IMG/VR virus record: IMGVR_UViG_3300032038_000072
Coordinates: 2,384-66,383 of that record
Source: a virus
Lineage: Duplodnaviria > Caudoviricetes
Direction: 5' to 3' (one strand)
Length of the DNA stretch: 64,000 nucleotides
The notes beneath the pieces are model-generated. The model did not search any database. It saw nothing but the letters and a program-made list of their open reading frames with translations, and had not been told where the DNA came from. The first letter of the stretch is position 1. Each line of letters starts with the position of its first letter. This document shows, piece after piece, positions 1 through 64,000 of this stretch. The translations under genes were made by a program, and so were the position numbers.

Positions 1-672
1 TGATAGCTGGTCGCCTATGTTTACGGATTTCGCCATCATGCGTTTCCCGGTTCGTTCCGCAAACGGAACCTTTGCATAGTAGTCTACGCTGTCAAACTTC
101 GTTTCCATGCAGTTTGCATATTCTTCATCCGACATGTACGAAACATCCACTTTCATGTTGTGCAAGATTTCGTCCAACAGCCACCAGTTTTCTTCCGGCA
201 CAACAGGGTACAGAAGTTCTTTGATTTTGTCGTGCCGTATGTTGTCGTAAAACTTTGACAAATCCTTGAACCCGATGTACCCGTCGTTGTTTCCGTTTTT
301 CAACCAGTAGTTATGCAAATCTTTTTCAAACTGCGCCCTTGCGAACGAAACGCCTTTTCCCTTTTGGCTTGCGCCGTTGTTGTGGATCAGATACGGTTTT
401 GTGCAGGGGCCGATAACCTCATCGCATAAAGCGTGGCGAACCACCCTGTCGCGAATCCTGCCACCGTGTATGTGCCGTATCTTCCCTCGTTCGCACAGCG
501 TAAACTCCGAGCCAGGAAGCGTCTTGTATGTTCGTGTATTCAATTCAGTCTGCAAGCAGGAAAGCTGATATAGCCAGTCGTGTTCAAATACCTGCGGCTC
601 CCGTTTCCATGCGCTTCCTATCAGAGAAGCGCGAAAGGCACGATAAAGCACATTCATGTCTGCAATATACAC
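1..672 (-). CDS. DGR reverse transcriptase, N-terminal part (runs off window before YxDD)
   Basis: Manual translation from GTG672 after AAGGAG: VYIADMNVLYRAFRAS...RGKIRHI...IRDRVVRHAL...GASQKGKG...DLSKFYDNIRHD...IGDQLS; open to base 1. Confidence 0.93.
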   Translation of the reverse strand, partial: MYIADMNVLYRAFRASLIGSAWKREPQVFEHDWLYQLSCLQTELNTRTYKTLPGSEFTLCERGKIRHIHGGRIRDRVVRHALCDEVIGPCTKPYLIHNNGASQKGKGVSFARAQFEKDLHNYWLKNGNNDGYIGFKDLSKFYDNIRHDKIKELLYPVVPEENWWLLDEILHNMKVDVSYMSDEEYANCMETKFDSVDYYAKVPFAERTGKRMMAKSVNIGDQLS

Positions 673-846
673 AATCCAGCTCCTTATAATGTCCGCCTGT
701 TAAACCCCGTGTAGCACATTGTCGTAACGCTGTGCATAGGGTAAGCCATGCGGTAACTCCGGCATTTTATGCCGCTTGCATTTAGGTTTCCCAAAGACAA
801 CCTTTCCTTTCGCTATCAGCCCATCAAATGAGAGGGCGTTGGAAAT

Positions 847-958
847 CGGGCGAACGCCATTAGAGTTCGACGCGTTGTTGTTGTTCGCATTCCCGTTGTT
901 GTTGACATTCGCGAAGTTCGTGCCGGACGCAACCGCACGAAGCCACCAGTTCGCACGT
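847..958 (-). repeat. DGR template repeat (TR)
   Basis: Ungapped match to 1587-1698 (offset 740); 28 sense-strand adenines including 13 AAY codons. Confidence 0.97.
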
Positions 959-971
959 ATCAAAAGTTGCC

Positions 972-1520
972 TTATATTTCTTCGTTCTTCGGTTTTCGAT
1001 TCAGAAACCGGTTTGCGGACCTGCGTACACCTTTTACCATTCCGATGATTGCTTCTATCTCCTGGGAGACAAAAGCAAACTTATTGATGTCGCATGGCAG
1101 CACTTCTGCAATATACTGCAATTCCTGCTTTAGACTGAACAGCCAACCGATACATTCATCAAGATGTTCTCTACGTTTACGAAACTCCGCAACCCTTGCT
1201 TCGCCGGTCGGAAAGATGCTGTTGCCGATTTCAAATTCGCAGATTATCCGCCTTGTAATATCCCGCGTGATAATCGTTTCTTCTGCAACAAAATCGGCGT
1301 AATAGCTTTCATTCTTATTACGCATCCTTGCCACCATTTCTTCCTTGCGTTCAAAATTGGTTACGCCGGTTTCAAACCGCTGAATTTTTTCTTCAAACTT
1401 TTGTTGGTCGTAGCCAAAGTCGTTGATGGCAAGTTCTGTAACTGTAAGGCGTAACTTATGTAATTTGCGTGGAGTTTCAAAATCGTGTTTCTTTCTTTTT
1501 GATTTCGGTACACTACCCAT
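972..1520 (-). CDS. avd: DGR accessory variability determinant-like four-helix-bundle protein
   Basis: Lies between VR gene and TR; AGGAG SD before ATG1520; basic N-terminus, NSIFP...RR...L.QELQY motif. Confidence 0.8.
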   Translation of the reverse strand: MGSVPKSKRKKHDFETPRKLHKLRLTVTELAINDFGYDQQKFEEKIQRFETGVTNFERKEEMVARMRNKNESYYADFVAEETIITRDITRRIICEFEIGNSIFPTGEARVAEFRKRREHLDECIGWLFSLKQELQYIAEVLPCDINKFAFVSQEIEAIIGMVKGVRRSANRFLNRKPKNEEI

Positions 1521-1532
1521 ATGATCTCCTTG

Positions 1533-1564
1533 CCGCAACCGGGGACAAGCCCCGGAGATTGCGG
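1533..1564 (-). other. GC-rich hairpin immediately 3' of VR gene stop (DGR target-recognition hairpin candidate)
   Basis: CCGGGG/CCCCGG stem (1539-1544/1550-1555) extended by CCGCAA/TTGCGG (1533-1538/1559-1564). Confidence 0.7.
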
Positions 1565-1565
1565 A

Positions 1566-2486
1566 TTAAGATTTGATAGCAAAAGCCGGGCGAACGCCAA
1601 AAGAGTACGACGCGTCGTAGGTGTCCGCATACCCGTGGGCGACGACATACGCGAAGGACGCGCCGGACGCAACCGCACGAAGCCACCAGGGCGCACGGTT
1701 TGTAATCCGCGACGGTTCTAACGCAAACAAGGGTAACTGTCCTTTGCCAATGCCTGTTTCGTACCCATGATTAGAACCCCATGCTCCATGCCCGTAAACC
1801 ATAGATTCGTTCATCAGCTCAAACGTGCTGTCGTACCACGCCCAGCCGCTTGATGCGCCGTTTGTTACAGCATTGGTTAATAACTCTCTGTGGTTTAAGA
1901 TGTGTGCGGAACCAAACGCGTTGTTAATCGCCGTCTGCGCTGCAGATTTCCCGGTGTTACTGTTCGTTCCTTTGTAATAGTCACTGCCTACATACGCGCC
2001 GGTCGTTACATTCGTTTTGTTCATCGTGCAAGATGCAAGAATCGTGTCAGGCACAATCACAACGTGATGTGTCGTACATTCTGTATCACCACAGTGTAAC
2101 CAGTAATCGAACGCCGCGATACGCCAGTTTACGTTGTTGATCGTCCAGTAGTCGCCGATGAACAGGTTGTCGAACGTGCCTGCCGCAATCGCCGCATACT
2201 GGTCTGCCGTAACGGACGAACCCAGGCTCTTACCACGATAAACGCTGTTGTGATACCCCGCGTTGTTTTCAATAGGTAAGTATTTTGCCAGCTCCCTTTT
2301 TACAAACGCGGTAGAAGCAGACCTTACTGATTCATCGGTTTCCGGCTCTGTCACGCCGCTGATGGAACCGGTAGTCGCGATAGTCCCGGCATGAAGCGCA
2401 TCCGTATGAACGCCGCCCCACTTCTTCACGCTCGTTCCAAGACTGCCTTCGCCGTCCGCTCTCGGTACGATGTTTCTTGTAGTCAT
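1566..2486 (-). CDS. DGR target: tail fibre/receptor-binding protein with C-terminal CLec-type variable domain
   Basis: C-terminal WWLR...GVRP region carries the VR; fibre-like N-terminus; at end of tail module. Confidence 0.9.
   Translation of the reverse strand: MTTRNIVPRADGEGSLGTSVKKWGGVHTDALHAGTIATTGSISGVTEPETDESVRSASTAFVKRELAKYLPIENNAGYHNSVYRGKSLGSSVTADQYAAIAAGTFDNLFIGDYWTINNVNWRIAAFDYWLHCGDTECTTHHVVIVPDTILASCTMNKTNVTTGAYVGSDYYKGTNSNTGKSAAQTAINNAFGSAHILNHRELLTNAVTNGASSGWAWYDSTFELMNESMVYGHGAWGSNHGYETGIGKGQLPLFALEPSRITNRAPWWLRAVASGASFAYVVAHGYADTYDASYSFGVRPAFAIKS
1587..1698 (-). repeat. DGR variable repeat (VR)
   Basis: 20 mismatches to TR in 112 bp, every one at a TR adenine. Confidence 0.97.
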
Positions 2487-2489
2487 GTT

Positions 2490-3275
2490 TTAATCACCCT
2501 CGCTTTCTATTGTTTCTTCAATAGGCTCTATGTCTCCGTTGCTGTCCTGCTCCCACAAATCATTGCTTAATTGTGGCAGTTCTTTCGGCATAAGCGAACC
2601 GAATCCGTCGATTTCCCAAATGCCGTCTGTAACCAGTGCTGTCCACTCCTGCAATATCTGCAGCACCTGCGCCAAGTATTCAGGCGTGTTTATTGCAAGT
2701 ATCGCCGCATAGGAGTTTTCCGCCGCATCCGCAAAATGCTTCGCAGAATAATGTACGATTTCATGCTGCGTGTCACCTGCTTTGTAAAACGGATCTTCGG
2801 ATTCCGCAAAGTTCTCTGCATCCTGCAAGTAATCGTCAAAATACTCCCTTGTATCCTCGATAAGTTGCTCAATCACATCATCCGAAAGATTGGAACCCAT
2901 GCCAGCTCCGTCGTTCAGGCCTGCATACATCAGAAACCCGTCAAAGGGTGCGCTTGCCGTAATCGTCACGTTGGTGTCGTTCATGCTGATGTTGGCGGCT
3001 GGCACCATCGTGCTAACGCCGGTGCTGTAGTTTGTTTCGTACACACCGAACACGGCGTTGCCGTTGTGTGGGATAGTCAAAGCGTATCCGCCTGTTACTA
3101 CATGCCAATGAACGGAATCAGATTTGAAATATACCTGCCTTGCGCTGCGCAGGTTTAAGATGTTGTAGATTTCTTCAACTTCCAAGTTGTACTTCCGCGC
3201 AAAATCATTTACTGTGTCTTTTCCTACACCGATATTGACTTTTTGGGAAGGCTTGTACTTTATAGGTGTTGCCAT
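2490..3275 (-). CDS. Putative tail fibre attachment/structural protein
   Basis: Between nozzle and RBP genes; two C-terminal WExDxxGxxxP motifs. Confidence 0.55.
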   Translation of the reverse strand: MATPIKYKPSQKVNIGVGKDTVNDFARKYNLEVEEIYNILNLRSARQVYFKSDSVHWHVVTGGYALTIPHNGNAVFGVYETNYSTGVSTMVPAANISMNDTNVTITASAPFDGFLMYAGLNDGAGMGSNLSDDVIEQLIEDTREYFDDYLQDAENFAESEDPFYKAGDTQHEIVHYSAKHFADAAENSYAAILAINTPEYLAQVLQILQEWTALVTDGIWEIDGFGSLMPKELPQLSNDLWEQDSNGDIEPIEETIESEGD

Positions 3276-3278
3276 AGC

Positions 3279-4844
3279 CTACACCTCCACCCTGTCATAA
3301 GAAATATAGTTTAATATGAACGGGAAACCGCTTCCGGTCAGTTCAACGGTCATCATGTGGTCGCGGTATATCTGCCGCTTCTTGTAATGCAGCGACATGC
3401 CGTGATAAGCACGTTCCCCGTTCAGGAACACGTCTTCCGAATTATCGCTCACCCACTGCGTGTCGCTTTCGTTCCGCTCTCCGTCTACCGGGGAATACGG
3501 CGGTTCCGGTATCTCGTTCGTAACGCCTACTCTGCGTAGTCGTTTGTCATCGAAGCTTTTCACCCTGTCCGGGAACGGCACAACGATTTTTCCGACCATC
3601 ACTTTCGCAACCGCGCTTTCGTAAAAGTCGATTAACGGTACAATGCCCAGGTCTACCTTTTTAACCAGTATGTCGTTGTAGCTTGCTTCCGTCTTGAACT
3701 TGACGCGATATTCCAACGGTTCTTTGTTGTCCTGCGCCACTTCGTCCGATGCGGCTAATTCGCTAATCACATTACGCTTGATAATTGTGTTGCCGACAAT
3801 ATCCACTACATCGGAATTGAAATACCGCTGGAAAAAGGTCTGCGTGTTGCAGTCGAACACAAGCACCCATTGGCTCCCGGTCACAAACCATAACTGGTTC
3901 AGTTCCGGGTTGAACCGCATCTTTGTCTTTGCGGGCAGGCTTGCGATTTCGTTTTCCACCTGCTTGCCTACATAATTGACCGGCATGTTTCCGTAATCGT
4001 CCGTAGGGCTTATCTGTTGCAGCGTCCGTTCCCCAAGAATGAACACGTTACTCCCAACCGAAGCGAACGCAGCCATGCCTTTGCAGATGCCTTGCGAGGT
4101 AACTTCCTTTATCGTCCAGTCTGGGAACTCGTTCTCCAGCCGGAATATCTTGCCGTTGTCCTTAATAATCAGGACGTAGCTTTGCAGGTTTATCAGACCT
4201 ATGATGCGACCGCCGGATTTGTAACCAATCTGTGTAAAGATGGCGGCGGACGGGTCGTTGCTGTCCTGCGTCCAGTTGGTTTCGTCACCGACTGCGGAGT
4301 ACAGCAGGTTGTCGTCACCGTCAAACACAAACACACGACCGGAACGCACATATACGCCGCGACTGTCCGGCGGGCTTTGGATGATGGTGTTCATCTTGTA
4401 AACGACAGCGGTTTGGTCTTCTTCCGGATCGGACGCACCTACATACTTGATGTACTGTAAGTACCCACCGCTCGCCACAAGCACACCGTCTTCCCAGTTC
4501 GCCGTAATTACTTCTTCGTCGCCGTTCAGCTCCCCGATGTGGATAAACTGCAGGTCGTCCATCATAGCGTAGGAGTTTCCGTCCTTGCAGAACAGCAGCA
4601 ATACCTTGTTGATGTCGTCCCATGCGGCGGCTTTGATGTCAGACGTGATAAACTGGCTTACGTCCAGTATGTCGTTTGTTCCGCGCACCGTCCGCAGTTT
4701 TCCGGCATTGTCGATTTCCATGTTGCACAAAAAGCTCATTTGGTTCGGTGCAATCATTTCATCGGAAGCCGATGTGTTTAAGCCCCCGGAAAAGTCCGCC
4801 AACATCACCGGCTGTTGGTTTTGATGTTTCGTAGATGGCCTCAT
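3279..4844 (-). CDS. Tail nozzle/head-stabilising protein (P22 gp10-like beta-propeller)
   Basis: 521 aa, beta-rich, N-terminal DFSGGLN motif, follows adaptor genes. Confidence 0.7.
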   Translation of the reverse strand: MRPSTKHQNQQPVMLADFSGGLNTSASDEMIAPNQMSFLCNMEIDNAGKLRTVRGTNDILDVSQFITSDIKAAAWDDINKVLLLFCKDGNSYAMMDDLQFIHIGELNGDEEVITANWEDGVLVASGGYLQYIKYVGASDPEEDQTAVVYKMNTIIQSPPDSRGVYVRSGRVFVFDGDDNLLYSAVGDETNWTQDSNDPSAAIFTQIGYKSGGRIIGLINLQSYVLIIKDNGKIFRLENEFPDWTIKEVTSQGICKGMAAFASVGSNVFILGERTLQQISPTDDYGNMPVNYVGKQVENEIASLPAKTKMRFNPELNQLWFVTGSQWVLVFDCNTQTFFQRYFNSDVVDIVGNTIIKRNVISELAASDEVAQDNKEPLEYRVKFKTEASYNDILVKKVDLGIVPLIDFYESAVAKVMVGKIVVPFPDRVKSFDDKRLRRVGVTNEIPEPPYSPVDGERNESDTQWVSDNSEDVFLNGERAYHGMSLHYKKRQIYRDHMMTVELTGSGFPFILNYISYDRVEV

Positions 4845-5359
4845 TGCACTGCACCACCTATCCCTGCGCCTATCGTAGCGGACAACGCCGCATTGATTTC
4901 ATCCAGGAGCGCCTTGTCCTGCGAAATTTCGTTTTCTAACTGGTTGCCGCAGTAGATAGCCGCCAACTTAATCGTCGTTTGGTTCAACGCGTCGTGTGCA
5001 AACGGCATGTCGTCGTCCTTCGTGACAGCAGGGCATGTTGCAAAGTACCGGACTTTAATAAACGGTTTTTCCTCGGATTCTTCTTCCGGTGCTTCGTATT
5101 CAAGCCATTTCATCTTGTTTCCGGTAATCTTTACCGGATATACGCCTGCCGTCTTTACAAAGTTCTCCGGCAACGTGGTTTCCTCGTCGGTCACTTCCAT
5201 ATCTTTGACCATGATGGGGCTGTTTCTGCCAACAAGGAACGCAGACACATACTGTATGGCTTCGTTCAGGCAGTTGACCAGCTCGTCATCTGTCATTTCA
5301 ATTATGTCTTTGTCGTGTATCTTGAAGCGCAGGTCTTGTAACGCTTCGCTTACATACAT
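4841..5359 (-). CDS. Head-tail adaptor protein
   Basis: Helical N-terminus (DDELVNCLNEA), LPENF motif, synteny after MCP; similar to 5377-6036. Confidence 0.6.
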   Translation of the reverse strand: MYVSEALQDLRFKIHDKDIIEMTDDELVNCLNEAIQYVSAFLVGRNSPIMVKDMEVTDEETTLPENFVKTAGVYPVKITGNKMKWLEYEAPEEESEEKPFIKVRYFATCPAVTKDDDMPFAHDALNQTTIKLAAIYCGNQLENEISQDKALLDEINAALSATIGAGIGGAVQ

Positions 5360-5376
5360 AACGCATCACCCGCCCT

Positions 5377-6036
5377 TTATACTTTAAAAGGCATACGGAC
5401 TTTCACATTGTTGTACCGTCTTCCTGGTATCAGGTTGTCTGTTACACGACTTACCTCGCGCATCAGCACATCGGTTTCGGGATTCTGCAGCAGTATCATC
5501 ACCGTGACCTTCGCCAACAGTTCGGAAAAGGTTTCCGGCAGTTCTATCACTGCTTCCGGGTCGGATAGCTCGCTGAATTTAAGCTGCGGTATTTCTGCCC
5601 TGTACAACAAATCAAAGTCTGTATTTGTATAAATTCTTCCGTTTACAACTTTATATTGCCCCGTTTGGTACGGGTTGATCTGTTCCACCGCCGGTATCGG
5701 TGACATATGGTAGCAATCCTTTGTGCGGATAATGTCTACCAAAGAGATCAAGTCTTCCGGCAGTTCAACCCCGGTCGTCGGGAAGTCGTAAAGCGGCTTC
5801 GGTTCCTCGTCCGGGTGTTCTTCGTTCCACGCTATCACTTCCGCGTTCATTTCTTCCTGAACGTAGTGCTGAATCTTTTCCAAAAAGTCGCTGTTCTTCA
5901 TCGCCTTGTCCTGATTCAGATAGCGCAGACACTCGTTTAGTGCTTCCATTACGTCATAGTCGCTGTAAAGCACTTCGTCTATATCTTTCGCTTTGTACCG
6001 TATGCGGTACATCAGCCGTTTTATGTTGATTGCCAT
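5377..6036 (-). CDS. Head-tail adaptor protein
   Basis: YSDYDVMEALNE and ELPEDL motifs; synteny. Confidence 0.6.
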   Translation of the reverse strand: MAINIKRLMYRIRYKAKDIDEVLYSDYDVMEALNECLRYLNQDKAMKNSDFLEKIQHYVQEEMNAEVIAWNEEHPDEEPKPLYDFPTTGVELPEDLISLVDIIRTKDCYHMSPIPAVEQINPYQTGQYKVVNGRIYTNTDFDLLYRAEIPQLKFSELSDPEAVIELPETFSELLAKVTVMILLQNPETDVLMREVSRVTDNLIPGRRYNNVKVRMPFKV

Positions 6037-6048
6037 TTGCTCACCGCC

Positions 6049-6402
6049 TTACTTCGTGGTGAAAAACTTTTTCTTGTACTCCACCTTGAACTGTGGGTTC
6101 AGGCGAAGGAACATGTCAAAATAGTGCGTATAATGTGCGATATCCCCTACGGAGCGGTAGAACGCAGCCTTCCGTAACATCGGGTCCAGCGTCCACAGTT
6201 CCATCGGAATCTCCGCCTTTATCAGCACCTCGTCGCTACCTGATCCCAGTCTGCCGCCCATCTCGTTGTCCATCTTTACCTGATTGATGGCATCGTCCAA
6301 CGAAATGGTCGTCTTCAGGTGGTAGCGTTCCTTTCCGTCTGCGTCAAACTCGGTGTCGAATTCCTGCCGGTTGACGTTGGACGGTTCGTATGCATCACTC
6401 AT
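6049..6402 (-). CDS. Hypothetical virion-module protein
   Basis: 117-aa ORF with AAGGGG SD directly after MCP. Confidence 0.7.
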   Translation of the reverse strand: MSDAYEPSNVNRQEFDTEFDADGKERYHLKTTISLDDAINQVKMDNEMGGRLGSGSDEVLIKAEIPMELWTLDPMLRKAAFYRSVGDIAHYTHYFDMFLRLNPQFKVEYKKKFFTTK

Positions 6403-6430
6403 TTTCGTTCCCCTTATCCTCTAAAACCAC

Positions 6431-6495
6431 AAAAAGAATTCAGGCCCTGACTACGCGGCACATGCTATGCACAGAATAATCAGAGCCTTGAATCT
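6431..6495 (-). terminator. Long stem-loop with U tail downstream of MCP
   Basis: Arms 6436-6453 and 6477-6494 pair (with GU); followed by TTTT on the minus strand. Confidence 0.5.
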
Positions 6496-6535
6496 TAACT
6501 TATCGGGATGATCCCCTAAACGGCCCTCACGGGAA

Positions 6536-7726
6536 TCATGCCTTGATGTTGATGATGGCTGCGGAAGACAGCGGCTGGTCGAATTTCAGGCCGATGCTGG
6601 ATTCGATAACGAATTCAGAATAGTTACCTTTTTTAGCCAGGCCCTGCACCTTACGGGTCTTCTCAAACCATTTCTTTTCAAGGTACTGGGAGTCCAGCGC
6701 CAAGATCATGCTGTCCGGGAACCACAGATGCGGTTTGCACTGCACTTCGCCAAAGTCGGTTTCCAGCGTGGTAGCGATCAGGTTGGTCTTCTTTTCGCCG
6801 GATTTCCGGGTGGTGTAGCTCATCGCATTCACGATTTCGGAGAAACGTGCTTTGTTATGCGGGGAAGCCCACAGGGTGTCCGGGGAACCGCCACGGCGAT
6901 AGGCCATTTCCATTGCGGAGTTGATGTCGGCAACGGTGAAGTCGGCTGCGTTGTTCAGGTCAACCACGTTGTTCATTACGCATACTACAGTAGAGCCTGC
7001 AGTGCTCGGAATGATTTCCGCACTCGCGGTACCTTCTACAGCATCTTTCATGTTGTCGTAGATATTGAAGATGGTAGCCGGGGTAGTGGAATCCAGCCGT
7101 ACATAGTACAGGGTGTTCTTCTTCAGGCCGGTCGGCATGGTCGCCGCATCGAAGTACACGAAGTCACCGGTACGCAGGTTGTGAGCCGCGGAAGTGGTAA
7201 TTTTGCCTGTGCTGGTGTTCACGGTTGCGCCCAAGGTCTTTTTCTGCATGAAGTAGGGCAGACCACCGGTCATAGCTTCTACAGCTGCAGTGCCAGCCAC
7301 TTTGGAAGCATTGTTAACGAACGCATACTCGATGTCACGGGCGTGTTCGGTGAATGCTTTGGTCAACTGACGGTTGAATTCGTCACCGCCGCGATAAACC
7401 TTGCGGGCTTTACGCTGCATGTCGGTTACACAACCGCTGGTCATGAAAATCTGAACCACGTTGTCCAGTGCTTCCATGCTGCCAACCGGATGGCTGGTGT
7501 AGTCTTCTTTTTCAAGATGTTTGTTGACCATCGGGGGATGCAGTTCTTCAGTGGGCCAGCTAAAAGCCGGTTCTACTGCATTGGGTCCATCAGGAATAGA
7601 AGATAAGAAAGGAGTTTTGTCAGGAGTAATACTGGTAATGATCGGGGAAATGTCTTCAGCGTTGCCCCAAGCATCGAACGTAAAACTCTGATTTGCGGAA
7701 GGTCCCGCGTCGCGAATTACTGCCAT
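6536..7726 (-). CDS. Major capsid protein (DUF5309/SU10-like) with inserted beta domain
   Basis: Follows scaffold; ISPIITSITPDKTPFLS, N.VQIF and ESSIGLKF motifs; strong GAGGTG SD. Confidence 0.85.
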   Translation of the reverse strand: MAVIRDAGPSANQSFTFDAWGNAEDISPIITSITPDKTPFLSSIPDGPNAVEPAFSWPTEELHPPMVNKHLEKEDYTSHPVGSMEALDNVVQIFMTSGCVTDMQRKARKVYRGGDEFNRQLTKAFTEHARDIEYAFVNNASKVAGTAAVEAMTGGLPYFMQKKTLGATVNTSTGKITTSAAHNLRTGDFVYFDAATMPTGLKKNTLYYVRLDSTTPATIFNIYDNMKDAVEGTASAEIIPSTAGSTVVCVMNNVVDLNNAADFTVADINSAMEMAYRRGGSPDTLWASPHNKARFSEIVNAMSYTTRKSGEKKTNLIATTLETDFGEVQCKPHLWFPDSMILALDSQYLEKKWFEKTRKVQGLAKKGNYSEFVIESSIGLKFDQPLSSAAIINIKA

Positions 7727-7760
7727 TTTAAATCACCTCGTATTAAAAATTTTTTATTAT

Positions 7761-7795
7761 AAAACCGCCGTCAGGTTGGCTTCCCGGCGGCGGTT
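7761..7795 (-). terminator. Hairpin between scaffold and MCP genes
   Basis: ACCGCCG...CGGCGGT inverted repeat followed by TTTT on the minus strand. Confidence 0.45.
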
Positions 7796-7821
7796 CTATG
7801 CGAAATAAGTAATATTGTGTA

Positions 7822-9015
7822 TTAATCGTCAAAGAAGTTGCCGAACATCTGCCCGATGGCGGCTTCCCTCTGTTTCTTTGTCATCCCGCCCAAAGCGGAA
7901 AGCGGTGTGGTCTGCCTCGGTGCTTCCCCACCGTTGCCCGGTGTCTCCACAAATGCAGGCTTCTGCGCCTGCGGGGCAAGCCCTACGCCCTCTCGTTTCG
8001 AGTAGAATTCCAGTCTGGTATCGTTGTAGACTTCCTGTAAAGCGGGCAAATCTGCCATCGTAAGCTGTCCGTTCGCCAGCTTCTGCAACAGCGGTACGAT
8101 CTGCGCCGCTTTCTGGTACGGCATATCGTTCACCCTGGTAATCATCAGCTTGTCAATCGCATCGAAATTCGGCTCTTTCTTCCGCATCTCGTTGGTGAAC
8201 GCCACGACCGTTTCGTAAGCCTGTGCATGGTCTGCCCGTTCCGCTTCCTGCACCCGGCGGATGTTCTCCACATCCTGCATGATGCGGCTGCGGTTGTTCT
8301 CGATAGCCGCCTTGTAAGCGGATACCTTGTCCAACAGTTCCTGGTCGTCGGAATACTCCGCAACGTCCAGCTCATCCTGTGTGATACCCACTTCCTGCAT
8401 CGCCCGTTCCTGGGCCATGCGGTTCACGTTAGCGTAATATTCCTTGGCCTGCGCCACCTCGTCCTGCTGTGTAGGCTGCTCTGCGGGAGCTTGCTGCGGC
8501 TGCGGAGCCGGTGCTGTAGGCTGTGGAATGGGGGGAGTGTACGGAAACGGATTGACGGTCTGTTGCTGTCTCGTCTGCAACATCTGTGCAAACTGCAGCA
8601 TCTCGTTGCCGTTATATTTGGCCTGTTCCTGCTGTGTCTGTTGCTGTGTTTCAGGCGGTTTCGGTGCAGCAGGCTGTGCCTTATACGGTGGTGTTTCCGT
8701 ACTCTCCTCGGCCTCCTCTTCTTTCGGCATCGTGGATATTACTTCGTTCCTGCCGGTCCTCGGATTGAACACCAGCTTAAACGAACCTTTTTCCGATTGT
8801 GCCACAGAATTATCTTCCGCTCCTGTGGTGGCGGTGGCAGGAGGTATGGATCCACCACCACCTCCAGAAGCCGGACTTTCACTTGGATGAGTTTCAGCAG
8901 TAGATGCTGTTGCCGCCGTGTCCACCGGGGCAGAGCTGGTAGTAGAGGGGGAATCATTACCAACCGCACCTGCGCTGAAACCTGACTGCGATGTCATGTT
9001 ACCTTCGTTTCCCAT
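7822..9015 (-). CDS. Capsid scaffolding protein
   Basis: P/Q/T-rich N-half, helical C-half, directly upstream of MCP. Confidence 0.75.
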   Translation of the reverse strand: MGNEGNMTSQSGFSAGAVGNDSPSTTSSAPVDTAATASTAETHPSESPASGGGGGSIPPATATTGAEDNSVAQSEKGSFKLVFNPRTGRNEVISTMPKEEEAEESTETPPYKAQPAAPKPPETQQQTQQEQAKYNGNEMLQFAQMLQTRQQQTVNPFPYTPPIPQPTAPAPQPQQAPAEQPTQQDEVAQAKEYYANVNRMAQERAMQEVGITQDELDVAEYSDDQELLDKVSAYKAAIENNRSRIMQDVENIRRVQEAERADHAQAYETVVAFTNEMRKKEPNFDAIDKLMITRVNDMPYQKAAQIVPLLQKLANGQLTMADLPALQEVYNDTRLEFYSKREGVGLAPQAQKPAFVETPGNGGEAPRQTTPLSALGGMTKKQREAAIGQMFGNFFDD

Positions 9016-9021
9016 TCTTTC

Positions 9022-9381
9022 TTACTCTCCTTTCCTCTTTTTCATCTCTTCCATCGTCTGCTCTTTTAAAGCAGCCTTTCCGATAAGGGCATCGAACTCA
9101 CCCTGCAACGCAAGGCAAGCCTTGTAATACGCCCTGATCTCCATCAGCCTTTCGGGGGTGGATGCAGACTTAATGCTTTCCAGCACCTCGTCTTCCACCC
9201 CGTCCAGGAAAATGTCTATGACCTCACGGGCTTCTTTAGCCTTGTCGCCCAGGCTGACCACCTGTTGGAGCAGGGCTTTGCGCTGTCTGTCCCGGGCCTG
9301 CTGTCTGACCGGGGTTCCTATTTGCGCCAGCTCTGTCCGAAGCTGTCGGTATTGGGAGTTTCTTGTTGAATTCCTTAACAC
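9022..9381 (-). CDS. Small helical protein between portal and scaffold
   Basis: GTG start with AAAGAGG SD; overlaps portal 3' end in the +1 frame. Confidence 0.7.
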   Translation of the reverse strand: MLRNSTRNSQYRQLRTELAQIGTPVRQQARDRQRKALLQQVVSLGDKAKEAREVIDIFLDGVEDEVLESIKSASTPERLMEIRAYYKACLALQGEFDALIGKAALKEQTMEEMKKRKGE

Positions 9382-11596
9382 TTTCCAATTCCTCTTTCTG
9401 AATAATATCCTCTGCGTTTATATTTGCACCGATGGCCTGCAGTAACTGCATCTGCGCGGCCGGCGGCATGTCTGGATACTGTACCGAAACACTGGTCTTG
9501 GGCGCGCTGGCTTTCTGAATCTCCCACTGCGCCTTCATCTGTTCCATCTGCAGTGCTTCCTGCTTCTGCTGTTCGGCGGCCTGCTGCTGTTGCTGTTGCA
9601 ACTGCTGTGCTTCCGCGCTGTCCGGGTCCAGAATGTAGTTCTGCACGTTCCGAATGCCCATCTTTTCCAGCAGTTCCGAAATAATGTTGTACCACGATTT
9701 CGGCGTTACCAGCCCAGCCTGTGCCAGTTGCGGATAAATCTGATTGATCATGACCATCAGGTACTGAATCTGCGCTTCTTTCGTGCCGGGTCCCAACCCC
9801 ACGTTGATGATCAGGTCGTAGTCGATGTTCAATTCGTCCCTGGTGATAACGATATTCTCGTTTGTCAGTCGGATAATCTGCTCCTGGTCCATGTATTTCT
9901 GGTCGAGCAGGATGATGTATTTAAATATAGGTACGATAAAGTTCTCGGCGAACATCCGGGACATCTGCTTCATGCGTTTTTCCGCACTGCCTAAAATCGC
10001 CGTGATGCCGGTCGCTGTCTTGTTCAGCGAGTTGCTGTCCAAGCCCTGATTGTACCGGGTGCTTCCGCTCTGCGCCTCAATCTCATTCTGCGCATACTCG
10101 ATAACCTGCATCGAAAGCTGGCTGATGGGAAGCTGTGCGCTGGCATAGACCTGTGTCGCCGGGTTGTCCGTGGTATCCACCAAAACAATCTCGTCGTTGT
10201 TGATCAAGGCATCCACATCCACATTGTTGTTGGCGAAGATTTGCGGTGCGTTGTTCTTGGCAACATTGGTGATAACCTGCCGGAAGATGGCGGTCTTCAA
10301 GTCCTGCTGCTGTTCCAGGTCATCCGTAAACCCTTCGTTCTCATTGAATGCGTTGATGGGGTCCGCCTCGGCCGCAAAGTGGAAGAACGGGGCCATCCCC
10401 ATATCGTTCTTTGCAATACGGATCGGTGTTTCCCCAATAACGTGTACGATAACATTCTCGTACCGCCCGTCGTTGTTGTAGTCCACATGCAGGTAGCACT
10501 CGTACAGCTCGAACTGCTTGGAAGCCAGGTCATCGTCCGATAACTTGTCCGCAATCGTCTCCAACTCGCTGTTGGACAGCGTCTGCAACTCGTCGGGACG
10601 CGTATCCCCGCTGCTCTTTTCGTAGTCGGCCATCGCCTTGTCCACATTCTTGTAGATGCCCTCGGCTTCTTTCTGCTTCAGATAGTCACCGTTTACCATC
10701 TTCCTGTGGGCAATAAACTTGGCGTCCTGTACACTCCTACCGTCCGGCGTGAACCGCAGCTCGTCCGGGGACATATACTGCACGACCGGGTAGTTGGACT
10801 TGACGGTAATCTTGTCGAACGTGATGACGAAGATGTCCTGGGCGTCCTTCAGCGGTTTTACATCGATGATCTCCGCATTGCCAGCCTGTTCTTCCTGCAT
10901 CAGCGCCGCCACAAAGTCCACGTTGCCACTTTCCACCATCTGTTTGTAGCGGGTGCGCTCTTCTTCCCGGCGCCACCACACCTTGGCTACACACCAGTTA
11001 TATTTCAACGCGTCTTTCCACGCGGATTCGATGAACGTGGGATACGCATTCTTCCGCTGCAACTGATATTTCAACAGCTGTTGCACTTTTTTCGCCTTTT
11101 CGTCGTCGTCGATGTTGACAGCCCGGATATCTACAGGGTCATCCGTACCCAGAAACGGCTCTTCCAAAGACGGAAGCATCCATTTGATCGTGGTCTTGAT
11201 GTCCCTGGAGCAGAATTCCGACGTCTCCGACAGCCGCTCGAACTTGCTGCGGTAGTGTTCCTTGGTCGCAAGGTACATATCCCTGCGTTCTTCCAGCTTC
11301 GGTCGGATCGTTCCGTCAAAATAGTCGGTCGCAACGTCCTTCCCACGCTGATACGCCCGCATGATCTTGTCGATTTCCTTCTTCTTTAATGTGTCCAGCG
11401 AGATATCCTCGGTGTTTTTCTCCGGTTCCATCTGCATGGTGAGGTAGTCGATGGGGCGCATGGCCTGCGGATTCGGCTGCATCATGGGTGTGGTGCCGAT
11501 ATGCGGTTGTCCTTGCGAAATATTCGCCTGTGTGTCGTTCAGCCTTGCGCTAAAATCAAGGCCGTTCCCTTCTGCAATGCTCATATAAGCCACCAC
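9236..11596 (-). CDS. Portal protein (P22-like, long C-terminal tail)
   Basis: 786-aa ORF after terL; Q-rich C-terminal barrel region; start may be ATG11584. Confidence 0.85.
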   Translation of the reverse strand: MVAYMSIAEGNGLDFSARLNDTQANISQGQPHIGTTPMMQPNPQAMRPIDYLTMQMEPEKNTEDISLDTLKKKEIDKIMRAYQRGKDVATDYFDGTIRPKLEERRDMYLATKEHYRSKFERLSETSEFCSRDIKTTIKWMLPSLEEPFLGTDDPVDIRAVNIDDDEKAKKVQQLLKYQLQRKNAYPTFIESAWKDALKYNWCVAKVWWRREEERTRYKQMVESGNVDFVAALMQEEQAGNAEIIDVKPLKDAQDIFVITFDKITVKSNYPVVQYMSPDELRFTPDGRSVQDAKFIAHRKMVNGDYLKQKEAEGIYKNVDKAMADYEKSSGDTRPDELQTLSNSELETIADKLSDDDLASKQFELYECYLHVDYNNDGRYENVIVHVIGETPIRIAKNDMGMAPFFHFAAEADPINAFNENEGFTDDLEQQQDLKTAIFRQVITNVAKNNAPQIFANNNVDVDALINNDEIVLVDTTDNPATQVYASAQLPISQLSMQVIEYAQNEIEAQSGSTRYNQGLDSNSLNKTATGITAILGSAEKRMKQMSRMFAENFIVPIFKYIILLDQKYMDQEQIIRLTNENIVITRDELNIDYDLIINVGLGPGTKEAQIQYLMVMINQIYPQLAQAGLVTPKSWYNIISELLEKMGIRNVQNYILDPDSAEAQQLQQQQQQAAEQQKQEALQMEQMKAQWEIQKASAPKTSVSVQYPDMPPAAQMQLLQAIGANINAEDIIQKEELESVKEFNKKLPIPTASDRAGANRNPGQTAGPGQTAQSPAPTGGQPGRQG

Positions 11597-11601
11597 TCAT
11601 T

Positions 11602-11898
11602 CTAAAAATACTCTGCGATGATAACTGCACCGCTTCCTACGCCGTAAATCTTGCTCCCGCTCCCGATCTGTACCGGGAAAACACGATATTCTCCCGCCTT
11701 AACAGGGATGCCGGTGGATGAAGTAACATCCTTGTTGCCGACATACGCCGTATCCGACCCCTCCACGTTGTTAACTTCCAACGCGATCCGCCCGCCGTCG
11801 CGGTTATTTTCCAATGTTCCGGCTAACGCAAGAGGCTGCGCCGTGGAAGATAACGTAACGGAGCCTGTCCTGACCTGTGTAAAACTGTGCAAAAACAT
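11602..11898 (-). CDS. Small beta-rich hypothetical protein
   Basis: 98 aa with AAAGGGGG SD between terL and portal. Confidence 0.7.
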   Translation of the reverse strand: MFLHSFTQVRTGSVTLSSTAQPLALAGTLENNRDGGRIALEVNNVEGSDTAYVGNKDVTSSTGIPVKAGEYRVFPVQIGSGSKIYGVGSGAVIIAEYF

Positions 11899-11950
11899 AA
11901 AAATACCCCCTTTCTGCCATTTTTTGCATTTTGTTTATATAAAAATAGCG

Positions 11951-13435
11951 TTACATGCTCCCATATTTGCGAATTTTTCCTTCTTTTCGCATTTTGTTGA
12001 AGCGTGAACGCTTATTTAACCTGACCGGTTGCGCAAATGTCAGCGCCAATGCGTCGGCATAGTTCGGAGAAGCCAATCCCCTGCGTTTCATATCGTCTTT
12101 CGACTCCAACTGCAGCTTGCCCCGGCGGTTGATGGCGGCTTCCGGACCCGTCAAGTCGGTAACGATCTCGTCCTTGTTCTCCACTGTGCCGCCTTCCTGC
12201 AGCCATTTCTTCATTTCCGACCACATCTCCGCCCGTTTGTTGGCGTAATATTCGTCGACCGGCTTACTCGCAAAGGAAATCAACTGCCAGACATCGGCTC
12301 TTCCCATGCTCTTTAACACGGAATAGATGCCGGTGCCGTAGCCCATATCGATAAATCCTTTCGACATCCCGTATTCGTCCTGAAAATACGCTAACTTTTC
12401 GGCTACCAACGTGTCGTCGCTGTTGCTTTTCAGTTCCCACAGCACTTTGCTGTAGTTTCCTTTGCGCAGATACACGATAAGAGAATCCTCGCCCGTCCAT
12501 GCAGGGTCGCAGCCGATAATAACAGGCTCTCCGTCCGCCGCATCTTCCAACGAGTACCGTTTCCCCCGCTCGACCGCCTCTTCCGCCAATGTCCTGCTTA
12601 TCAACTGGTTGGCGGCAGCGCTCGGGAACTGGCCCAGCACATGGACTTTGACAAAATCTGAATCAATGCCCCATGCCTCGACCCACTCGTTCAGCTGCTG
12701 TTTATTAGAAATCCGCACTTCCCTGGAATCAATCTGTTTTCGTTTCCAAAAGTTGCGGAATTTATTGAAGCAATCAAAAAAGCGCCCCGAAGGACGCGTT
12801 GGGTTGCCAAAGGCACACCATATGATTTCTGTATCTTTGTCTGTCGTAGCACCCTCTACCGTTTCCCATATGACATCGGCTATGGCAGAGGCCTCGTCGA
12901 ATATGATCAATATCCGCCTGCCCTGGTTGTGCAAGCCCGCAAATGCTTCCGGATTCTGCTCACTCCACGGAATGGCGTCAATTCTCCACGTCTTTTCGTG
13001 TTTGGCATCGGAACTGTATAAAGAAGTCGCCGTGTAATCGAACAAGGGGTTCCCGATAAACAACCTGTACCACTTTGCCAACTCCGCCCACGTCTTCGTC
13101 CGCAGCTGGGTGTCGGTATTCGCGGTAACAACGCCTTTGGTATCCTCGAAAGTAGAAATAGCCCACAAGATTAACCAACTGACTAATGCACTTTTTCCGA
13201 TGCCGTTGCCGGACGCCCTGACTTCCCGGATAACCGTGTTAATGTCCTTCAGCCCAGACTTAATATCCTCTAACAGTTCTACCTGCCATTCCTGCGGACT
13301 CTGGTTCTCCAGCTCTCCCTCGCCCCACGGGAACGCCGCGTATACAAACCCCACCGGGTCGTGCGCAAATTCCCCCAGGAACGCTGCCAGCGCGCCCTTC
13401 TCTTCTGCGGAAAAATCCGATAATTTTTTCGCCAT
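11951..13435 (-). CDS. terL: Terminase large subunit
   Basis: Walker A ASGNGIGKS, Walker B IIFDEAS, RNase H-like IGCDPA and ADALALTF motifs. Confidence 0.95.
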   Translation of the reverse strand: MAKKLSDFSAEEKGALAAFLGEFAHDPVGFVYAAFPWGEGELENQSPQEWQVELLEDIKSGLKDINTVIREVRASGNGIGKSALVSWLILWAISTFEDTKGVVTANTDTQLRTKTWAELAKWYRLFIGNPLFDYTATSLYSSDAKHEKTWRIDAIPWSEQNPEAFAGLHNQGRRILIIFDEASAIADVIWETVEGATTDKDTEIIWCAFGNPTRPSGRFFDCFNKFRNFWKRKQIDSREVRISNKQQLNEWVEAWGIDSDFVKVHVLGQFPSAAANQLISRTLAEEAVERGKRYSLEDAADGEPVIIGCDPAWTGEDSLIVYLRKGNYSKVLWELKSNSDDTLVAEKLAYFQDEYGMSKGFIDMGYGTGIYSVLKSMGRADVWQLISFASKPVDEYYANKRAEMWSEMKKWLQEGGTVENKDEIVTDLTGPEAAINRRGKLQLESKDDMKRRGLASPNYADALALTFAQPVRLNKRSRFNKMRKEGKIRKYGSM

Positions 13436-13461
13436 TTGACCACCTTTTCCCTACCCCTCTT

Positions 13462-13971
13462 TTATTCTCCGACAGGAGTAACATCGATAATTTCCGGCGA
13501 ACTTTTTTCCGGTATCTGCCTGTTAGCAGCCCTTTCCCTTGCCGCCTTTAACATGTCCGCAATGTTTACGTTCATGCTTACCTCTGTCTTGTCCTTGAAC
13601 CCGCCCTCGCAACGGATAATATCCTCTGCTGCTTTGATCCGATCCGATAAGCTCGCATCTAACCCGAACTGGTCCTTCTCTTTCCCTTCCATTACCCTCG
13701 TTAAGAACGACTTTACCGCATCTAATGAGGCATAGCCCTTCTTAGCGTTCCTCTCTATTAACTCCTGCATGTACTCGACGTTCTCAGGCTTCTCCAGTAT
13801 CTCCCTCGCCTTGTCCGACGCCGTCCGATTGTTCGTCCCCGGAAAGACTGCCTGATAACTCTTCGCTAACTTGTGCGTCTTGTAATACTCCCGTACTACC
13901 GCCTGCTCCTTTGCCGCGTCTAACGCGACGTCCACTTCTAACCTTCTCTCTTTCCCTTTCCCCCTGCTCAT
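13462..13971 (-). CDS. terS: Terminase small subunit
   Basis: HTH-like AKSYQA...ASDKAREIL, DRIKAAE motif, upstream of terL; ATG13971 with GGGAG SD. Confidence 0.85.
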   Translation of the reverse strand: MSRGKGKERRLEVDVALDAAKEQAVVREYYKTHKLAKSYQAVFPGTNNRTASDKAREILEKPENVEYMQELIERNAKKGYASLDAVKSFLTRVMEGKEKDQFGLDASLSDRIKAAEDIIRCEGGFKDKTEVSMNVNIADMLKAARERAANRQIPEKSSPEIIDVTPVGE

Positions 13972-14278
13972 ACATCTCCCCACTCTCTAACTTTAACCAT
14001 ATCTCCCTGTATAAATATAAAAATAACTCCTCGATCTTTATCGTCCTAAACAACGGAATACTTGCATACTTGCTCTTGTGTAAGATCGGATTTAACGGCG
14101 TGTGCGGATGCATCTCGTTGTACTTTTCCTTCGTTACTAATAAATACACCCTGTACTCCGTGTAAATCTTACCCGTCTTCTCACTCGCCTTCTGCTCTTC
14201 CGCATAAAGTATGTTCTGCCCGTATTTTACCCGGATCCCCTTTAACAACTTCCGCGTTAATAAATGAAAATTCGCCAC
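13784..14278 (-). CDS. Hypothetical protein upstream of terS
   Basis: GTG start with AAAGGAG SD; last about 60 codons overlap terS. Confidence 0.65.
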   Translation of the reverse strand: MANFHLLTRKLLKGIRVKYGQNILYAEEQKASEKTGKIYTEYRVYLLVTKEKYNEMHPHTPLNPILHKSKYASIPLFRTIKIEELFLYLYREIWLKLESGEMYEQGEREREKVRSGRRVRRGKGAGGSTGVLQDAQVSEELSGSLSGDEQSDGVGQGEGDTGEA

Positions 14279-14602
14279 TTGTTTCTCCTTTAGCCTCCTT
14301 CCGCGCCCTCCTCTTATAGAAAAATATATATAGTTATTAGAGGGTGGGTGTGTGTGAGTCCAGGCCCTGTCTCGGACGTGGGGTGGTGGGTGGAGTGTAG
14401 GTTATCCAAGAAAAAAAGACCTGACTGGAACGAGACACAGCGTAAATCATTTGTGTTCGCTGCGCTCACGCCCGGCTGTTACTGTCTACTGCTTGCAAAG
14501 CAAGGAGTGGTGCCTGCGGCACGCGAAGCATGTACGCCTACGCCGGCGTGCTTAAGTTGTGCCTGGCGTGTGGGTGCTCAAGCCGAGCCTGGCGCCTGTA
14601 CA

Positions 14603-15139
14603 TCACGCGTTAACGTCACCGTTGAATCTGTCAATTACCCATTGTGGCAAGAACGCATCTAAGTCATCGGAGAACAACGTATATAAATGCCATGTCAGCA
14701 TCCTTCCGCGAATAAAAAATATCGGGGAGACGTATATATGCCCATCCTGTCTTTTTACTATCCGCCTGTCTTCCATACGCTTGATAAACCGCTGGCACTG
14801 CTTAACACCTATGCCAAGCTCTTTGGCCAGCTCTTTTGTATTCAGTGGCCTGTCATAGTTTTTGTGGTGCTTCACCAGCATGTTTGTGCGTGGCTGTAGC
14901 ATCATCGCACAGCGGTACATGTGGCCGCACTCAGCCGCGCTCAGGTCCGCAGGCAGTTCCCATCCGCCCGGGAAGCTTCTCACAGCGTGCGCGCCCAGGA
15001 AATAACTGTACCCTTCATCCGGGTTGAACCTGTAACGCTTCCATTCACGGCCGCCAGTCTCTTTATATTCCGTATACGTCGCCGCCCCTGCAATCCCATC
15101 AGCAAGAACGTCAGCGCCCGGCGTATTCTCTTTTCCCAT
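14603..15139 (-). CDS. RepL-like winged-helix protein
   Basis: TKELAKELGIGVKQCQRFIKRM wHTH followed by IYVSPIFF; AAGAGG SD. Confidence 0.55.
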   Translation of the reverse strand: MGKENTPGADVLADGIAGAATYTEYKETGGREWKRYRFNPDEGYSYFLGAHAVRSFPGGWELPADLSAAECGHMYRCAMMLQPRTNMLVKHHKNYDRPLNTKELAKELGIGVKQCQRFIKRMEDRRIVKRQDGHIYVSPIFFIRGRMLTWHLYTLFSDDLDAFLPQWVIDRFNGDVNA

Positions 15140-16464
15140 CCTCTTTTACCCATCTTGATACATTGTCATAGGGGACGTTTTTGTCCCTTCGAGGGTGCTT
15201 TTTTTATCCCTGCCCATAATCACCCGCAAAAGCCCGTCCCGCCTGCTTTACAGGCCCCAAAACCGGCCCGCGTTATGTGAATTCCTACATCTTGCGAGGG
15301 CGAACCTCGATGCAAGATACTATGCATTTTCCCTATCTAAAATGAAATAAACTATTCAACCCAAAGCCACACCGGAACCCCAGGCCCCAGGGCCGAAACC
15401 CCACTGCAGGCCTGCTGTCCGGAAGGCCTGCCGCAACTGTTAGCCCCAGCGACATCCTGAAAAGGGAAACGATACCGGAAGACCGGCCAACGCAGGACCA
15501 GACCCCAGCGGGAACAACGCCCGGAAACGCGCTGGCGCGCGTCTGGCCGCGACAGAGTGCAGGCCGACCAATCCCGGCGTGATTGCAAGGTGAACAACAG
15601 CGCCCGCCCGGGGAAAACCCGCGGACCCAGACAACCGGACCCGCCCGGCGCCCAATCGTTAACCGCTCACGTGGCAAACGTTAACGCATTTAATTCCTAC
15701 AAGTTAGTAGGATATGATTTTTCCCGCTTTGCGTTAACTTTTCAGAAACCCGGTTGACAGTTCCAAAAATGGCCGTTTTTTGCTCTCACTTTCGCAAGTT
15801 AAAGTGAAATATACCAATTGTTATATCTCTACATTTTAACAAGATAAAGTCAGAAAGCACTCTAACCCGCATGGTTACTGGGTTTACGCTGTTTCTATTT
15901 TGAATTGTTGTAACCCGATATACCTCAAGATTTACATGGTCATTTTTGAAATTTGCATCTCAAAATGCGCGCTACAGCGTTTTGAGAAGGTCCCGTGATA
16001 GATTAATTGTCCAGACCCAAAAACTCGTCAAAACGCATTTAAAGGCCCTTAGCGGCCTTCTACCCTCAAAAAGTATATTCTTGTTAGTAAAAGTATATCA
16101 TCCCCCACCAAAGCCGGCGCGGCCCGGGTAATATGGGAAAGGCGACGCCGGCCGGAAGAGGAATGGGAAACAACAACGGGGCCAGACTTTTCAGCCCGGT
16201 CCCGTTTCACTGATTATAACATACAGGCCCGGCTTTTGTGGTATTCATTCCGGAATGAGGCCCGCGACCGGTGTTAGATATCTGTTACCGGTCCCGCTGG
16301 CCCATATAAATTATAATAGAAGAAACCCGTAAATCTTGCTTTTATCAGTCCCCACAAACCCAGTATTTATGCGGGTTTCAGAGCATACCTTAAGCCCAGT
16401 ATTTATGCGCTTTTCCGAAATTGTGAACTTTTTGTGTCATAGCTCAAATTTGTTAAATTAGTGC

Positions 16465-16493
16465 TTTACAATAGGTTCAAGATTTGCTATAAT
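16465..16493 (+). promoter_or_regulatory. Sigma-A promoter of early cluster
   Basis: TTTACA-17-TATAAT. Confidence 0.75.
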
Positions 16494-16553
16494 TAATTAG
16501 AACCTGAAGAGAGACAAAAAACAGAAAAAGGTAAAAACGAAAGGGGAAATAAA

Positions 16554-16880
16554 ATGAAGAAACTGAGCAAAGTTGAAGTCATGGAAATGAGCATTGAAGA
16601 ACTGGCCGAAATCCTGGGAGCAATCGCGGAAGAATTAAACGACCGGGGCGCAATCGGCGGAATATTGGACGGCGGGAACGGCACCAACGACTACCTGGTT
16701 GGCGTACACATGAGGGACGAACGAGTCCCGGCCAGCAAGGGTCACGTAAGGTATGAGCGCTTCGACTGCGGCGACACCCACGACATCGAGCGCAAAGTGC
16801 TTATCGGAAAAGTTGCCTTCTACAATATCATGGGAAAGAAGGAAGCAAAAAAGCTCATGCAGGAAGAGCTTCTGGCGTAA
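16554..16880 (+). CDS. Early hypothetical protein
   Basis: AACGAAAGGGG SD; first gene after promoter. Confidence 0.8.
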   Translation: MKKLSKVEVMEMSIEELAEILGAIAEELNDRGAIGGILDGGNGTNDYLVGVHMRDERVPASKGHVRYERFDCGDTHDIERKVLIGKVAFYNIMGKKEAKKLMQEELLA

Positions 16881-16967
16881 CGCAGAGTGAAGGCCCCCAG
16901 GGGCCGGTAATGCGGCAGACCCGGTCACAAGCCCGGGCGCGCATGGGACCAACGAAAGGAGCAAATC

Positions 16968-17105
16968 ATGGAGAACATTGTAATGGTGCAGGAAGGCACG
17001 CTGGTAACACTGGCATTTATCGCGGCTTGCGCCGGTTTTGCGGCCGGTTTTGTAGCATTCTGGTTAATGGAAGAGCACCTGGACGCCAAAGTGGCCAGGG
17101 CATAA
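16968..17105 (+). CDS. 45-aa membrane peptide
   Basis: AACGAAAGGAGCAA SD; MENIVMVQEGTLVTLAFIAACAGFAAGFVAFWLM... Confidence 0.65.
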   Translation: MENIVMVQEGTLVTLAFIAACAGFAAGFVAFWLMEEHLDAKVARA

Positions 17106-17122
17106 CGAAAGGAGCAAGGAAC

Positions 17123-17542
17123 ATGTTAAACGCAAAAGAAACGAAAGACTATACCATCAAATTTGAAAGCAATCACTACGGACCCGACGGGGAATTCATT
17201 ATCACCAAATTAGAAACAGACATCGCGCTGGGAATTGAAACCCGCCTGGCCGATATCGCAAAGTTTCAGAAGGAAGCAAAAAAGATTTTCAACCGGGCCG
17301 TAAAGGCCACACAGACCGGGGTCCGGTACAAAATCGAGCTGTGGGTATCGGCGTACAAAAAGGTGTATAGTCCCAGCGGCGAATTCTTACGGAGTGAGCA
17401 GTTAGCATTCGACGCCTGGACAGCATACAGTGAGGACCAGGACTTCCAGGACGGGGTCCAGCTCTACTTCAGACCAAACCCCAGGTACACCGACGAAAAC
17501 CACGACTTGATGATTAAGGACTTTTTTGAAATCGCGTATTAA
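17123..17542 (+). CDS. Early hypothetical protein
   Basis: Extended SD motif at 17104; true start ATG17123 (MLNAKE). Confidence 0.8.
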   Translation: MLNAKETKDYTIKFESNHYGPDGEFIITKLETDIALGIETRLADIAKFQKEAKKIFNRAVKATQTGVRYKIELWVSAYKKVYSPSGEFLRSEQLAFDAWTAYSEDQDFQDGVQLYFRPNPRYTDENHDLMIKDFFEIAY

Positions 17543-17559
17543 CGAAAGGAGCAAACACC

Positions 17560-17835
17560 ATGACGTACAAAGAAATTGAAGCAAAGCTGAAAGAACTGAA
17601 GGAACTGAAGGTCCTGGCGGAGGAACTGAAGGACCAGATTGAAACCCTGGAGGATGAAGTGAAGACGGAAATGACGGAACAGAACACGGACACGCTGAAG
17701 GCCGGCGCATTTAAGGCAACCTGGAAACCCTATACCAGCAACCGGTTCGACAGCGGCGCCTTCAAGAAGACCCACGCGGAGCTTTACAAACAGTATTGCA
17801 AGGCAACTGTCACGAAACGTTTTACTGTAGCATAA
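17560..17835 (+). CDS. Coiled-coil protein resembling the YqaJ C-terminal domain
   Basis: Extended SD; similar to C-terminus of 36710-37663. Confidence 0.75.
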   Translation: MTYKEIEAKLKELKELKVLAEELKDQIETLEDEVKTEMTEQNTDTLKAGAFKATWKPYTSNRFDSGAFKKTHAELYKQYCKATVTKRFTVA

Positions 17836-17925
17836 GAGTCGAAACCGGCCCGGAGGTGCCGGTCCGCGGGAGACGGCCTACCCGCGCTGACGAGACAGGC
17901 CCAGATGCGAAAGGAGCAAAATACC

Positions 17926-18291
17926 ATGACTAAAAGAGAAATGCTGAGAAAGATTGAAGACGCGGCCCGCATGGAGACACACTTCGACCTGCGGAGCATG
18001 CGCGAATACACCGACGAATGGGGCTTTTCCAATATCGAAACAGCGAAACGCTACAACGACCAGCGCAACGAACTGGAACGGCAGGCCCTGGAAATGGGTA
18101 TCACTGCATACGAAATCGAGGAGGCCCTGGCCAAAGGCAACGAGGACGCCTGGGACACATACCGGGAAGCGGAAGGCGAAATTGTACACGACGACAGCTA
18201 CGACGACGACTACGACGAACTGGACAGCTTTATCGACGCTGAAGAGGAAATCGCGCAGGCAGACACCCTGCACGGGTGGAAGAACTGGTAA
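17926..18291 (+). CDS. Acidic early protein
   Basis: Extended SD; D/E-rich C-terminus (DDSYDDDYDELD). Confidence 0.75.
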   Translation: MTKREMLRKIEDAARMETHFDLRSMREYTDEWGFSNIETAKRYNDQRNELERQALEMGITAYEIEEALAKGNEDAWDTYREAEGEIVHDDSYDDDYDELDSFIDAEEEIAQADTLHGWKNW

Positions 18292-18309
18292 CAAGAAGGA
18301 GGCAACGAC

Positions 18310-18669
18310 ATGGAAAAGAAACTTGCTGATAAAATCGCGCTGTACATGTGTGAAGTAGGAACGGACAACACCTATTACGGGACCTGGTCCTTTGATTATG
18401 AAGAGGTAGAAAAGCTCTTCAATGTGAAGCTGGACGCCGACGCAATCGACGAAATCACCAGCGCGCTGTGCCGGCGGGAAGAGGTCCTGGACGTCTGGGG
18501 TCCGGAAGAAACCGGCGACAATGAATTCAACGTTAACTTTGGAACCGCGTATTACGACACAAGCGCCGACGACTCTGTGGACCCGGACGACTACGACGAG
18601 GACGCGTACTGGGAAGGCCGCCTGAAAAGGTACGGGCGCTATAGCCCGAGCGACGACAAGAACGAATAA
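18310..18669 (+). CDS. Acidic early protein
   Basis: AAGGAGG SD; very D/E-rich. Confidence 0.75.
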   Translation: MEKKLADKIALYMCEVGTDNTYYGTWSFDYEEVEKLFNVKLDADAIDEITSALCRREEVLDVWGPEETGDNEFNVNFGTAYYDTSADDSVDPDDYDEDAYWEGRLKRYGRYSPSDDKNE

Positions 18670-18735
18670 TTACTGGATGCGGGCCGGCCGGATCGATCGA
18701 CCGGTCCCGCATAAAAAAGGAGGATATCACATATT

Positions 18736-19140
18736 ATGGAAAACTTAATCAAATTAACGCTGGACGTAGTAATCACGGAAACTGACGTGGAAGACATTAT
18801 GCAAACAGCACTGGACGGAATTACTTACTGGGCCGACGCGATAAGGCACGTTGGCGAATGGAAAGGCGACGACGCCTGCGAGCATATCGCGAACGGAGGC
18901 GAACTGAGAATTCACCTGTCGGAGGGACCCATCACGGAAGGCGGCCCGCGCTGGTACACGCTGAGCCAGAAAAAACTGGTACGTGGTATCAAGCAGTATT
19001 TAATGGACCCGGAAACAAACATGCCGGGCCTGCTGTTCAACAACGGGGTCCGCACAGAGATTGAACCGGGCGACATTGACGCCGCCGCCGCGGACCTGAT
19101 TGTGCAGTACGCGCTGTTCGGGGAACAGGTTTTTGCATAA
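18736..19140 (+). CDS. Early hypothetical protein
   Basis: AAGGAGG SD; C-terminal DIDAAAADLIVQYALFGE motif typical of phage early proteins. Confidence 0.8.
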   Translation: MENLIKLTLDVVITETDVEDIMQTALDGITYWADAIRHVGEWKGDDACEHIANGGELRIHLSEGPITEGGPRWYTLSQKKLVRGIKQYLMDPETNMPGLLFNNGVRTEIEPGDIDAAAADLIVQYALFGEQVFA

Positions 19141-19148
19141 ACTTTATC

Positions 19149-19177
19149 TTGACAGGATTGACGGGATATGATATAAT
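19149..19177 (+). promoter_or_regulatory. Consensus sigma-A promoter with extended -10
   Basis: TTGACA-17-TATAAT with TG at the extended -10 position. Confidence 0.85.
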
Positions 19178-19208
19178 AAGTTAACGAAATAAGAAAGGGG
19201 CAACAAAA

Positions 19209-19622
19209 ATGAGCAAACAGTATTTTGAAGAAATCCGGAAAGAGCTTGACAGCATGGACCAGCGCAGTGCCTGGAAGCGCGGCGTAAACGAATACGCCCA
19301 CGGGTTCGTAGACGACCTGGGCGAATTCATGGACCACGGCGACATCACCCTTAGCGACCTGCGGAACACGAACCAGCTGGAAAAAATCCTGCTGAACGGG
19401 GCAGACGACTGGCACCACTACAGCTGGGCCGGCTGCAGTCTCTGCTACGACGGACAGATTGCAGAGAGACTGGCAACGCCCAGCGAACTGAAGCGGAGCC
19501 ACAACGGGAACCTTCAGCCCAACAGCCGGGAGCAGTGGTTAGACGTACAGGCCCGGGCGCTGTACCAGGCCTACTGGCGGGTCCGCAAAGCTATCCGGGC
19601 AGTCAATGATAAGGAGGCGTAA
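19209..19622 (+). CDS. Early hypothetical protein
   Basis: SAWKRGV...LLNGADDW..YSW.GC...WLDVQARAL motifs; SD present. Confidence 0.8.
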   Translation: MSKQYFEEIRKELDSMDQRSAWKRGVNEYAHGFVDDLGEFMDHGDITLSDLRNTNQLEKILLNGADDWHHYSWAGCSLCYDGQIAERLATPSELKRSHNGNLQPNSREQWLDVQARALYQAYWRVRKAIRAVNDKEA

Positions 19623-19624
19623 TC

Positions 19625-19969
19625 ATGGAAAAGAAACTGTTTAAAGAAATCATGAAACGGGACCCGGACCTGGTAGAGCGCCTGGTCCTCCAGAACCTTC
19701 CTCACGGTAGCGGCATCGACTACGATTGGGAAATTGAGGTTAAGCCAGACCGGATTGTATGCGACAACGCCTGGCACCTCATGGACGAATTCGGTTACTA
19801 CGACTGCGTCCTTCCCTTCCGCGTCACCATCTATCCCGACGACGTGCGGGTCCGGTTCCGGGACCTGAACAGCTACGGACACCGGAAGGTCCGCGAGTCA
19901 GGCCTCCGGCCCTACCTGGAAGAGCTGTTCTGGGAGCATGGTTCCCACATCCTGGATGTTATCGAATAA
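19625..19969 (+). CDS. Early hypothetical protein
   Basis: LPHGSGID motif; AAGGAGG SD. Confidence 0.8.
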   Translation: MEKKLFKEIMKRDPDLVERLVLQNLPHGSGIDYDWEIEVKPDRIVCDNAWHLMDEFGYYDCVLPFRVTIYPDDVRVRFRDLNSYGHRKVRESGLRPYLEELFWEHGSHILDVIE

Positions 19970-19982
19970 AGGAGGAAACGAA

Positions 19983-20285
19983 ATGAAAAAAGCAAACGAA
20001 GTTACGGACCATATCTTAATGAAATCCTACGGAAAGATTTACAGCTACCTGTACGACCACGCCTACCCGGCGGCCCTGGTAGACATCGGGGAAAAGGTAA
20101 TCAAGAAGGACCTACGGACCATGGACCGGTTACAGCGGGTCCTGGAAGACCTCATTGTCAGTGACCGGGAATACGCCGCGTACGCCGTCTGGTACTACAA
20201 ATTCAACCGGCTGAAAATGCTGGACACTATCAAAACGGACGAAGAAATGCTTGATTATTTGGACAGCTTGTGCCGGGACTCGTAA
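19983..20285 (+). CDS. Early hypothetical protein
   Basis: AAAGGAGG SD before ATG19983. Confidence 0.75.
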   Translation: MKKANEVTDHILMKSYGKIYSYLYDHAYPAALVDIGEKVIKKDLRTMDRLQRVLEDLIVSDREYAAYAVWYYKFNRLKMLDTIKTDEEMLDYLDSLCRDS

Positions 20286-20303
20286 GGAAGGGAGGAAAAT
20301 ATT

Positions 20304-20507
20304 ATGACAAAGTTTGTAAAACTGACTGAGATGAGGAACTGGGGTGAACCGCGAAGCCTGCAGGCAGTCGGTCCCATTTACGTAAACCTGGTCCAAGTGG
20401 AAAGCATAAAAGGGTACAAGGACTGCACAGTCCTGCGTATGGTAAGCGGCCACGGAAACATGATTGAAGTAAAAGAAACACCGGAAGAAATTTTCCGCCT
20501 GGCGTAA
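20304..20507 (+). CDS. FlbD-like small protein
   Basis: IYVNL..VESI...IEVKETPEEI pattern; similar to 28760-28945. Confidence 0.55.
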   Translation: MTKFVKLTEMRNWGEPRSLQAVGPIYVNLVQVESIKGYKDCTVLRMVSGHGNMIEVKETPEEIFRLA

Positions 20508-20527
20508 GGCCAACGAAAGGAGCAATA

Positions 20528-20590
20528 ATGAGCAAAGACGAGCTGATTGTACTGTTAATTCTACTGTTAATGTGTATCCGGATAGACTGA
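20528..20590 (+). CDS. 20-aa hydrophobic peptide
   Basis: Full extended SD; MSKDELIVLLILLLMCIRID. Confidence 0.45.
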   Translation: MSKDELIVLLILLLMCIRID

Positions 20591-20602
20591 GGAGGTTCGG
20601 AC

Positions 20603-20806
20603 ATGGACATTTACGAACTGAGTTATGACGGAGGCAGTTACATCGGGAAATGCCCGGACTACGACCAAGCAATGAACGCGGCCCGGGGTTACGCAAAGAC
20701 AACAGGCCTCAGCATTTTGGTAAAAGACATTGACGACAAACGGACCCGGGAAATTGTGGTACACCCGGACGGAGACATCACCCACCTGTGGGACGGAGAG
20801 AGATAA
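20603..20806 (+). CDS. Early hypothetical protein
   Basis: GAGGAGG SD. Confidence 0.75.
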   Translation: MDIYELSYDGGSYIGKCPDYDQAMNAARGYAKTTGLSILVKDIDDKRTREIVVHPDGDITHLWDGER

Positions 20807-20823
20807 CGAAAGGAGCAAATGAC

Positions 20824-21105
20824 ATGGCAAAGTTTGTAAAGGCAGAAGGTAAATTGTGGGTTGTAATGGGAGAGAACGACTTCGAGCCGGCGCCGCAGTT
20901 AGATGTATTCACATCAGAAAAAGCGGCGCGGGAATACATTCAGGGTATCGTAGAAGACGCGCTGTACAGGGACGAAGAAACGACCGACTATGAAGGCCGC
21001 ACAGCAGAGGAATGCGCTGAGGAAGGCGTAGCAGACCTGGGGTACATGCGTATCATGTTACTGGAAGCAGACAAAGTTAAACGGGAAAATGAGCTTGTAT
21101 GGTAA
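20824..21105 (+). CDS. Acidic early protein
   Basis: Extended SD at 20805. Confidence 0.75.
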   Translation: MAKFVKAEGKLWVVMGENDFEPAPQLDVFTSEKAAREYIQGIVEDALYRDEETTDYEGRTAEECAEEGVADLGYMRIMLLEADKVKRENELVW

Positions 21106-21122
21106 ACGAAAGGAGCAAAGAC

Positions 21123-21398
21123 ATGAAAGTTATGAACACCGGCATGAAATTATATCAAGTGACAGTTAATTACTGGGGAACCGAGGACAAGCGTCTGTTC
21201 CCCACAAAGAAAATGGCCGCAACCTTCCTGGACTGGTTGGTCCGGGATGACAACGAGGAACTGCGCTACCAGGTCGATCCGGTCGACGACCACGGAGACA
21301 GGCTCAGCACATGCATTGACAACTGCATTCACTTCCACTACGACGACAGCTACTACGGAATCGCAGAAATGAACTTGCAAGTCATTGTGGAAAAATAA
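21123..21398 (+). CDS. Early hypothetical protein
   Basis: Extended SD at 21105. Confidence 0.75.
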   Translation: MKVMNTGMKLYQVTVNYWGTEDKRLFPTKKMAATFLDWLVRDDNEELRYQVDPVDDHGDRLSTCIDNCIHFHYDDSYYGIAEMNLQVIVEK

Positions 21399-21410
21399 CC
21401 AAATTGTATC

Positions 21411-21439
21411 TTGACAGGATTGTGAAGATATGATATACT
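21411..21439 (+). promoter_or_regulatory. Sigma-A promoter, near copy of 19149-19177
   Basis: TTGACA-17-TATACT; shares TATCTTGACAGGATTG...GATATGATA. Confidence 0.8.
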
Positions 21440-21465
21440 ATAGACAACGAGAGGAGATGTGAGCC

Positions 21466-21738
21466 ATGAAAAAGCATGCAGTAACAGTAACCAGTACATA
21501 CCAGGTGACGGTAAGCAAGACGGTATTCTTCACCGAGGACGTCGGCCAGCCGGCGGACCTGGACCTGACGCACAAGTGGGTACGCAAGGCCTGCGACGCG
21601 GCCTGGGACGAACTGAGCACAGCATTCCACCTGGACCTGGGGTGCATCGGGCAGGAAATCCCCTACAGCGTAGACGACATAGAACGTGTAGACGGAACAA
21701 AAGAAATCCGGGAGTATGAAATCGAGGAGGATGACTAA
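21466..21738 (+). CDS. Acidic early protein
   Basis: GAGAGGAG SD. Confidence 0.75.
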   Translation: MKKHAVTVTSTYQVTVSKTVFFTEDVGQPADLDLTHKWVRKACDAAWDELSTAFHLDLGCIGQEIPYSVDDIERVDGTKEIREYEIEEDD

Positions 21739-21739
21739 C

Positions 21740-22159
21740 ATGAAGCATATCATCTGGAGCAATTACGACGACAACGACGACATGATCCAGGAAGACTGGT
21801 ACGACGAGCGGGTTGCGCTCAAGGACTGTGGCAAAAAACTTCCGGCAAGAATCCTTGCCATAGCTGACCTTGGCCTGTGGGACGGCAGGCACCAGGCATA
21901 CAAGTTTATCGAAAACTTAGAGGACTGCCTCTACAGCGAATGCGACTACTTCGAGCTGTACTGCGACAAGCACCAGTTAAGGAGCCGGGGCGCACACCAC
22001 GACGGAAACAATTTCGTCACCTACTACCTGCTTAACGACGCCGCCGGCCTGGATAAGTTCCTGGACGACCTGTACTACGGCCGGGAAATCAGCCAAGCGC
22101 GCCTGCATAAATACACCAGGAGCCTGCGGCCCTATCTCAAAGAATACTATGGTTGGTAA
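21740..22159 (+). CDS. Early hypothetical protein
   Basis: MKHIIWSN...LGLWDGR...HHDGNN motif; GAGGAGG SD. Confidence 0.75.
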   Translation: MKHIIWSNYDDNDDMIQEDWYDERVALKDCGKKLPARILAIADLGLWDGRHQAYKFIENLEDCLYSECDYFELYCDKHQLRSRGAHHDGNNFVTYYLLNDAAGLDKFLDDLYYGREISQARLHKYTRSLRPYLKEYYGW

Positions 22160-22181
22160 GTCAACGAAAGGAGCTAACACA

Positions 22182-22610
22182 ATGGGAAACAGAGCAGTCA
22201 TTACATGGAGCCAGAAAAAGGACGTAAAGAAAACACAGGACCTTGGCATTTACTTACACTGGAACGGAGGTCGGGACAGCGTAGAAGCCTTTCTCACCTA
22301 CTGCAAGTTGCAGGGGTTCCGGGAGCCGGACCACGACAACTACGGATACGCGAGACTGTGCCAGGTAATCGGAAACTTCTTCGGCGGAGACCTGAGCCTG
22401 GGCATCGACAAGTGCAGGAACCTGGACTGCAACAACGGGGACAACGGCACCTACATTTGCAAAGGATGGGACATTATAGACAGGCAATACTTTCACGGAG
22501 CAGAGCAGCAAAGTTACGACTTAATTGAAATGCTGAACCAAATAAACGAATGCATGCCGGAGGAGGATCGGTTATCGCAAGAAGTAATCGAATCATGCAG
22601 GAAGAAATAA
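22182..22610 (+). CDS. Early hypothetical protein
   Basis: MGNRAVIT...GIYLHWNGG motif; extended SD. Confidence 0.8.
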   Translation: MGNRAVITWSQKKDVKKTQDLGIYLHWNGGRDSVEAFLTYCKLQGFREPDHDNYGYARLCQVIGNFFGGDLSLGIDKCRNLDCNNGDNGTYICKGWDIIDRQYFHGAEQQSYDLIEMLNQINECMPEEDRLSQEVIESCRKK

Positions 22611-22637
22611 CGTATTGAACGCGAAAGGAGCTAACAA

Positions 22638-22922
22638 ATGAAGCACATTGATGAAATGGAAGTAGAACGACTGACGGATACCGGACATATGGTTATCAAG
22701 GTAGAGCTGGACTTTTTGGACCTGTACGAACGTATGGGGGAAGGCGCCCAAAAGGTTATGAAAAAGTTTAAGGAAGCCGGCAAGGAAAAAATGCTTATGA
22801 ATCACCTTGTCGACTGGTACCTGGGACTCGGTACAGGTTTAACACTGTACGGACTTCCGGACGAAAAAGAACTGGACTGGCACATCGCAAATGAAGTAAC
22901 TACTAACTTAGAGGAGGTATGA
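22638..22922 (+). CDS. Early hypothetical protein
   Basis: Extended SD at 22621. Confidence 0.75.
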   Translation: MKHIDEMEVERLTDTGHMVIKVELDFLDLYERMGEGAQKVMKKFKEAGKEKMLMNHLVDWYLGLGTGLTLYGLPDEKELDWHIANEVTTNLEEV

Positions 22923-22925
22923 ACC

Positions 22926-23141
22926 ATGAACAAAAGAGAATTGGCAAGAGAAACAAAACGAATCACAAGCCCCGACGCGCGCCTGCAGGTAACGAAATGC
23001 GGCCGCGGATACAACGCATACCTGACGTACCAAAACGAATGGTTCCAGGACGATCCGGACGAGAAGACGATCGGCTTTATTAACAGCGCTATGACTTTGA
23101 AACAAGTAAACGCGTGGTTAAGAGAGTACGCAAGTTATTGA
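22926..23141 (+). CDS. Early hypothetical protein
   Basis: GAGGAGG SD. Confidence 0.7.
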   Translation: MNKRELARETKRITSPDARLQVTKCGRGYNAYLTYQNEWFQDDPDEKTIGFINSAMTLKQVNAWLREYASY

Positions 23142-23166
23142 CAAGACACGACAATTCAATTATAAT
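23138..23166 (+). promoter_or_regulatory. Consensus sigma-A promoter
   Basis: TTGACA-17-TATAAT. Confidence 0.8.
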
Positions 23167-23187
23167 ATTGTTGGGAGGCGACAATAC

Positions 23188-23307
23188 ATGACCGAGAGAG
23201 AAAAGGCAATACAGCGCAAGAAGGAAATACAGCAAAAGAACCGGGAAAGCAACCGGATACCAGAGTTTATTCTGTTCATACTTGCAATCAGTTTCTTTTT
23301 TGGATAA
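23188..23307 (+). CDS. 39-aa tail-anchored membrane peptide
   Basis: GGGAGG SD; basic N-half, IPEFILFILAISFFFG C-terminus. Confidence 0.6.
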   Translation: MTEREKAIQRKKEIQQKNRESNRIPEFILFILAISFFFG

Positions 23308-23330
23308 GAGGAAAGGGAGGTAAAATAATT

Positions 23331-23588
23331 ATGCCAGGAAAAAAGAAGGACCCGAACAAAGAGTACAATTCAAACTGGGGCGGAAAACGGGAGGGCGCCG
23401 GCGGAAGACCGGGCCAGCCAGGCGGACACAACGGAGGCCGCAAGCCGCCGGAAATACCTAAGCGCCAGAGGCACGTGTATGTTACCGACGCTGAGTTTGA
23501 AATGATAAAGATGTATCTGTGGAACGTGTTGCGCAAGGGCGCACCGCAGGCAAACAGGAAGTGGAAAGAAAAGCCGGAAGAGGAATAA
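23331..23588 (+). CDS. Small basic putative DNA-binding protein
   Basis: WGGKREGAGGRP motif followed by a ribbon-helix-like segment. Confidence 0.6.
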   Translation: MPGKKKDPNKEYNSNWGGKREGAGGRPGQPGGHNGGRKPPEIPKRQRHVYVTDAEFEMIKMYLWNVLRKGAPQANRKWKEKPEEE

Positions 23589-23628
23589 AAAAGGCAGGAC
23601 GCGTAAAGCTCCTGCCTTCTTTTTTTAT
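23587..23628. terminator. Bidirectional intrinsic terminator between convergent modules
   Basis: AGGCAGGA/TCCTGCCT stem flanked by A-run and T-run. Confidence 0.85.
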
Positions 23629-23987
23629 TTCCCTGACAGACCCTGCAAGTAATTGTGTATTGCAGTTTCCGGAGGGTCCTGCTCGTAATAAACGAATCGG
23701 TCCGGGTCAAACTCCTCGTCCGGAACATCCTTGTATACCAGGGTAAGCGCCCAGTCCGGATCGTACTCATCCGTTTCCTTGTTGTAGTTACAGTACACGC
23801 CTTCTACAACGATAACTTCTTTGTCCGTAACACGCCAGGCCGGTCCATACGCCAGGATACAATCCCCTTCGCCAATGCTTTCGTTTACAATCCGGAATTC
23901 ATCCATGTATAACCCGGTCGAGTCTGTATCGACAAGGTTTTCTATTTCCTCTTCCAGCTCGGAATACTTAACGTTAAAAATAACCAC
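23625..23987 (-). CDS. Acidic hypothetical protein
   Basis: GTG23987 with AAAGGAG SD. Confidence 0.65.
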   Translation of the reverse strand: MVIFNVKYSELEEEIENLVDTDSTGLYMDEFRIVNESIGEGDCILAYGPAWRVTDKEVIVVEGVYCNYNKETDEYDPDWALTLVYKDVPDEEFDPDRFVYYEQDPPETAIHNYLQGLSGK

Positions 23988-23998
23988 GTTATCTCCTT

Positions 23999-24496
23999 TT
24001 AGAATTTGCTGTACGGGGTGATAAGGCCTATGCCGCAAGCATACAGTTCTGCGAAGCGGATAATGTCGTGTACGACGACATAATACCAGGCCCTCGTAAC
24101 CTTTAAGTCCTTGCATGTTGTTTCCCAATGTTCGCCATATTCCCCTTGCAAATATCTCCTCTTGTACACTTCCACCACTTTGTCGTTATCGGAGGCAGTA
24201 TAGAACCGGCGTGTGCTGTCCTCTACCTGGAGCCATTTTTCCGGAAGACGTACGTACCTTGCGTCCCTCGTTCCGTTTACATATGGGCCATACGGACAGT
24301 GAATAAAGGCGACAGGTTCGACCCGCTGCAGGGCCTGGGCCTCTGTAGGATTAGATATCCGGTTCTTCTGGTAGCCGGTATTTTGTTCACCCCTACCCGC
24401 ACCCGGATCGATCCGTTTTTCTTCTACACATTTACGAATCCGGTCCGCATTGCGTAGCACAAATTCGATTGTTGATTCTATTTCTTGCAAGCACAT
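23999..24496 (-). CDS. Putative late transcriptional activator (RinA/ArpU-like)
   Basis: NPTEAQAL motif, C-terminal HTH-like WETTCKDLKVTRAWYY; last gene of replication arm. Confidence 0.55.
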   Translation of the reverse strand: MCLQEIESTIEFVLRNADRIRKCVEEKRIDPGAGRGEQNTGYQKNRISNPTEAQALQRVEPVAFIHCPYGPYVNGTRDARYVRLPEKWLQVEDSTRRFYTASDNDKVVEVYKRRYLQGEYGEHWETTCKDLKVTRAWYYVVVHDIIRFAELYACGIGLITPYSKF

Positions 24497-24586
24497 CACC
24501 CGGCCTTCCACGATACACGCGCATTTTGGTTGTCGTCGGTTATACCTTCCCTCTTGCCTATATTATACCACATGCTACAAGCCTTA

Positions 24587-24982
24587 CTAAAAGTCCACTT
24601 CACTACCGATGGACCCCAGGGTAGATTCAAACGACTTGGCCGCGGCCTCTGCCTTGTTCCTGGCCGGCGCTTCCACAAAGTCGAAGCCTTCCACCATCAG
24701 GCTGTACCCGGTACGCTTGTTGCCATCCTTGTCTTCCCAATGTTCCTGCCGCATGGCGCCCCATACACAGATTTTGCTTCCCTTGCCGAAATGGTTTCCG
24801 ATAGTTTCTCCCTGCTTGCCAAACGATACGCAGTTAAAGAAGTCGGCGTCATATTTACCTTCTTTGTTTTTAAAGTCCCTGTTTACAGCGATAGAAAACT
24901 TTGCGATAGCTTTCTGCGTTTTATCGTTGTATTTCACGTCCACATCGTTAGTCAACCGACCCAAAAAAACCGCTTTATTCAT
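24587..24982 (-). CDS. ssb: Single-stranded DNA-binding protein
   Basis: MNKAVFLGRLT...ADFFNCVSFGKQGE...acidic DF C-terminus. Confidence 0.95.
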   Translation of the reverse strand: MNKAVFLGRLTNDVDVKYNDKTQKAIAKFSIAVNRDFKNKEGKYDADFFNCVSFGKQGETIGNHFGKGSKICVWGAMRQEHWEDKDGNKRTGYSLMVEGFDFVEAPARNKAEAAAKSFESTLGSIGSEVDF

Positions 24983-25201
24983 TGTATCTTCTCCTTTGCT
25001 TATCACTTAAACATATCTTTACCGACCAACGCGCCCAACCAAAAGCCTGTAATGAAAGAAAGGCCGGTACACACAACAATTACCAACGGGATAGGCATAT
25101 ACATAACCATCACCTGTCGCTTTCTCTGTACACGATACAAACTATCGCGGCTCCGATTACCATGCCGATAATCATCCAAAAGATGTTAATCTGTGTCATT
25201 G

Positions 25202-25573
25202 TCACGCCCCCCTTTTTAACTCAACCAATACGTTTGCCAGCCTTTCAATCGTTCGTTCCATCAAGTCAAAACGCAACGATTCTTTATTTTTTGGTTCAAA
25301 CGATTCAAAACAAAGATGTAAGAGTTCGTGTACCAATGCGACTTCCATGTCTTGCGGAAATTTGGTTTTTGGGAAATCAACATGGTCTAAAATTCTAATC
25401 TCCGATTTATTGTTTTGGTGATTCCATTCGTTTTCTCCGCAACAGTTTGGCAGAACAAACTCGCTTGCACGACATATGCTTGCGTCTATATCCCACGATT
25501 GCAATCGCAATCTGTCTTGCCATTCTGCGCACAGCTTTTTTAATTCATCATCAGAAACAACGTATTCTTTCAT
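25202..25573 (-). CDS. HExxH metallopeptidase-like protein
   Basis: VALVHELLHL motif. Confidence 0.55.
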   Translation of the reverse strand: MKEYVVSDDELKKLCAEWQDRLRLQSWDIDASICRASEFVLPNCCGENEWNHQNNKSEIRILDHVDFPKTKFPQDMEVALVHELLHLCFESFEPKNKESLRFDLMERTIERLANVLVELKRGA

Positions 25574-25577
25574 CGTG

Positions 25578-25775
25578 TTACCACCACCTATGTATAACTT
25601 TTACCCTCATTCCTTTTCTGTCACACGCATCTCCAAGCTGTGTAACCGTTGCTTCCGGTTGCTTCCGGATCAACTGTTTTAACTCGTTGACCGACCACTC
25701 CAGCTTGCCTTCAAAGGCTCGTTTAACAACCTCGTTTTCCAGCTCATCTGCATCAATTAGTCTCATCTGTTCCAC
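25578..25775 (-). CDS. Hypothetical protein (MRLIDAD family)
   Basis: RLIDAD.LE motif shared with 25753-25959. Confidence 0.65.
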   Translation of the reverse strand: MEQMRLIDADELENEVVKRAFEGKLEWSVNELKQLIRKQPEATVTQLGDACDRKGMRVKVIHRWW

Positions 25776-25959
25776 CTATCTCCGGCTGTTTCTGCACCAT
25801 CTCCATGACAGTGAATATGATTCCACGTTGCAGTTTAACATATGTTCCGTCCGTTATGTTGTACTCTCGTGCAGCATCTTCCTGAACCTGCAAATACTTT
25901 TTTAAATCCTCTTCCAGTTTGTCCGCGTCAATCAGTCTCACTTTTGTCCCCCGCATCAA
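25753..25959 (-). CDS. Hypothetical protein (RLIDAD family)
   Basis: Paralogue-like to 25578-25775. Confidence 0.65.
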   Translation of the reverse strand: MMRGTKVRLIDADKLEEDLKKYLQVQEDAAREYNITDGTYVKLQRGIIFTVMEMVQKQPEIGGTDETN

Positions 25960-26239
25960 CTCTTTCCATAAATTCCATACTTGTTATCTTCTGCTCCGCC
26001 CACAGTAATGTCTCCCATGCATTGTTTAATCTTTCATTCGCAACAATAATGTCGTTTATTTCCGAAGCCCTCTTTCTACTTTTTTGCGCAAGTTCCTCGT
26101 AATGCTTTGCATTTTTAATAAGGTGGTTTGCCAATTTTTGTAACTTTTCTATCGTGCTTTGTTCCCCAATTAAAAGCATATTTATTGCCTCACTTTCCGC
26201 TACTCCCAACGCCACCGACTCTCTCTCCGTATGCATCAT
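25928..26239 (-). CDS. Hypothetical coiled-coil protein
   Basis: ORF contiguous with neighbours; start uncertain. Confidence 0.55.
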   Translation of the reverse strand: MMHTERESVALGVAESEAINMLLIGEQSTIEKLQKLANHLIKNAKHYEELAQKSRKRASEINDIIVANERLNNAWETLLWAEQKITSMEFMERVDAGDKSETD

Positions 26240-26648
26240 CGTTGTCCGTCAGGAAATGCTTTACGAAGATGCCCTGGGCGAATCGGTCGCCCTTGTGAAT
26301 CATCACGTCCCCATCGCCATCGTTAATCAGCTTTACAAGGATTTCCCCCTCATTGTCCGGGTTGTTGTAGTAGTCTGCATCAATAATGCCCACCCCATTG
26401 GCAAGGCGCATCCCGTATTTCATTCCGTAACTACTGCGGATGTGGATTTCAAGATGTTCATCCGGTGGCATATGTACCTTAATGCCGGTGCGGAGCAAAG
26501 CGCCCCATCCTTTCTGCACAAGCGTATCCTTTACCGCATAGAAATCGTAGCCCGCACTGTTCTTTGTCTGCCGTTTCGGAAGCACAGGCCGTTCCTCTTT
26601 CGGCAACTCCTCGAATTCACTGATTACTTCAAAGTAGCGTTTTACCAT
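26190..26648 (-). CDS. dut: Trimeric dUTPase
   Basis: SAGYDF, RSS, GIIDADY, GDRFAQGIF and GGVGSSG motifs. Confidence 0.95.
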   Translation of the reverse strand: MVKRYFEVISEFEELPKEERPVLPKRQTKNSAGYDFYAVKDTLVQKGWGALLRTGIKVHMPPDEHLEIHIRSSYGMKYGMRLANGVGIIDADYYNNPDNEGEILVKLINDGDGDVMIHKGDRFAQGIFVKHFLTDNDDAYGERVGGVGSSGK

Positions 26649-26959
26649 TTGCCCATCTCCTTCATATTGTTTGATAATATATCGCTGACCAACCGGTCTT
26701 GATACCACTTAATTTTCTTTTTTAGCTTCCTGATCTTTCGCTTCAGTTTCTTTTTGCTCACTTCCTGCTCCTTTTATCCGCATCACCCGATACAACGCAC
26801 AGACACACGGCTAATGCACCGCAGAACACTCCGGCGATAAAACACGCTATGTACCACATCATATCTCCCCCAACCACTTCCCATCACTCATTGCTTTAAC
26901 CCATCTGCCATTCTCTTTTGTAAGATACCTAACGCAACAATAGTAGTACAAAAGCCGTC

Positions 26960-27148
26960 CTATTTGTCGGTATCTGCGTTTGCCAGTTCTTTTTCCAATT
27001 TGTCGCATTTAGCTTTAATCCTTTCAGCCACCTCTCCCATAAGATGGGTAAATGCTATCTTGCTTTCGGTGGTATAATTTGAATCAATAACATCGCAATA
27101 CACCACCATATCATCAATACATGTTTTAATGTCTTCAAGTGTTTCCAT
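26960..27148 (-). CDS. Hypothetical protein
   Basis: GAGGTG SD. Confidence 0.6.
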   Translation of the reverse strand: METLEDIKTCIDDMVVYCDVIDSNYTTESKIAFTHLMGEVAERIKAKCDKLEKELANADTDK

Positions 27149-27363
27149 GCTTCACCTCACCAACTGACTACAAAATGTAGTCACCTCGTAATAACCTCGT
27201 AACCAATTTCGTAACCTCACGAAAAAGGTGTGTGGTTGTTTTAATCAAATATATTTGTTATACACGCTATTATTCCCATAAAAAAGCCAACTAACGCACC
27301 AATAATCACTCCCACTTCAAAAGTTTTTGGCACTTCTATTGCGAATAAAACTTCGTTCATTTC

Positions 27364-27513
27364 TCACTCCTTTGTAGTGGTGTGTGGTTGTTTTAACCAC
27401 TCCCTTACTTCCTCAATGTAACCCCAATAACACGATTCTTCACCATTGTCATCAATACTGTGGAAAATACATTTTTTGCATTTACATTTTGGACAAAACC
27501 AACATAATTTCAT
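27364..27513 (-). CDS. 49-aa Cys-rich protein ending WLKQPH
   Basis: Manual translation MKLCWFCPKCKCKKC...EWLKQPHTTTKE; AGGAG SD. Confidence 0.55.
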   Translation of the reverse strand: MKLCWFCPKCKCKKCIFHSIDDNGEESCYWGYIEEVREWLKQPHTTTKE

Positions 27514-27516
27514 TTC

Positions 27517-27735
27517 CTACTCCTTTTTGTGGTGCGGTTGTTTTAACCACTCCAAAATCACTTCCTTGCTGATGTGCCAAGGGTGTGTCATTACACACTC
27601 ATATATTTCTTCTGCCAACTGTTCCGTATTGCAGGAACGCAACCAATCCTCATTGGTCATCGGTTTGTAGTACTCGCATTCTTCATGCTCATCATCAAAC
27701 GGACAAATTGTTCCACAAGTTTTACACAGATTCAT
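27517..27735 (-). CDS. Cys-rich TNE(D/E)W-family protein
   Basis: MTNEDWLRSC...LEWLKQPH. Confidence 0.7.
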   Translation of the reverse strand: MNLCKTCGTICPFDDEHEECEYYKPMTNEDWLRSCNTEQLAEEIYECVMTHPWHISKEVILEWLKQPHHKKE

Positions 27736-28124
27736 TCGTGTTTCTCCTTTAGCCATTTAATCAAACCATCAACAGTAAAATATCCTTGCTCCCTCGCCGC
27801 CGTCGCATACATCAGTTGTTGATTCAGCCACTTTGCCTTTTCTTCTATTGGCAACTGACAGAACCATTCTTCATTAGTTGCATAATATTTTCGATAGACT
27901 CGTTCTCGATGTTCTGTATATTCAGATGGTAATTTTATCCATTCTGACTTGCCTATTATTTTCAATTCTACAGTATCAGCATAAACAACATGACACCTCC
28001 CATCTTCGTCTATAATATCTCTAAATGCACCATCTGCTATAGTAACACTATATTCACGAGTTACAGTCGGACCATAAACCAACTCATCCAATGACGTTTT
28101 ACCCCTATAAATTACATTTTCCAT
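27732..28124 (-). CDS. TNEEW-family protein
   Basis: TNEEWFCQL...KWLKEKHE. Confidence 0.7.
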   Translation of the reverse strand: MENVIYRGKTSLDELVYGPTVTREYSVTIADGAFRDIIDEDGRCHVVYADTVELKIIGKSEWIKLPSEYTEHRERVYRKYYATNEEWFCQLPIEEKAKWLNQQLMYATAAREQGYFTVDGLIKWLKEKHE

Positions 28125-28171
28125 CTTATGCTCCTTAACAAAATTTTTATAACCATCACATTCAAAACATT

Positions 28172-28432
28172 TTACTGATGTTTATCCTTTAACCATTTCT
28201 CTGCATCTACTTCATCTTGTATGCAATAACCAGTATGGCAATATGCTTCTCCATTACTCATACCACAACGCATACACGAATAGGCAAGATTGGACAAGAA
28301 CTCTGCAAATTCTTTAGTAGAGCAAGTCTTTCTCCATTCTTCGTTGGTCATTGGTTGATAGTATTTACACTCCGTTCTGCTTTTATCTGCCGTGCATTGT
28401 TTCCGTGGTGAACAGGTTTCACATAGACCCAT
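28172..28432 (-). CDS. Cys-rich TNEEW-family protein
   Basis: MTNEEWRKTC...KWLKDKHQ. Confidence 0.7.
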   Translation of the reverse strand: MGLCETCSPRKQCTADKSRTECKYYQPMTNEEWRKTCSTKEFAEFLSNLAYSCMRCGMSNGEAYCHTGYCIQDEVDAEKWLKDKHQ

Positions 28433-28763
28433 CGTGTTTCTCCTTTAACCACTCAACTATCCCTGTGTACGAATAAGATGGAGATGTATTATATTTACAT
28501 TCTTTTGTTTTATAATCAATTTCTATGCAGTCTCCCTTACAAAATTGGCAACAAATAACACCATGTTCAAACAAGAATTTTGCCTTTTCTTCCGTTGAAA
28601 GAGAGCAAAACCATTCTTCGTTGGTCATCGGCTTAACCTTGATATATCCGTAACCATCACAACGGCGACAAGTTCTCATGCTTATATGCCCATCGTCTGT
28701 CCAAAAATTAATATAACCACTTCCACAACACGCTTCACATTTTTCTTCTTTGGGTTCTGTCAT
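28419..28763 (-). CDS. TNEEW-family protein with DnaJ-like CxxCxGxG zinc finger
   Basis: CEACCGSG...CRRCDGYG...MTNEEWFCSL...EWLKEKH. Confidence 0.7.
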   Translation of the reverse strand: MTEPKEEKCEACCGSGYINFWTDDGHISMRTCRRCDGYGYIKVKPMTNEEWFCSLSTEEKAKFLFEHGVICCQFCKGDCIEIDYKTKECKYNTSPSYSYTGIVEWLKEKHDGSM

Positions 28764-28945
28764 TCTGCCACCTCACCAAATTCCATAGCATTCAATAACG
28801 CGTTCTTAATTTCTTCATAACTTTCTTTGACTTGGTAACTATATCCATGAAAAAGGACATTGCTACCGCATACAGATTCTATTGCTTTGGGATTAACAAT
28901 TACTTCTTTTTCATCGTCAGCAAGATGCAAAATTATAAACGGCAT
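28760..28945 (-). CDS. FlbD-like small protein
   Basis: VIVNPKAIESV...VKESYEEI. Confidence 0.55.
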   Translation of the reverse strand: MPFIILHLADDEKEVIVNPKAIESVCGSNVLFHGYSYQVKESYEEIKNALLNAMEFGEVAE

Positions 28946-28948
28946 ATC

Positions 28949-29185
28949 TCACACTCCCCTATTCTTACTCCGCAAAATATCAATGTTTTCTTTTGCTAAC
29001 ATAAGTTCCGTTGTTATATCCCCACCCATTTCGTAAGGAATGATGTTAGCGAATTGGCATGATAATCCATCGCCTACTTTTTCGGCAAAAATACAAATTC
29101 TACACGTTCTGCCATTGCAATAATCAAACAGCGTTCGTGCCGCCCTGTACGCTTCATTATGCGTTATTTGTTCTCTATCTGTCAT
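28949..29185 (-). CDS. Cys-containing hypothetical protein
   Basis: GAGGTG SD; C...CxxC...C pattern. Confidence 0.65.
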   Translation of the reverse strand: MTDREQITHNEAYRAARTLFDYCNGRTCRICIFAEKVGDGLSCQFANIIPYEMGGDITTELMLAKENIDILRSKNRGV

Positions 29186-29197
29186 GATATTATCACC

Positions 29198-29404
29198 TCA
29201 ATAACAATAAAGTCCTCTGTCCCTTTGGTTTATACGCATATTCCAATCTGCCATTTCTTCCACATAGGAATCTCGTTCTTCCATGCAGGATTCGTAGTTC
29301 TGTGCTGACGGATTTCTGCCCATCCATTCCGTTCTCCAATAAGGCACATTCCGTATTTTGTCATTTTGCTTCCAAGCCTTTTGTATCTGTTTTATCCTGT
29401 TCAT
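29198..29404 (-). CDS. Hypothetical protein
   Basis: GGGGGAG SD before ATG29404. Confidence 0.55.
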   Translation of the reverse strand: MNRIKQIQKAWKQNDKIRNVPYWRTEWMGRNPSAQNYESCMEERDSYVEEMADWNMRINQRDRGLYCY

Positions 29405-29503
29405 TGCACATCTCCCCCATTTTTGCAATATTGTTGGTGTTATGTTGCAAACTCCCCTATTTTTGCAATTTTAGGGGTGTTCCACTTCACACAACTAATC
29501 TCG

Positions 29504-29728
29504 CTATTCCATTCTTTTGTACTGTACAAGTTTTCCGTCTTCCATTTCTACCGAGATAATTTTTGGGTAGCTACCATAAGTACCCATATCTTCTGCCAGT
29601 GATAAATAATTGCAAGATTCTATCTGTTTAATGCAAATATGGTATTTTTCGCATTCCATTGCTTCACTTTCGCTATCGTATACTTTTCTACAAATTCCAC
29701 ATCTGTAATATGTTACTTTTTCCATCAT
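29504..29728 (-). CDS. Zinc-finger-like small protein
   Basis: YRCGICRKVYDSESEAMECEKYH. Confidence 0.65.
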   Translation of the reverse strand: MMEKVTYYRCGICRKVYDSESEAMECEKYHICIKQIESCNYLSLAEDMGTYGSYPKIISVEMEDGKLVQYKRME

Positions 29729-30024
29729 TCCACCTCAATTCTGCATTTCAACCATTGTCTGCCGAATTGCCAACACTCACTTTCGCTTGGCATCCAAATA
29801 TCCAAATGATTGTTATGTCCTGCACCGAATCGGTCTTTCACAATCAGCACCTTGCCATTGGGAAGAATCACTTTGCTCCCAAAAGGGATAAGCACACCAT
29901 TGATTCTGTCTACTGCACAGATTCCATCACGCACATATTCTCCACTTGTGGTGATTCCTTTATCGCAATAGGCAGTACACTCCAACGTAGCTATAAATAC
30001 TGCGAATAAGATTAAGTATTTCAT
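29725..30024 (-). CDS. 3D (Asp-Asp-Asp) domain protein
   Basis: CTAYC...AVD...IPFGSKV...VKDRFG...LDIWM; N-terminal hydrophobic segment. Confidence 0.85.
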   Translation of the reverse strand: MKYLILFAVFIATLECTAYCDKGITTSGEYVRDGICAVDRINGVLIPFGSKVILPNGKVLIVKDRFGAGHNNHLDIWMPSESECWQFGRQWLKCRIEVE

Positions 30025-30248
30025 CTTCCGTTCTCCATCTTTGCACCACAGTAAGGGCAGTATTTAAAAAATACTTGTCCGTAGTCACTCCAATAGGCTT
30101 CGTTGTTGCAGTTAGAACAGCCATACACATCGGTATTTCCTTTGACGTTTTGGAAATTGTATGTTCCCGTTTTGCCATCGAATTTACCTTTTACCCACTT
30201 ACCTTTTTTTAGCATTAGGCAGCTTACATCTTTCATTTTTCTTCCCAC
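30021..30248 (-). CDS. Zinc-ribbon protein
   Basis: CSNC...CPYCGAKME. Confidence 0.7.
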   Translation of the reverse strand: MGRKMKDVSCLMLKKGKWVKGKFDGKTGTYNFQNVKGNTDVYGCSNCNNEAYWSDYGQVFFKYCPYCGAKMENGR

Positions 30249-30466
30249 TTCTTTCCGGTCAGCTTTACAATTTCCGCTTCACCATTGAGAAAGCACTCTA
30301 AAGCTCGACCTGCCTGAACCCATTCGCCGTCTTTTAACGGTTTATATTGTGCTTGTGTTTTTGTAATTCGATACCTTGACATTATCGGTGAACCATGCAA
30401 AATAACATGAAATTCTTCCCCAATTTTCACTCCCAACATTTCAGCTATCTTTGGTATTAAGTTCAT
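30233..30466 (-). CDS. Hypothetical protein
   Basis: IAEMLGVKIGEEF motif. Confidence 0.65.
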   Translation of the reverse strand: MNLIPKIAEMLGVKIGEEFHVILHGSPIMSRYRITKTQAQYKPLKDGEWVQAGRALECFLNGEAEIVKLTGKKWEEK

Positions 30467-30693
30467 TTCCTGCACCCCCGTTGTATATCCTCATAAAACT
30501 CAAGTGTTACCTTGCCTGTTCCGTAGCAGAGTTCACAATGTCTGCTTTCCCATATTTCCACACAATCTAACAATTCGTCATCTTCGTAGTGTGCTACTTC
30601 GTACTCGCCCTTGCCGTGGCATTTAGGACAAGTAATCATGGGATTCTTTGCTTCTTCCAACGCTTGTTTTAGGTTATCTATATAGCTACTCAT
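30463..30693 (-). CDS. DnaJ-type zinc-finger protein
   Basis: CPKCHGKG...CELCYGTG. Confidence 0.7.
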   Translation of the reverse strand: MSSYIDNLKQALEEAKNPMITCPKCHGKGEYEVAHYEDDELLDCVEIWESRHCELCYGTGKVTLEFYEDIQRGCRK

Positions 30694-31090
30694 GTAATTC
30701 ACCCCACAGTACACCTGCTTTTTTCAGCCACCGCTTTGCTTCTGCCATCGTTGCTCCCGCAAACAATGCTCCGGCTTCTTCGTTGTATAACCAAGGCACA
30801 GCCTTTTTGTTTATTGTCTCCACAGAGTACGGACAGTTGTGATAACCGTCTTTCGGCTCTCGGATGTAGTATCCGTCGTAGCGGTCAAACGCAATCTTGC
30901 GTATGTTCCCTTTACCGTGTTCTACGCACCATTTATCGTCATATTCATGATAGTCCTTTCGGTCGTAAGGTTCACCTGCATTACAATCGTATGGAGCATC
31001 GTCCCAGTCATCACCCCATTGATTCTTAAAGTTATCGGTGAAAAACAGTACAGTATCATCGACATAACACAGCTTATATTGTTTGCTCAT
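30686..31090 (-). CDS. Conserved phage protein (WGDDWDDAPY motif)
   Basis: QWGDDWDDAPYDCNAGEPY. Confidence 0.7.
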   Translation of the reverse strand: MSKQYKLCYVDDTVLFFTDNFKNQWGDDWDDAPYDCNAGEPYDRKDYHEYDDKWCVEHGKGNIRKIAFDRYDGYYIREPKDGYHNCPYSVETINKKAVPWLYNEEAGALFAGATMAEAKRWLKKAGVLWGELHE

Positions 31091-31458
31091 TCTTTTCCCT
31101 CCCGTTTTAACAATGCTCCCTTGATCTCTGTAAGTTCTGCGTTAATCCCCATCAACTCATACAGCCTTGCTGTTTGCTCCTGAATTGCTATTTCCAATTC
31201 TTTCGTCCGCTTTTTCATTTCTAAACTCATGTGCTTTTCTTTCATCTCTGAAAGCTCGTTGCGTACCACGATGTCTGCGATATGCTCCGTTCCGCAGTAT
31301 TCGCACTTGTATGTTCCCCGTGTCAACGGTGCGCCACAGTTCTGACAGACTAAAGCGTGTGTGCTGCCTACAACCTCTTCATACATCTCTTTTGTGGGGC
31401 CAATCGGAAAGTAGTCCACATCCTCTTGTCTTCCAAACTCTATAACATGAACGCTCAT
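31087..31458 (-). CDS. Zinc-ribbon plus coiled-coil protein
   Basis: CQNCG...CEYCG. Confidence 0.65.
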   Translation of the reverse strand: MSVHVIEFGRQEDVDYFPIGPTKEMYEEVVGSTHALVCQNCGAPLTRGTYKCEYCGTEHIADIVVRNELSEMKEKHMSLEMKKRTKELEIAIQEQTARLYELMGINAELTEIKGALLKREGKE

Positions 31459-31775
31459 TCTTCGCTCTCCTCGTTAAGCCATTTTTCAAAAGCTTCAGCC
31501 TCATCACAATGTCTCTCGCTTATTTTTGCTGTACATTTATCATACCGAAAACTATAATGCTCACATAGTTTACACGGAAGAACAAACCACGTTCCCAAAA
31601 ACTCTGCCAATGCTTCCGGGCTGGCTGTTATGCGTTGGAAATTAGTATACGGATTTTTAAACTTTTGCACAATCTCGTCAACTTCTCCCGTTCCGTTGCA
31701 GTATATGCATGGTTGAAAAGTTCCGTTTATACAAGTATTACTCGTTCCGTATCCATCGCAGCACTGGCATTTCAT
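31455..31775 (-). CDS. DnaJ-type zinc finger plus TN..I...E.LAEFL...WL module
   Basis: CQCCDGYG...CIYCNGTG...TNFQRITASPEALAEFL...KWLNEE. Confidence 0.7.
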   Translation of the reverse strand: MKCQCCDGYGTSNTCINGTFQPCIYCNGTGEVDEIVQKFKNPYTNFQRITASPEALAEFLGTWFVLPCKLCEHYSFRYDKCTAKISERHCDEAEAFEKWLNEESEE

Positions 31776-32026
31776 CCTTCGTCACCCTCCTCGAACCCCA
31801 AGCCTTTTAACGTTTTCTTGAGCTTATTCCAAACCTTCTCTTTGCATTTATCACAGTAGTGTCCATTTTTTTCAAAGTTACCAAAACTCCACGATACTTC
31901 ACCAATCTCTTCGTAATATCCATCATCCCATTCTTCACTACTTCCCAATAAACAACCGCACTCATCGCAGTAAAACTCATGCATGGTTACTACTTCCGTT
32001 TTCTCCACATAGTTAATTTTTTCCAT
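31772..32026 (-). CDS. Zinc-binding hypothetical protein
   Basis: YCDECG...YCDKC; AGGGGG SD. Confidence 0.65.
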   Translation of the reverse strand: MEKINYVEKTEVVTMHEFYCDECGCLLGSSEEWDDGYYEEIGEVSWSFGNFEKNGHYCDKCKEKVWNKLKKTLKGLGFEEGDEG

Positions 32027-32036
32027 ATCCATCCCC

Positions 32037-32666
32037 CTACAGAAACAACCGCTTATCCTCGTCCGCAGCTTTCTTTGCGGCCTCTGCCGCTTCCGCATCC
32101 TTGTACATCTTGATGCACAGCTTCCTGATCTCCTCTGCTGCCTTATCCCCGCCCTGGGGCAGGATGATGTGCATATAATCATCGACACGGAATTCGCACT
32201 GTCCGTCCTTGACCTTTGTCCTGCCGACCGGGAAACCGATACGATGGAACGCTTTTCTATACTCGCAGTTCTTTACATGTTCTCCCTGCGGACACATATC
32301 GCAATGCAGAAGAGCCATCTCTCCGACCAAACACCAATCCTCGTAACTGATTGTCCTGTCTTCCGCAGCCGGTTTTGTTCTGTCCTCTACCCGCAGTTGA
32401 TCTACTGTGTACAGCCGCAGGTCGGAGTTCTCCCGCCTGCGTTTAACCGTCTTAACCTGGTCTTTGTCAAGGCACTCCAACCGCTCATCCGTAACCTTGC
32501 TCAAGTTCGTGGCGGCAATAGCCATACGCTTTGCCCAGTCCTTTTCCTTGTCGGTCTTTGCGTTCTTTTTTGTTTCCTCTGCCGCAACCTTTGCTTCTCC
32601 GGCAAGGCAGGCAATCTTCAGCCACTCCAGCAAATCCCAACTCGACATATACGGCTTCTCTTTCAC
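32037..32666 (-). CDS. Helical protein with Cys cluster
   Basis: GTG start with ACGAAGGGAGCAA SD variant. Confidence 0.7.
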   Translation of the reverse strand: MKEKPYMSSWDLLEWLKIACLAGEAKVAAEETKKNAKTDKEKDWAKRMAIAATNLSKVTDERLECLDKDQVKTVKRRRENSDLRLYTVDQLRVEDRTKPAAEDRTISYEDWCLVGEMALLHCDMCPQGEHVKNCEYRKAFHRIGFPVGRTKVKDGQCEFRVDDYMHIILPQGGDKAAEEIRKLCIKMYKDAEAAEAAKKAADEDKRLFL

Positions 32667-32687
32667 TTTGCTGTTGCTCCCTTCGTG

Positions 32688-33179
32688 TTATTTCTTGTTT
32701 AATTTAGTCTCGATAAATGTCAGCCCAACTGCGTAGGCCGCCCACATATCCTGCTTGAATCCGTAGAACCAGTCCGGGTTCTTCTTTGTTCCTCTGCCAA
32801 ACTTAAAGTCGTGTTCCGCAAATCGGTCTATTAATGCGTGTCGGATTGTCGCATCGTTTGCCTTTGGACTATCACAGATGTGCAGTTTCTCTTCCCGGCG
32901 GTAAATCAGTTCCACTTTGTGTGCGCTCCGCAGGTTCATAATTTCAAAGAATCTCCCAATCCACACGCAGGTTTCAAACACCTCTTTGCCGACCGGCATT
33001 CCGTAGCTGGCTATCATTTCGATAACGCATCTGTCTTCCATGCTCATATCCATTGTTTTGAGCTTCCATAACAAGTCTGCGTTTTCATCTATACCTGCCT
33101 GCTCTGGCACTAATGTTTCGGAATCCATTATCACCCATGCGCTTTGTGTCGTTCCCGGATCGATTGCTATGACTTTCAT
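32688..33179 (-). CDS. RuvC-like Holliday junction resolvase
   Basis: VIAIDPG, VIEM and D.WAAYAVG motifs. Confidence 0.85.
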   Translation of the reverse strand: MKVIAIDPGTTQSAWVIMDSETLVPEQAGIDENADLLWKLKTMDMSMEDRCVIEMIASYGMPVGKEVFETCVWIGRFFEIMNLRSAHKVELIYRREEKLHICDSPKANDATIRHALIDRFAEHDFKFGRGTKKNPDWFYGFKQDMWAAYAVGLTFIETKLNKK

Positions 33180-33412
33180 TTTTCCGTCTCCTTTTTCGGA
33201 AGCCAACCAATGCGTGTATCCGCCCATTCAAAATCTTTGTTTTCAACGCTTCTAAAAATGTCCATGTTTAACTCAATTAGCTTGTTTATACGAGCAAGCT
33301 CTTCTCGTTTCTCTTTGGCTATTGCCTCGTACCTTTTAACATCACTTTCTATCTCCGACCTTACCAATATCATGTCTTTTATTGTCCGCTCGTCTCCTAA
33401 AAATAGCATCAC
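33176..33412 (-). CDS. Hypothetical coiled-coil protein
   Basis: AGGAGG SD before GTG33412. Confidence 0.65.
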   Translation of the reverse strand: MMLFLGDERTIKDMILVRSEIESDVKRYEAIAKEKREELARINKLIELNMDIFRSVENKDFEWADTRIGWLPKKETEK

Positions 33413-33747
33413 GCTTCCTCCTGTTTTCGGTTCTTTTCCTGCTCTCTGTGGAGCCAATCTATCTGTGCCTGCAGTCTTGCCTGCCGCTCTGCAATGATGC
33501 CTAAAAACCTGCGCTTTGCTAATACAGAAGACTTCTTTGTGTTTGGCATCTGCGGCAGGACCCTTTCATCCAGCCCGGAAGCAAACTTAACGGTGTCTTC
33601 CTGGATTTTTTTCTGCATGGCCTGTTTCTCTTTCCGCGTCAGCTTCCGGTAAATGTCATACGGCTCAAAATCTAACCGGTTTTCCGGCGGCTGCTGCATC
33701 GTCAGCCCGCTGACTTCTACATCCCTTGTGTCTATCATTCCGGTCAT
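33409..33747 (-). CDS. Hypothetical protein
   Basis: Contiguous ATGA overlaps with neighbours. Confidence 0.65.
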   Translation of the reverse strand: MTGMIDTRDVEVSGLTMQQPPENRLDFEPYDIYRKLTRKEKQAMQKKIQEDTVKFASGLDERVLPQMPNTKKSSVLAKRRFLGIIAERQARLQAQIDWLHREQEKNRKQEEA

Positions 33748-34274
33748 TTCAGCATCAACCTCACTTCGTTACCGCTCTCAATCAGCACCGCATTGCCTAA
33801 AACGTAGGCGTTCATCTTCTGTTCTTTCTTTCGTTCGCAGATGGACTTGTACATATCCCTCAACTGCGCACGGACGATAGGCAGGTCTTTGGTCAGCACG
33901 GAGCAAAGTTCTTCCCAACCAAATGCGTTGACCGCATCCTCTATTTCCTTGTGGGTGAATTTCGGCTTACCGTACACGAATGTTTCGTGCATCTCTTTTT
34001 CAATCTGCTTCCACGCTTCTTCCCAAGATGGAGAACCGGTCCCAGTAGCTTGCTGTACGAGGCTCTGCGCCGCCTGTACAAGTTCCGCAATGCTCGGCAG
34101 GTGCTTGCACTCCATGATGGCCTTTTTGCACACCTTGTCCAGTATATCTGCCGATATGCAGTCTAACATCTCCACATAGGTTGCCATGCGTTCCGCTTCA
34201 CCGGCCTGCCCGAAGGCGGTAAACATCATCGTGATTGCCTTTGCTTTTTTAGCCTTGTCCTGTGCCGTCGCCAT
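33744..34274 (-). CDS. Helicase loader/inhibitor-like protein (G39P/lambda P position)
   Basis: KHLPSIAEL and WEEAW...GWEELC motifs directly after initiator. Confidence 0.65.
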   Translation of the reverse strand: MATAQDKAKKAKAITMMFTAFGQAGEAERMATYVEMLDCISADILDKVCKKAIMECKHLPSIAELVQAAQSLVQQATGTGSPSWEEAWKQIEKEMHETFVYGKPKFTHKEIEDAVNAFGWEELCSVLTKDLPIVRAQLRDMYKSICERKKEQKMNAYVLGNAVLIESGNEVRLMLK

Positions 34275-35010
34275 TGATTTCATCTCCTATTCCCAGCAAC
34301 TCAAGTGTCCTTTGGTAACCTGCCTGTGCATCGTTTCTTCGTATAGGCCGGTTTACCGTTTCCTTGTTTTCTTTTCTTGCCCAGTTCCGGATCGTAGCAA
34401 GATAGTTTGTGTAACTCTTTCCCCTGGAAGCGCAGTATCCGGAAACGCGTTCTATTCTTTCCTGCCAATCTGTTGGGAATTCTTCTTTCAGCTTTTCCAA
34501 TTCCTCGTCAGACAGGAGCACATTTTTGTACTCACCATATTGGTGCTTCGGAGGTTTTTCTTTTTTATTTATTTTTTCTTTATTCTTTACTTCTTTAATT
34601 CTTTTATTATTAATAGGTAGAAAGTCGTTTTGTGTCCCACTTGTGTCCCATTTGTGTCCCACTTGCGTCCCGTTTTGTGTCCCAACGACTTGATATTTAG
34701 ACCAGTTAACCACGGTAATAAGCGTGTTCCGAGGTGTTGTTTGTGTCTCAATTTGCGTCTCATTTTTGAACAACATAATGGTCCGGTGTAAAGTTGAACG
34801 TGGAATACCAAGTTCTTTAGCCATCTGCCTCATCTTGAACAATCCCTGACCGGGTTGCAAAGTTATCCTCTTTCCCTCAAACACGACGTCTTCTGGTTGG
34901 TATGCAACATTCAGTAAAATGTACGCCCATGTACCAAGCGTGTTCGCGTTGCGCATCCAGGGGTTGTTAAAAATGCTCCGGTGAATCTTAACCCATCCTG
35001 TGTTATCCAT
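34249..35010 (-). CDS. Phage replication initiator (lambda O-like)
   Basis: GWVKIHRSI N-terminus, internal iterons, NYLATIRNWARKE C-terminus. Confidence 0.9.
   Translation of the reverse strand: MDNTGWVKIHRSIFNNPWMRNANTLGTWAYILLNVAYQPEDVVFEGKRITLQPGQGLFKMRQMAKELGIPRSTLHRTIMLFKNETQIETQTTPRNTLITVVNWSKYQVVGTQNGTQVGHKWDTSGTQNDFLPINNKRIKEVKNKEKINKKEKPPKHQYGEYKNVLLSDEELEKLKEEFPTDWQERIERVSGYCASRGKSYTNYLATIRNWARKENKETVNRPIRRNDAQAGYQRTLELLGIGDEINGDGTGQG
34623..34690. repeat. Replication origin iterons
   Basis: Five 11-bp TTG(T/C)GTCCCNN repeats (34630-34685) bracketed by AGTCGTT/AACGACT, next to AT-rich 34560-34620. Confidence 0.85.
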
Positions 35011-35078
35011 TGCAGCTTATCTCCAGCCTCGCCCCCGGCACGGAGCAGTTTGTACCGGGGGCTACTTCCTCTCTGTCG

Positions 35079-35942
35079 TTAATCTTCGTCGCCGAAGGGA
35101 ACAATTTCCGGTTCCTGCATTCCATCCGGCAATTCTTCTTTCTTCGGCTCTTCCTCTACTGGCGTTACATTAATCGGTTCCGTCTCATCATTCACGTCTA
35201 CCATATCCGGCTGGATGTCCGTCTTGATGGTTTCATCTGCAGCCAGGTTCTTAACAAACTCACTTTTTAATGGTGCGTACTTCAGGACCTGTTTTAACAC
35301 AGTCTTTTTTGCCATAGCGTCGAAGTTCGTACTCCACGGGCTGTACCCGCTGCTGTATGCCTTGCTGTAGGTCTTAGCATGTGCCTGGATGTCTTCTTTG
35401 CTCATGACCAGGAAGTTGAATCCACCGGCCTTGGTCTTAAACATCGCGTAGTACGCAATGACTTCTCCGCGGTTCTTTAATGCCGGTTTAAACTTCAGCT
35501 TCGGTTCCAGCCCGTATTCGTATTCAAACTCGTCGTTTGCGTGTACGGCCTGTGCGTCGATGATGCTTACTTCCCCGGAACGATATGCCAGGTCCAGGAA
35601 GGATTTGTATCCCAGGATAAACTGACATTCCAGCCGGCCTTTGTTCCGGTAAGGGATCAGGTATGCCTGCCCCAGCGGCGTATTGGGTTCTACCCCCAGC
35701 TGGGCTGCCTGCATAACGGCGCCCAGGAAAGATTCCGGAGTACACTTCTGCAGGTCCGGATTGGTGGATAATGCGGTCATCACCATCCTGGTGTACCGTT
35801 CCGGAGTTAACACGGACGGTAAAGCCTTTGCGATCTGTCCCTGCATTTTGGAAAGTAACAATTTTAAACCGGTTGTCTGTGTAGCCTGTGCTACTTCGTT
35901 TTTTGCATCGACCTTTGCGATGCCAGTCTTTGCATTTGCCAT
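35079..35942 (-). CDS. recT: RecT single-strand annealing protein
   Basis: GVEPNTPLGQAYLIPY, ILGYK and MAKKTVLKQVLKYAPL motifs. Confidence 0.95.
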   Translation of the reverse strand: MANAKTGIAKVDAKNEVAQATQTTGLKLLLSKMQGQIAKALPSVLTPERYTRMVMTALSTNPDLQKCTPESFLGAVMQAAQLGVEPNTPLGQAYLIPYRNKGRLECQFILGYKSFLDLAYRSGEVSIIDAQAVHANDEFEYEYGLEPKLKFKPALKNRGEVIAYYAMFKTKAGGFNFLVMSKEDIQAHAKTYSKAYSSGYSPWSTNFDAMAKKTVLKQVLKYAPLKSEFVKNLAADETIKTDIQPDMVDVNDETEPINVTPVEEEPKKEELPDGMQEPEIVPFGDED

Positions 35943-36001
35943 TTCGCATTCCTCCTATATACTTTTAATTGCAAAACAACCATCAACTATAAATATACTT
36001 T

Positions 36002-36673
36002 TTACATAAGTTTAGATAATTCGTTTTTCAGTGTTTCGATTTCCCGCTGCATCTTTTCCAGCCGGTCTACCAGTTCCGGCAGTTCTTTCTGCAACCGCAT
36101 GATCTTAACGACCTTGCTTTCAAAGTCGTCAGCAACAATCTCTTCTTTTTCAGGCTCTACAACAACAGCGCTTTCAATCGGCTTCTTATTTTCTTTTTCG
36201 CTGTCCACCATAGCTTCCAAGTCGTACGATTTGAGTTTTAATACGGTCAGTATGTTTTGGAAGGCCATCGGTCTTGGCTTTACCTTTCCACTGATCCACA
36301 GACCAACGGAAGAGGAATGCACACCGATAAGCCTGGCGAAGGCGGCGTTGGACTTGTATTTTTTCTGAATCATCTTGTAGATTCGTTTGTACACGACATC
36401 CGGAAAGTGTGCGTTTTGACTCATCCCGGTTGCTCCGCTGTCCGCATCATCAAACAGCTCGCTGTATTGGATACCACAGGCCTCTGAAATCCGAAGCAAC
36501 TCTATTCCGTTATCCAGCACATTGACGCCGCCCTCAATTTCATTGACGCGTTTCGGTGTCAGATGCGAACGCTCTGCAAACCTTTCAAAATCCAATCCCA
36601 ACATGAACCGAAATGCGCTTACGTTCTTCGCCACAATCTGCTCGGTCGTCAGCCTGACTTTTTTCTGTTCCAT
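36002..36673 (-). CDS. Tandem XRE-HTH protein
   Basis: Two HTH segments (NVSAFR...RVNEIE; AAFARLIGVHSSSVGLWISG) plus coiled coil. Confidence 0.75.
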   Translation of the reverse strand: MEQKKVRLTTEQIVAKNVSAFRFMLGLDFERFAERSHLTPKRVNEIEGGVNVLDNGIELLRISEACGIQYSELFDDADSGATGMSQNAHFPDVVYKRIYKMIQKKYKSNAAFARLIGVHSSSVGLWISGKVKPRPMAFQNILTVLKLKSYDLEAMVDSEKENKKPIESAVVVEPEKEEIVADDFESKVVKIMRLQKELPELVDRLEKMQREIETLKNELSKLM

Positions 36674-36709
36674 CGTTTTAGCTCCTCTCGTTTTTTGTTT
36701 TTTTATTTT

Positions 36710-37663
36710 CTATTTCATTAAGAATTTACGGAACGGATTGCCCGTTTTTGTGTATTTTTTATAGGCTTCCGGCATCTCTGCCTCAAACGCCTTAAGGTCT
36801 ACTGTTACTTTGCCCGGCATGTTGATCCAGCTCGCTTTGTGTTCGCCGATAACAGCACGTTCGTTGTCTCCCATAAGCACCTTAATCTTGTTTTCACATT
36901 CGGACTTAAGCGTTTCCAGGTTCTTGATGGTCTTCTTATACTCCGCGTAGTCCTTAAACAGCTCTTCCAGAGACTCTGTGCTTTCCAGCTCCAGTTCCTT
37001 CTTCGGTACGGCCGCCGGATACATAATGTTCAGCGCGTTTTTCGTGTCTTCCAGCCCGTCCACTTCCGGCATTATGTTGTGTTCCACGGTCGTCCAAAAT
37101 GCATTTTCCTTTGCGAAAAGCTCTTCTATGAAAGCTTCGTTGCGCGGGACTTCCTTATACACGAAATGGTTGCCTCCGATTAACGCTGCAATGTACCAGC
37201 GCGGCAGGCCAGTACACAGCAGGTAATGTTGAATTTGGCAAAAATATGAGTCTGGCAAATCGTCGTCTTTCCACAAAGCGGACTGGCGAACACCCACGTT
37301 TTTGATTTCCAATCCCGCGTCCTCTCCGACGATTAACCTATCTACGTTGGCCAGCATCCAGGGATACTTTACGCTTTGCAATGTGCCGCACTTGCGTACC
37401 TTTTTTCCGGTCCGTTCTTCAAACAACTCCGCAATAAGCGGCTCGAACTTTATACCCATCTCTACACTTTCGTTGTCGCTAAGATCGTCCGGCTCCTTCT
37501 GGCCGGTCTTTTCCATCCAGAGGGACAACCGGCTTTTGTACGGATTGACGCCCATAATTACACCTGCATCGCTTCCGCCGATCCCTTTGTTGCGGATCGC
37601 CAACCACTTGTCGTGGTTCTTAGCGGCCTCCTCGACCGTCAAAATCAGCTTTGTGTTTTTCAT
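36710..37663 (-). CDS. YqaJ-like viral recombinase exonuclease
   Basis: GIGGSDA, ANVDR, GLEIK and QIQHY motifs; partner of RecT. Confidence 0.93.
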   Translation of the reverse strand: MKNTKLILTVEEAAKNHDKWLAIRNKGIGGSDAGVIMGVNPYKSRLSLWMEKTGQKEPDDLSDNESVEMGIKFEPLIAELFEERTGKKVRKCGTLQSVKYPWMLANVDRLIVGEDAGLEIKNVGVRQSALWKDDDLPDSYFCQIQHYLLCTGLPRWYIAALIGGNHFVYKEVPRNEAFIEELFAKENAFWTTVEHNIMPEVDGLEDTKNALNIMYPAAVPKKELELESTESLEELFKDYAEYKKTIKNLETLKSECENKIKVLMGDNERAVIGEHKASWINMPGKVTVDLKAFEAEMPEAYKKYTKTGNPFRKFLMK

Positions 37664-37881
37664 TCCATTATCTCCCTCGCGTCAAAATCCCCAAAGTCAT
37701 AGTCTAAATACGAACCGCGCAGAGCGGACTTAATGTCATCGTAAGCATCGCTCTCCGCTTCGTCTTTGTTTCTTGCGGATGTCTTGTATGTGAATTCCAC
37801 TACCACTTTCACTTCGTAGTCCTTGTAGATTGCGTCCCTCTCTGCGTCTCTGCGATACTCTTCCATATCCGGATCAAACAT
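37660..37881 (-). CDS. Acidic hypothetical protein
   Basis: Extended SD at 37887-37900. Confidence 0.7.
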   Translation of the reverse strand: MFDPDMEEYRRDAERDAIYKDYEVKVVVEFTYKTSARNKDEAESDAYDDIKSALRGSYLDYDFGDFDAREIME

Positions 37882-37882
37882 T

Positions 37883-37948
37883 TTACTTGCTCCTTTCGTT
37901 AAAACCTGCTATAATATATTTAGGCTTCAATGACTTTTGCTCGGTCAT
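37883..37948 (-). CDS. Possible 21-aa leader peptide (MTEQKSLKPKYIIAGFNERSK)
   Basis: Perfect extended SD at 37951-37964; stop lies next to the SD of the next gene. Confidence 0.35.
   Translation of the reverse strand: MTEQKSLKPKYIIAGFNERSK
37887..37915 (+). promoter_or_regulatory. Antisense sigma-A promoter driving the candidate sRNA
   Basis: TTGCTC(37887)-17-TATAAT(37910) with extended TG. Confidence 0.65.
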
Positions 37949-38003
37949 TGTTGCTCCTTTCGTTGACAGGCTCGGGATTTGCTCTCCCGGGCCTTTTTAT
38001 TTT
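37922..38003 (+). ncRNA. Candidate about 80-nt antisense sRNA with anti-SD seeds
   Basis: Promoter, 7-bp hairpin, linker UUGCUCCUUUCGUU, 10-bp terminator stem and U tail. Confidence 0.6.
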
Positions 38004-38173
38004 GGGTATTCGAACCAAACGCTATGGCCGATTATCCCTATCGCGATGGCGTCAAACATCACCGCAACAACCAACGTCAGGACCGCTACTGACAGAATAA
38101 GCTGCACCCAAAAGTTGCTAAAAAAGCGGTTCAGGTAGGATGATATCCTGCCTTTTTTTGTCTGCTTTTGCAT
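37997..38173 (-). CDS. 58-aa membrane protein
   Basis: AAAGGAG SD before ATG38173; one long hydrophobic helix. Confidence 0.55.
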   Translation of the reverse strand: MQKQTKKGRISSYLNRFFSNFWVQLILSVAVLTLVVAVMFDAIAIGIIGHSVWFEYPK

Positions 38174-38372
38174 ACGCTTCCAGCTCCTTTTCCGTGATTC
38201 CCATGTAGTCGCAGAACTCCCTGGTGTTAATGAAGTAGTCGTACCGGCTACCGTTCTCATCCAACTTAACGGCAAATCCGAATTTCACCAGATTCCGCTG
38301 CAGTGCTATCCTAACAAACTGTTGGCCTTTATTCATTACCTTGGCCGCCAACGCTACGCTTACTTTAATCAT
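38118..38372 (-). CDS. Small HTH DNA-binding protein (excisionase-like candidate)
   Basis: VSVALAAKVMNKGQQFVRIALQR...YDYFI pattern. Confidence 0.55.
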   Translation of the reverse strand: MIKVSVALAAKVMNKGQQFVRIALQRNLVKFGFAVKLDENGSRYDYFINTREFCDYMGITEKELEAYAKADKKRQDIILPEPLF

Positions 38373-38670
38373 TCTCTTTCCTCTCCATCTGGTAGACCAT
38401 CAGGTCTTTAACGACGTCCCTTATCTCATTACTTACTTCACGATTGCTTGGGTACCCGCCGAGCAGCTCGTTGAAGTCTACTTTCAACGCTTTTGCCAGG
38501 CGCCGCAGGATTGGGACCGTCGGGGAGAACACCCCGAGTTCATAATTCCTATACGATGACTTTGATATTTCCGCGTCCGCCGCCAGATCAAGCTGCCTTA
38601 AATTTCTCTCCTTTCGCAGCCGGATCAGGTTTTTGCAGAACAGCTCATCGTAGTTTTTGTTGTCTTCCAT
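38365..38670 (-). CDS. XRE-family HTH protein
   Basis: NLIRLRKERNLRQLDLA...YRNYELG. Confidence 0.9.
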   Translation of the reverse strand: MEDNKNYDELFCKNLIRLRKERNLRQLDLAADAEISKSSYRNYELGVFSPTVPILRRLAKALKVDFNELLGGYPSNREVSNEIRDVVKDLMVYQMERKEND

Positions 38671-38677
38671 TTCATTT

Positions 38678-38830
38678 CTACCTCACCACGATGTCTATTA
38701 TTCCCACCAGGTACGGGATTGCTACGAAACAAAGTCCTGCGATAAACCCCGCCAGGTAGTTGTTGTTATCCACATGCCACAGCATCCAGCCGCCGACATG
38801 GTCGATGATGTCAATCGTTCTGTTTAACAT
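38678..38830 (-). CDS. 50-aa membrane peptide
   Basis: GAAAGGA SD; YLAGFIAGLCFVAIPYLVGIIDIVV. Confidence 0.55.
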   Translation of the reverse strand: MLNRTIDIIDHVGGWMLWHVDNNNYLAGFIAGLCFVAIPYLVGIIDIVVR

Positions 38831-39040
38831 TTCTATTCCTTTCTTCCGCAACAGGCTTTAAGCACTGCCGCCAAGGGTTACCGGAGTTACGAGAGGTAGA
38901 TGTTTGGGACCATCATTTTTGTGTGCCATAAGGAGGCTCCGGCTTGCTTGCGTTAAGCTTTTGGGTAGTATCAGGAAGGAGAATCCGTGTACAAACGCAA
39001 GACCACTTGATTGCGACAGTGTTTGAAACCTGTCGCGGAA

Positions 39041-39332
39041 TGTGAATATCATTCACAATTCTGCCCAAAAAAAATCATATCGCGTTGTTCATTTGTCATC
39101 CCCAAAGCAGATGCAAGGGTGACAATTTCACTTGCCTTAAACTCGCTGACGCTTTTCATCTTATTGGAAAACGCCATTTCGCTGATGCCGAGTCGCTCTG
39201 CAAGTGATTTTTTGGTCACCCCTGCCCTCTTGATCTGAAGTTCCAGTTCCAACTTGTTTGTCATTTTATCACCCCATTCCTTGATGAATTTTATTCACAA
39301 AGATAATATAGCACGTTTGTGAATATTAGTCA
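39041..39332. promoter_or_regulatory. Repressor operator candidates TGAAT-N3-ATTCA
   Basis: Copies at 39285-39297, 39318-39332 (one mismatch) in the cro/cI spacer and 39041-39057 at the cro 3' end. Confidence 0.6.
39049..39264 (-). CDS. cro: Cro-like repressor
   Basis: 71-aa HTH divergent from cI. Confidence 0.8.
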   Translation of the reverse strand: MTNKLELELQIKRAGVTKKSLAERLGISEMAFSNKMKSVSEFKASEIVTLASALGMTNEQRDMIFFGQNCE

Positions 39333-39420
39333 AGTATTTTTTTGTTAGATAAAAAAATGTTGATTTTAAGCAACATAAATGGTATTATAGAAGCACACTC
39401 TACGAAAGGAGCAAGCAGAC

Positions 39421-39795
39421 ATGAAGCTATATGAGAACATCAGAGCGCGGCGCATCGAGCTGCACATGACGCAGCAAGAATTAGCTATGAAGCTCGGCTA
39501 TAAGTCCACATCAACAATAGCAAAAATCGAAGCGGGAAGAAGCGATATTCCACAATCTAAAATTGTAGCATTTGCAAACGCATTAGACACAACGGCCGGA
39601 AAACTGATGGGTTGGACGGCAAAAGAAAAGGGAACCGCAGACGTTCCTGACACAGCCATTCTTGATGTACAGGAAGCAGCTCTGCTTGCAGAGTTTCACA
39701 AACTAAACGAAGACGGGAAGCTTAAGGTGTTTGAATACATCGGCGACCTGGCCGAAATGGAGAAATATACAAGGAAAAAAGATACATCCGCATAA
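39421..39795 (+). CDS. cI: CI-like XRE repressor
   Basis: MTQQELAMKLGYKSTSTIAKIEAG HTH; upstream of integrase. Confidence 0.85.
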   Translation: MKLYENIRARRIELHMTQQELAMKLGYKSTSTIAKIEAGRSDIPQSKIVAFANALDTTAGKLMGWTAKEKGTADVPDTAILDVQEAALLAEFHKLNEDGKLKVFEYIGDLAEMEKYTRKKDTSA

Positions 39796-39796
39796 T

Positions 39797-39948
39797 AAAA
39801 TAAAAAGACCACACGTAGCGCCAGAAAACGTGTGGTCTAATGCGATGCGGAATCCTGAGCCGTAAGCCGTCCACTAACCGTCTACAGGTTCCACGATGCG
39901 CTGTCCAAGCACGCGCTCGGCCCATGTCGGGTGTCGTCGCACATGCTT
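39797..39948 (-). ncRNA. Candidate about 150-nt RNA antisense to the cI-int intergenic leader
   Basis: Minus-strand TTGACT-17-TACAAT (39983-39955) and 11-bp terminator stem 39806-39838 with U tail. Confidence 0.55.
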
Positions 39949-40019
39949 TGTTATATTGTACCAAGCGAAAAAAGATAAGTCAAACTACAGAGTACCAAGA
40001 TTCTGCGAAAGGAGCAACT

Positions 40020-41039
40020 ATGAGATTTCCAAACGGATTCGGCGGGGTTAGCAAACTGTCCGGCAACCGCAGAAACCCTTATATCGTCCGCATTACAACC
40101 GGGTGGACGGATGACGCAAAGCAGATTATAAAGATACTGGGATACTACCCAACAAGGGCTGAGGCTATCAAAGCTTTGTCGGCTTACAACGCCAATCCAT
40201 ACGACTTGAATGACTCCGGGACCACGATGAAAGAGCTGTACGATATGTGGGAAGAGTGGATCAACACGGATAAAGGGCGGGACCTGACAAACAACTACAA
40301 GTCTGCGTTAAAACATTCAGAGCCATTATATAATATGAAGTTTGTTGAGATTCGCAAACGGCATATCCAAAGTTTGATAGACAACTGTCCCAAAGGATAC
40401 AGCACTAAAAAGAACATTAAAATACTTTTTAACCAGTTGTTTAAATTTGCCATAGATAGGGAGCTGGTACAGACCAACTATGCCACCTTATGTGAGCTAC
40501 CAGCGCGGGAATACAGCCGGCTGCATAAACCCTTCACGGACGAGGAGATCGCCTCTCTATGGGCAAATCCGAGTGATCCAGGGGCGTGTTATGCTTTAGT
40601 CTATATTTATACAGGCCTTCGCCCGGCAGAGCTGCTGCAGATAAAAACAGCGGACGTATTCCTGGATAAACATTATATGATGGGCGGCATGAAAACCGCA
40701 GCCGGAAAGAACCGGGTCATTCCCATAGCGAATAAGATCGAGCCAATTATAAAAGGCTGGTACAACGCCGACAACGAATACCTCTGCATCAGCCACAAGG
40801 ATGGGAAGCCCGTCCTCAATTACGACCGGCTCCGATCCCACTACTGGGAACGCAGTAAGCTGTTGGCAGACCACCTTCCACATGACGGAAGACACACCTG
40901 TGCCACGCTATTGGACAACGCAGGTGTAGCCAAGAGAACTGTCCAATTAATCCTTGGGCATTCCGCAAAAGATATTACGGAAAGAGTCTACACCCACAAG
41001 ACAATCGAGCAACTGATAGAAGCCATAAACAAAATATAA
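40020..41039 (+). CDS. int: Tyrosine integrase
   Basis: MRFPNGFGGV N-terminus; TGLRP, HDGRH, LGH and VYTH catalytic motifs; SD at 40005-40018. Confidence 0.95.
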   Translation: MRFPNGFGGVSKLSGNRRNPYIVRITTGWTDDAKQIIKILGYYPTRAEAIKALSAYNANPYDLNDSGTTMKELYDMWEEWINTDKGRDLTNNYKSALKHSEPLYNMKFVEIRKRHIQSLIDNCPKGYSTKKNIKILFNQLFKFAIDRELVQTNYATLCELPAREYSRLHKPFTDEEIASLWANPSDPGACYALVYIYTGLRPAELLQIKTADVFLDKHYMMGGMKTAAGKNRVIPIANKIEPIIKGWYNADNEYLCISHKDGKPVLNYDRLRSHYWERSKLLADHLPHDGRHTCATLLDNAGVAKRTVQLILGHSAKDITERVYTHKTIEQLIEAINKI

Positions 41040-41043
41040 TCGT

Positions 41044-41271
41044 GTTACTTGTCCGTTACTTGCGTGTTACTTACGGTTAAATTTTTAGTCAGTTTTACGA
41101 GGTTTAGGCAACAAAAAAAGAACCCCAGTATCCATGCGGATACCGGGGCTTTTTATTGGTTTTACGCTGTGTTCTGTTGTATACCCAATAGGTCGAAAGT
41201 TTAACGCTTGCATAATTGGAAACCGCTTAAAATGCGGGTTTTGATGCCGTAGTGTTACTTGCACGTTGCTT
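41044..41271. other. attP region with integrase arm-type repeats
   Basis: GTTACTT at 41044, 41055, 41066 and 41254, GTTGCTT at 41265 (11-bp period); non-coding between int and lysis genes. Confidence 0.7.
41115..41155. terminator. Bidirectional terminator after int
   Basis: CCCCAGTATCC/GGATACCGGGG stem with A and T runs. Confidence 0.7.
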
Positions 41272-41302
41272 CCGACCTACCTTTAATATGATTGTACCAC
41301 AA

Positions 41303-41755
41303 CTATTTCGATGCTGCAATACCAATCGCAAGTCCACCCAGGAAACACCAAATACGATTTTGCCAGACCTGCCGTTTGTGAACTCTTCTTTCCTTATCTA
41401 TTTGAGTTTTCAATTTCTCTGATAATTCCTTCAATTCTGACACTTCTTTCGATAGCAGAGTCAAGTCGCTTTTCTGCTCGTCCAGCGTCTTCGATAATTT
41501 GATAAGTGAGTCCTGTGCTTGTGCTAATTCCTCGACCAGCTGACTCGACGGTTTTTTTAGCCTCGTCATTTCTTTTTTGCACTCGGTCAAGTCCTGATTC
41601 AACAGCGTCAATTCGTTTTTCAAGCTGTTCCACTGTGCTATCGGTATTGTTATTGATTGTGTCGTTGCGGTGGGCGTCGCGGTATAACCAGTAACCGGCG
41701 ACAAGCAAAAGAACGATAACAGCAACAATAATACAATACTTTTTGTTTTTTTCAT
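41303..41755 (-). CDS. Spanin-like protein B (signal/TM, coiled coil, C-terminal TM)
   Basis: MKKTKSIVLLLLLSFFC... and IWCFLGGLAIGIAASK; follows endolysin. Confidence 0.6.
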   Translation of the reverse strand: MKKTKSIVLLLLLSFFCLSPVTGYTATPTATTQSITIPIAQWNSLKNELTLLNQDLTECKKEMTRLKKPSSQLVEELAQAQDSLIKLSKTLDEQKSDLTLLSKEVSELKELSEKLKTQIDKERRVHKRQVWQNRIWCFLGGLAIGIAASK

Positions 41756-41759
41756 ACAC
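41394..41759 (-). CDS. Spanin-like protein A (N-terminal TM plus coiled coil), overlapping B
   Basis: GTG41759; KKYCIIVAVIVLLLVAGYWLY then heptad-rich region. Confidence 0.6.
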   Translation of the reverse strand: MYEKNKKYCIIVAVIVLLLVAGYWLYRDAHRNDTINNNTDSTVEQLEKRIDAVESGLDRVQKRNDEAKKTVESAGRGISTSTGLTYQIIEDAGRAEKRLDSAIERSVRIEGIIREIENSNR

Positions 41760-41763
41760 ATCC

Positions 41764-42348
41764 TTAATCTCCCATTGCGTCATGATTCCAAATCCTCTGA
41801 TAATACGCCGCCTTACCGCGGATCAAATCGCCACCGGGTACAAGTTCTCCATTAGAGCCGTACTCATCCGGGATGTACCACAGGTCCCATCTTTCACAAG
41901 TGGTGCTGGGACCATAGTCATCCTTTTCCGCCGCTTCACAATGCGTCATTACATAGTCATCGCTGTCCAACGGCAGGTTAAATTCGTCCGCCAACACAGC
42001 AACAACCTGTGCCAACATTTCAATCTGTGCTGTTGTCGGTGGTTCGTCACCCAACCATGCGTTGTACCCGTTCCGGGCTTCTGCATCACACGCACACAGC
42101 AGACTTACACCCAAAGCGTATCTGTTCCGCATATAAGTATGTGCAAGCGTTTCCTTAAAGTCGTCGCACATGATGTAAATCTCACCGTTTTCATCAATAC
42201 AAATATGGTAGTCGTCATAAGCCTGACCATAATGCCCTGCCGTCCAATGCAGGTACACATGGTCGATATAGTCTCTTGCTTCCGCAGCCATGCCCCTGAC
42301 ATCATCGAGTGAATCAGGGGTCATGTTGCTGGTAGGTATCATTGCCAA
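41764..42348 (-). CDS. Endolysin, N-acetylmuramoyl-L-alanine amidase (Amidase_2)
   Basis: VYLHWTAG, YHICID, AHT..RN and THCE motifs; no cell-wall-binding domain. Confidence 0.9.
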   Translation of the reverse strand: MAMIPTSNMTPDSLDDVRGMAAEARDYIDHVYLHWTAGHYGQAYDDYHICIDENGEIYIMCDDFKETLAHTYMRNRYALGVSLLCACDAEARNGYNAWLGDEPPTTAQIEMLAQVVAVLADEFNLPLDSDDYVMTHCEAAEKDDYGPSTTCERWDLWYIPDEYGSNGELVPGGDLIRGKAAYYQRIWNHDAMGD

Positions 42349-42368
42349 TTTTAGTCACTTCCTTTGAT

Positions 42369-43204
<836 letters not shown>

Positions 43205-43208
<4 letters not shown>

Positions 43209-43537
43209 CTCTCCACTGTTACATCTGCAAGTAGATGATACGCATACGGCCCCACCGTAATGTATCTGCCCTCTGCGGTATCATCGTTAATGTGTATCTC
43301 AATATCGTAAAAATAATCACCAAACGCTAAATTCTGCGTCGTGTCGTGCGATATGTGTATATGATTATTCTCATCAGCATACACCTGATATAGATACGTC
43401 CTATCTTTCACATTCTTTTTAACAGAAAAGACTGCGCTGTAATCATATACAGGTACATCGTCGAATTTAACATTGATATCAAAATCAGCCGTGTCTCCAC
43501 GGGTGTGATAGATGACACCTTTTCTAATGTCAAACAC
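43205..43537 (-). CDS. BppU N-terminal-like fibre anchor protein
   Basis: TRGDT...FSVKK...GDYFYDIEI pattern. Confidence 0.65.
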
Positions 43538-43866
43538 TATTTAGCGCCCCCTTTCTTGTCGTTGTCTGTGGGTTCTTCTTCCCACTTGTCCGGGATGCCA
43601 TCATTGTCGCGGTCAATAAGCAGAATACCCAGCAGGGTAAATGTACCGCAGATGCTGGGAGTGAAATAGGCCGCAACAAAGTCGTTGATTGCTTTGTAAT
43701 TAATGATTCTTTTGATAAAAAACTCATAAACTATACCAAATATGGTTATAAAACCGCAAGCCAAAAAGGCCGCGGCATATACCCATACAAAGAGTTTGGG
43801 CAGCGTTCCACCGCTGCCCTTAACAAATATTTTGATTCTATCAGTTAACTGTTTAATGATTTTCAT
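43537..43866 (-). CDS. Holin-like membrane protein
   Basis: Two TM helices and IDRDNDGIPD tail; ATG43866. Confidence 0.65.
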   Translation of the reverse strand: MKIIKQLTDRIKIFVKGSGGTLPKLFVWVYAAAFLACGFITIFGIVYEFFIKRIINYKAINDFVAAYFTPSICGTFTLLGILLIDRDNDGIPDKWEEEPTDNDKKGGAK

Positions 43867-44167
43867 GCGGCATCTCCTCCAAAATCTCTTTTTCGATTTG
43901 ATCGAGGAAGCCATTGCCGCCAAGCCGTTTGTACGCCCTGTACATCTGCTCGGCGCTTTCTACTTCTCGTTGTGGTATTGGTCTTTCCTTGCGGCTGTAA
44001 TAGTCGTGCATTTGCAAAATCCTGTCCCGCAATAGAGCCTGGATGCCGTACTCGACGGCACCCATTTTCTTGAATATCGTTGACCAGCGGGTCGAAAAGT
44101 AGGTAAGTATCGCCCCCACGAAAAACGCAAGAACGATTGATTCAACCTGCTCAATCATAGGGACCAC
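43853..44167 (-). CDS. Lysis-cassette membrane protein (LLRDR...LGGNG family)
   Basis: N-terminal TM; GIQALLRDR and YKRLGGNG motifs. Confidence 0.7.
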   Translation of the reverse strand: MVPMIEQVESIVLAFFVGAILTYFSTRWSTIFKKMGAVEYGIQALLRDRILQMHDYYSRKERPIPQREVESAEQMYRAYKRLGGNGFLDQIEKEILEEMPHENH

Positions 44168-44177
44168 CTCGTTTTAA

Positions 44178-44405
44178 TTAGCCACCGGTTGATTCACTTC
44201 CACTACCACTTGATGCCGCCGCAGCCGCTGCTTCTGCCACTGCTGCTGCCGCCGCTACACAATAGCCATACAGCACCTGTTCCGCATCGGTCAGCGGTTC
44301 GGGTAATACAGTAATGTCATCGGTAGCACCTTTTGCCAAATAAAGCAGGTAAGCCTCCCTGTGTTTCAGATGTACCTTGTAAAGATCAGTCGTAGTCATT
44401 GCCAT
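44178..44405 (-). CDS. Small protein with REAYL/LPEP.T..EQ motifs
   Basis: AGGTGGAG SD; similar to 63772-63978. Confidence 0.65.
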   Translation of the reverse strand: MAMTTTDLYKVHLKHREAYLLYLAKGATDDITVLPEPLTDAEQVLYGYCVAAAAAVAEAAAAAASSGSGSESTGG

Positions 44406-44443
44406 AATAAAACTCCACCTTTCTTAAATAAAATATTATAGAA

Positions 44444-44473
44444 AAACCCGGTGGCTGAATTACCACCGGGTGT
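44444..44473 (-). terminator. Intrinsic terminator after giant gene
   Basis: ACCCGGTGG/CCACCGGGT stem then TTTT. Confidence 0.85.
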
Positions 44474-44487
44474 TCTATTGAATTAAG

Positions 44488-47400
44488 TTAAACTCCAAAC
44501 TTGCTTCCGTAACGCTGTAGCGTTTTCTTTTCAATCATCTTGATGATTTCTCGCTTCTTGTCAATCATTTGCCGCTTACGGTCCGGGCTGATGTTTTTCG
44601 CGTTCGTGATTTCCTGGATTTCTTTCTGTTGCTTACTTACATCCCGAAGCGCTTTGTTCACAGCTTTGACAGCCGGAGTCGGATGACCCTTCTTGCCATA
44701 ACCAGCGTGTTGCTGCTGGGCCGTGTTAACCATCTCGTAGAACTCTTCCGAGGTTCTGTTCATGTTCATGTCGTTCAGGAAGAAGTCACGAACCATAACC
44801 CGTTCCGTAACAGGTTTGCTTGGCAGGTTGCGTTCGTCTTCAAAATACATGTCCGGAATCTGCGCTACCATCATGCCCAGCGTACCGGTATAACCTCTAA
44901 TGGTGTTATCCAGCTTGACAGGAGACAACCCGGAAATTTTTCCAAGCGCCTTGCTCAGTTCCGTAGTGTTGTTGTTGTACCGCATCTCTGCCGGCAGCCT
45001 CTTCAACCGGTTTCCTTCGATAGCCTTGTCTCGGAACAGAGAATAGTTTGTTATCCATTCCAGGATCGGCAAGCCTACCGTCGGGATCAGGTTCGGAACC
45101 AAAACTTCTCGCATCGCGTTAACCCATTCTTTACCGGCTTTGGGGTCCTTGTCGTAAAGCTTATCCAGCATTGCTTCGATACCGGAGCCAAACGCTATAC
45201 CAGCTTCCTGCGGTTTCGGGATACGGAATTTCCCGATAATCCAGTTGTTCATTTTGATATGCGGATCAAGTTCCTCATACCAAGGTTCGTCTTTGTGCAT
45301 AAACCACAGGGCCACAGACGGGAGCAGGATATAAAGCCCAAGCATACGAGCTGTCTGCATCCGTACCTTCGGGTCTTTGCTGAATATCATGCGGTTAAAC
45401 ATCTTGTCGCCGCCCTGGATGCATGCGTTAAAGAACGGAACCATCATGTTTACGCGCTGTCCGTAGAAGCCGGAGCGGCTGAAGTCTAAGGTTACATCCC
45501 TTGCATCAAGGGCTGCTTCCTGCATCGACTTGCCTTTTGCCCTTGCCCGCATGTACTCACCCATACGAGTGGAAGCTTCAACAACTTCGGACGCTGCAGC
45601 AAACTTTTTGGGAATATACTTGATAAGCTCCTTAATCAGCTCGGTCGGATGCGCTTTCAGGTACTGCCAATCCTTTTCACCCATCAACTCTTCCATGCTC
45701 TTTACAGCGCTTTCGCCACTGCCAAAGTAGTTGTAGGCCGTAATACCCATCGCGTCAAACTCACCGCGCAGTTCCTTGTCATGCAGGTACGCCCACATGC
45801 CGCGGAACGAATCCAGCACCGGCACAAAACCGTTCCGACTGGATACGCCGGCGAAGATTGTGTCGCGGATAAAGTTCCGGATGATAAAGGATGGAGACGT
45901 CGTGGCGCCGTACCGTAATGTCTGTGCTGCACTGCGGCACAAACCTTCTACAATACCCGCTGCAGGCATGTCGTAACCTACGACAGGACCGTACAAGTCC
46001 TGCGTGGTTTGGAAGGCAACCTTTTTTCCGTTAATCAGTACCGTAAAGATACAGTTCTTCGAGTCTGCAGTGCTTCCAGGAACCTGCTTCAGTATTCCTT
46101 CTTTTTGCAGTTCCGGACTGTTGGCTACCGTTTTCACAAAGTGTACGGCAACCTTGTTCCGTTCTGCGCGGTTCGTAAGCGCCTGGATGCTCTTATACGT
46201 GGATTCCAACGGGGAAATCAATCCGCGGTCACTACCAAGCTGTAACACGTGTTTCAGCATACTATCCACGTTTGCAATGCTGTCAGCTCCTCTGCCAAAC
46301 TGGGCGATTGCCGTATCCAGTCCAGCCGTGTCGGAGTAGTCAATCATCAACGGGCAGTATTCTTTGTACATCTGGTTAACTTTGTCATGAACGTCCGCCG
46401 GAATCAGGTGACCCAGTTCCATCATCGTCAGCAGGTTACGCTGCAACTGATAATAGATTTGCGCCGAAGTATCGAACTCTTTCGGTGCTTCTCTTACCAG
46501 CGCTTCGAGGTCGGCCCTGGTAACGTCTTTCGGGAACTTGTATTCCTTTGCAAGGTCTTTTGCCATCTTCTCCGCAAGGGCAGGATCGCTCTTGGCAATC
46601 TTTTGCACCTGATCTCTCCACGACCCTTTGGCAAAGGGCTGCGGTCTGAATTTTTCGTATTCCGGATGTCTGTCGATAAAGTCCGTAAACTCTTTCTTGT
46701 CGTGCGTAATGTACTGTAAGCTCTTGTCCTCTACCAACCGTACCAGTTCCAGGATACGTCTTGCGCCAAGGTAATTGGAGAACGCGTCGTGCCAGTTGTT
46801 GATGCCGTGTTTCTCGAGGTAGTCCGGATACTTCCGGTCCATATCCTTTTTCATTATCGGCTCCAACGCCTCTTTAACGGTGGCAAACTTAAAGTCTTTC
46901 TTCAATTCCTTCAGTCTGTCCATCGCGGCTGTGTCTTTAGGATCGATTCCTCTCCCCAAAGCATCTTTCAGCGACTCAAACGCTTCTTTTGAACCTTGTA
47001 CAAGCGTGTCTGCAGCGCCCTGTGCGTATGCCCTTGCGCCCTGCACCATGTTGTAAATCTTGTCTTCTTCCGCAAGCTTCTTGCCTGTGATTTTTTCAAT
47101 TGTGTCGTCAATGTTGTGGATAGCATCGTTTTTGTCGATCCACTCACGATAGAATTTGTCGAACCTGTCTTTTAACCACTCAGTCCATGTCTGCGCCTTG
47201 TTCTTGTTCTGCGTGTTGCTGAACGCCTTAGACGCGCGGCCGGTCGCTGTGTTCTCGTTTGGCGTACGTACGTTGCGGTTAACGTATGCGTCCGCTTTGT
47301 CAATCACTTTGCCGGCGGCAGATATAATGGAATACTTGGCGTCTGGCATAGAAGAAGCACCCTCGTCTCCTTGGGTGCCTTGTACTTGTTCTTTATTTAC

Positions 47401-50400
47401 GCCCTCGCCCAGCACTTTGTGTGCTGATGCCAACGCGCTTTCTTGTCCGAAGAAATCGTAGAAGCCAAAGCTTCCGCTGTACCTATACTGACCTTGCCCT
47501 TTCGCAGTTTCTGGATTGCTTGTAAGCAGAATGTCGTAAACGCCACTTCCCTGGCGATACAACGGCAGCAGACTCTTGTACGCTTCCTTATCGCTTGTTA
47601 CGATGTAGGCCCAGGTTCCATACTCATGCTTTGCTGCCCAACGCAGGTACCGCATTTTTTGGCCTTCGTCCATCTGCATGAACTCTTCAGGCAGCTGAAT
47701 GATAGACCGTACCTTGTCGCTGGCGTCCGTAAAGAAGACTGTTGTCTTGGACTGGTCTGCCAGCTTCTTTGAAATGTCTACCAATGCCTGCGTCGGTCCA
47801 AGCTTGGTCCCCAGCAGAATGTTAGGAACATCAGCCTTTTCGTCGTAATGGATTTGTGCGTGTTCCGGAATACTAAGCCTGCTTTCGTTTTTGCCTCCTG
47901 TCAGCACATTGCATTCCGTCGTATCGAGAATGATGTGTCCACCAAACCTTACTCCGCTCGGTTCCGCGTAAGATTTTAGGGAGTCTGTCAGGTCGAAATC
48001 AGCTTCGCTTGGTGTAATAACGCCGTCCGGATGGTTGTGCAGCATATAGAACGTGTCCGCCCCGATCCTGCGCATAGTTTCGCGCATCCGTTTTTCGTAC
48101 TTGCGCTCGCTCTCACCTTTGTACTGTGCCTTAACCGTGGCCGGAAAAGCGGCCGTTACTGTCTCGTGATAAATCACCTTGCCGTCTTTAACGTACACGT
48201 AGTGCAGCTTTTCGTAGCCTGGGTGCCGCAGCACCTGCGCAATTTCCGCCAGGTCGCTAATGCTGTTTACTGTTTGTCCGGTCAAGTCGGCATAGCCTTC
48301 GTTAATCAGTTTTCTTGTGAGGCTGAATCCTTTTTCTGTGTACAGCGGCATTCCTCCAACTTGCTCTCCGAGTGGATGCAGTACAGTGTTAGCGGTTGCC
48401 GACGGTTCCTGTCGACTTTCTTTTGTGTGATTTCCTGACGCGCTGTCGAGGATGTCTCCTTCGACTTTTCCGAAGTCAAGCGACTGTCTGATTGCGTACT
48501 TAACATTTTTGCTTACCGCCTTGTCTTTAATCTGTGGATACTTTTCAGCGGCCTCATCGTAAAGCTTTGCCGCTTCTTTTGCTTCTAATCTTCCGGAAGA
48601 TTCATTTCCTTCCTGACCTTCGCTCGGTAATCCCTCAGCTTCAGATGCAGCTGCTCTTTCGCTTCCGGATCTGTCTCGTTGTTCCACGCGTGTCTCAGTT
48701 CCTGATAGTCCGGCCTCTTCTGCAATTCCAAGTTCATCCGCCAATTCTTTGGCAAACTGCTGCCGAAGAAGATTTGTGCTTTCGTCGTAGATTCTTCCAT
48801 CTTTTGCACCTTCCTTGGTTTCTGCAAAACCATAATTGTCTTTGTACGGGAACGCCACATATGCTTCTGACATGTCCGTCTTAAAGTCTGGAACCAACTT
48901 TTTGATTTCGTTCATCAGCTCCTGGTCGTCCATATCAGAAAGGTTGACAATTTCCATCTTTCCATTTCTGGTAGAGTGGCCGCCAACGACCAAGTTTCCG
49001 TCATCATCCTTAATAGTGTATAGCTTGTCGTAAAGTTCGGCAACTTCTTTTTCGCCCCAACCTTTCGGCAGCGTGATAAGTATTTTACCATGTTTTTCGC
49101 CGCCTTCTATTGGAGTAGATGAAACTACCATCATGGAGTTTTGCCACATCACATAGCCCAATCGCTTGCTAACAGCAATTGCATCATTTTTGTCAACATC
49201 AAGGTAAAAGCTTGGGTTTGTGTCCCCTTCAAAACCGCCAATCTGATTCTTTAATGCACCCTCATCAATCTTGTGCAACGCAAGGACTTTTCTGGCATAT
49301 TTCGGACCCAGTTTGTCGTTTATTTCTTGCTTTCTCTCGCGGGACTGCTTATCCCAGGCCTTTTTAAATACTGTGTTGTCTGGGTCTGGCGCAACCTCAA
49401 AATTAACCTGTGCGCGGACGGAATATTTGGTTTTTCCTACTCCGGCTTTGGCAGGTTGTTTTGTTTCCTTATTTTTTCTTCGTACTGATTCATTTTTGCT
49501 GCGATTTCCTTTTTGATCGCCGGATCGGTCTCCTTTCGCCACCGGTTCACCATTCCCTGATAAACCTTGTCCTTCTGCAGGATTAAGTTCAACCGCCAGT
49601 CTTTGGGCAATTGCGCGCCCAATATAATCTTCGCGCTTATGTTGTCCACCCTCTTTCGACTTATCTTCATAACTGTTCTTGTCGAGGATTGTCGCAAATT
49701 CATCTGTGCCGTTTACGTTCAGTTCCGGAACCGCTTTTTTGACGTCTTCCAAAACTGTATCGTCAGACCACTTAGACGTATTGATAATTGTCATCTGCCC
49801 GTCAGAAGTGGAGTGTGTAGCCACAACCGGGTTTCCGTTGTGGTCTGTAATCTTTCCAAGCTTGTTTGAAAGTTCGCTTATTTCTTTTGATCCCCAGCCG
49901 GAAGGAATTTCGATAGACATTGTCTTGCCGGTGGTTCCAAGCACTTCTTTCGTTCCGGTTGCTATAACAGATTCCGGTTCAAACAGCCTGCCAAACATCT
50001 TTGCAACCGCCACTGTCTGCTGCGGGTTGCTAATTTCAACCGTATAGCCCACAGTAAGCTTGCCGTCTTTACTCTGGAAGGAAAGGTCTGGTTTTACATT
50101 ATCCCTAATGTCGAACTCTGCCAGAATCCAGTCCGTCGCAAACTCAAGAGCATTAGTCAATGCCGACTTCGCTTTTGTTCTGTCTTCTTCTTTGTCGCTC
50201 TCAATCATCGACCGAAGTATTTCTGCGTTTTCCTTTCTCAAATACTTGCTCGGGTCAATGCTGAAACCAACAACAAATTTATCCTTCCCACCAGCGCCGT
50301 TGTCGAATGGAGTAATCTTGACGTTAGACCGGTCGTAAGTTCCGGTAAGCGGAACGTCGTCAGGTGTGCTTTCCCACGAGAATTCGTTCAATTGACCGGT

Positions 50401-53400
50401 TCCTTTTGTAGCTATATTATATACCATTTCCCTTACTTTATCAAGAATTTCTTTGGCTTTTGCAGGGTCTTTTAGATTTTTTATCTGTTTGTCTGCTTCC
50501 TTAAACAGATTCGATATCCTGACCTGATCATTGCCCTTGTACGTGATATCCCTATAGGCTACTTCTTCATCGGCGCCAGCCTTAATACGTTCCTCGGCTT
50601 CGATAACGTCTTGTATAAAATTCTCTTGACCGTTCCACTTGTTTTTAATACCGTTAACAAGTTTTTTCTTGTCTAACGGTTTTTTGCTTTTCTTTTTGTC
50701 CTTGTTGTGGTTTTCAACAGTTTTTTCTGCATCTTCAATCAACGAAACAAGCCTCGGCAGTTTCTTCGCGGTTGCCTGTTCCTTCAGGTCCGAAAGAATG
50801 CCTGATATGTCTTTCCCGCTCTCAACTTTTTCCAGCGCTGCGTCGACTAAACCTACTCCAGCTTTTTGTTCTGCTTTAACTTTATCAAGCGCGGCCGCTT
50901 TGTTTTTGTTGCGTTTGAGTCGTGCTTTAGCTTCATCAATCATGCCTGCGATTCTCGACTGTTCTTTTTCGGTCGTCTTCATGTCTGCCGGGAACAGGTT
51001 ACGGATCGCCTCCCACGTGATTGACTGCATCTCTCTCGCGCTTAACGGTCTTCCTTCTCTTTCGCTTATCTCGGCAGCGGCTCTGCGATATGCTTCAAAG
51101 TAAAGCGGATATGTGCCAGAAATACCAATAATGTCGGACCCGCCAGCCGCACCGAAGTTGTCTTCAACAGACGAAGAGCCGCCGCTTGTCGGCTGCATTA
51201 AACCAACGCCGACCGCGTGTGTATCGATTGTAGCGTTTAACTTGCTTTCGGGGAAGCGTATGTTGTTAGAGAAGTTTCTAACCTTGTGCTGCTCGCCCAG
51301 CTGATAGGAAATGTTTTCCCATGTAGGATTAGCCGCAATCGATACAGCCTTTGCAATCGAGCCAAAGTCACCCCATGCCGCTCCCGCGTTTTCTCCCTTG
51401 GACGTTTTTACGTAGTCGCCGGTTCCACCTTCCGGAGTTAGAACCCTGTAGCCCCTGTCATTGTGCGCCTTGTCGAAACATTTGATCCAAATAGCAGCCG
51501 CTTCGTAGTCGCCGGCGTTCAACAGCTGTTTAAGCGTTTTATTTTTTGCACGTTCAAGCGCTTCTCTGTTTTCGTCGCCTTCAACAATCGACTTGTGCGT
51601 TACTTTAACAAGCTCTGTTTTTACAGGTTCTCCGCGCTTTTCTCTTGCAGCTTTATCTTTTTTCGATTCTTTAACAGGTTGTTCAACCATTTCGCTGTAG
51701 CCGTCAGCCTGTTTGGACATTTCTTCCGTCCACGCTTCGTTTGCGTGACCGAATACGCAGTCCAGGATACGTTCCGCAAGAGTCATGTTCGTGAACCAGT
51801 CTTTTTGCGGAGACAGTACAGCAATTATGCCAGCAGAAGCGTGTTCAGAAATGCCGTAGTGTTTCTTCCATTCTTTGGCAACCCTATTGCCACCATCGTA
51901 CCACTTCCTGGCCCGTTCGCGAATGTTTTCAGGAACCTTGTCGTACAAGTATACAATGTTGTCCTTTATTCTGTTTATAATTATATTCGCTGCCTTCTCT
52001 GTGTTTCTTTCAGAAGTAGACAGGCCAGGCAGACTCTTTAATGCGTCCACCAGTTTCTTAAACAACGCCGGGTCTTTCTTTACAGCTTCCAGGTCAGCAA
52101 TCAATCTCTGAGTTTCGCTGTCCTCTGTTGAACCTTTTGCCTTTGTCTGGCGTGTTGATACTTCAGCTGCCAACGGGTTGTTTTTGTAGTCTGTCTTGTC
52201 CTTCGGATTTGCGTATTTAATAGCGTACTTCGCATTGTCGCTTAATGCCGCAGGTTCAAAGTTCAGCTTCCCGTTGGTAACATACGGCCGTCCCGATTTG
52301 TCCTTGACATTTTGCAGAAGCTGTGCTACAGTAATTGAAGGATCGTTATCGTTCGCCGATGCCAGCAATTGTTTGGCGGTGGCAGGTAACGATCCTTTTC
52401 TTGTTAATTGGTAGTACATTGCCTTACCAACAACAAATTCTCCTGCGCTTCCGTCTTTTTCTTTTGCCTGTATGTGGATCGGGTAAATCTTGTCCCCGTT
52501 TTGAACTGCAGTATACAGGTCTACATACCTTGTGTCTGTTCCGTGTACGGCGTCCGGATGCTTTTCAATGTACATTGCATTGTTGAGAATCTCGTCTACT
52601 ATAGCCAAAGCTTTTTGCCGTTCTTCTCTGACAAGGCCTTTGTCAAATTCGTTGGCTCCTGCGCCACGGACGAGATGATCGTTCGGTTTAGACCGTTTGA
52701 TTCTTCCGTTAGGGAGCACCTCTTCATCATACTTTTGTGTAAATCCAATTCCGTCCGACCCTAAGATTCGGAAAGTTTTGCCGATTAAAGAATCCGCAAT
52801 AGCAGCTCTTACGGCAGGGTCTGTCGTATTCGCTCTTGCTACGTTCGTAACGTCAATCACCGGTATCCTTGTGTTGCCGGTGATTTTTTTGTTTGTAACG
52901 AGGAATTTCTTGTCGTTGTTTACGGCGTTTTCCTCTGTAGCAAACCGACCCTTTGCGTCCCGGTTCCAAACCTTACCTTCTTCAATCTGCTGATAGATGT
53001 TGTGTACGTTTTCCGCACCTGTCAGCACTCGCAAAGCCGCGTTGGCAAAGTCTTTAATCTTCTGGAACAGCTTGCCAAACAGCGTACCCTTGTGCTGCAA
53101 ACGGGCCAACAGCCAATCACGATAGCCGTCCGCCATTGCTTCTTCCACATCGATTCCTTTTGCTTCTGCAATCGGTGTGAAGTGTTTCAGCATGGCTTCT
53201 TTTTCCTTGTCCGTCAGCACCCAGTCCCAAATTGTGTGGAACGCTTCGTGGAAGGTCGTACCTCTTCCGCTCTCCTTAGACAGTGCCACCAGGGACCCTT
53301 TATCCAGGCGCCGCGCATAACCTTCAACGGTAATAGGAGTATCGGTATCGGTAAGTCCGTGTTCCTTGCGCGCTTTAGCTTCTTCCTCAGCGTTAAGGAG

Positions 53401-56400
53401 AATTTGGTCTTTGATGTTCACCTTCATCTCCAGACCGTTAGGCATGGTGAAAATCAGGTCGTTACGATTGATCCGGAACCCTTTTGCACCCTTAAACGCT
53501 TTCTTTGCTTCTGTAATCAGCTCGTCCAGAGAACGCTTCAGTTCCTGACCATTCTCTGTGTTGGATGCTTCTTCTACGGACGCAGAGTATTTGGTGGTGT
53601 TTTCAGGAGTTGTATTGTCAATGTCTTCCGCAAAGTGGATTGTAGCTTCCTGCCCGTTAGCCTTCAGCTGGTCGATAAGTTCGTTTATTGAGCGCAGCTT
53701 AAGTGGGCGACGCCCCTCTGCAACAAGTCCTTGGTTTACACGTTCCGTGCGTTTTACTACAGCATCGACACCGTTCTCCATCAATACATTGCCTGGTGTC
53801 AACTTTGCATCATGAAGAGCGAGAGTTCTTAACTCATGATACATCCATTGCAACAACGTACCCATAGTCCCCTTGACTTTTTCTCCAGTATCTGGATCAG
53901 TCCACCCTTCGATACTTGTGTAGTCAAGTTTGTCTCCGTCTGATAGTATCGGAGTGTATGTTTTATCACCAATGGTTATTCTTAAGTTTTCTTTCTTTTT
54001 CTTGTCCCTGGCTACCCACCTTTCGCGCATCTCTTCATAGCTTTCGCCGGTTTGTTTTGAAGTCTCATTGGAGTCTTTCCTGTTCTTAAAGATTTTCGAC
54101 AGTTGCTCGTCAAGTTTTTCTTTTGCTTCTTTTAAACGCCGTGCTGCTTCTTCGTCTGTTATAATTTGGAATTCGCGATCTGCGTTTATATCTTCTACTT
54201 TTCTTTCGTAGGCCTTTTGAGCAGTTGTTGCTTCATCTTCAACCGTTGCATTTTGTGATTTTTTCTGTACGGTATTCGTTGTGCTGATACCTACATTTCC
54301 TTTTTTCAGCTTTCTGGCAAGATCAAGCGCATCTTGGAAGTTAGGTGTTAACCCTACCTGTTCCTTTTTGTTTTCAAGGCTCTTAATGATTTCGTCGATG
54401 CTTAAGAACTCACCGTTGTCGTTCATCTTAATGGCTTCGTACAGTAAGCAACGCAACGGGTTGTCTGCACCTTCGACGGCCTTACCGTCTGTGGATTCCC
54501 AACGCATAATGCCGTCGTTGTTTGCGTTCGATTTGACAATGGTAAGCCTATAGCTTTTGTTTCCAACCTTAACAACGATGCCTTTTAAGCCTTCGTACGT
54601 CTTGCGCAAGGATTCGCTTACAATAATAGGATCGCCTTGGCCGGTAGTAGGAGCTTCCGCTTTCGCTTCCGCCTTGTCAAGCTCTTTGTCAAACTTGTCG
54701 GCAGCAGCCTCGGCCTGTTTTTTAGCTTCTGCAACAGAAACGGTACCTTCTTCAACGGCCTTGTTGGTCTTTTCTAATTCTCCGTTGTAGGTTTGTTCGG
54801 AAGCTGATAATCCTCTCCGAACAGCATCTTTCCCGTCTGCTGTTCTGCCCACATCTGCTGATTGTTCAGGTAGTCCGCTTGCTGCATTTTCTCCTCGATC
54901 GGATTCTTTATTGCGTACGTCCTCATCATTTGCTCGTAGTACCGTTTCGCCTGTTCCGTTCTCATGTCCAGATACGGGTTCAGTCTCCCGTCCTCTACCA
55001 TTTTCTGATAAATTTCCGGACTGTTTTGCTCCAGATGCTTCCGATACTGTTCCCTGGTTATCTGCATTTTTCTTTACCTCAGTCGCCTTAAAAATAGAAG
55101 AACCGCTCTGATCTTCCGTATCAGCGCGGTTTGCTTGCTGTTGTTTTTCTGTTACGCTTCTCTTTCTGCCTTTACTTCCTCGATTACTTCCTCTGTTGCT
55201 TTCTCCAGAGCCGGATTCGAGTCGTCCGTCGTATCCGTTGGATAGTTCCCCGGATTCTCGTAATATTTCTGAATAATCCGCATCCACGGGGAAGCTGTTA
55301 TCGATCCACTCATACCGCTCTACGCCCCTTTCGTCCTTTATCCTTAAATAATTCTTTAAAATTTCGTTGTCAACGGGAATGGTTTCTGTGGGACCTAACC
55401 GGTCTTTCCGTGCGCCATTTGGTAACTGTATTGTAACATATCCATTCGGTTTTTGCAACACCAGTTTGCTTATATTTTTTGGATTGTCAAACCGACCGGT
55501 TTCTTCAAAGCGTTTTGAGATTCGTCTTAACGCTTCATCTGCGGAAACATCAACCAAAGAAAGTGTGACTTCATACGGCTGTATTACATTTTTGTTTGAG
55601 TCTTTCACGCCCTTGTCGTTGTGAAGTTGGGATATTTTCTTCTGTATAGAATCGTAATTCCCACCTATTGTCGGATAGCAAATGTTGTCTCCCTGCTCTA
55701 TTGCGTACATAAACATAGACTTGCTTAAAGCAGAGCTTTCATCGTGTACAATGTCTGCAAGCGCGCCACCATGAAATTCGGGAAGCAGTTTTTTAGCCTC
55801 ATCCGCGTCAATCAGCAGGTATCCTTTGTTGTCGGTTAGGTCTTTGGTTACCGTACTCTTGCCTGCGGCAGGATAACCAATTGCAAGCGTTGCTTTCCTT
55901 TCACGCTTTCTGTTTTGTATCCCAATATTGTACAGATATTCTACAATTCTTGCCTGTAATTTTTTCCGCTCCGGCGTTAACTTTTCGTCTATAGTCCTGG
56001 AAATACCGGTGTCCTTGATAAACTTTTCTTTCAGTGCTTGTGCAACCGCTGCGTTTTCTTCCCGACTCTTCGACTTATCATACACGAACGGATTTTCGTC
56101 TAACCACTTCCGTACTTTTGGACTTAACAGCTTGCGGCCATCGTTTAAGATCAAGCCACGCTTAACCGAATCTTCCATAGCGTAGCGGTTTGCATCGGCT
56201 TCAGCTTGGGTGATTTCTCCACGCTGTAACAGGATGTCAAGCGAGTTGTTGTACTTTTGCATCAACTCATCCGCTTTCTCCTGTGTAAATGTCATGGATT
56301 TTACCGCAGTATCTACCTCGTTTTTAAATCCGTCGAGATGCCTTTTTGCCGGAGTCTTTTTGGTTACTTCAGCTTGGTTCTGGTTTTGCCCACTTTCACC

Positions 56401-59343
56401 GGTTTGACCTTTTTGTTGCTCAACTTTTTCAGATTCGGAGTTTCCATTTTGATTCCGATTTTCGCCGGTTTCGGGCTGCGATAACTTCTCGGACTTCTGA
56501 CTCGTACCATTCTTCTTACCTTCTTTCTTGGCTTTCGGTTCCGGGTAAACTACCTTGCTTGCCTCTGCATATGCCTCTGCTGGAGTCTTACCCTCGGCTA
56601 TCAACTCATTTACACGGTTTTCAAACCTCTTGCCGCTTAACTTAACCGGCTTAACGACGTCTCCCTTAACCTCATTAAACGCCTCGTCCGCAGTTTTCCC
56701 TTCTGCAATAAGTTGTAAACCGCGATCTCTTGCTTTTCTAACCTGTTCGATCAGCGGCGCTTTTTCGCTTGTGTTAAGTGTAGAAGTCTTCGCATTAAAA
56801 TCGTCTTTCAACAAGCTTTCAAGCCTCTGCTGTGGGGACTGCGAGGACTCTGCAGCAATCTCTTCATCCGCTTTTGCATAAGCTCGTTGCTTAAGCTCTT
56901 CCGGCAAATTGCTTTCTTCCATAGCCTTGACCGCAGTTTTAACTCCCATCCGCGCGCGTTTTGCAACATTAACAACTTCGCGTGGAACTATGTTTTGCTG
57001 TTCCGCTGACTGCTGTTCCAAGTTACTTTTAGCCGCCGTCTTTTGCTCGTTGGTCGGCTGATACCCGGTCAAAGGTGTCGCTTCGTCGTTATTCTCTTGT
57101 GCAACAGGTTGTTGCACCTGCTGTTGCTGTCCAGTTGCAGGAGCGGCCGCGGGAGTTGCAGGAGTAGTGGTTGTTGCATTTTTTGCAACATCTTGATTCT
57201 GTTGTGCCTGCTGTTGTTGTACAACAGGTTTCTCCACTTCAGTTGTATTAGCAGTTGTATTAGCGGTTGTGGCAACATTGGGAGCAGGTTGGGTAACGGT
57301 TGGGTTAGCATTGTTAACAACAGTGGTCTGCTGTCTGTTCCCGAGCATTTGGCTGTACATGCCACGCGCTACCTGTATCCTCTCTGCTGCAGTGTCGCTC
57401 CAATTCTGTTTCTGCGAGTAGTAATTATCGAAACTGTTCTTTAAATTCTGCCGCTGTTCCGGGCTTAACGCATCAAGTTCCTGCCTCGTAAACGCGTTGT
57501 AATATTCGTTGATCGGTCCAACTTCGGAAGCATTGTCCTGCTGATACTTCTGTGCTTCGGAAACAGCCTGTTCCTGCTGTTCCTGCTCGTGGGTCTTTGC
57601 ACCGAACACTTCTCGAATAGCGTCCTGCCGGCGCTGTCTTTCCTGCTCAACAAGGTTTTTATAGTATTCTTGCTGCCTCTGCTCCTCGTTAACGCCCTGC
57701 AGATTTCCAGAAACACCATAGTCGCCAGAAGACAATTCCGAAGTGCTAATGTAATACTGTACGGCGCCAAACATCTGCTGAGGAGACTGCGCACTTTCGT
57801 ATACACCGTTATGGCTGGACCCGTTCTGGATCGTGCCACCATTTTCAGAAACCATAACAATGTGGTTTCCGTTGTTAACAACCGCAAGGTCGCCAGGTTT
57901 CGGAACATAATTGTTCGGGTCTTTCAGCTGACCTTTTTCTTTTGCGATAGCAACAAAGTTGTCTACGTTAATTTGGTCCTGGTAATCAGTTCCAGCCAAA
58001 GCAAGACCAATAGTCCGGGCGCAGTTTGTTCCGTCAGATGCGTTGTAACCAATGCGCCCTTCCAAGTTTCTCATGCGATCCACAAGGTTGGTAGAAGTGT
58101 CGTGCTTTGCGATAGCTACGGCATCTGCGAACTCGTTGTTGGTGACAGCGTTCTGGATGTTGACAGCAGGATTTTCGCCCTCTTGCTGTTGCGAACCCAC
58201 AACCTTGTTCCTAACATAGCCTGCGCCACCATAAAGGGCACCCATACCAAGACCAGCTGCAGCACCGGTGGTTGCGGCGTCAATCTGTTCTGTATTCCAT
58301 TGGAACGGGTTAACGATTTGACCGATGTTGTCAATCTGCCCCTGTGCATATTGACTTGCCCCAGTCTGTGCGCCTTCTTCCCAAGCGTTCTGTGCCACAT
58401 TGGTAGCCATAAATTCACCAATGTCACGGACTTTGCCAAGGATACCCTGACGCATCTTGTCACCAAACAACCGACCGATACCAACGGATTCAAGCAGGTT
58501 GCTTGCACCAAGTATGCCAAGGTTGGCAACAAAGTTCTTCGCCATAGCTTCCTGAACTTTGTCCATATCAACGTCATTCATATCGATTCGGTTGCCGTTC
58601 TTGTCCGTGGTCATCTCACGATAAACACCGCCAGATTCAGAGCCTGCCTCTAACGGTGAGGACGCAATTACGTTTTTGATTAACTTGCCTGCCGTTGAGC
58701 CACCTTTTAATGCGGCCGCAACAGATTTCAGACCGATTTTTGATGCAAACGCGGCCATAGCGCCGGTTCCGGCAGCAGCTATACTTGACGGTATCGCAGC
58801 GGATAATAATGCGGCTTCAGCCATCATCACACCGCTGGACCCAAGGCCGCCACCAACATCGTATGTAAAACCATTAGGATCAAGCAGGTAGTCCTTTATA
58901 CTGGAAAGTCCGTTTTTTGTGATTTCATCGAAAGTGTACTCCTTGGGTCTGCCATAATTCTGCACAGCCTTTTGGATTGAATCACCGATGTCACGAGCCG
59001 TTTCACTTCCAGTAGCACCCGCAACAAGGTCAACCTGCCCACCAAGTGTACCAGCACCCTGCTGAACCGCGCCACGAAGGAACGAGTTCAGATAGCTCGG
59101 TTCTTCCGCTCCCTGCTGTTGCGGTTGTCCGCTTACACGATTAACAATAGACCCAAACAGACCAGGTTCTTCTTGCGGCATCTGTGCAGGAGCACCGTAA
59201 TTTTCCCGTATCATCTTCTGATACGGAGTCTCTTCCTGTTCCGGGGCATTAAAATTAACCCCCAACTGTTGCTGTTGGGGGCCTGCTTCATATTCATCTA
59301 AATATTTACTTAATTCATCATATGTTGCCATAGTGTTCTTCAC
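44488..59343 (-). CDS. 4951-aa large polyvalent (DarB-like) internal virion/ejection protein
   Basis: NlpC/CHAP-like (NCART...NHIV), zeta-type P-loop kinase (GYPAAGKS), HExxH peptidase (HEAFH), LPD3/BECR-like, HhH-like (K...TIDTH), duplicated domain, JAB/RadC (HNHP..PS..D) and C-terminal LPD38-like region. Confidence 0.9.
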   Translation of the reverse strand: MKNTMATYDELSKYLDEYEAGPQQQQLGVNFNAPEQEETPYQKMIRENYGAPAQMPQEEPGLFGSIVNRVSGQPQQQGAEEPSYLNSFLRGAVQQGAGTLGGQVDLVAGATGSETARDIGDSIQKAVQNYGRPKEYTFDEITKNGLSSIKDYLLDPNGFTYDVGGGLGSSGVMMAEAALLSAAIPSSIAAAGTGAMAAFASKIGLKSVAAALKGGSTAGKLIKNVIASSPLEAGSESGGVYREMTTDKNGNRIDMNDVDMDKVQEAMAKNFVANLGILGASNLLESVGIGRLFGDKMRQGILGKVRDIGEFMATNVAQNAWEEGAQTGASQYAQGQIDNIGQIVNPFQWNTEQIDAATTGAAAGLGMGALYGGAGYVRNKVVGSQQQEGENPAVNIQNAVTNNEFADAVAIAKHDTSTNLVDRMRNLEGRIGYNASDGTNCARTIGLALAGTDYQDQINVDNFVAIAKEKGQLKDPNNYVPKPGDLAVVNNGNHIVMVSENGGTIQNGSSHNGVYESAQSPQQMFGAVQYYISTSELSSGDYGVSGNLQGVNEEQRQQEYYKNLVEQERQRRQDAIREVFGAKTHEQEQQEQAVSEAQKYQQDNASEVGPINEYYNAFTRQELDALSPEQRQNLKNSFDNYYSQKQNWSDTAAERIQVARGMYSQMLGNRQQTTVVNNANPTVTQPAPNVATTANTTANTTEVEKPVVQQQQAQQNQDVAKNATTTTPATPAAAPATGQQQQVQQPVAQENNDEATPLTGYQPTNEQKTAAKSNLEQQSAEQQNIVPREVVNVAKRARMGVKTAVKAMEESNLPEELKQRAYAKADEEIAAESSQSPQQRLESLLKDDFNAKTSTLNTSEKAPLIEQVRKARDRGLQLIAEGKTADEAFNEVKGDVVKPVKLSGKRFENRVNELIAEGKTPAEAYAEASKVVYPEPKAKKEGKKNGTSQKSEKLSQPETGENRNQNGNSESEKVEQQKGQTGESGQNQNQAEVTKKTPAKRHLDGFKNEVDTAVKSMTFTQEKADELMQKYNNSLDILLQRGEITQAEADANRYAMEDSVKRGLILNDGRKLLSPKVRKWLDENPFVYDKSKSREENAAVAQALKEKFIKDTGISRTIDEKLTPERKKLQARIVEYLYNIGIQNRKRERKATLAIGYPAAGKSTVTKDLTDNKGYLLIDADEAKKLLPEFHGGALADIVHDESSALSKSMFMYAIEQGDNICYPTIGGNYDSIQKKISQLHNDKGVKDSNKNVIQPYEVTLSLVDVSADEALRRISKRFEETGRFDNPKNISKLVLQKPNGYVTIQLPNGARKDRLGPTETIPVDNEILKNYLRIKDERGVERYEWIDNSFPVDADYSEILRESGELSNGYDGRLESGSGESNRGSNRGSKGRKRSVTEKQQQANRADTEDQSGSSIFKATEVKKNADNQGTVSEASGAKQSGNLSENGRGRETEPVSGHENGTGETVLRANDEDVRNKESDRGENAASGLPEQSADVGRTADGKDAVRRGLSASEQTYNGELEKTNKAVEEGTVSVAEAKKQAEAAADKFDKELDKAEAKAEAPTTGQGDPIIVSESLRKTYEGLKGIVVKVGNKSYRLTIVKSNANNDGIMRWESTDGKAVEGADNPLRCLLYEAIKMNDNGEFLSIDEIIKSLENKKEQVGLTPNFQDALDLARKLKKGNVGISTTNTVQKKSQNATVEDEATTAQKAYERKVEDINADREFQIITDEEAARRLKEAKEKLDEQLSKIFKNRKDSNETSKQTGESYEEMRERWVARDKKKKENLRITIGDKTYTPILSDGDKLDYTSIEGWTDPDTGEKVKGTMGTLLQWMYHELRTLALHDAKLTPGNVLMENGVDAVVKRTERVNQGLVAEGRRPLKLRSINELIDQLKANGQEATIHFAEDIDNTTPENTTKYSASVEEASNTENGQELKRSLDELITEAKKAFKGAKGFRINRNDLIFTMPNGLEMKVNIKDQILLNAEEEAKARKEHGLTDTDTPITVEGYARRLDKGSLVALSKESGRGTTFHEAFHTIWDWVLTDKEKEAMLKHFTPIAEAKGIDVEEAMADGYRDWLLARLQHKGTLFGKLFQKIKDFANAALRVLTGAENVHNIYQQIEEGKVWNRDAKGRFATEENAVNNDKKFLVTNKKITGNTRIPVIDVTNVARANTTDPAVRAAIADSLIGKTFRILGSDGIGFTQKYDEEVLPNGRIKRSKPNDHLVRGAGANEFDKGLVREERQKALAIVDEILNNAMYIEKHPDAVHGTDTRYVDLYTAVQNGDKIYPIHIQAKEKDGSAGEFVVGKAMYYQLTRKGSLPATAKQLLASANDNDPSITVAQLLQNVKDKSGRPYVTNGKLNFEPAALSDNAKYAIKYANPKDKTDYKNNPLAAEVSTRQTKAKGSTEDSETQRLIADLEAVKKDPALFKKLVDALKSLPGLSTSERNTEKAANIIINRIKDNIVYLYDKVPENIRERARKWYDGGNRVAKEWKKHYGISEHASAGIIAVLSPQKDWFTNMTLAERILDCVFGHANEAWTEEMSKQADGYSEMVEQPVKESKKDKAAREKRGEPVKTELVKVTHKSIVEGDENREALERAKNKTLKQLLNAGDYEAAAIWIKCFDKAHNDRGYRVLTPEGGTGDYVKTSKGENAGAAWGDFGSIAKAVSIAANPTWENISYQLGEQHKVRNFSNNIRFPESKLNATIDTHAVGVGLMQPTSGGSSSVEDNFGAAGGSDIIGISGTYPLYFEAYRRAAAEISEREGRPLSAREMQSITWEAIRNLFPADMKTTEKEQSRIAGMIDEAKARLKRNKNKAAALDKVKAEQKAGVGLVDAALEKVESGKDISGILSDLKEQATAKKLPRLVSLIEDAEKTVENHNKDKKKSKKPLDKKKLVNGIKNKWNGQENFIQDVIEAEERIKAGADEEVAYRDITYKGNDQVRISNLFKEADKQIKNLKDPAKAKEILDKVREMVYNIATKGTGQLNEFSWESTPDDVPLTGTYDRSNVKITPFDNGAGGKDKFVVGFSIDPSKYLRKENAEILRSMIESDKEEDRTKAKSALTNALEFATDWILAEFDIRDNVKPDLSFQSKDGKLTVGYTVEISNPQQTVAVAKMFGRLFEPESVIATGTKEVLGTTGKTMSIEIPSGWGSKEISELSNKLGKITDHNGNPVVATHSTSDGQMTIINTSKWSDDTVLEDVKKAVPELNVNGTDEFATILDKNSYEDKSKEGGQHKREDYIGRAIAQRLAVELNPAEGQGLSGNGEPVAKGDRSGDQKGNRSKNESVRRKNKETKQPAKAGVGKTKYSVRAQVNFEVAPDPDNTVFKKAWDKQSRERKQEINDKLGPKYARKVLALHKIDEGALKNQIGGFEGDTNPSFYLDVDKNDAIAVSKRLGYVMWQNSMMVVSSTPIEGGEKHGKILITLPKGWGEKEVAELYDKLYTIKDDDGNLVVGGHSTRNGKMEIVNLSDMDDQELMNEIKKLVPDFKTDMSEAYVAFPYKDNYGFAETKEGAKDGRIYDESTNLLRQQFAKELADELGIAEEAGLSGTETRVEQRDRSGSERAAASEAEGLPSEGQEGNESSGRLEAKEAAKLYDEAAEKYPQIKDKAVSKNVKYAIRQSLDFGKVEGDILDSASGNHTKESRQEPSATANTVLHPLGEQVGGMPLYTEKGFSLTRKLINEGYADLTGQTVNSISDLAEIAQVLRHPGYEKLHYVYVKDGKVIYHETVTAAFPATVKAQYKGESERKYEKRMRETMRRIGADTFYMLHNHPDGVITPSEADFDLTDSLKSYAEPSGVRFGGHIILDTTECNVLTGGKNESRLSIPEHAQIHYDEKADVPNILLGTKLGPTQALVDISKKLADQSKTTVFFTDASDKVRSIIQLPEEFMQMDEGQKMRYLRWAAKHEYGTWAYIVTSDKEAYKSLLPLYRQGSGVYDILLTSNPETAKGQGQYRYSGSFGFYDFFGQESALASAHKVLGEGVNKEQVQGTQGDEGASSMPDAKYSIISAAGKVIDKADAYVNRNVRTPNENTATGRASKAFSNTQNKNKAQTWTEWLKDRFDKFYREWIDKNDAIHNIDDTIEKITGKKLAEEDKIYNMVQGARAYAQGAADTLVQGSKEAFESLKDALGRGIDPKDTAAMDRLKELKKDFKFATVKEALEPIMKKDMDRKYPDYLEKHGINNWHDAFSNYLGARRILELVRLVEDKSLQYITHDKKEFTDFIDRHPEYEKFRPQPFAKGSWRDQVQKIAKSDPALAEKMAKDLAKEYKFPKDVTRADLEALVREAPKEFDTSAQIYYQLQRNLLTMMELGHLIPADVHDKVNQMYKEYCPLMIDYSDTAGLDTAIAQFGRGADSIANVDSMLKHVLQLGSDRGLISPLESTYKSIQALTNRAERNKVAVHFVKTVANSPELQKEGILKQVPGSTADSKNCIFTVLINGKKVAFQTTQDLYGPVVGYDMPAAGIVEGLCRSAAQTLRYGATTSPSFIIRNFIRDTIFAGVSSRNGFVPVLDSFRGMWAYLHDKELRGEFDAMGITAYNYFGSGESAVKSMEELMGEKDWQYLKAHPTELIKELIKYIPKKFAAASEVVEASTRMGEYMRARAKGKSMQEAALDARDVTLDFSRSGFYGQRVNMMVPFFNACIQGGDKMFNRMIFSKDPKVRMQTARMLGLYILLPSVALWFMHKDEPWYEELDPHIKMNNWIIGKFRIPKPQEAGIAFGSGIEAMLDKLYDKDPKAGKEWVNAMREVLVPNLIPTVGLPILEWITNYSLFRDKAIEGNRLKRLPAEMRYNNNTTELSKALGKISGLSPVKLDNTIRGYTGTLGMMVAQIPDMYFEDERNLPSKPVTERVMVRDFFLNDMNMNRTSEEFYEMVNTAQQQHAGYGKKGHPTPAVKAVNKALRDVSKQQKEIQEITNAKNISPDRKRQMIDKKREIIKMIEKKTLQRYGSKFGV
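48585..48800 (-). CDS. Nested +1-frame gene A (71 aa) inside giant gene
   Basis: AAGGAAGGTG SD 6 nt before ATG48800; 29/64 identical to nested gene B. Confidence 0.75.
   Translation of the reverse strand: MEESTTKAQIFFGSSLPKNWRMNLELQKRPDYQELRHAWNNETDPEAKEQLHLKLRDYRAKVRKEMNLPED
49437..49670 (-). CDS. Nested +1-frame gene B (67-77 aa) inside giant gene
   Basis: Paralogue of A; start is ATG49670, or ATA49640, which has the same SD geometry as A. Confidence 0.7.
   Translation of the reverse strand: MKISRKRVDNISAKIILGAQLPKDWRLNLILQKDKVYQGMVNRWRKETDPAIKKEIAAKMNQYEEKIRKQNNLPKPE
54774..55067 (-). CDS. Nested +1-frame TnpV-like protein (97 aa)
   Basis: GAGGT SD; L.E..P..Y..M...G.L..YL....EQA pattern. 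Confidence 0.65.
   Translation of the reverse strand: MQITREQYRKHLEQNSPEIYQKMVEDGRLNPYLDMRTEQAKRYYEQMMRTYAIKNPIEEKMQQADYLNNQQMWAEQQTGKMLFGEDYQLPNKPTTEN
55090..55131 (-). terminator. Terminator-like hairpin inside giant ORF
   Basis: 12-bp stem with one mismatch (55101-55112/55120-55131) followed by CTTCTATTTTT. Confidence 0.5.
55152..55313 (-). CDS. Nested +1-frame 53-aa acidic protein after kinase domain
   Basis: MSGSITASPWMRIIQKYYENPG...EKATEEVIEEVKAEREA; ACGAAAGGGG SD. Confidence 0.5.
   Translation of the reverse strand: MSGSITASPWMRIIQKYYENPGNYPTDTTDDSNPALEKATEEVIEEVKAEREA
56364..56510 (-). CDS. Nested +1-frame 48-aa very basic protein
   Basis: GAAGGT SD; MVRVRSPRSYRSPKPAKIGIKMETPNLKKLSNKKVKPVKVGKTRTKLK. 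Confidence 0.4.
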   Translation of the reverse strand: MVRVRSPRSYRSPKPAKIGIKMETPNLKKLSNKKVKPVKVGKTRTKLK

Positions 59344-59368
59344 TCCTCGCGTTCAAAAGTATTGCTTC

Positions 59369-60754
59369 TCATCCGCTAAAGTCATAGTCTCTCTTAAATA
59401 CTATGTTTAGAAATTCATTTGGATTGTTGTTGTCAGGGTCAAGTCCGGCTCGTTGACGAACAAGCCGCGCAATGTCTTTGCTGAACTTACCGCCGTTCCT
59501 TTCCACAAGTCGCTGAAGCGCCGGTTTCAAGGAATTGTAATCGTTAAAGTTAATCTTTGTCGGCTGTTGTTTCTGCTGGCCTACGCCGTTCCTTGCGAAG
59601 AACTCATTGTCGCCACGCTGTTTAACAGCATAAAGCATGTTATACTGTCGCTGTTTTTCCGGGGACAGCTGGAAGTTAGGATTGGTTAGCCTGCCCTCTG
59701 CGACCTCGTCGTCCAAAGCTTTAAGGCCTTCCGTAGCCCGCTTGTAGTCGTCCTTTGAAACGCCAGTGTTTGCTGCAGCAGCGGAACCGTTTCTGCCACC
59801 ACCTAAAACAGCAAGCCATGCGGATTTTTCATCCAGACCCGCGTACCGCATCAGCTGGTTGACTCTGTTTGCCGCTTGCTGTTGCGTATATGCACTTTGC
59901 GTCTTCAACCACTCAAGCCTGTTACGAAGCTGCATGTCTGCATTGAATTGCATATCCTCTCGTTTCTGCTGTCTTGCTGTCTGCAGGTCTTCCAACTTTT
60001 GACCGCGCAAGTACTGTTCTCTCGGGCTGATTCCCTCTTTCATCATGAACTCGCCCATCTTGGGATCGAGTCTGTACAGTTGGAACGCAGCCTGTCTGTA
60101 TTCCGGGCTGTCAATCTTCATGTTCTGCATCTCTGCAATCAGGTTGTCAGCCATGTTGCGGTTCTCCGCCGCTTCCTGCACTTTGTACGCTTGGATTCGC
60201 GGAGCCATAAGCTGTTGTGCGTCCTCGTAGCTGTACCCACGATTGTTAACGAGGTAGTTAATAACACCAGCCTCGTACTCTGCAGCCGTAGGTTTTCTTC
60301 TCGCTACCGCGTTGCCTTGTGCCGCCATCTGTGTTGCGGCTCCTGGAACAGTGTTATACATCTGCTCCTGCTGGTTATGAATCTGCCGCGCCATAGCATT
60401 CGCATCAGCAATGTTATTAAACAGGCCAAGGTGCTGGCCGGTCCGGTGATATTCGTCAATCGCCTGCTGCGGAGACATAATCGTTCCGTTCTGCGAAACT
60501 GTCGGGATCAGAACCTCTTTTCCGTCCTCATTAAAGCTCATAGAACGCACGGTGCTGATCGATCCATCCGGATTTTGTACAACAGGCCTATTTGCTAAAT
60601 CAATATTTCCTGTATAGTTTTGCAGCGTCTGATTTAACAAGCCCTGCTGTACGGCCTGTGTCTGTCTGTCGTTATCCTGTGCCTGGTTGAATACGCTTTG
60701 CGGATTGTTCCACGCATCTTCAACCGATCCTGGATTAATGATATTGTAAGGCAT
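59369..60754 (-). CDS. Ejection/internal virion protein
   Basis: Q/A-rich helical protein before giant gene; compact NIDLANRP...STVRS...HLG module. Confidence 0.7.
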   Translation of the reverse strand: MPYNIINPGSVEDAWNNPQSVFNQAQDNDRQTQAVQQGLLNQTLQNYTGNIDLANRPVVQNPDGSISTVRSMSFNEDGKEVLIPTVSQNGTIMSPQQAIDEYHRTGQHLGLFNNIADANAMARQIHNQQEQMYNTVPGAATQMAAQGNAVARRKPTAAEYEAGVINYLVNNRGYSYEDAQQLMAPRIQAYKVQEAAENRNMADNLIAEMQNMKIDSPEYRQAAFQLYRLDPKMGEFMMKEGISPREQYLRGQKLEDLQTARQQKREDMQFNADMQLRNRLEWLKTQSAYTQQQAANRVNQLMRYAGLDEKSAWLAVLGGGRNGSAAAANTGVSKDDYKRATEGLKALDDEVAEGRLTNPNFQLSPEKQRQYNMLYAVKQRGDNEFFARNGVGQQKQQPTKINFNDYNSLKPALQRLVERNGGKFSKDIARLVRQRAGLDPDNNNPNEFLNIVFKRDYDFSG

Positions 60755-60768
60755 TTATATCACCGCCT

Positions 60769-62022
60769 TTAAAACGATCCGTTGCTTCCAAAATTCTTTT
60801 GTCTAACATATTCTGCTATCTGGTTAAATAACCCGCCATTGTTAAAATCGCTTTCTGCATTAACACCATATCCGTAACCAGCATAAGGGTCGTTAACAAC
60901 AGGAACATTCGGGGCCGGGTCTACATATTCCGGAACAGGTCCCCATGCCTGTCCGCCACCACCTTGTCCGGTGTTTCCATGAATTCTAAGGTCGGATGCG
61001 TTAGGAACTGCATCCGCTACTATCGGCGCCGTTGCTGCGGGTGTTTCGTTTGCAGCGTTATTCATAACCGCGGCTATTCCGCTTGATGCAGGACTTGCGT
61101 TTGTGGGGGCATACCCGCCACTCGAAGCAGCCGCAACCTGTTCCGGAGCCTGTGCAGCCGGAGCACCGCCTCTCATCATCACGACCATCCGTGCCAGCTC
61201 ATCCGGGGAAGCCATCTTTGCCAACTCTTCTGCACTGAAGTTCTGACCCTGAATCTGGCGTAACTGGTCATCCGTATACGGAGCGGGTCCGTTTGCAGGT
61301 TTCTGCGGGAAGTTTGCTGCAGACGGAGCAGAACCGCCTGCCGGTGTGTTTTGCGATGAATCCATATAAATGCCTCTTGAGGTATCAATATAAGTGCCAG
61401 GTCTTGCGGCAGGATAAATACCCCTTGCGGTATCTATGATGACCCCGGGGTGAAGACCAGCCATACGGCCAAATTCTCCGTTTGCATCCGCGCCAATTAC
61501 ATTGCCCAAATCTCTGGTGCCGTTGGTAAACATGGTGGTGTTTCCCGGATTATAACCGCTTCCGTTCGCCATCTTGTTCCAAGCGTCTGCTACGGAACTT
61601 ACACCACCACCGTTATCTACGTTGCCTACAGTAACACCAGAGGTGTTGTTCTGCTGCGGAGTGCGAGGAGCATTGTTGTTACGACCCTCGTACAGCACCT
61701 TTCCGTTGCTACCGTTTCTGTACTCATCAAACGCTTTGTTCATAGAGGAGTAGTAGTCGTTACCCCTATTGCCCGCGGAACTCGGTACACCGGTTACGCC
61801 GTTCTTTTCATCCGCACCGATGCCGTTCATCACATTGTCGTTTGCTTCCTGCGAGGTCTTCGCCCGCTTCTTTTCAAAGTAGTTCTCTCCGATTGCGTTT
61901 CCAATCAGATAACCAAGACCCATCGTCGGGTTAGCGTTCATCATGCGAATAATCGCATTGTTAACTTTGTACCTGGTATCGTCGTATTTCGGATTCAGGT
62001 TTCTGTAAGTTGTATCAGCCAT
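60769..62022 (-). CDS. Ejection/internal virion protein
   Basis: N/G/A/P-rich low complexity; position equivalent to P22 gp20. Confidence 0.65.
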   Translation of the reverse strand: MADTTYRNLNPKYDDTRYKVNNAIIRMMNANPTMGLGYLIGNAIGENYFEKKRAKTSQEANDNVMNGIGADEKNGVTGVPSSAGNRGNDYYSSMNKAFDEYRNGSNGKVLYEGRNNNAPRTPQQNNTSGVTVGNVDNGGGVSSVADAWNKMANGSGYNPGNTTMFTNGTRDLGNVIGADANGEFGRMAGLHPGVIIDTARGIYPAARPGTYIDTSRGIYMDSSQNTPAGGSAPSAANFPQKPANGPAPYTDDQLRQIQGQNFSAEELAKMASPDELARMVVMMRGGAPAAQAPEQVAAASSGGYAPTNASPASSGIAAVMNNAANETPAATAPIVADAVPNASDLRIHGNTGQGGGGQAWGPVPEYVDPAPNVPVVNDPYAGYGYGVNAESDFNNGGLFNQIAEYVRQKNFGSNGSF

Positions 62023-62035
62023 GATTAATCACTCC

Positions 62036-63247
62036 TCACCATTCATTTGTTCCGCCCTTGGCGATAAAGCCGTCGGCGTAGTAGTTGTTTTCGCCCGAAA
62101 CTTTCAGGTCGTAGACTGGACAGAATTCATCGTATTCGATAGATACAAGTTCTAACCCGCCGCGCAATTTCTTGCCAAGCTTCATATTGCCAACAGTTAC
62201 AAACGTGCCGTCATCGCAAAGAATCGGCTGTGTCGATGTAGTAAACGCGACATGGTAGTCGTCGTTTTCGTCTGTCGCTGTAAACGCATACACATCAGCA
62301 TAATGCGGTTCCATGACGCTCAAGACTTCTTCCACGCTTTCCGTTCCGTCAACATGCGGACAAAGCACCTTGTCGCCTCTGACAATATCCTGAATATATT
62401 TCGCAGTTCCGTCTGCCATCTTGATAAGCGTGTCTGCACCGAAACACCAAGCGCTTGCCCAACCGGAAGCGATACCGCCGAACAGGCCGCCAAGCGTGTT
62501 TCCAAGTAGACCGCCGCCACCGCTCATGTTCTGCGTTGCTGTCGTCGTGCCTTTGCCGGAAACTCCCTGCAACGCACCCAACGTGCTTCCGTTTAAGCCC
62601 ATAGATGCGTTCCACAGATTCAATGCAGGCTGTTGCGCCGCTTCCTGTGCCGCCGCGCCTGCCGTGATACGGGCTGTCGCTTGGTCTGTCTGCTGTCCTG
62701 CCAATCCCGACAACAGACCGATGTTCTGCTGGTATGCGTCGCTCATGGCGTTTGCCGCGGCATCGTTAATGCCCTGTACACCCGTGTTCATCACGGAACT
62801 GTTGATAACACCACGGCTTCCCAAATCGTTGAGCAGAGTACCCATCGAATTGTTTACACCGCGCTTGATGGCGGCTTCCATATTCTGTTGGTACGCACTT
62901 GGTAACTGACCGTTAATCAGACCCGCCACCGTGTTGTTTGCGCTGGCAATCTGCGATTGTGCGGCATTGTTCAACCCAGCAAAGTCTACTTTTGTACTGC
63001 CTAACGATTCCCACAGCAAGTCCCTTGCGGTATTGTTCAACCGCAATGCGTTCGGTGCGACCGCTTCGGAGTACCGGGCAGCCTGATCCTGCAACCGCCT
63101 CTCTTCCGGTGTCGGCTGATAACTCTGTACGGTAGTGCTGCTCCCACCCTTTTTAAAATTGCAATGCAGGGATTTGCGGTCAAAGCAGATTTCACTCTGT
63201 CCGCGTCTTCCCTTTTTGCAGATTTCAAAAATTAAATTTATCATCAT
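62036..63247 (-). CDS. P22 gp7-like ejection protein with C-terminal Hint domain
   Basis: N-terminal leader then KKGG motif; W-CFGADT...VYDLKVSGENNYYADG Hint. Confidence 0.8.
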   Translation of the reverse strand: MMINLIFEICKKGRRGQSEICFDRKSLHCNFKKGGSSTTVQSYQPTPEERRLQDQAARYSEAVAPNALRLNNTARDLLWESLGSTKVDFAGLNNAAQSQIASANNTVAGLINGQLPSAYQQNMEAAIKRGVNNSMGTLLNDLGSRGVINSSVMNTGVQGINDAAANAMSDAYQQNIGLLSGLAGQQTDQATARITAGAAAQEAAQQPALNLWNASMGLNGSTLGALQGVSGKGTTTATQNMSGGGGLLGNTLGGLFGGIASGWASAWCFGADTLIKMADGTAKYIQDIVRGDKVLCPHVDGTESVEEVLSVMEPHYADVYAFTATDENDDYHVAFTTSTQPILCDDGTFVTVGNMKLGKKLRGGLELVSIEYDEFCPVYDLKVSGENNYYADGFIAKGGTNEW

Positions 63248-63281
63248 CTGTCACCCTTTCTGAAAAGTGAACAGGAAAGGC

Positions 63282-63743
63282 TTATTCTGCACAGGTTGGG
63301 CCTTCCCCTTGTGTCAAATACTTGGTTACATAATAGGTTGGAATGCCTGATTTTTCGTCCACGCCGCGATGTGTTATCACCACGTTGCGCCCCAGTTCGT
63401 CCTTGCAAAAGAATCTTTTCTGCCCGTTTACGTCCAGTTCTTTTTCAATGCGCCAATGCCAAAATCGGATGTACGGCTTAATCTTTCTTGTGCAGATCGT
63501 CATCAGCTTCGTGTAACCGCTCTGCAAGGCAATCATTTCACAAACGTCGTACCAAAAGTGGCCATCGCCGCATGTTAAGTATATTAAAAAGATGCCGCCC
63601 TCGTGGTCGGGTTTAAACACGGTAAACCCTCTGTACGGCATCCACAAGAAATTGAAACCGGCAGGACATTCAAACTTATCCTGCGTTTTTTCCTCGTAAA
63701 ACTGAATCCATTCTTCCAATGTGTGGGGAATTTTATAGTTCAC
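63282..63743 (-). CDS. GNAT-like protein (P22 gp14 position)
   Basis: 153-aa alpha/beta protein directly upstream of gp7-like gene. Confidence 0.45.
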   Translation of the reverse strand: MNYKIPHTLEEWIQFYEEKTQDKFECPAGFNFLWMPYRGFTVFKPDHEGGIFLIYLTCGDGHFWYDVCEMIALQSGYTKLMTICTRKIKPYIRFWHWRIEKELDVNGQKRFFCKDELGRNVVITHRGVDEKSGIPTYYVTKYLTQGEGPTCAE

Positions 63744-63771
63744 GTTTCCTCTCCCCTTCCCTCTTTATCCT

Positions 63772-63978
63772 CTAACTCTGAAACTTCGCTTCCAACACCT
63801 TCCACAATGCGTACCAATACTTTTCCTTGCGCGTAAATGCGTTTTCGGAAATGCCGCACCTCGGCGTTACGCCAGCCAGCGAACACACCAGCGCGTACAT
63901 GTACTGTTCTTCCAATGTTTCCGGTTTCGGCAGGTTTTCTACAAGTCCAGAAACTGTCTGTGTCGCCATGTAAACCAC
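63772..63978 (-). CDS. Small protein with LPKP.T.EEQY motif
   Basis: GAGGTG SD; similar to 44178-44405. Confidence 0.65.
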   Translation of the reverse strand: MVYMATQTVSGLVENLPKPETLEEQYMYALVCSLAGVTPRCGISENAFTRKEKYWYALWKVLEAKFQS

Positions 63979-64000
63979 CTCACTGCCACGGCGTAATGCG

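Follow-up and report, generated by a model that had tools for sequence, protein, structure and literature searches.

The minus-strand early operon of this virus appears to carry, antisense to it, a conserved phage gene for a non-coding RNA of about 80 nt. We give roughly even odds (about 0.5) to the reading that this RNA acts locally by base-pairing, in the way that the prophage RNA SR6 does. The existence, strand and architecture of the gene are established by comparison among related phages; from these data we infer its transcription, its targets and the direction of its effect. Probably the RNA switches off nearby early genes by pairing with their mRNA. The window referred to below is the whole stretch of DNA analysed, 64,000 nt of a 66.4-kb virus contig, and all coordinates are those of the window unless a relative is named.

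The element occupies a 115-nt gap in the early (cro-side) operon. On the mRNA it is preceded by a cro-like HTH gene, two small genes, an 84-aa gene (phrog_6058) and a gene for a 58-aa membrane protein, and it is followed by genes for a 73-aa acidic protein, a YqaJ exonuclease, an HTH protein, RecT and a DnaD-like loader. The RNA is thus located at the boundary between the early regulators and the recombination/replication genes. Genes for a cI-like repressor and an integrase are divergent from the early operon (39421-41039). The features of the region are the following.

36710-37663, minus strand: YqaJ/RecE-like exonuclease gene, first of the recombination-replication block (PF09588, 2.7e-38; phrog_434, 8.5e-102).
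37660-37881, minus strand: gene for the 73-aa acidic protein, downstream on the mRNA.
37883-37948, minus strand: 21-codon ORF, with its ATG within the hairpin-1 stem.
37887-37892, plus strand: -35 element TTGCTC, whose reverse complement flanks the next gene's ribosome-binding box on its 3' side.
37887-37900, minus strand: box in the ribosome-binding site of the 73-aa gene (RBS2), which overlaps the sRNA -35 and may be the nearest target of the seed.
37907-37915, plus strand: extended -10 TGcTATAAT (TG at 37907-37908, TATAAT at 37910-37915).
37922-38003, plus strand: predicted sRNA of ~80 nt (about 82 nt), its start deduced from the -10 spacing and its end from the U-tract.
37923-37955, plus strand: 5' domain, in which the closing helix P0 (37923-37925 with 37953-37955) encloses hairpin 1.
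37928-37950, plus strand: hairpin 1, 7-8 bp (37928-37935 with 37943-37950, loop 37936-37942).
37951-37964, plus strand: linker, 14-nt complement of the repeated ribosome-binding box.
37951-37964, minus strand: 'orphan' ribosome-binding box of the early mRNA, serving as template for the sRNA seed, core GAAAGGAGC in 17/17 variants.
37956-37967, plus strand: exposed anti-Shine-Dalgarno stretch (CCUUUCGUU...), unpaired in the minimum-energy folds of 17 variants.
37968-37994, plus strand: intrinsic terminator hairpin with a GC-rich 10-bp stem and the loop UUUGCUC, listed on this strand by a terminator scan.
37995-38003, plus strand: U-tract, TTTTTATTTT, covering the stop and last codons of the opposite-strand membrane-protein gene.
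37997-38173, minus strand: gene for the 58-aa membrane protein, with its stop codon directly against the sRNA terminator.

The initial annotation had assembled the plus-strand parts into a promoter-to-terminator sRNA gene of about 80 nt, and a check of the sequence found every part where it had been placed. In the window promoter, a spacer of 17 nt separates TTGCTC from TATAAT. The extended -10 is a perfect match to the consensus, and the -35 agrees at only three of six positions, which is why a generic promoter scan of the region did not list the sRNA promoter. As an 86-nt plus-strand RNA the element folds at -33.4 kcal/mol (z = -4.7; none of 200 shuffles equals it). The fold of the complementary strand is weaker and has a mismatched position in the long stem, yet this strand also stands apart from its shuffles (z = -3.2). 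The linker had been described as single-stranded. In the minimum-energy fold its first bases (GCU) pair with the 5' GGC of the RNA, so that the truly open stretch is about 37956-37967; the description holds from about 37956 onwards and fails for the initial GCU.

Two covariance models built for the element (R1 and R2) match exactly 37922-38003, at 85-91 bits. A search of 30000-46000 on both strands with the Rfam 15 covariance models (C4, OOP-type, RsaE and isrB included; E up to 1) gave no match, and neither P1 c4 nor P4 CI, which the initial annotation had named as analogies, was matched. The CUCCUUUC in the seed is identical to the 3' tail of Bacillota 16S rRNA, and would match the tail of the host if the host belongs to this phylum.

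Relatives of the element were collected by several routes. The 84-aa neighbour protein led to four IMG/VR contigs of the same arrangement, and two pattern scans yielded further viral and metagenome copies. To avoid the circularity of searching with the RNA sequence, the family of the 73-aa protein was also used as a query, followed by retrieval of the contigs of its more distant members; the element was present in all seven lineages fetched in this way. The resulting set consists of 17 distinct variants (the window and 16 relatives), or 18 sequences, two of which are nearly identical; L004 was excluded from the folding count. Nine of the variants (L001, L002, L191, L193, L194 and L196-L199) were found via neighbouring proteins and not via the RNA sequence. 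In the remaining 8/17 the invariance of the box and the -10 is partly a matter of ascertainment, because the search pattern required both. Other searches were negative: BLAST of 4 kb against GenBank phages found no match, a single-sequence search of IMG/VR with the 73-aa protein returned nothing, an alignment search there returned known records only, and a terminator-anchored pattern run against viral and genome collections returned just chance terminators in unrelated phyla.

The 73-aa family (A1) has 39 homologues, all unannotated, and in most relatives its gene stands immediately before the YqaJ/RecT recombination genes. It is missing from this position in L001, L002 and L191, where the element lies directly before yqaJ. 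In L191 (noted at L191:2983-3010 and 4400-4530) the 73-aa gene is found directly after the cro-like gene instead of before yqaJ, and the element still lies between the membrane-protein gene and yqaJ. A small hydrophobic ORF, by comparison, terminates at the sRNA terminator in 17/17 variants. The RNA is most tightly linked to the small membrane-protein gene, and it is linked as well to the box of whichever gene follows.

The promoter is conserved together with its spacing. TGnTATAAT is invariant in all variants; among the nine that were recovered by protein, C, T and G all occur as its variable base. A TTGC-type -35 (TTGCNC) lies 17 nt from the -10 in 16/18 sequences and 18 nt from it in the other two, and the -35/-10 spacing is kept even where the distance from box to TTGC shifts by 2 nt (L010, L015, L199). 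The TTGC of the -35 is also part of the flank of the RBS, which provides a second possible cause for its conservation. Taken together, these elements constitute a predicted antisense-strand promoter of the sRNA. A sense-strand promoter at the AT-rich box was also considered and was rejected for want of a suitably spaced -35.

Each of the 17 variants, when folded singly, gives the same structure: a closing helix, hairpin 1, an open stretch, and a terminator followed by a U-tract. The closing helix has 3-4 bp and joins the 5' end of the RNA to the first anti-box bases (P0 is paired in 100% of cells), and the open stretch between the hairpins consists of about 10 bases containing CCUUUC. The stems themselves differ almost completely in sequence among lineages, with about eight unrelated versions of hairpin 1 and nine of the terminator stem, as counted by eye from the folds. 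MAFFT followed by RNAalifold on the raw alignment gave no structure because the stems were misaligned, a problem that was solved by alignments made with covariance models. The refined alignment is fitted to the covariance model, and the independent single-sequence folds agree with it. Pairing extends to 89% of cells in this alignment and to 70% in shuffles.

The initial annotation had looked to covariation in related phages as a check on the element, and compensatory changes are indeed found in both hairpins. Pairs changed on both sides make up 7/8 in hairpin 1 and 7/10 in the terminator. The covariation score is 0.55 compared with 0.21 in shuffles (0/500 reach it) and 0.07-0.16 in slid controls. 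Furthermore, a covariance model made from ten variants recovers the seven that were left out, and it finds exactly one copy per complete phage genome. A weak match of the model at L136:10767-10835 was rejected, being the antisense of an ordinary RBS and lacking a terminator. The conservation of all parts in 17 variants, with compensatory changes, bears out the proposed plus-strand gene running from promoter to terminator.

Several observations place the structure on the plus strand. The plus-strand fold is the more stable one in 17/18 sequences, by a mean of 4.6 kcal/mol, and the predicted helices contain 42 G·U wobble pairs on this strand versus 16 on the mRNA strand. In the terminator stem 98.8% of cells are paired, and 15 cells are G·U or U·G against 2 non-pairs; on the mRNA strand those 15 wobbles would be A·C mismatches, so that the stem is good only on the plus strand. 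On the minus strand no variant has a T-run after the hairpin, and such a run is found on the plus strand only. The fold stability, the wobble asymmetry and the plus-only T-run together argue that the structure is selected on the plus strand. This weakens the suggestion, made in the initial annotation, that the loops are displayed on the minus-strand mRNA as sites for a protein. The absence of a minus-strand T-run in any variant also led us to reject the hairpin as a sense-strand or bidirectional terminator. What the hairpin and U-tract predict is an antisense intrinsic terminator, ending over the 3' end of the upstream gene.

That upstream gene shares its end with the RNA. The plus-strand U-tract is the reverse complement of the final codons and stop of the membrane protein, and the A-run and stop codon (CCAAAATAA, minus strand) are retained in nearly all variants. 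At 37997-38005 in the window, and in all relatives, the Pro-Lys codons and the stop of the membrane protein are conserved at the nucleotide level and double as the antisense terminator U-tract. The 58-aa ORF (38173-37997), encoded opposite the RNA, belongs among proteins of under about 60 aa with a hydrophobic core; it has no Pfam or PHROG family match, no lead in Atlas and no similarity to a known toxin family, and its own RBS is without the box. The ORF overlaps the end of the 84-aa gene (38118-38372, minus strand) by 56 nt in a different frame. In most relatives it begins at an ATG just before a conserved LNRF motif; in the window, L010 and L199 this ATG is absent, and an in-frame ATG upstream gives the protein a basic extension at its N-terminus. 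On the plus strand, at 38133-38153, there is another terminator-like hairpin with seven T's after it, about 130 nt past the sRNA terminator and within the overlap of the 84-aa and membrane-protein genes. It is not seen in the counterpart stretch of L001.

Within the drifting RNA, the seed stays constant. The exposed CCUUUCG is retained in 15/17 variants, one of the others having A in place of the final G and one lacking the following U; GCTCCTTTC is invariant in alignments A2 and A6, and the core of the seed is unchanged while the neighbouring stems drift. The folds thus predict a conserved, single-stranded, pyrimidine-rich seed complementary to Shine-Dalgarno regions. The terminator loop carries the motif GCU(C/A) in all variants, and in 12/17 of them, by our own count, the base before it is the same as in the seed. 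It had been proposed that UUGCUC is exposed three times in the RNA and that these loops should be conserved in related phages. Three copies are present in the window phage; relatives keep just the linker copy and the GCU(C/A) of the terminator loop, and the UUGCUC of the hairpin-1 loop is lineage-specific.

The template of the seed is a copy of a ribosome-binding box, AACGAAAGGAGCAA, of which the window holds eight exact copies, two of them within the element, and 15 copies if up to 2 mismatches are allowed, where 0.8 would be expected. Every one of the 15 is in the sense orientation, 2-7 nt ahead of a start codon. The earlier count of 14 or more genes with an exact complement of the 14-nt linker has to be lowered: the match is exact at eight sites only, and 15 are reached when up to 2 mismatches are allowed. 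The box serves a set of small accessory genes (16.5-22.6 kb), together with cI, int, the 73-aa gene and two further genes. The core GAAAGGAG is a general strong Shine-Dalgarno of early genes in related phages; the long box is frequent in this phage only, and relatives have 1-5 copies of its 10-nt core. In the relative L191, all four GAAAGGAG boxes are without the preceding C that is found in nearly all boxes of the other small loci.

Most of the exact copies fall in an island of small genes without recognisable family (16500-22700, plus strand). The island includes hydrophobic ORFs of 45 aa and 20 aa, and its gene at 17560-17835 resembles the C-terminal part of RecE-like exonucleases. The box copy at 40004-40022 (plus strand), with an ATG at 40020, suggests that the integrase starts there (339 aa) and not at the longest-ORF start, 39840.

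On the early mRNA, a start codon (ATG) follows the box within the element in 5/17 variants only (the window, L058, L193, L194 and L197). We call the box an 'orphan' Shine-Dalgarno because the other 12 have no start codon after it. The same observation speaks against a 21-codon leader ORF as the cis target of the RNA, as had been supposed, since its ATG is absent in 12/17 variants and the frames are unconserved: of the frames traced, that of the window stops ahead of the next gene, that of L058 is joined in frame to this gene, and those of L193 and L194 continue out of frame. The ORF is probably fortuitous. The RBS of the next gene, by comparison, contains at least 8 nt of the box core (GAAAGGAG, GAAAGGGG or GAAGGGAG) in all variants and is complementary to the phage's own seed if G·U wobbles are allowed. 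This complementarity could also have another cause, namely the combined constraints of a strong SD and a -35.

A local mechanism would work as follows. The RNA would be transcribed from the plus strand, antisense to the early operon, from a sigma-A-type promoter with an extended -10, the -35 of which overlaps the ribosome-binding box of the next early gene. Transcription would end at the intrinsic terminator, where the U-tract overlaps the stop codon of the small membrane protein. The RNA could then pair over its whole length with the polycistronic early mRNA, where the membrane-protein gene meets the recombination genes, and this duplex may mark the mRNA for RNase III and lower the expression of the upstream gene. 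The open anti-SD stretch of about 10 bases would in addition cover ribosome-binding sites of the box type, first that of the gene about 35 nt away. One point against the local model is that the RNA and the membrane-protein ORF overlap by only about 7 nt, far less than SR6 and yonT or OOP and cII.

The closest analogue is SR6 of the prophage SPβ (yonT/SR6/yoyJ), and OOP of λ is similar in placement. SR6 lies across the 3' end of a gene for a small toxin, itself part of a polycistronic prophage transcript; pairing there destabilises the upstream toxin message by way of RNase III, and SR6 apparently also blocks the RBS downstream (PMC5848175). Like SR6, which is roughly 100 nt long, the RNA described here would be an antisense RNA with its own promoter, located between a gene for a small hydrophobic protein and the next gene (PMC5848175). 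SR6 overlaps yonT by about 65 bp and also overlaps the yoyJ RBS (PMC5848175), whereas the present RNA shares about 7 nt with the ORF and would reach the downstream RBS only via the duplicated box in the seed. There is no sequence similarity between the two, and the membrane protein here is a putative toxin only. A further parallel is SprA1AS of Staphylococcus aureus, a cis-encoded antisense RNA whose non-overlapping domain acts on an RBS (PMC5848175).

The 77-nt OOP RNA of lambda and Stx phages is likewise antisense, with its own promoter and an intrinsic terminator; it lies in the early operon (rightward in lambda), between regulatory and replication/recombination genes, its own end lies over the 3' end of the gene upstream, and RNase III cleaves the duplex (PMC12197685). 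OOP differs in overlapping cII extensively, in having no anti-Shine-Dalgarno seed and in belonging to another host phylum. In c4 of P1/P7, CI of P4 and sar of P22, exposed stretches of small phage RNAs pair with phage ribosome-binding regions, and c4 uses repeated short complementary boxes to do so (PMC12197685). Both c4 and CI are cut out of the transcript of their own target and regulate an antirepressor or immunity, whereas the present RNA has a predicted promoter of its own and lies before recombination genes.

C/U-rich anti-SD sRNAs are familiar from Bacillota, where RNAIII, RsaE/RoxS and LhrC occlude Shine-Dalgarno sequences by means of open pyrimidine-rich motifs or loops. Their motifs are of the UCCC/CCCC type, whereas the present seed is U-rich (CCUUUC), like the 16S tail, and is phage-encoded, with no Rfam homology to them.

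A second reading of the same RNA, which we regard as possible though doubtful, moves its main role into trans. As a master anti-box RNA it would silence every gene with the 14-nt box (the 16.5-22.6 kb island, cI, int and the 73-aa gene) and so serve as an early shut-off or immunity switch. The over-representation of the box, always just before starts, is consistent with this speculation. Furthermore, the box is conserved beyond the part that is able to pair with 16S rRNA, which calls for another reader, and the seed is retained even though no ORF is there for it to act on. The repetition of the seed's variable base in the terminator loop (12/17 variants) points in the same direction. The 14-nt complementarity, however, is automatic, because the template of the RNA itself contains a copy of the box. 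The abundance of the long box in this phage only, against 1-5 copies of the 10-nt core in relatives, and the status of GAAAGGAG as merely a general strong SD of the early genes of these phages, also weigh against a regulon. Part of the 14-nt complement is sequestered in helix P0, and an RNA made from a constitutive promoter that represses the translation of cI would be at odds with lysogeny.

Co-change of seed and boxes among relatives gives a mixed answer. In L191, four of four boxes and the seed are without the usual C/G pair at the same position, and in both G002 and G004 further RBSs have 13-18 nt in common with the seed template of the same phage. On the other side, G001 has no site matching its own seed variant, and for one homologous gene the box fits the seed in G004 and has diverged in G001. 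Even where co-variation is seen, concerted evolution of the boxes would look the same, because the template of the seed is itself a box copy. The energies from an RNAduplex scan of the full RNA over the whole window were inflated and uninformative, and they were set aside. We therefore hold only tentatively to the idea that the RNA is a dedicated trans-acting reader of a phage-private ribosome-binding tag, which would close the regulon in a resident prophage or a superinfecting relative. If true, it would be an RNA-level immunity or shut-off switch, and the first identified 'reader' for start-associated sequences, the function of which has been open since 2011.

The tight linkage to the membrane-protein gene raises the question of a pure type I toxin-antitoxin pair, with the 58-aa protein as the toxin, the RNA as an antitoxin acting via its 3' overlap, and the anti-SD stretch as incidental. 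The small hydrophobic ORF ends at the terminator in every variant while the downstream gene is variable, and the geometry is that of txpA/RatA, bsrG/SR4 and yonT/SR6 of Bacillus prophages (PMC5848175). We consider this explanation unlikely, given that the protein resembles no known toxin family, that its gene lies mid-operon with no promoter of its own identified, and that the two overlap by about 7 nt within the ORF. It would also leave the invariant seed unexplained in an RNA that otherwise drifts.

Still less probable, in our judgement, is a sense-strand mRNA element with no functional antisense RNA, in which the orphan SD and the hairpins either stabilise the recombination mRNA through the 30S subunit, as in STAB-SD, or bind a protein at the GAGCAA repeats. 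Such an element would account for an orphan SD that is conserved without a start codon, and strong SDs lacking a start codon are known to stabilise Gram-positive mRNAs (PMC3997798). The likeness to STAB-SD lies in a strong SD (GAAAGGAG core) far from a start codon in an untranslated stretch of mRNA (PMC3997798); STAB-SD is a 5'-end element of the sense strand, whereas the structure around the present box is selected on the opposite strand. The minus strand does fold better than its shuffles. On the other hand, wobbles in the helices become mismatches on the mRNA strand, which folds worse in all but one of the 18 sequences, and the invariant TGnTATAAT, the fixed 17-nt distance to TTGC and the opposite-strand U-tract would go unexplained. 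A sense-strand stabiliser could coexist with the sRNA, which would then mask it; because of the strand evidence, it cannot replace the RNA. That the element has no function, its promoter-like and terminator-like sites being a coincidence in an intergenic region made up of two ribosome-binding sites, is very improbable: the promoter scan of the single window did not flag it, and promoter-like and terminator-like sites are near chance frequency in the region, but conservation, covariation and single-copy specificity over 17 variants speak against chance.

The local antisense reading thus remains the preferred one, and the family to which the RNA belongs is undescribed (no Rfam match). Its kind is known from antisense phage sRNAs, dual-function type I antitoxins and anti-SD seeds. 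To our knowledge, phage small RNAs have been described almost only from enterobacterial phages. A 2025 review of phage sRNAs makes no mention of Gram-positive hosts or Bacillus (PMC12197685).

Cluster K mycobacteriophages offer a comparison for the box. Their start-associated sequence (SAS) is an asymmetric motif of 13-14 nt that includes the SD and lies upstream of many non-structural starts; it is conserved beyond the need for rRNA pairing, and its reader ('RNA or protein') is unidentified (PMC3203893). The present box is similarly an asymmetric motif of at least 13 nt, with many sense copies just before non-structural starts, although this is an analogy only and the sequences are unrelated. 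The differences are the host phylum, the presence of a candidate RNA reader in the same genome, and the abundance of the long box in one phage of the family.

The element described here represents a well-conserved RNA family in uncultured temperate phages with Bacillota-type signals, for which promoter, terminator and covariation all provide support. The predicted RNA would thereby offer a concrete candidate for the reader of extended 'start-associated' ribosome-binding boxes.

Follow-up and report, generated by a model that had tools for sequence, protein, structure and literature searches.

Does the giant gene at this locus hold further genes in its +1 frame and, if so, which of the overlapping frames came first and what do the small products have to do with the domains that they follow? 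The gene lies in a window (the whole 64,000-nt stretch of viral DNA that was analysed), and its product carries the Pfam domains LPD38 (E=4e-32), DUF7178 and RadC/JAB. Many unrelated domains, an LPD included, are thus joined in one phage polypeptide, as in the large polyvalent proteins of the phage type; a survey of polyvalent proteins (Iyer et al. 2017, PMC5512222) places LPD38 in the phage type only. Genes for a portal, TerL, an integrase and RecET surround the giant gene, the source of which is a temperate gut phage. A homologue of 4788 aa with the same layout (P0004) is encoded by a 72%-identical relative, L001, and the nested layout is known from these two genomes only. The four nested ORFs, A to D, lie wholly within 44488..59343 on the same strand and in another frame, as same-strand embedded genes do (Table 1), and over them the main frame of the giant protein reads as G/E/R/S-rich "linkers".

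Table 1. Positions in the window of the giant gene, the nested genes and the duplicated domain.
Feature	Positions	Strand	Details
Giant polyvalent-protein gene	44488..59343	minus	4951 aa, GTG start; from ORF list and translation; host frame of A-D
Nested gene A	48585..48800	minus	+1 frame, 71 aa, ATG 48800, stop 48585-48587; A2 family HMM E=1e-33
Shine-Dalgarno-like AAGGAAGG	48809..48816	minus	8 nt ahead of the ATG of A
Nested gene B	49437..49670	minus	+1 frame, 77 aa from ATG 49670 (start uncertain); A2 HMM E=4e-32
Nested gene C, TnpV-like	54774..55067	minus	+1 frame, 97 aa; GAGGT (55076-55080) 8 nt ahead of ATG
Nested gene D	55152..55313	minus	+1 frame, 53 aa; homologous to two tandem free-standing ORFs in L015
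Duplicated domain copy 1	49704..50223	minus	main frame; only the C-terminal half clearly alignable
Duplicated domain copy 2	48802..49434	minus	main frame; from BLASTP between the copies
Cassette, domain copy 2 + gene A	48604..49443	minus	differs between window and L001; both flanks 97-100% identical (per-10-codon identity profile)

Two of the ORFs, A and B, had been singled out in an earlier note on this DNA. They are indeed minus-strand, +1-frame ORFs of the giant gene, but the starts given for them, at 48800 and 49670, are internal ATGs, the extents from stop to first ATG being 48585..48860 for A and 49437..49703 for B. Their ungapped alignment over 64 columns was reproduced exactly, with 29/64 identities in the +1 frame vs 19/64 in the main frame; over the same columns the third frame gives 22/64 and the nucleotides 108/192. 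Mismatches in a 56-codon core fall 24/17/30 on the three codon positions of the alternative frame, so that the third position of the main frame is the most conserved. ORF length was rejected as evidence for A and B, because other parts of the giant gene have junk open stretches of 99-153 codons in the +1 frame and length alone is therefore not significant. What goes beyond chance is frame-specific conservation, codon usage and family membership, and on these three counts A and B are, as had been proposed, paralogous +1-frame coding sequences.

Frame-specific selection was measured by Nei-Gojobori dN/dS between the window and L001. For A, the alternative frame had a dN/dS of 0.34 vs 0.90 for the main frame. 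B and C differ at only 8-9 nt between the two phages, so that their tests rest on few, possibly linked substitutions: B gave 0.03 in the alternative frame (7 synonymous changes, 1 not) vs about 2.1 in the main frame, and C gave 0.057 vs 0 synonymous and 9 non-synonymous changes in the main frame. The differences between D and L015 are distributed 20/9/9 over the main codon positions. When the whole gene was compared with L001 by codon position, changes fell mostly on position 3; only in C, B and A did main-frame position 1 take the largest share (43, 20 and 20 changes at the three positions inside A, B and C vs 267, 228 and 685 outside; chi-square p=3e-10). The idea that selection is stronger on the hidden frame than on the main frame is thus borne out by alternative-frame ratios of 0.03-0.34 vs main-frame ratios of at least 0.9. 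From these comparisons, the +1 frame appears to be under purifying selection over A, B, C and D.

Codon usage points the same way. The +1 frame scored 0.275 over A, 0.294 over B, 0.466 over C and 0.388 over D, where the phage's real frames score 0.40 +/- 0.12 and the rest of the giant gene scores -0.51 +/- 0.17 in the +1 frame and nowhere exceeds -0.135; gene-like +1-frame codon usage occurs in the giant gene over the nested ORFs only. All four ORFs are also open in L001 beside its 4788-aa host frame, even though A differs at 66/213 nt between the two genomes. Stops in the +1 frame of a close homologue, which would have told against the hidden genes, are accordingly absent from L001, the sole second genome with the layout, and the starts, Shine-Dalgarno (SD) sequences and stops of the nested genes are intact there as in the window.

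The start regions were inspected gene by gene. In L001 the ATG of A is at the identical position, with a stop immediately before it and AAGGAAGGAG 6 nt ahead. No recognisable SD was seen in the sequence upstream of ATG 49670 of B; the codon of B that corresponds to the ATG of A is ATA (49638-49640), 9 nt behind AAAGAGG (49650-49656). The frame of C is closed 2 codons ahead of its ATG. For D, the motif that is associated with starts in this phage lies 11 nt upstream, and the stop is at the identical place as in the L015 ORFs. Scans for promoters and terminators around the nested genes gave chance-level results only.

C matched the Pfam family PF14198 (TnpV) with 32.6 bits (gathering cut-off 27, E=8.6e-8), a match that covers only profile positions 29-93/111 and lacks the N-terminal part, and so is not full-length. 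The possibility that the A/B family is related to C was rejected, as hhalign showed no relationship. A/B is an undescribed family of small proteins of about 70 aa with three helices. An A/B HMM search of 1.84 billion representatives retrieved full-length free-standing proteins of 67-86 aa (E 1.7e-24 to 4e-5), 13 of which match profile positions 2-70, and the family shares the motif ARIIFG..LPKNW..QKD..YQ..W..E[TK]DP. Neither Pfam nor NCBIfam (searched with family members as well) nor PHROG returned a match. An AF2 model of A reached a pLDDT of 82.7; Foldseek of this model against the PDB found nothing below E=1, and a search of the ESM Atlas gave no usable match. A J-domain identity was considered and dropped, since it had only weak PDB sequence matches (A2, E 0.3-0.8) and the HPD motif is absent. 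Viral contigs were scanned for the domain, A1 and C, and nothing could be confirmed. By tblastn, none of B, C and P0029 matched a GenBank phage, and C matched no plasmid.

Elsewhere, members of the A/B, C and D families stand alone as genes of their own, in many cases arrayed in tandem on mobile elements, and the nested ORFs begin where free-standing members begin. A shares 71% identity with free-standing genes at other loci and only 41% with B, which is itself 61% identical to another free-standing gene. The free-standing A/B homologues, at 15 loci, have no long overlapping ORF. In the earlier note the small genes had been overprinted inside the giant gene; because their family is mostly free-standing, the direction is the reverse, and it is the linker of the giant gene that is the overprinted frame. 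We therefore consider it probable, from sequence comparison, that A to D are genuine coding genes nested in the giant gene, that theirs is the older frame and that the giant gene's linkers were laid over them. The small genes would be the ancestral frame, through each of which the giant ORF reads one base out of register, an arrangement that may have arisen by stop loss or by fusion across intervening small genes. Since the small genes are purine-rich and encode helices rich in K, E, Q and R, the shifted frame has few stops and a translation rich in G, E, R, S and N. Its product could serve as a flexible interdomain linker, evolving almost freely as long as it stays open. The small proteins themselves would most likely be made by internal initiation on the mRNA of the giant gene, A and C each having an SD and an ATG.

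The start regions also bear on a reading in which no separate proteins are made and programmed ribosomal frameshifting from the giant frame yields truncated isoforms that end in the small-protein module. An A/B module does occur in frame inside larger proteins (815 aa in L009, 702 aa in L019, 438 aa in L013, and P0035), so a frameshift fusion product is not absurd; B is without a convincing SD, and a run of five A lies just ahead of the ATG of C. However, the alternative frame is closed 0-3 codons ahead of the ATG in C, D and B (window) and in A (L001), which leaves scarcely any space for a shift site, the ORFs begin at the start point of the free-standing members, and A and C have properly spaced SDs. 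We regard frameshifting as very improbable.

Nesting could also have captured genes that are no longer expressed, with the gene-like signature supplied by recombination with functional free-standing copies or persisting because the event is young. Engulfment itself is easy, given that chance leaves the -1 frame of the free-standing gene open at about 5/13 loci; at L003 the open -1 frame of the free gene resembles the linker of the giant protein. At A, alleles have evidently been replaced: the copy in the window resembles L013 more closely than it does the A of L001, and in contigs of related phages the segments around A, C and D are exchanged for others. Exchange of A alleles with free-standing copies means that part of the "purifying" pattern could be imported rather than generated in place. 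At B and C, however, the changes between window and L001 are scattered singles, 15/17 of them at the alternative third position, with no patch from a diverged donor seen. Nor was a close free-standing copy of either found: the nearest to B is 61% identical, and a word search with C gave a single close match, a 97%-identical ORF on a 1.1-kb contig. Together with starts, SDs and stops that are intact in both phages, this makes unexpressed relics a highly unlikely account, and active nested genes remain our preferred reading.

We then considered the duplicated domain. BLASTP confirmed the duplication (33% identity over 191 aa, E=2e-28), and A and B do each lie 3' of one copy, as had been reported, each ORF beginning within the last residues of its domain copy. 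Because no separate start codon for domain copy 2 follows the stop of B, this copy can be translated only by reading on through the main frame. The domain is present once in each of 17 other giant proteins. It had no Pfam match, and its region matched only 3 phage records, weakly. An AF2 model of copy 2 (pLDDT 77) has a double beta-alpha-beta fold that resembles generic double ferredoxin-like folds, with middling matches only (best Z 9.6, to RND pump subdomains, and 8.2, to a phage SAM lyase); no toxin was among the structural matches.

Domain and small gene had been described as a unit that was duplicated together. The unit stands as far as exchange goes: alignment of the two phages indicates that domain copy 2 and gene A are exchanged between phages as one cassette, and a contig in run X3 diverges at 49438. 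Recent joint duplication does not stand, since A is closer to free-standing genes than to B, and a simple recent tandem duplication of domain plus gene was rejected on the identity matrix.

It had further been proposed that A and B each serve the domain copy upstream as its cognate immunity or chaperone protein, protecting the producing cell or keeping the domain folded. Their placement directly 3' of one domain copy each and the joint swap of copy 2 and A agree with this, as do remnants of the domain's 3' end upstream of some free-standing A-type genes (some 40 codons in L018, fewer in L012 and L011), which suggest an old adjacency. Yet the 15 free-standing loci, which keep the small gene alone or in arrays, gave no match to the domain HMM, and in three distant giant genes with the domain every frame lacks an A/B-like ORF. 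C and D, of other families, are nested likewise behind a different domain, so that nesting is not specific to the duplicated one, and the domain fold is generic, with no toxin match. The proposal fares poorly on these points and we hold it to be quite improbable. Our guess is instead that A to D are accessory or anti-defence proteins drawn from the same gene pool as the domains of the giant protein, and not dedicated partners of the domain that precedes them.

Several known systems resemble this locus in part. In polymorphic toxin/immunity pairs, a variable domain is likewise followed directly by a small gene, and the two are swapped as one cassette; unlike such pairs, the locus has no recognisable toxin domain, no conserved co-occurrence outside the lineage, and a small gene inside the ORF rather than after its stop. 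The spanin genes Rz/Rz1 of phage lambda also place a complete small gene inside a larger phage gene, on the same strand and in the +1 frame, and gene callers as a rule overlook Rz1, as they do A to D. It has been proposed that embedding of the Rz1 type arose when the upstream gene lost its stop codon (PMC6139136). Rz and Rz1, however, are obligate partners in one machine, one pair per phage, whereas here four unrelated small genes lie in one 14.9-kb gene whose frame over them is only linker. In Bacillus subtilis, the small regulatory gene comS lies in a distinct frame inside the giant multidomain gene srfAB and is expressed from the same operon (PMC12915044). There too a small gene occupies a giant multidomain gene, but comS overlaps a folded enzyme module and not a linker and is a single case with no free-standing family, whereas the nested genes here have free-standing relatives and are the older frame. 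We found no paper describing small genes nested in such linkers behind domain copies.

Standard annotation of this locus gives one gene of 4,951 aa and misses four conserved predicted proteins, two of them from a nameless family. The overprinting is of an unusual kind, in that the disordered new frame would belong to the large gene and the nested gene would be the ancestor. In overlapping pairs generally, disorder is greater in the younger member (Willis and Masel, bioRxiv 10.1101/229690), a rule that the nested-gene-as-ancestor case fits. A bolder and rather unlikely extension is that giant polyvalent genes grow by read-through of arrays of small accessory genes, and that the genes taken in remain active, being expressed together with the giant gene from one mRNA and acting as matched partners of the neighbouring domain, whether as inhibitor, chaperone or packaging adaptor. 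If that were true, cassettes of a domain and its nested gene would be co-evolving functional units exchanged among phages and conjugative elements. As we read it, the locus illustrates how giant polyvalent proteins may be assembled by a simple route, stop loss and read-through across small intervening genes, with the shifted frame serving as a harmless flexible linker.

Three Pfam domains share the giant ORF of this temperate phage (source record: an IMG/VR virus of 66 kb, rated complete), which make it a phage-type 'large polyvalent protein' sensu Iyer et al. 2017 (PMC5512222). The phage also carries genes for portal, large terminase, integrase, RecE/RecT and a collagen-like tail fibre. The domain duplication claimed in the earlier note is real, as the two copies are 33% identical over 191 aa (BLASTP, E=2e-28). 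A word search with residues 3100-3600 as the query returned P0004 (4788 aa, 72% identical) as the sole close relative, together with 17 more distant giant proteins, each with a single copy of the domain; the DNA encoding P0004, locus L001, was the basis of the comparisons between the window and a relative. Relatives of the giant gene are contained in animal-gut runs from 8 studies, and the host is probably a rumen/gut Negativicute or another Firmicute. Contigs from runs X1, X3 and X7 are without 665 nt at 53596-54262 and have 11 other letters between, and L001 is without about residues 1700-1930 of the giant protein at the same place; the pattern suggests that an entire domain module is polymorphic for presence or absence, in frame.

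Coordinates of the giant gene and its nested ORFs, with nucleotide differences between the window and L001 by main-frame codon position and dN/dS in the nested (alt) and main frames
Feature	Coordinates	Strand	Description	Differences	Alt frame	Main frame
Giant ORF	44488..59343	-	single ORF, 4951 codons; Pfam LPD38, DUF7178, RadC/JAB domain
ORF A	48585..48860	-	+1 relative to giant frame (one base downstream), proposed ATG 48800	[28,19,19]	dN/dS 0.34	dN/dS 0.90
ORF B	49437..49703	-	+1 relative to giant frame, proposed ATG 49670	[7,0,1]	dN/dS 0.03	dN/dS about 2.1
ORF C	54774..55067	-	third +1 ORF, TnpV-like	[8,1,0]	dN/dS 0.057 (7 synonymous, 2 non-synonymous)	0 synonymous, 9 non-synonymous
ORF D	55152..55313	-	fourth +1 ORF, 53 aa, 85 nt upstream of C

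ORF length was rejected as proof of coding, because other parts of the giant gene contain +1 stretches, 99-153 codons long, that are open without any meaning. The identities between A and B reported previously were reproduced exactly, with 29/64 in the +1 frame vs 19/64 in the main frame, and the third frame gave 22/64. Within a core of 56 codons, the mismatches between A and B number 24/17/30 at alt codon positions 1/2/3, indicating that the third position of the main frame is the best conserved, the reverse of a normal gene. Codon usage was scored as log-odds per codon using codon frequencies taken from the phage's own genes. The +1 frame scored 0.28 to 0.47 over D, C, B and A, and -0.51 +/- 0.17 (never above -0.135) elsewhere in the giant gene. 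The genuine giant-gene frame scored 0.40 +/- 0.12 elsewhere and -0.12 to 0.16 over the nested genes, across which it encodes 78-87% G/S/E/R/K/N/D/Q/T/P/A.

In a codon-aligned scan of the whole giant gene against L001 (50-codon windows), substitutions were concentrated at codon position 3 except over A, B and C, where main-frame position 1 dominates. The pooled differences were [43,20,20] inside A+B+C and [267,228,685] outside (chi-square p=3e-10), and L001 retains A and B with unchanged stops. Among related-phage contigs from four animal-gut runs, the variants at 49497 and 49530 in B and at 54978 and 54984 in C fall at alt third positions, with a single Ala/Glu change in B at 49519. D is homologous to two tandem free-standing ORFs of metagenome locus L015 (121-290, 295-485), stops at the same place and differs from them at 20/9/9 sites by main codon position. 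The Q/N/T-rich, low-complexity stretch at 57300-57400 (giant residues about 655-705) differs by indels between the window and L001, shows no bias by codon position ([4,4,3]), and is probably just an unconstrained linker of the ordinary kind, with no nested gene.

A, B and their counterparts in L001 were combined into a profile; a search of 1.84 billion representative proteins with it yielded 13 that are free-standing and match over their full length (51-86 aa; E 1.7e-24 to 4e-5), plus one in-frame fusion. The family aligns end to end with the common motif ARIIFG..LPKNW..NL..QKD..YQ...W..E[TK]DP, and its members begin where A and B have their N-termini. An AlphaFold model on the family alignment has a conserved extended N-terminus followed by three helices (pLDDT 82.7), and no naming match was found in Pfam, PHROG, NCBIfam, PDB or Foldseek. 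Proteins of 438-815 aa contain the module in frame as well. ORF C exceeds the Pfam TnpV threshold (32.6 bits vs 27), matching only profile positions 29-93 of 111, with the N-terminal quarter missing. The GEDYQLP at its C-terminus resembles a motif of TnpV N-termini, making it possible that C is a circularly permuted TnpV.

An A/B-type gene is separate and small, often in a run of two to five family copies, in 15 loci from ENA and Logan contigs, nine JGI and other metagenome contigs and two goat-gut Acidaminococcaceae MAGs (L023, L024); in none of these does a same-strand long ORF overlap it. Among the neighbouring genes are those for a SAM-synthetase-N-like fragment, a DNA methylase, Vsr, an Mrr-type nuclease and WG-repeat or Sel1-repeat proteins. 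Arrays of 3-5 tandem copies (L003 2111-6204; L009 3070-3831; L023 4738-6201) adjoin 118-124-aa genes that match only the SAM synthetase N-terminal domain, as well as the methylase, Vsr and Mrr-type genes, a setting suggestive of an island of anti-restriction or accessory genes.

The earlier note had proposed that domain and small gene were duplicated as a unit. A of the window is 71%, 69% and 68% identical to free-standing genes of L013, L011 and L012, 58% to A of L001 and only 41% to B, and the nearest relative of B outside L001 is the free-standing P0024 (61%). A and B are thus old paralogues rather than the product of a recent tandem duplication. The unit itself holds for copy 2: the window and L001 diverge from 49443, just before the stop codon of B (49437-49439), to 48604, six codons before the stop of A, with flanks 97-100% identical, which means that domain copy 2 and gene A were exchanged as one cassette. 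The mosaic breakpoints between related phages (48604; 49438-49443) lie at or beside the stop codons of A and B, and domains may be swapped by recombination at the conserved ends of these small genes. A domain HMM had no match in the free-standing A/B loci, L018, L012 and L011 retain no more of the domain than its last 8-40 codons, ahead of the small gene, and three distant giant genes with the domain lack an A/B-like ORF in every frame.

It had also been suggested that A and B are immunity or chaperone proteins for the adjoining domain. The domain model is a double beta-alpha-beta (ferredoxin-like) unit (pLDDT 77) whose best structural matches are generic (Z 9.6 to RND pump subdomains, Z 8.2 to phage SAM lyase), with no toxin-like fold among them, so this role is not supported and is improbable. 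The weak likeness to SAM lyase stands beside the SAM-synthetase-N-like genes at free-standing A/B arrays.

The stretch after the stop of B, at the start of domain copy 2, is without a start codon, and therefore the giant frame must be translated through the nested genes. In the alt frame, a stop closes the reading 0-3 codons ahead of the start codon of C, D, B (window) and A (L001), and AAGGAAGG and GAGGT lie 8 nt before the ATG of A and C, respectively; these features favour internal initiation over frameshifting. B is the weak point of this case. No SD precedes its ATG at 49670, and the codon homologous to the ATG of A is ATA, 9 nt behind AAAGAGG (49638-49656, -), identically in L001. B may start at this near-cognate codon or at the SD-less ATG.

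Same-strand embedded genes are already known, examples being Rz1 inside Rz (PMC6139136) and comS inside srfAB (PMC12915044); overlapping genes, frameshifts and linkers are not mentioned by Iyer et al. 2017 (PMC5512222). New here are a second and third small-gene family nested in the +1 frame of a polyvalent gene, four nested genes within one gene, exchange by cassette, and a direction of overprinting that the free-standing homologues fix. The counterpart of the giant main frame stays open through the free A/B-type gene in about 5/13 loci, and in L003 it reads as almost identical 'linker' sequence to that of the giant protein, so that read-through is easy. The giant gene would have arisen or grown when stops were lost, or fusions formed, across small genes lying in between, a route weighed by Kongari et al. 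for embedded spanin genes (PMC6139136). The disordered linker is the young frame and the nested small genes are older, in agreement with Willis and Masel (bioRxiv 10.1101/229690), for whom the young frame is the disordered one.
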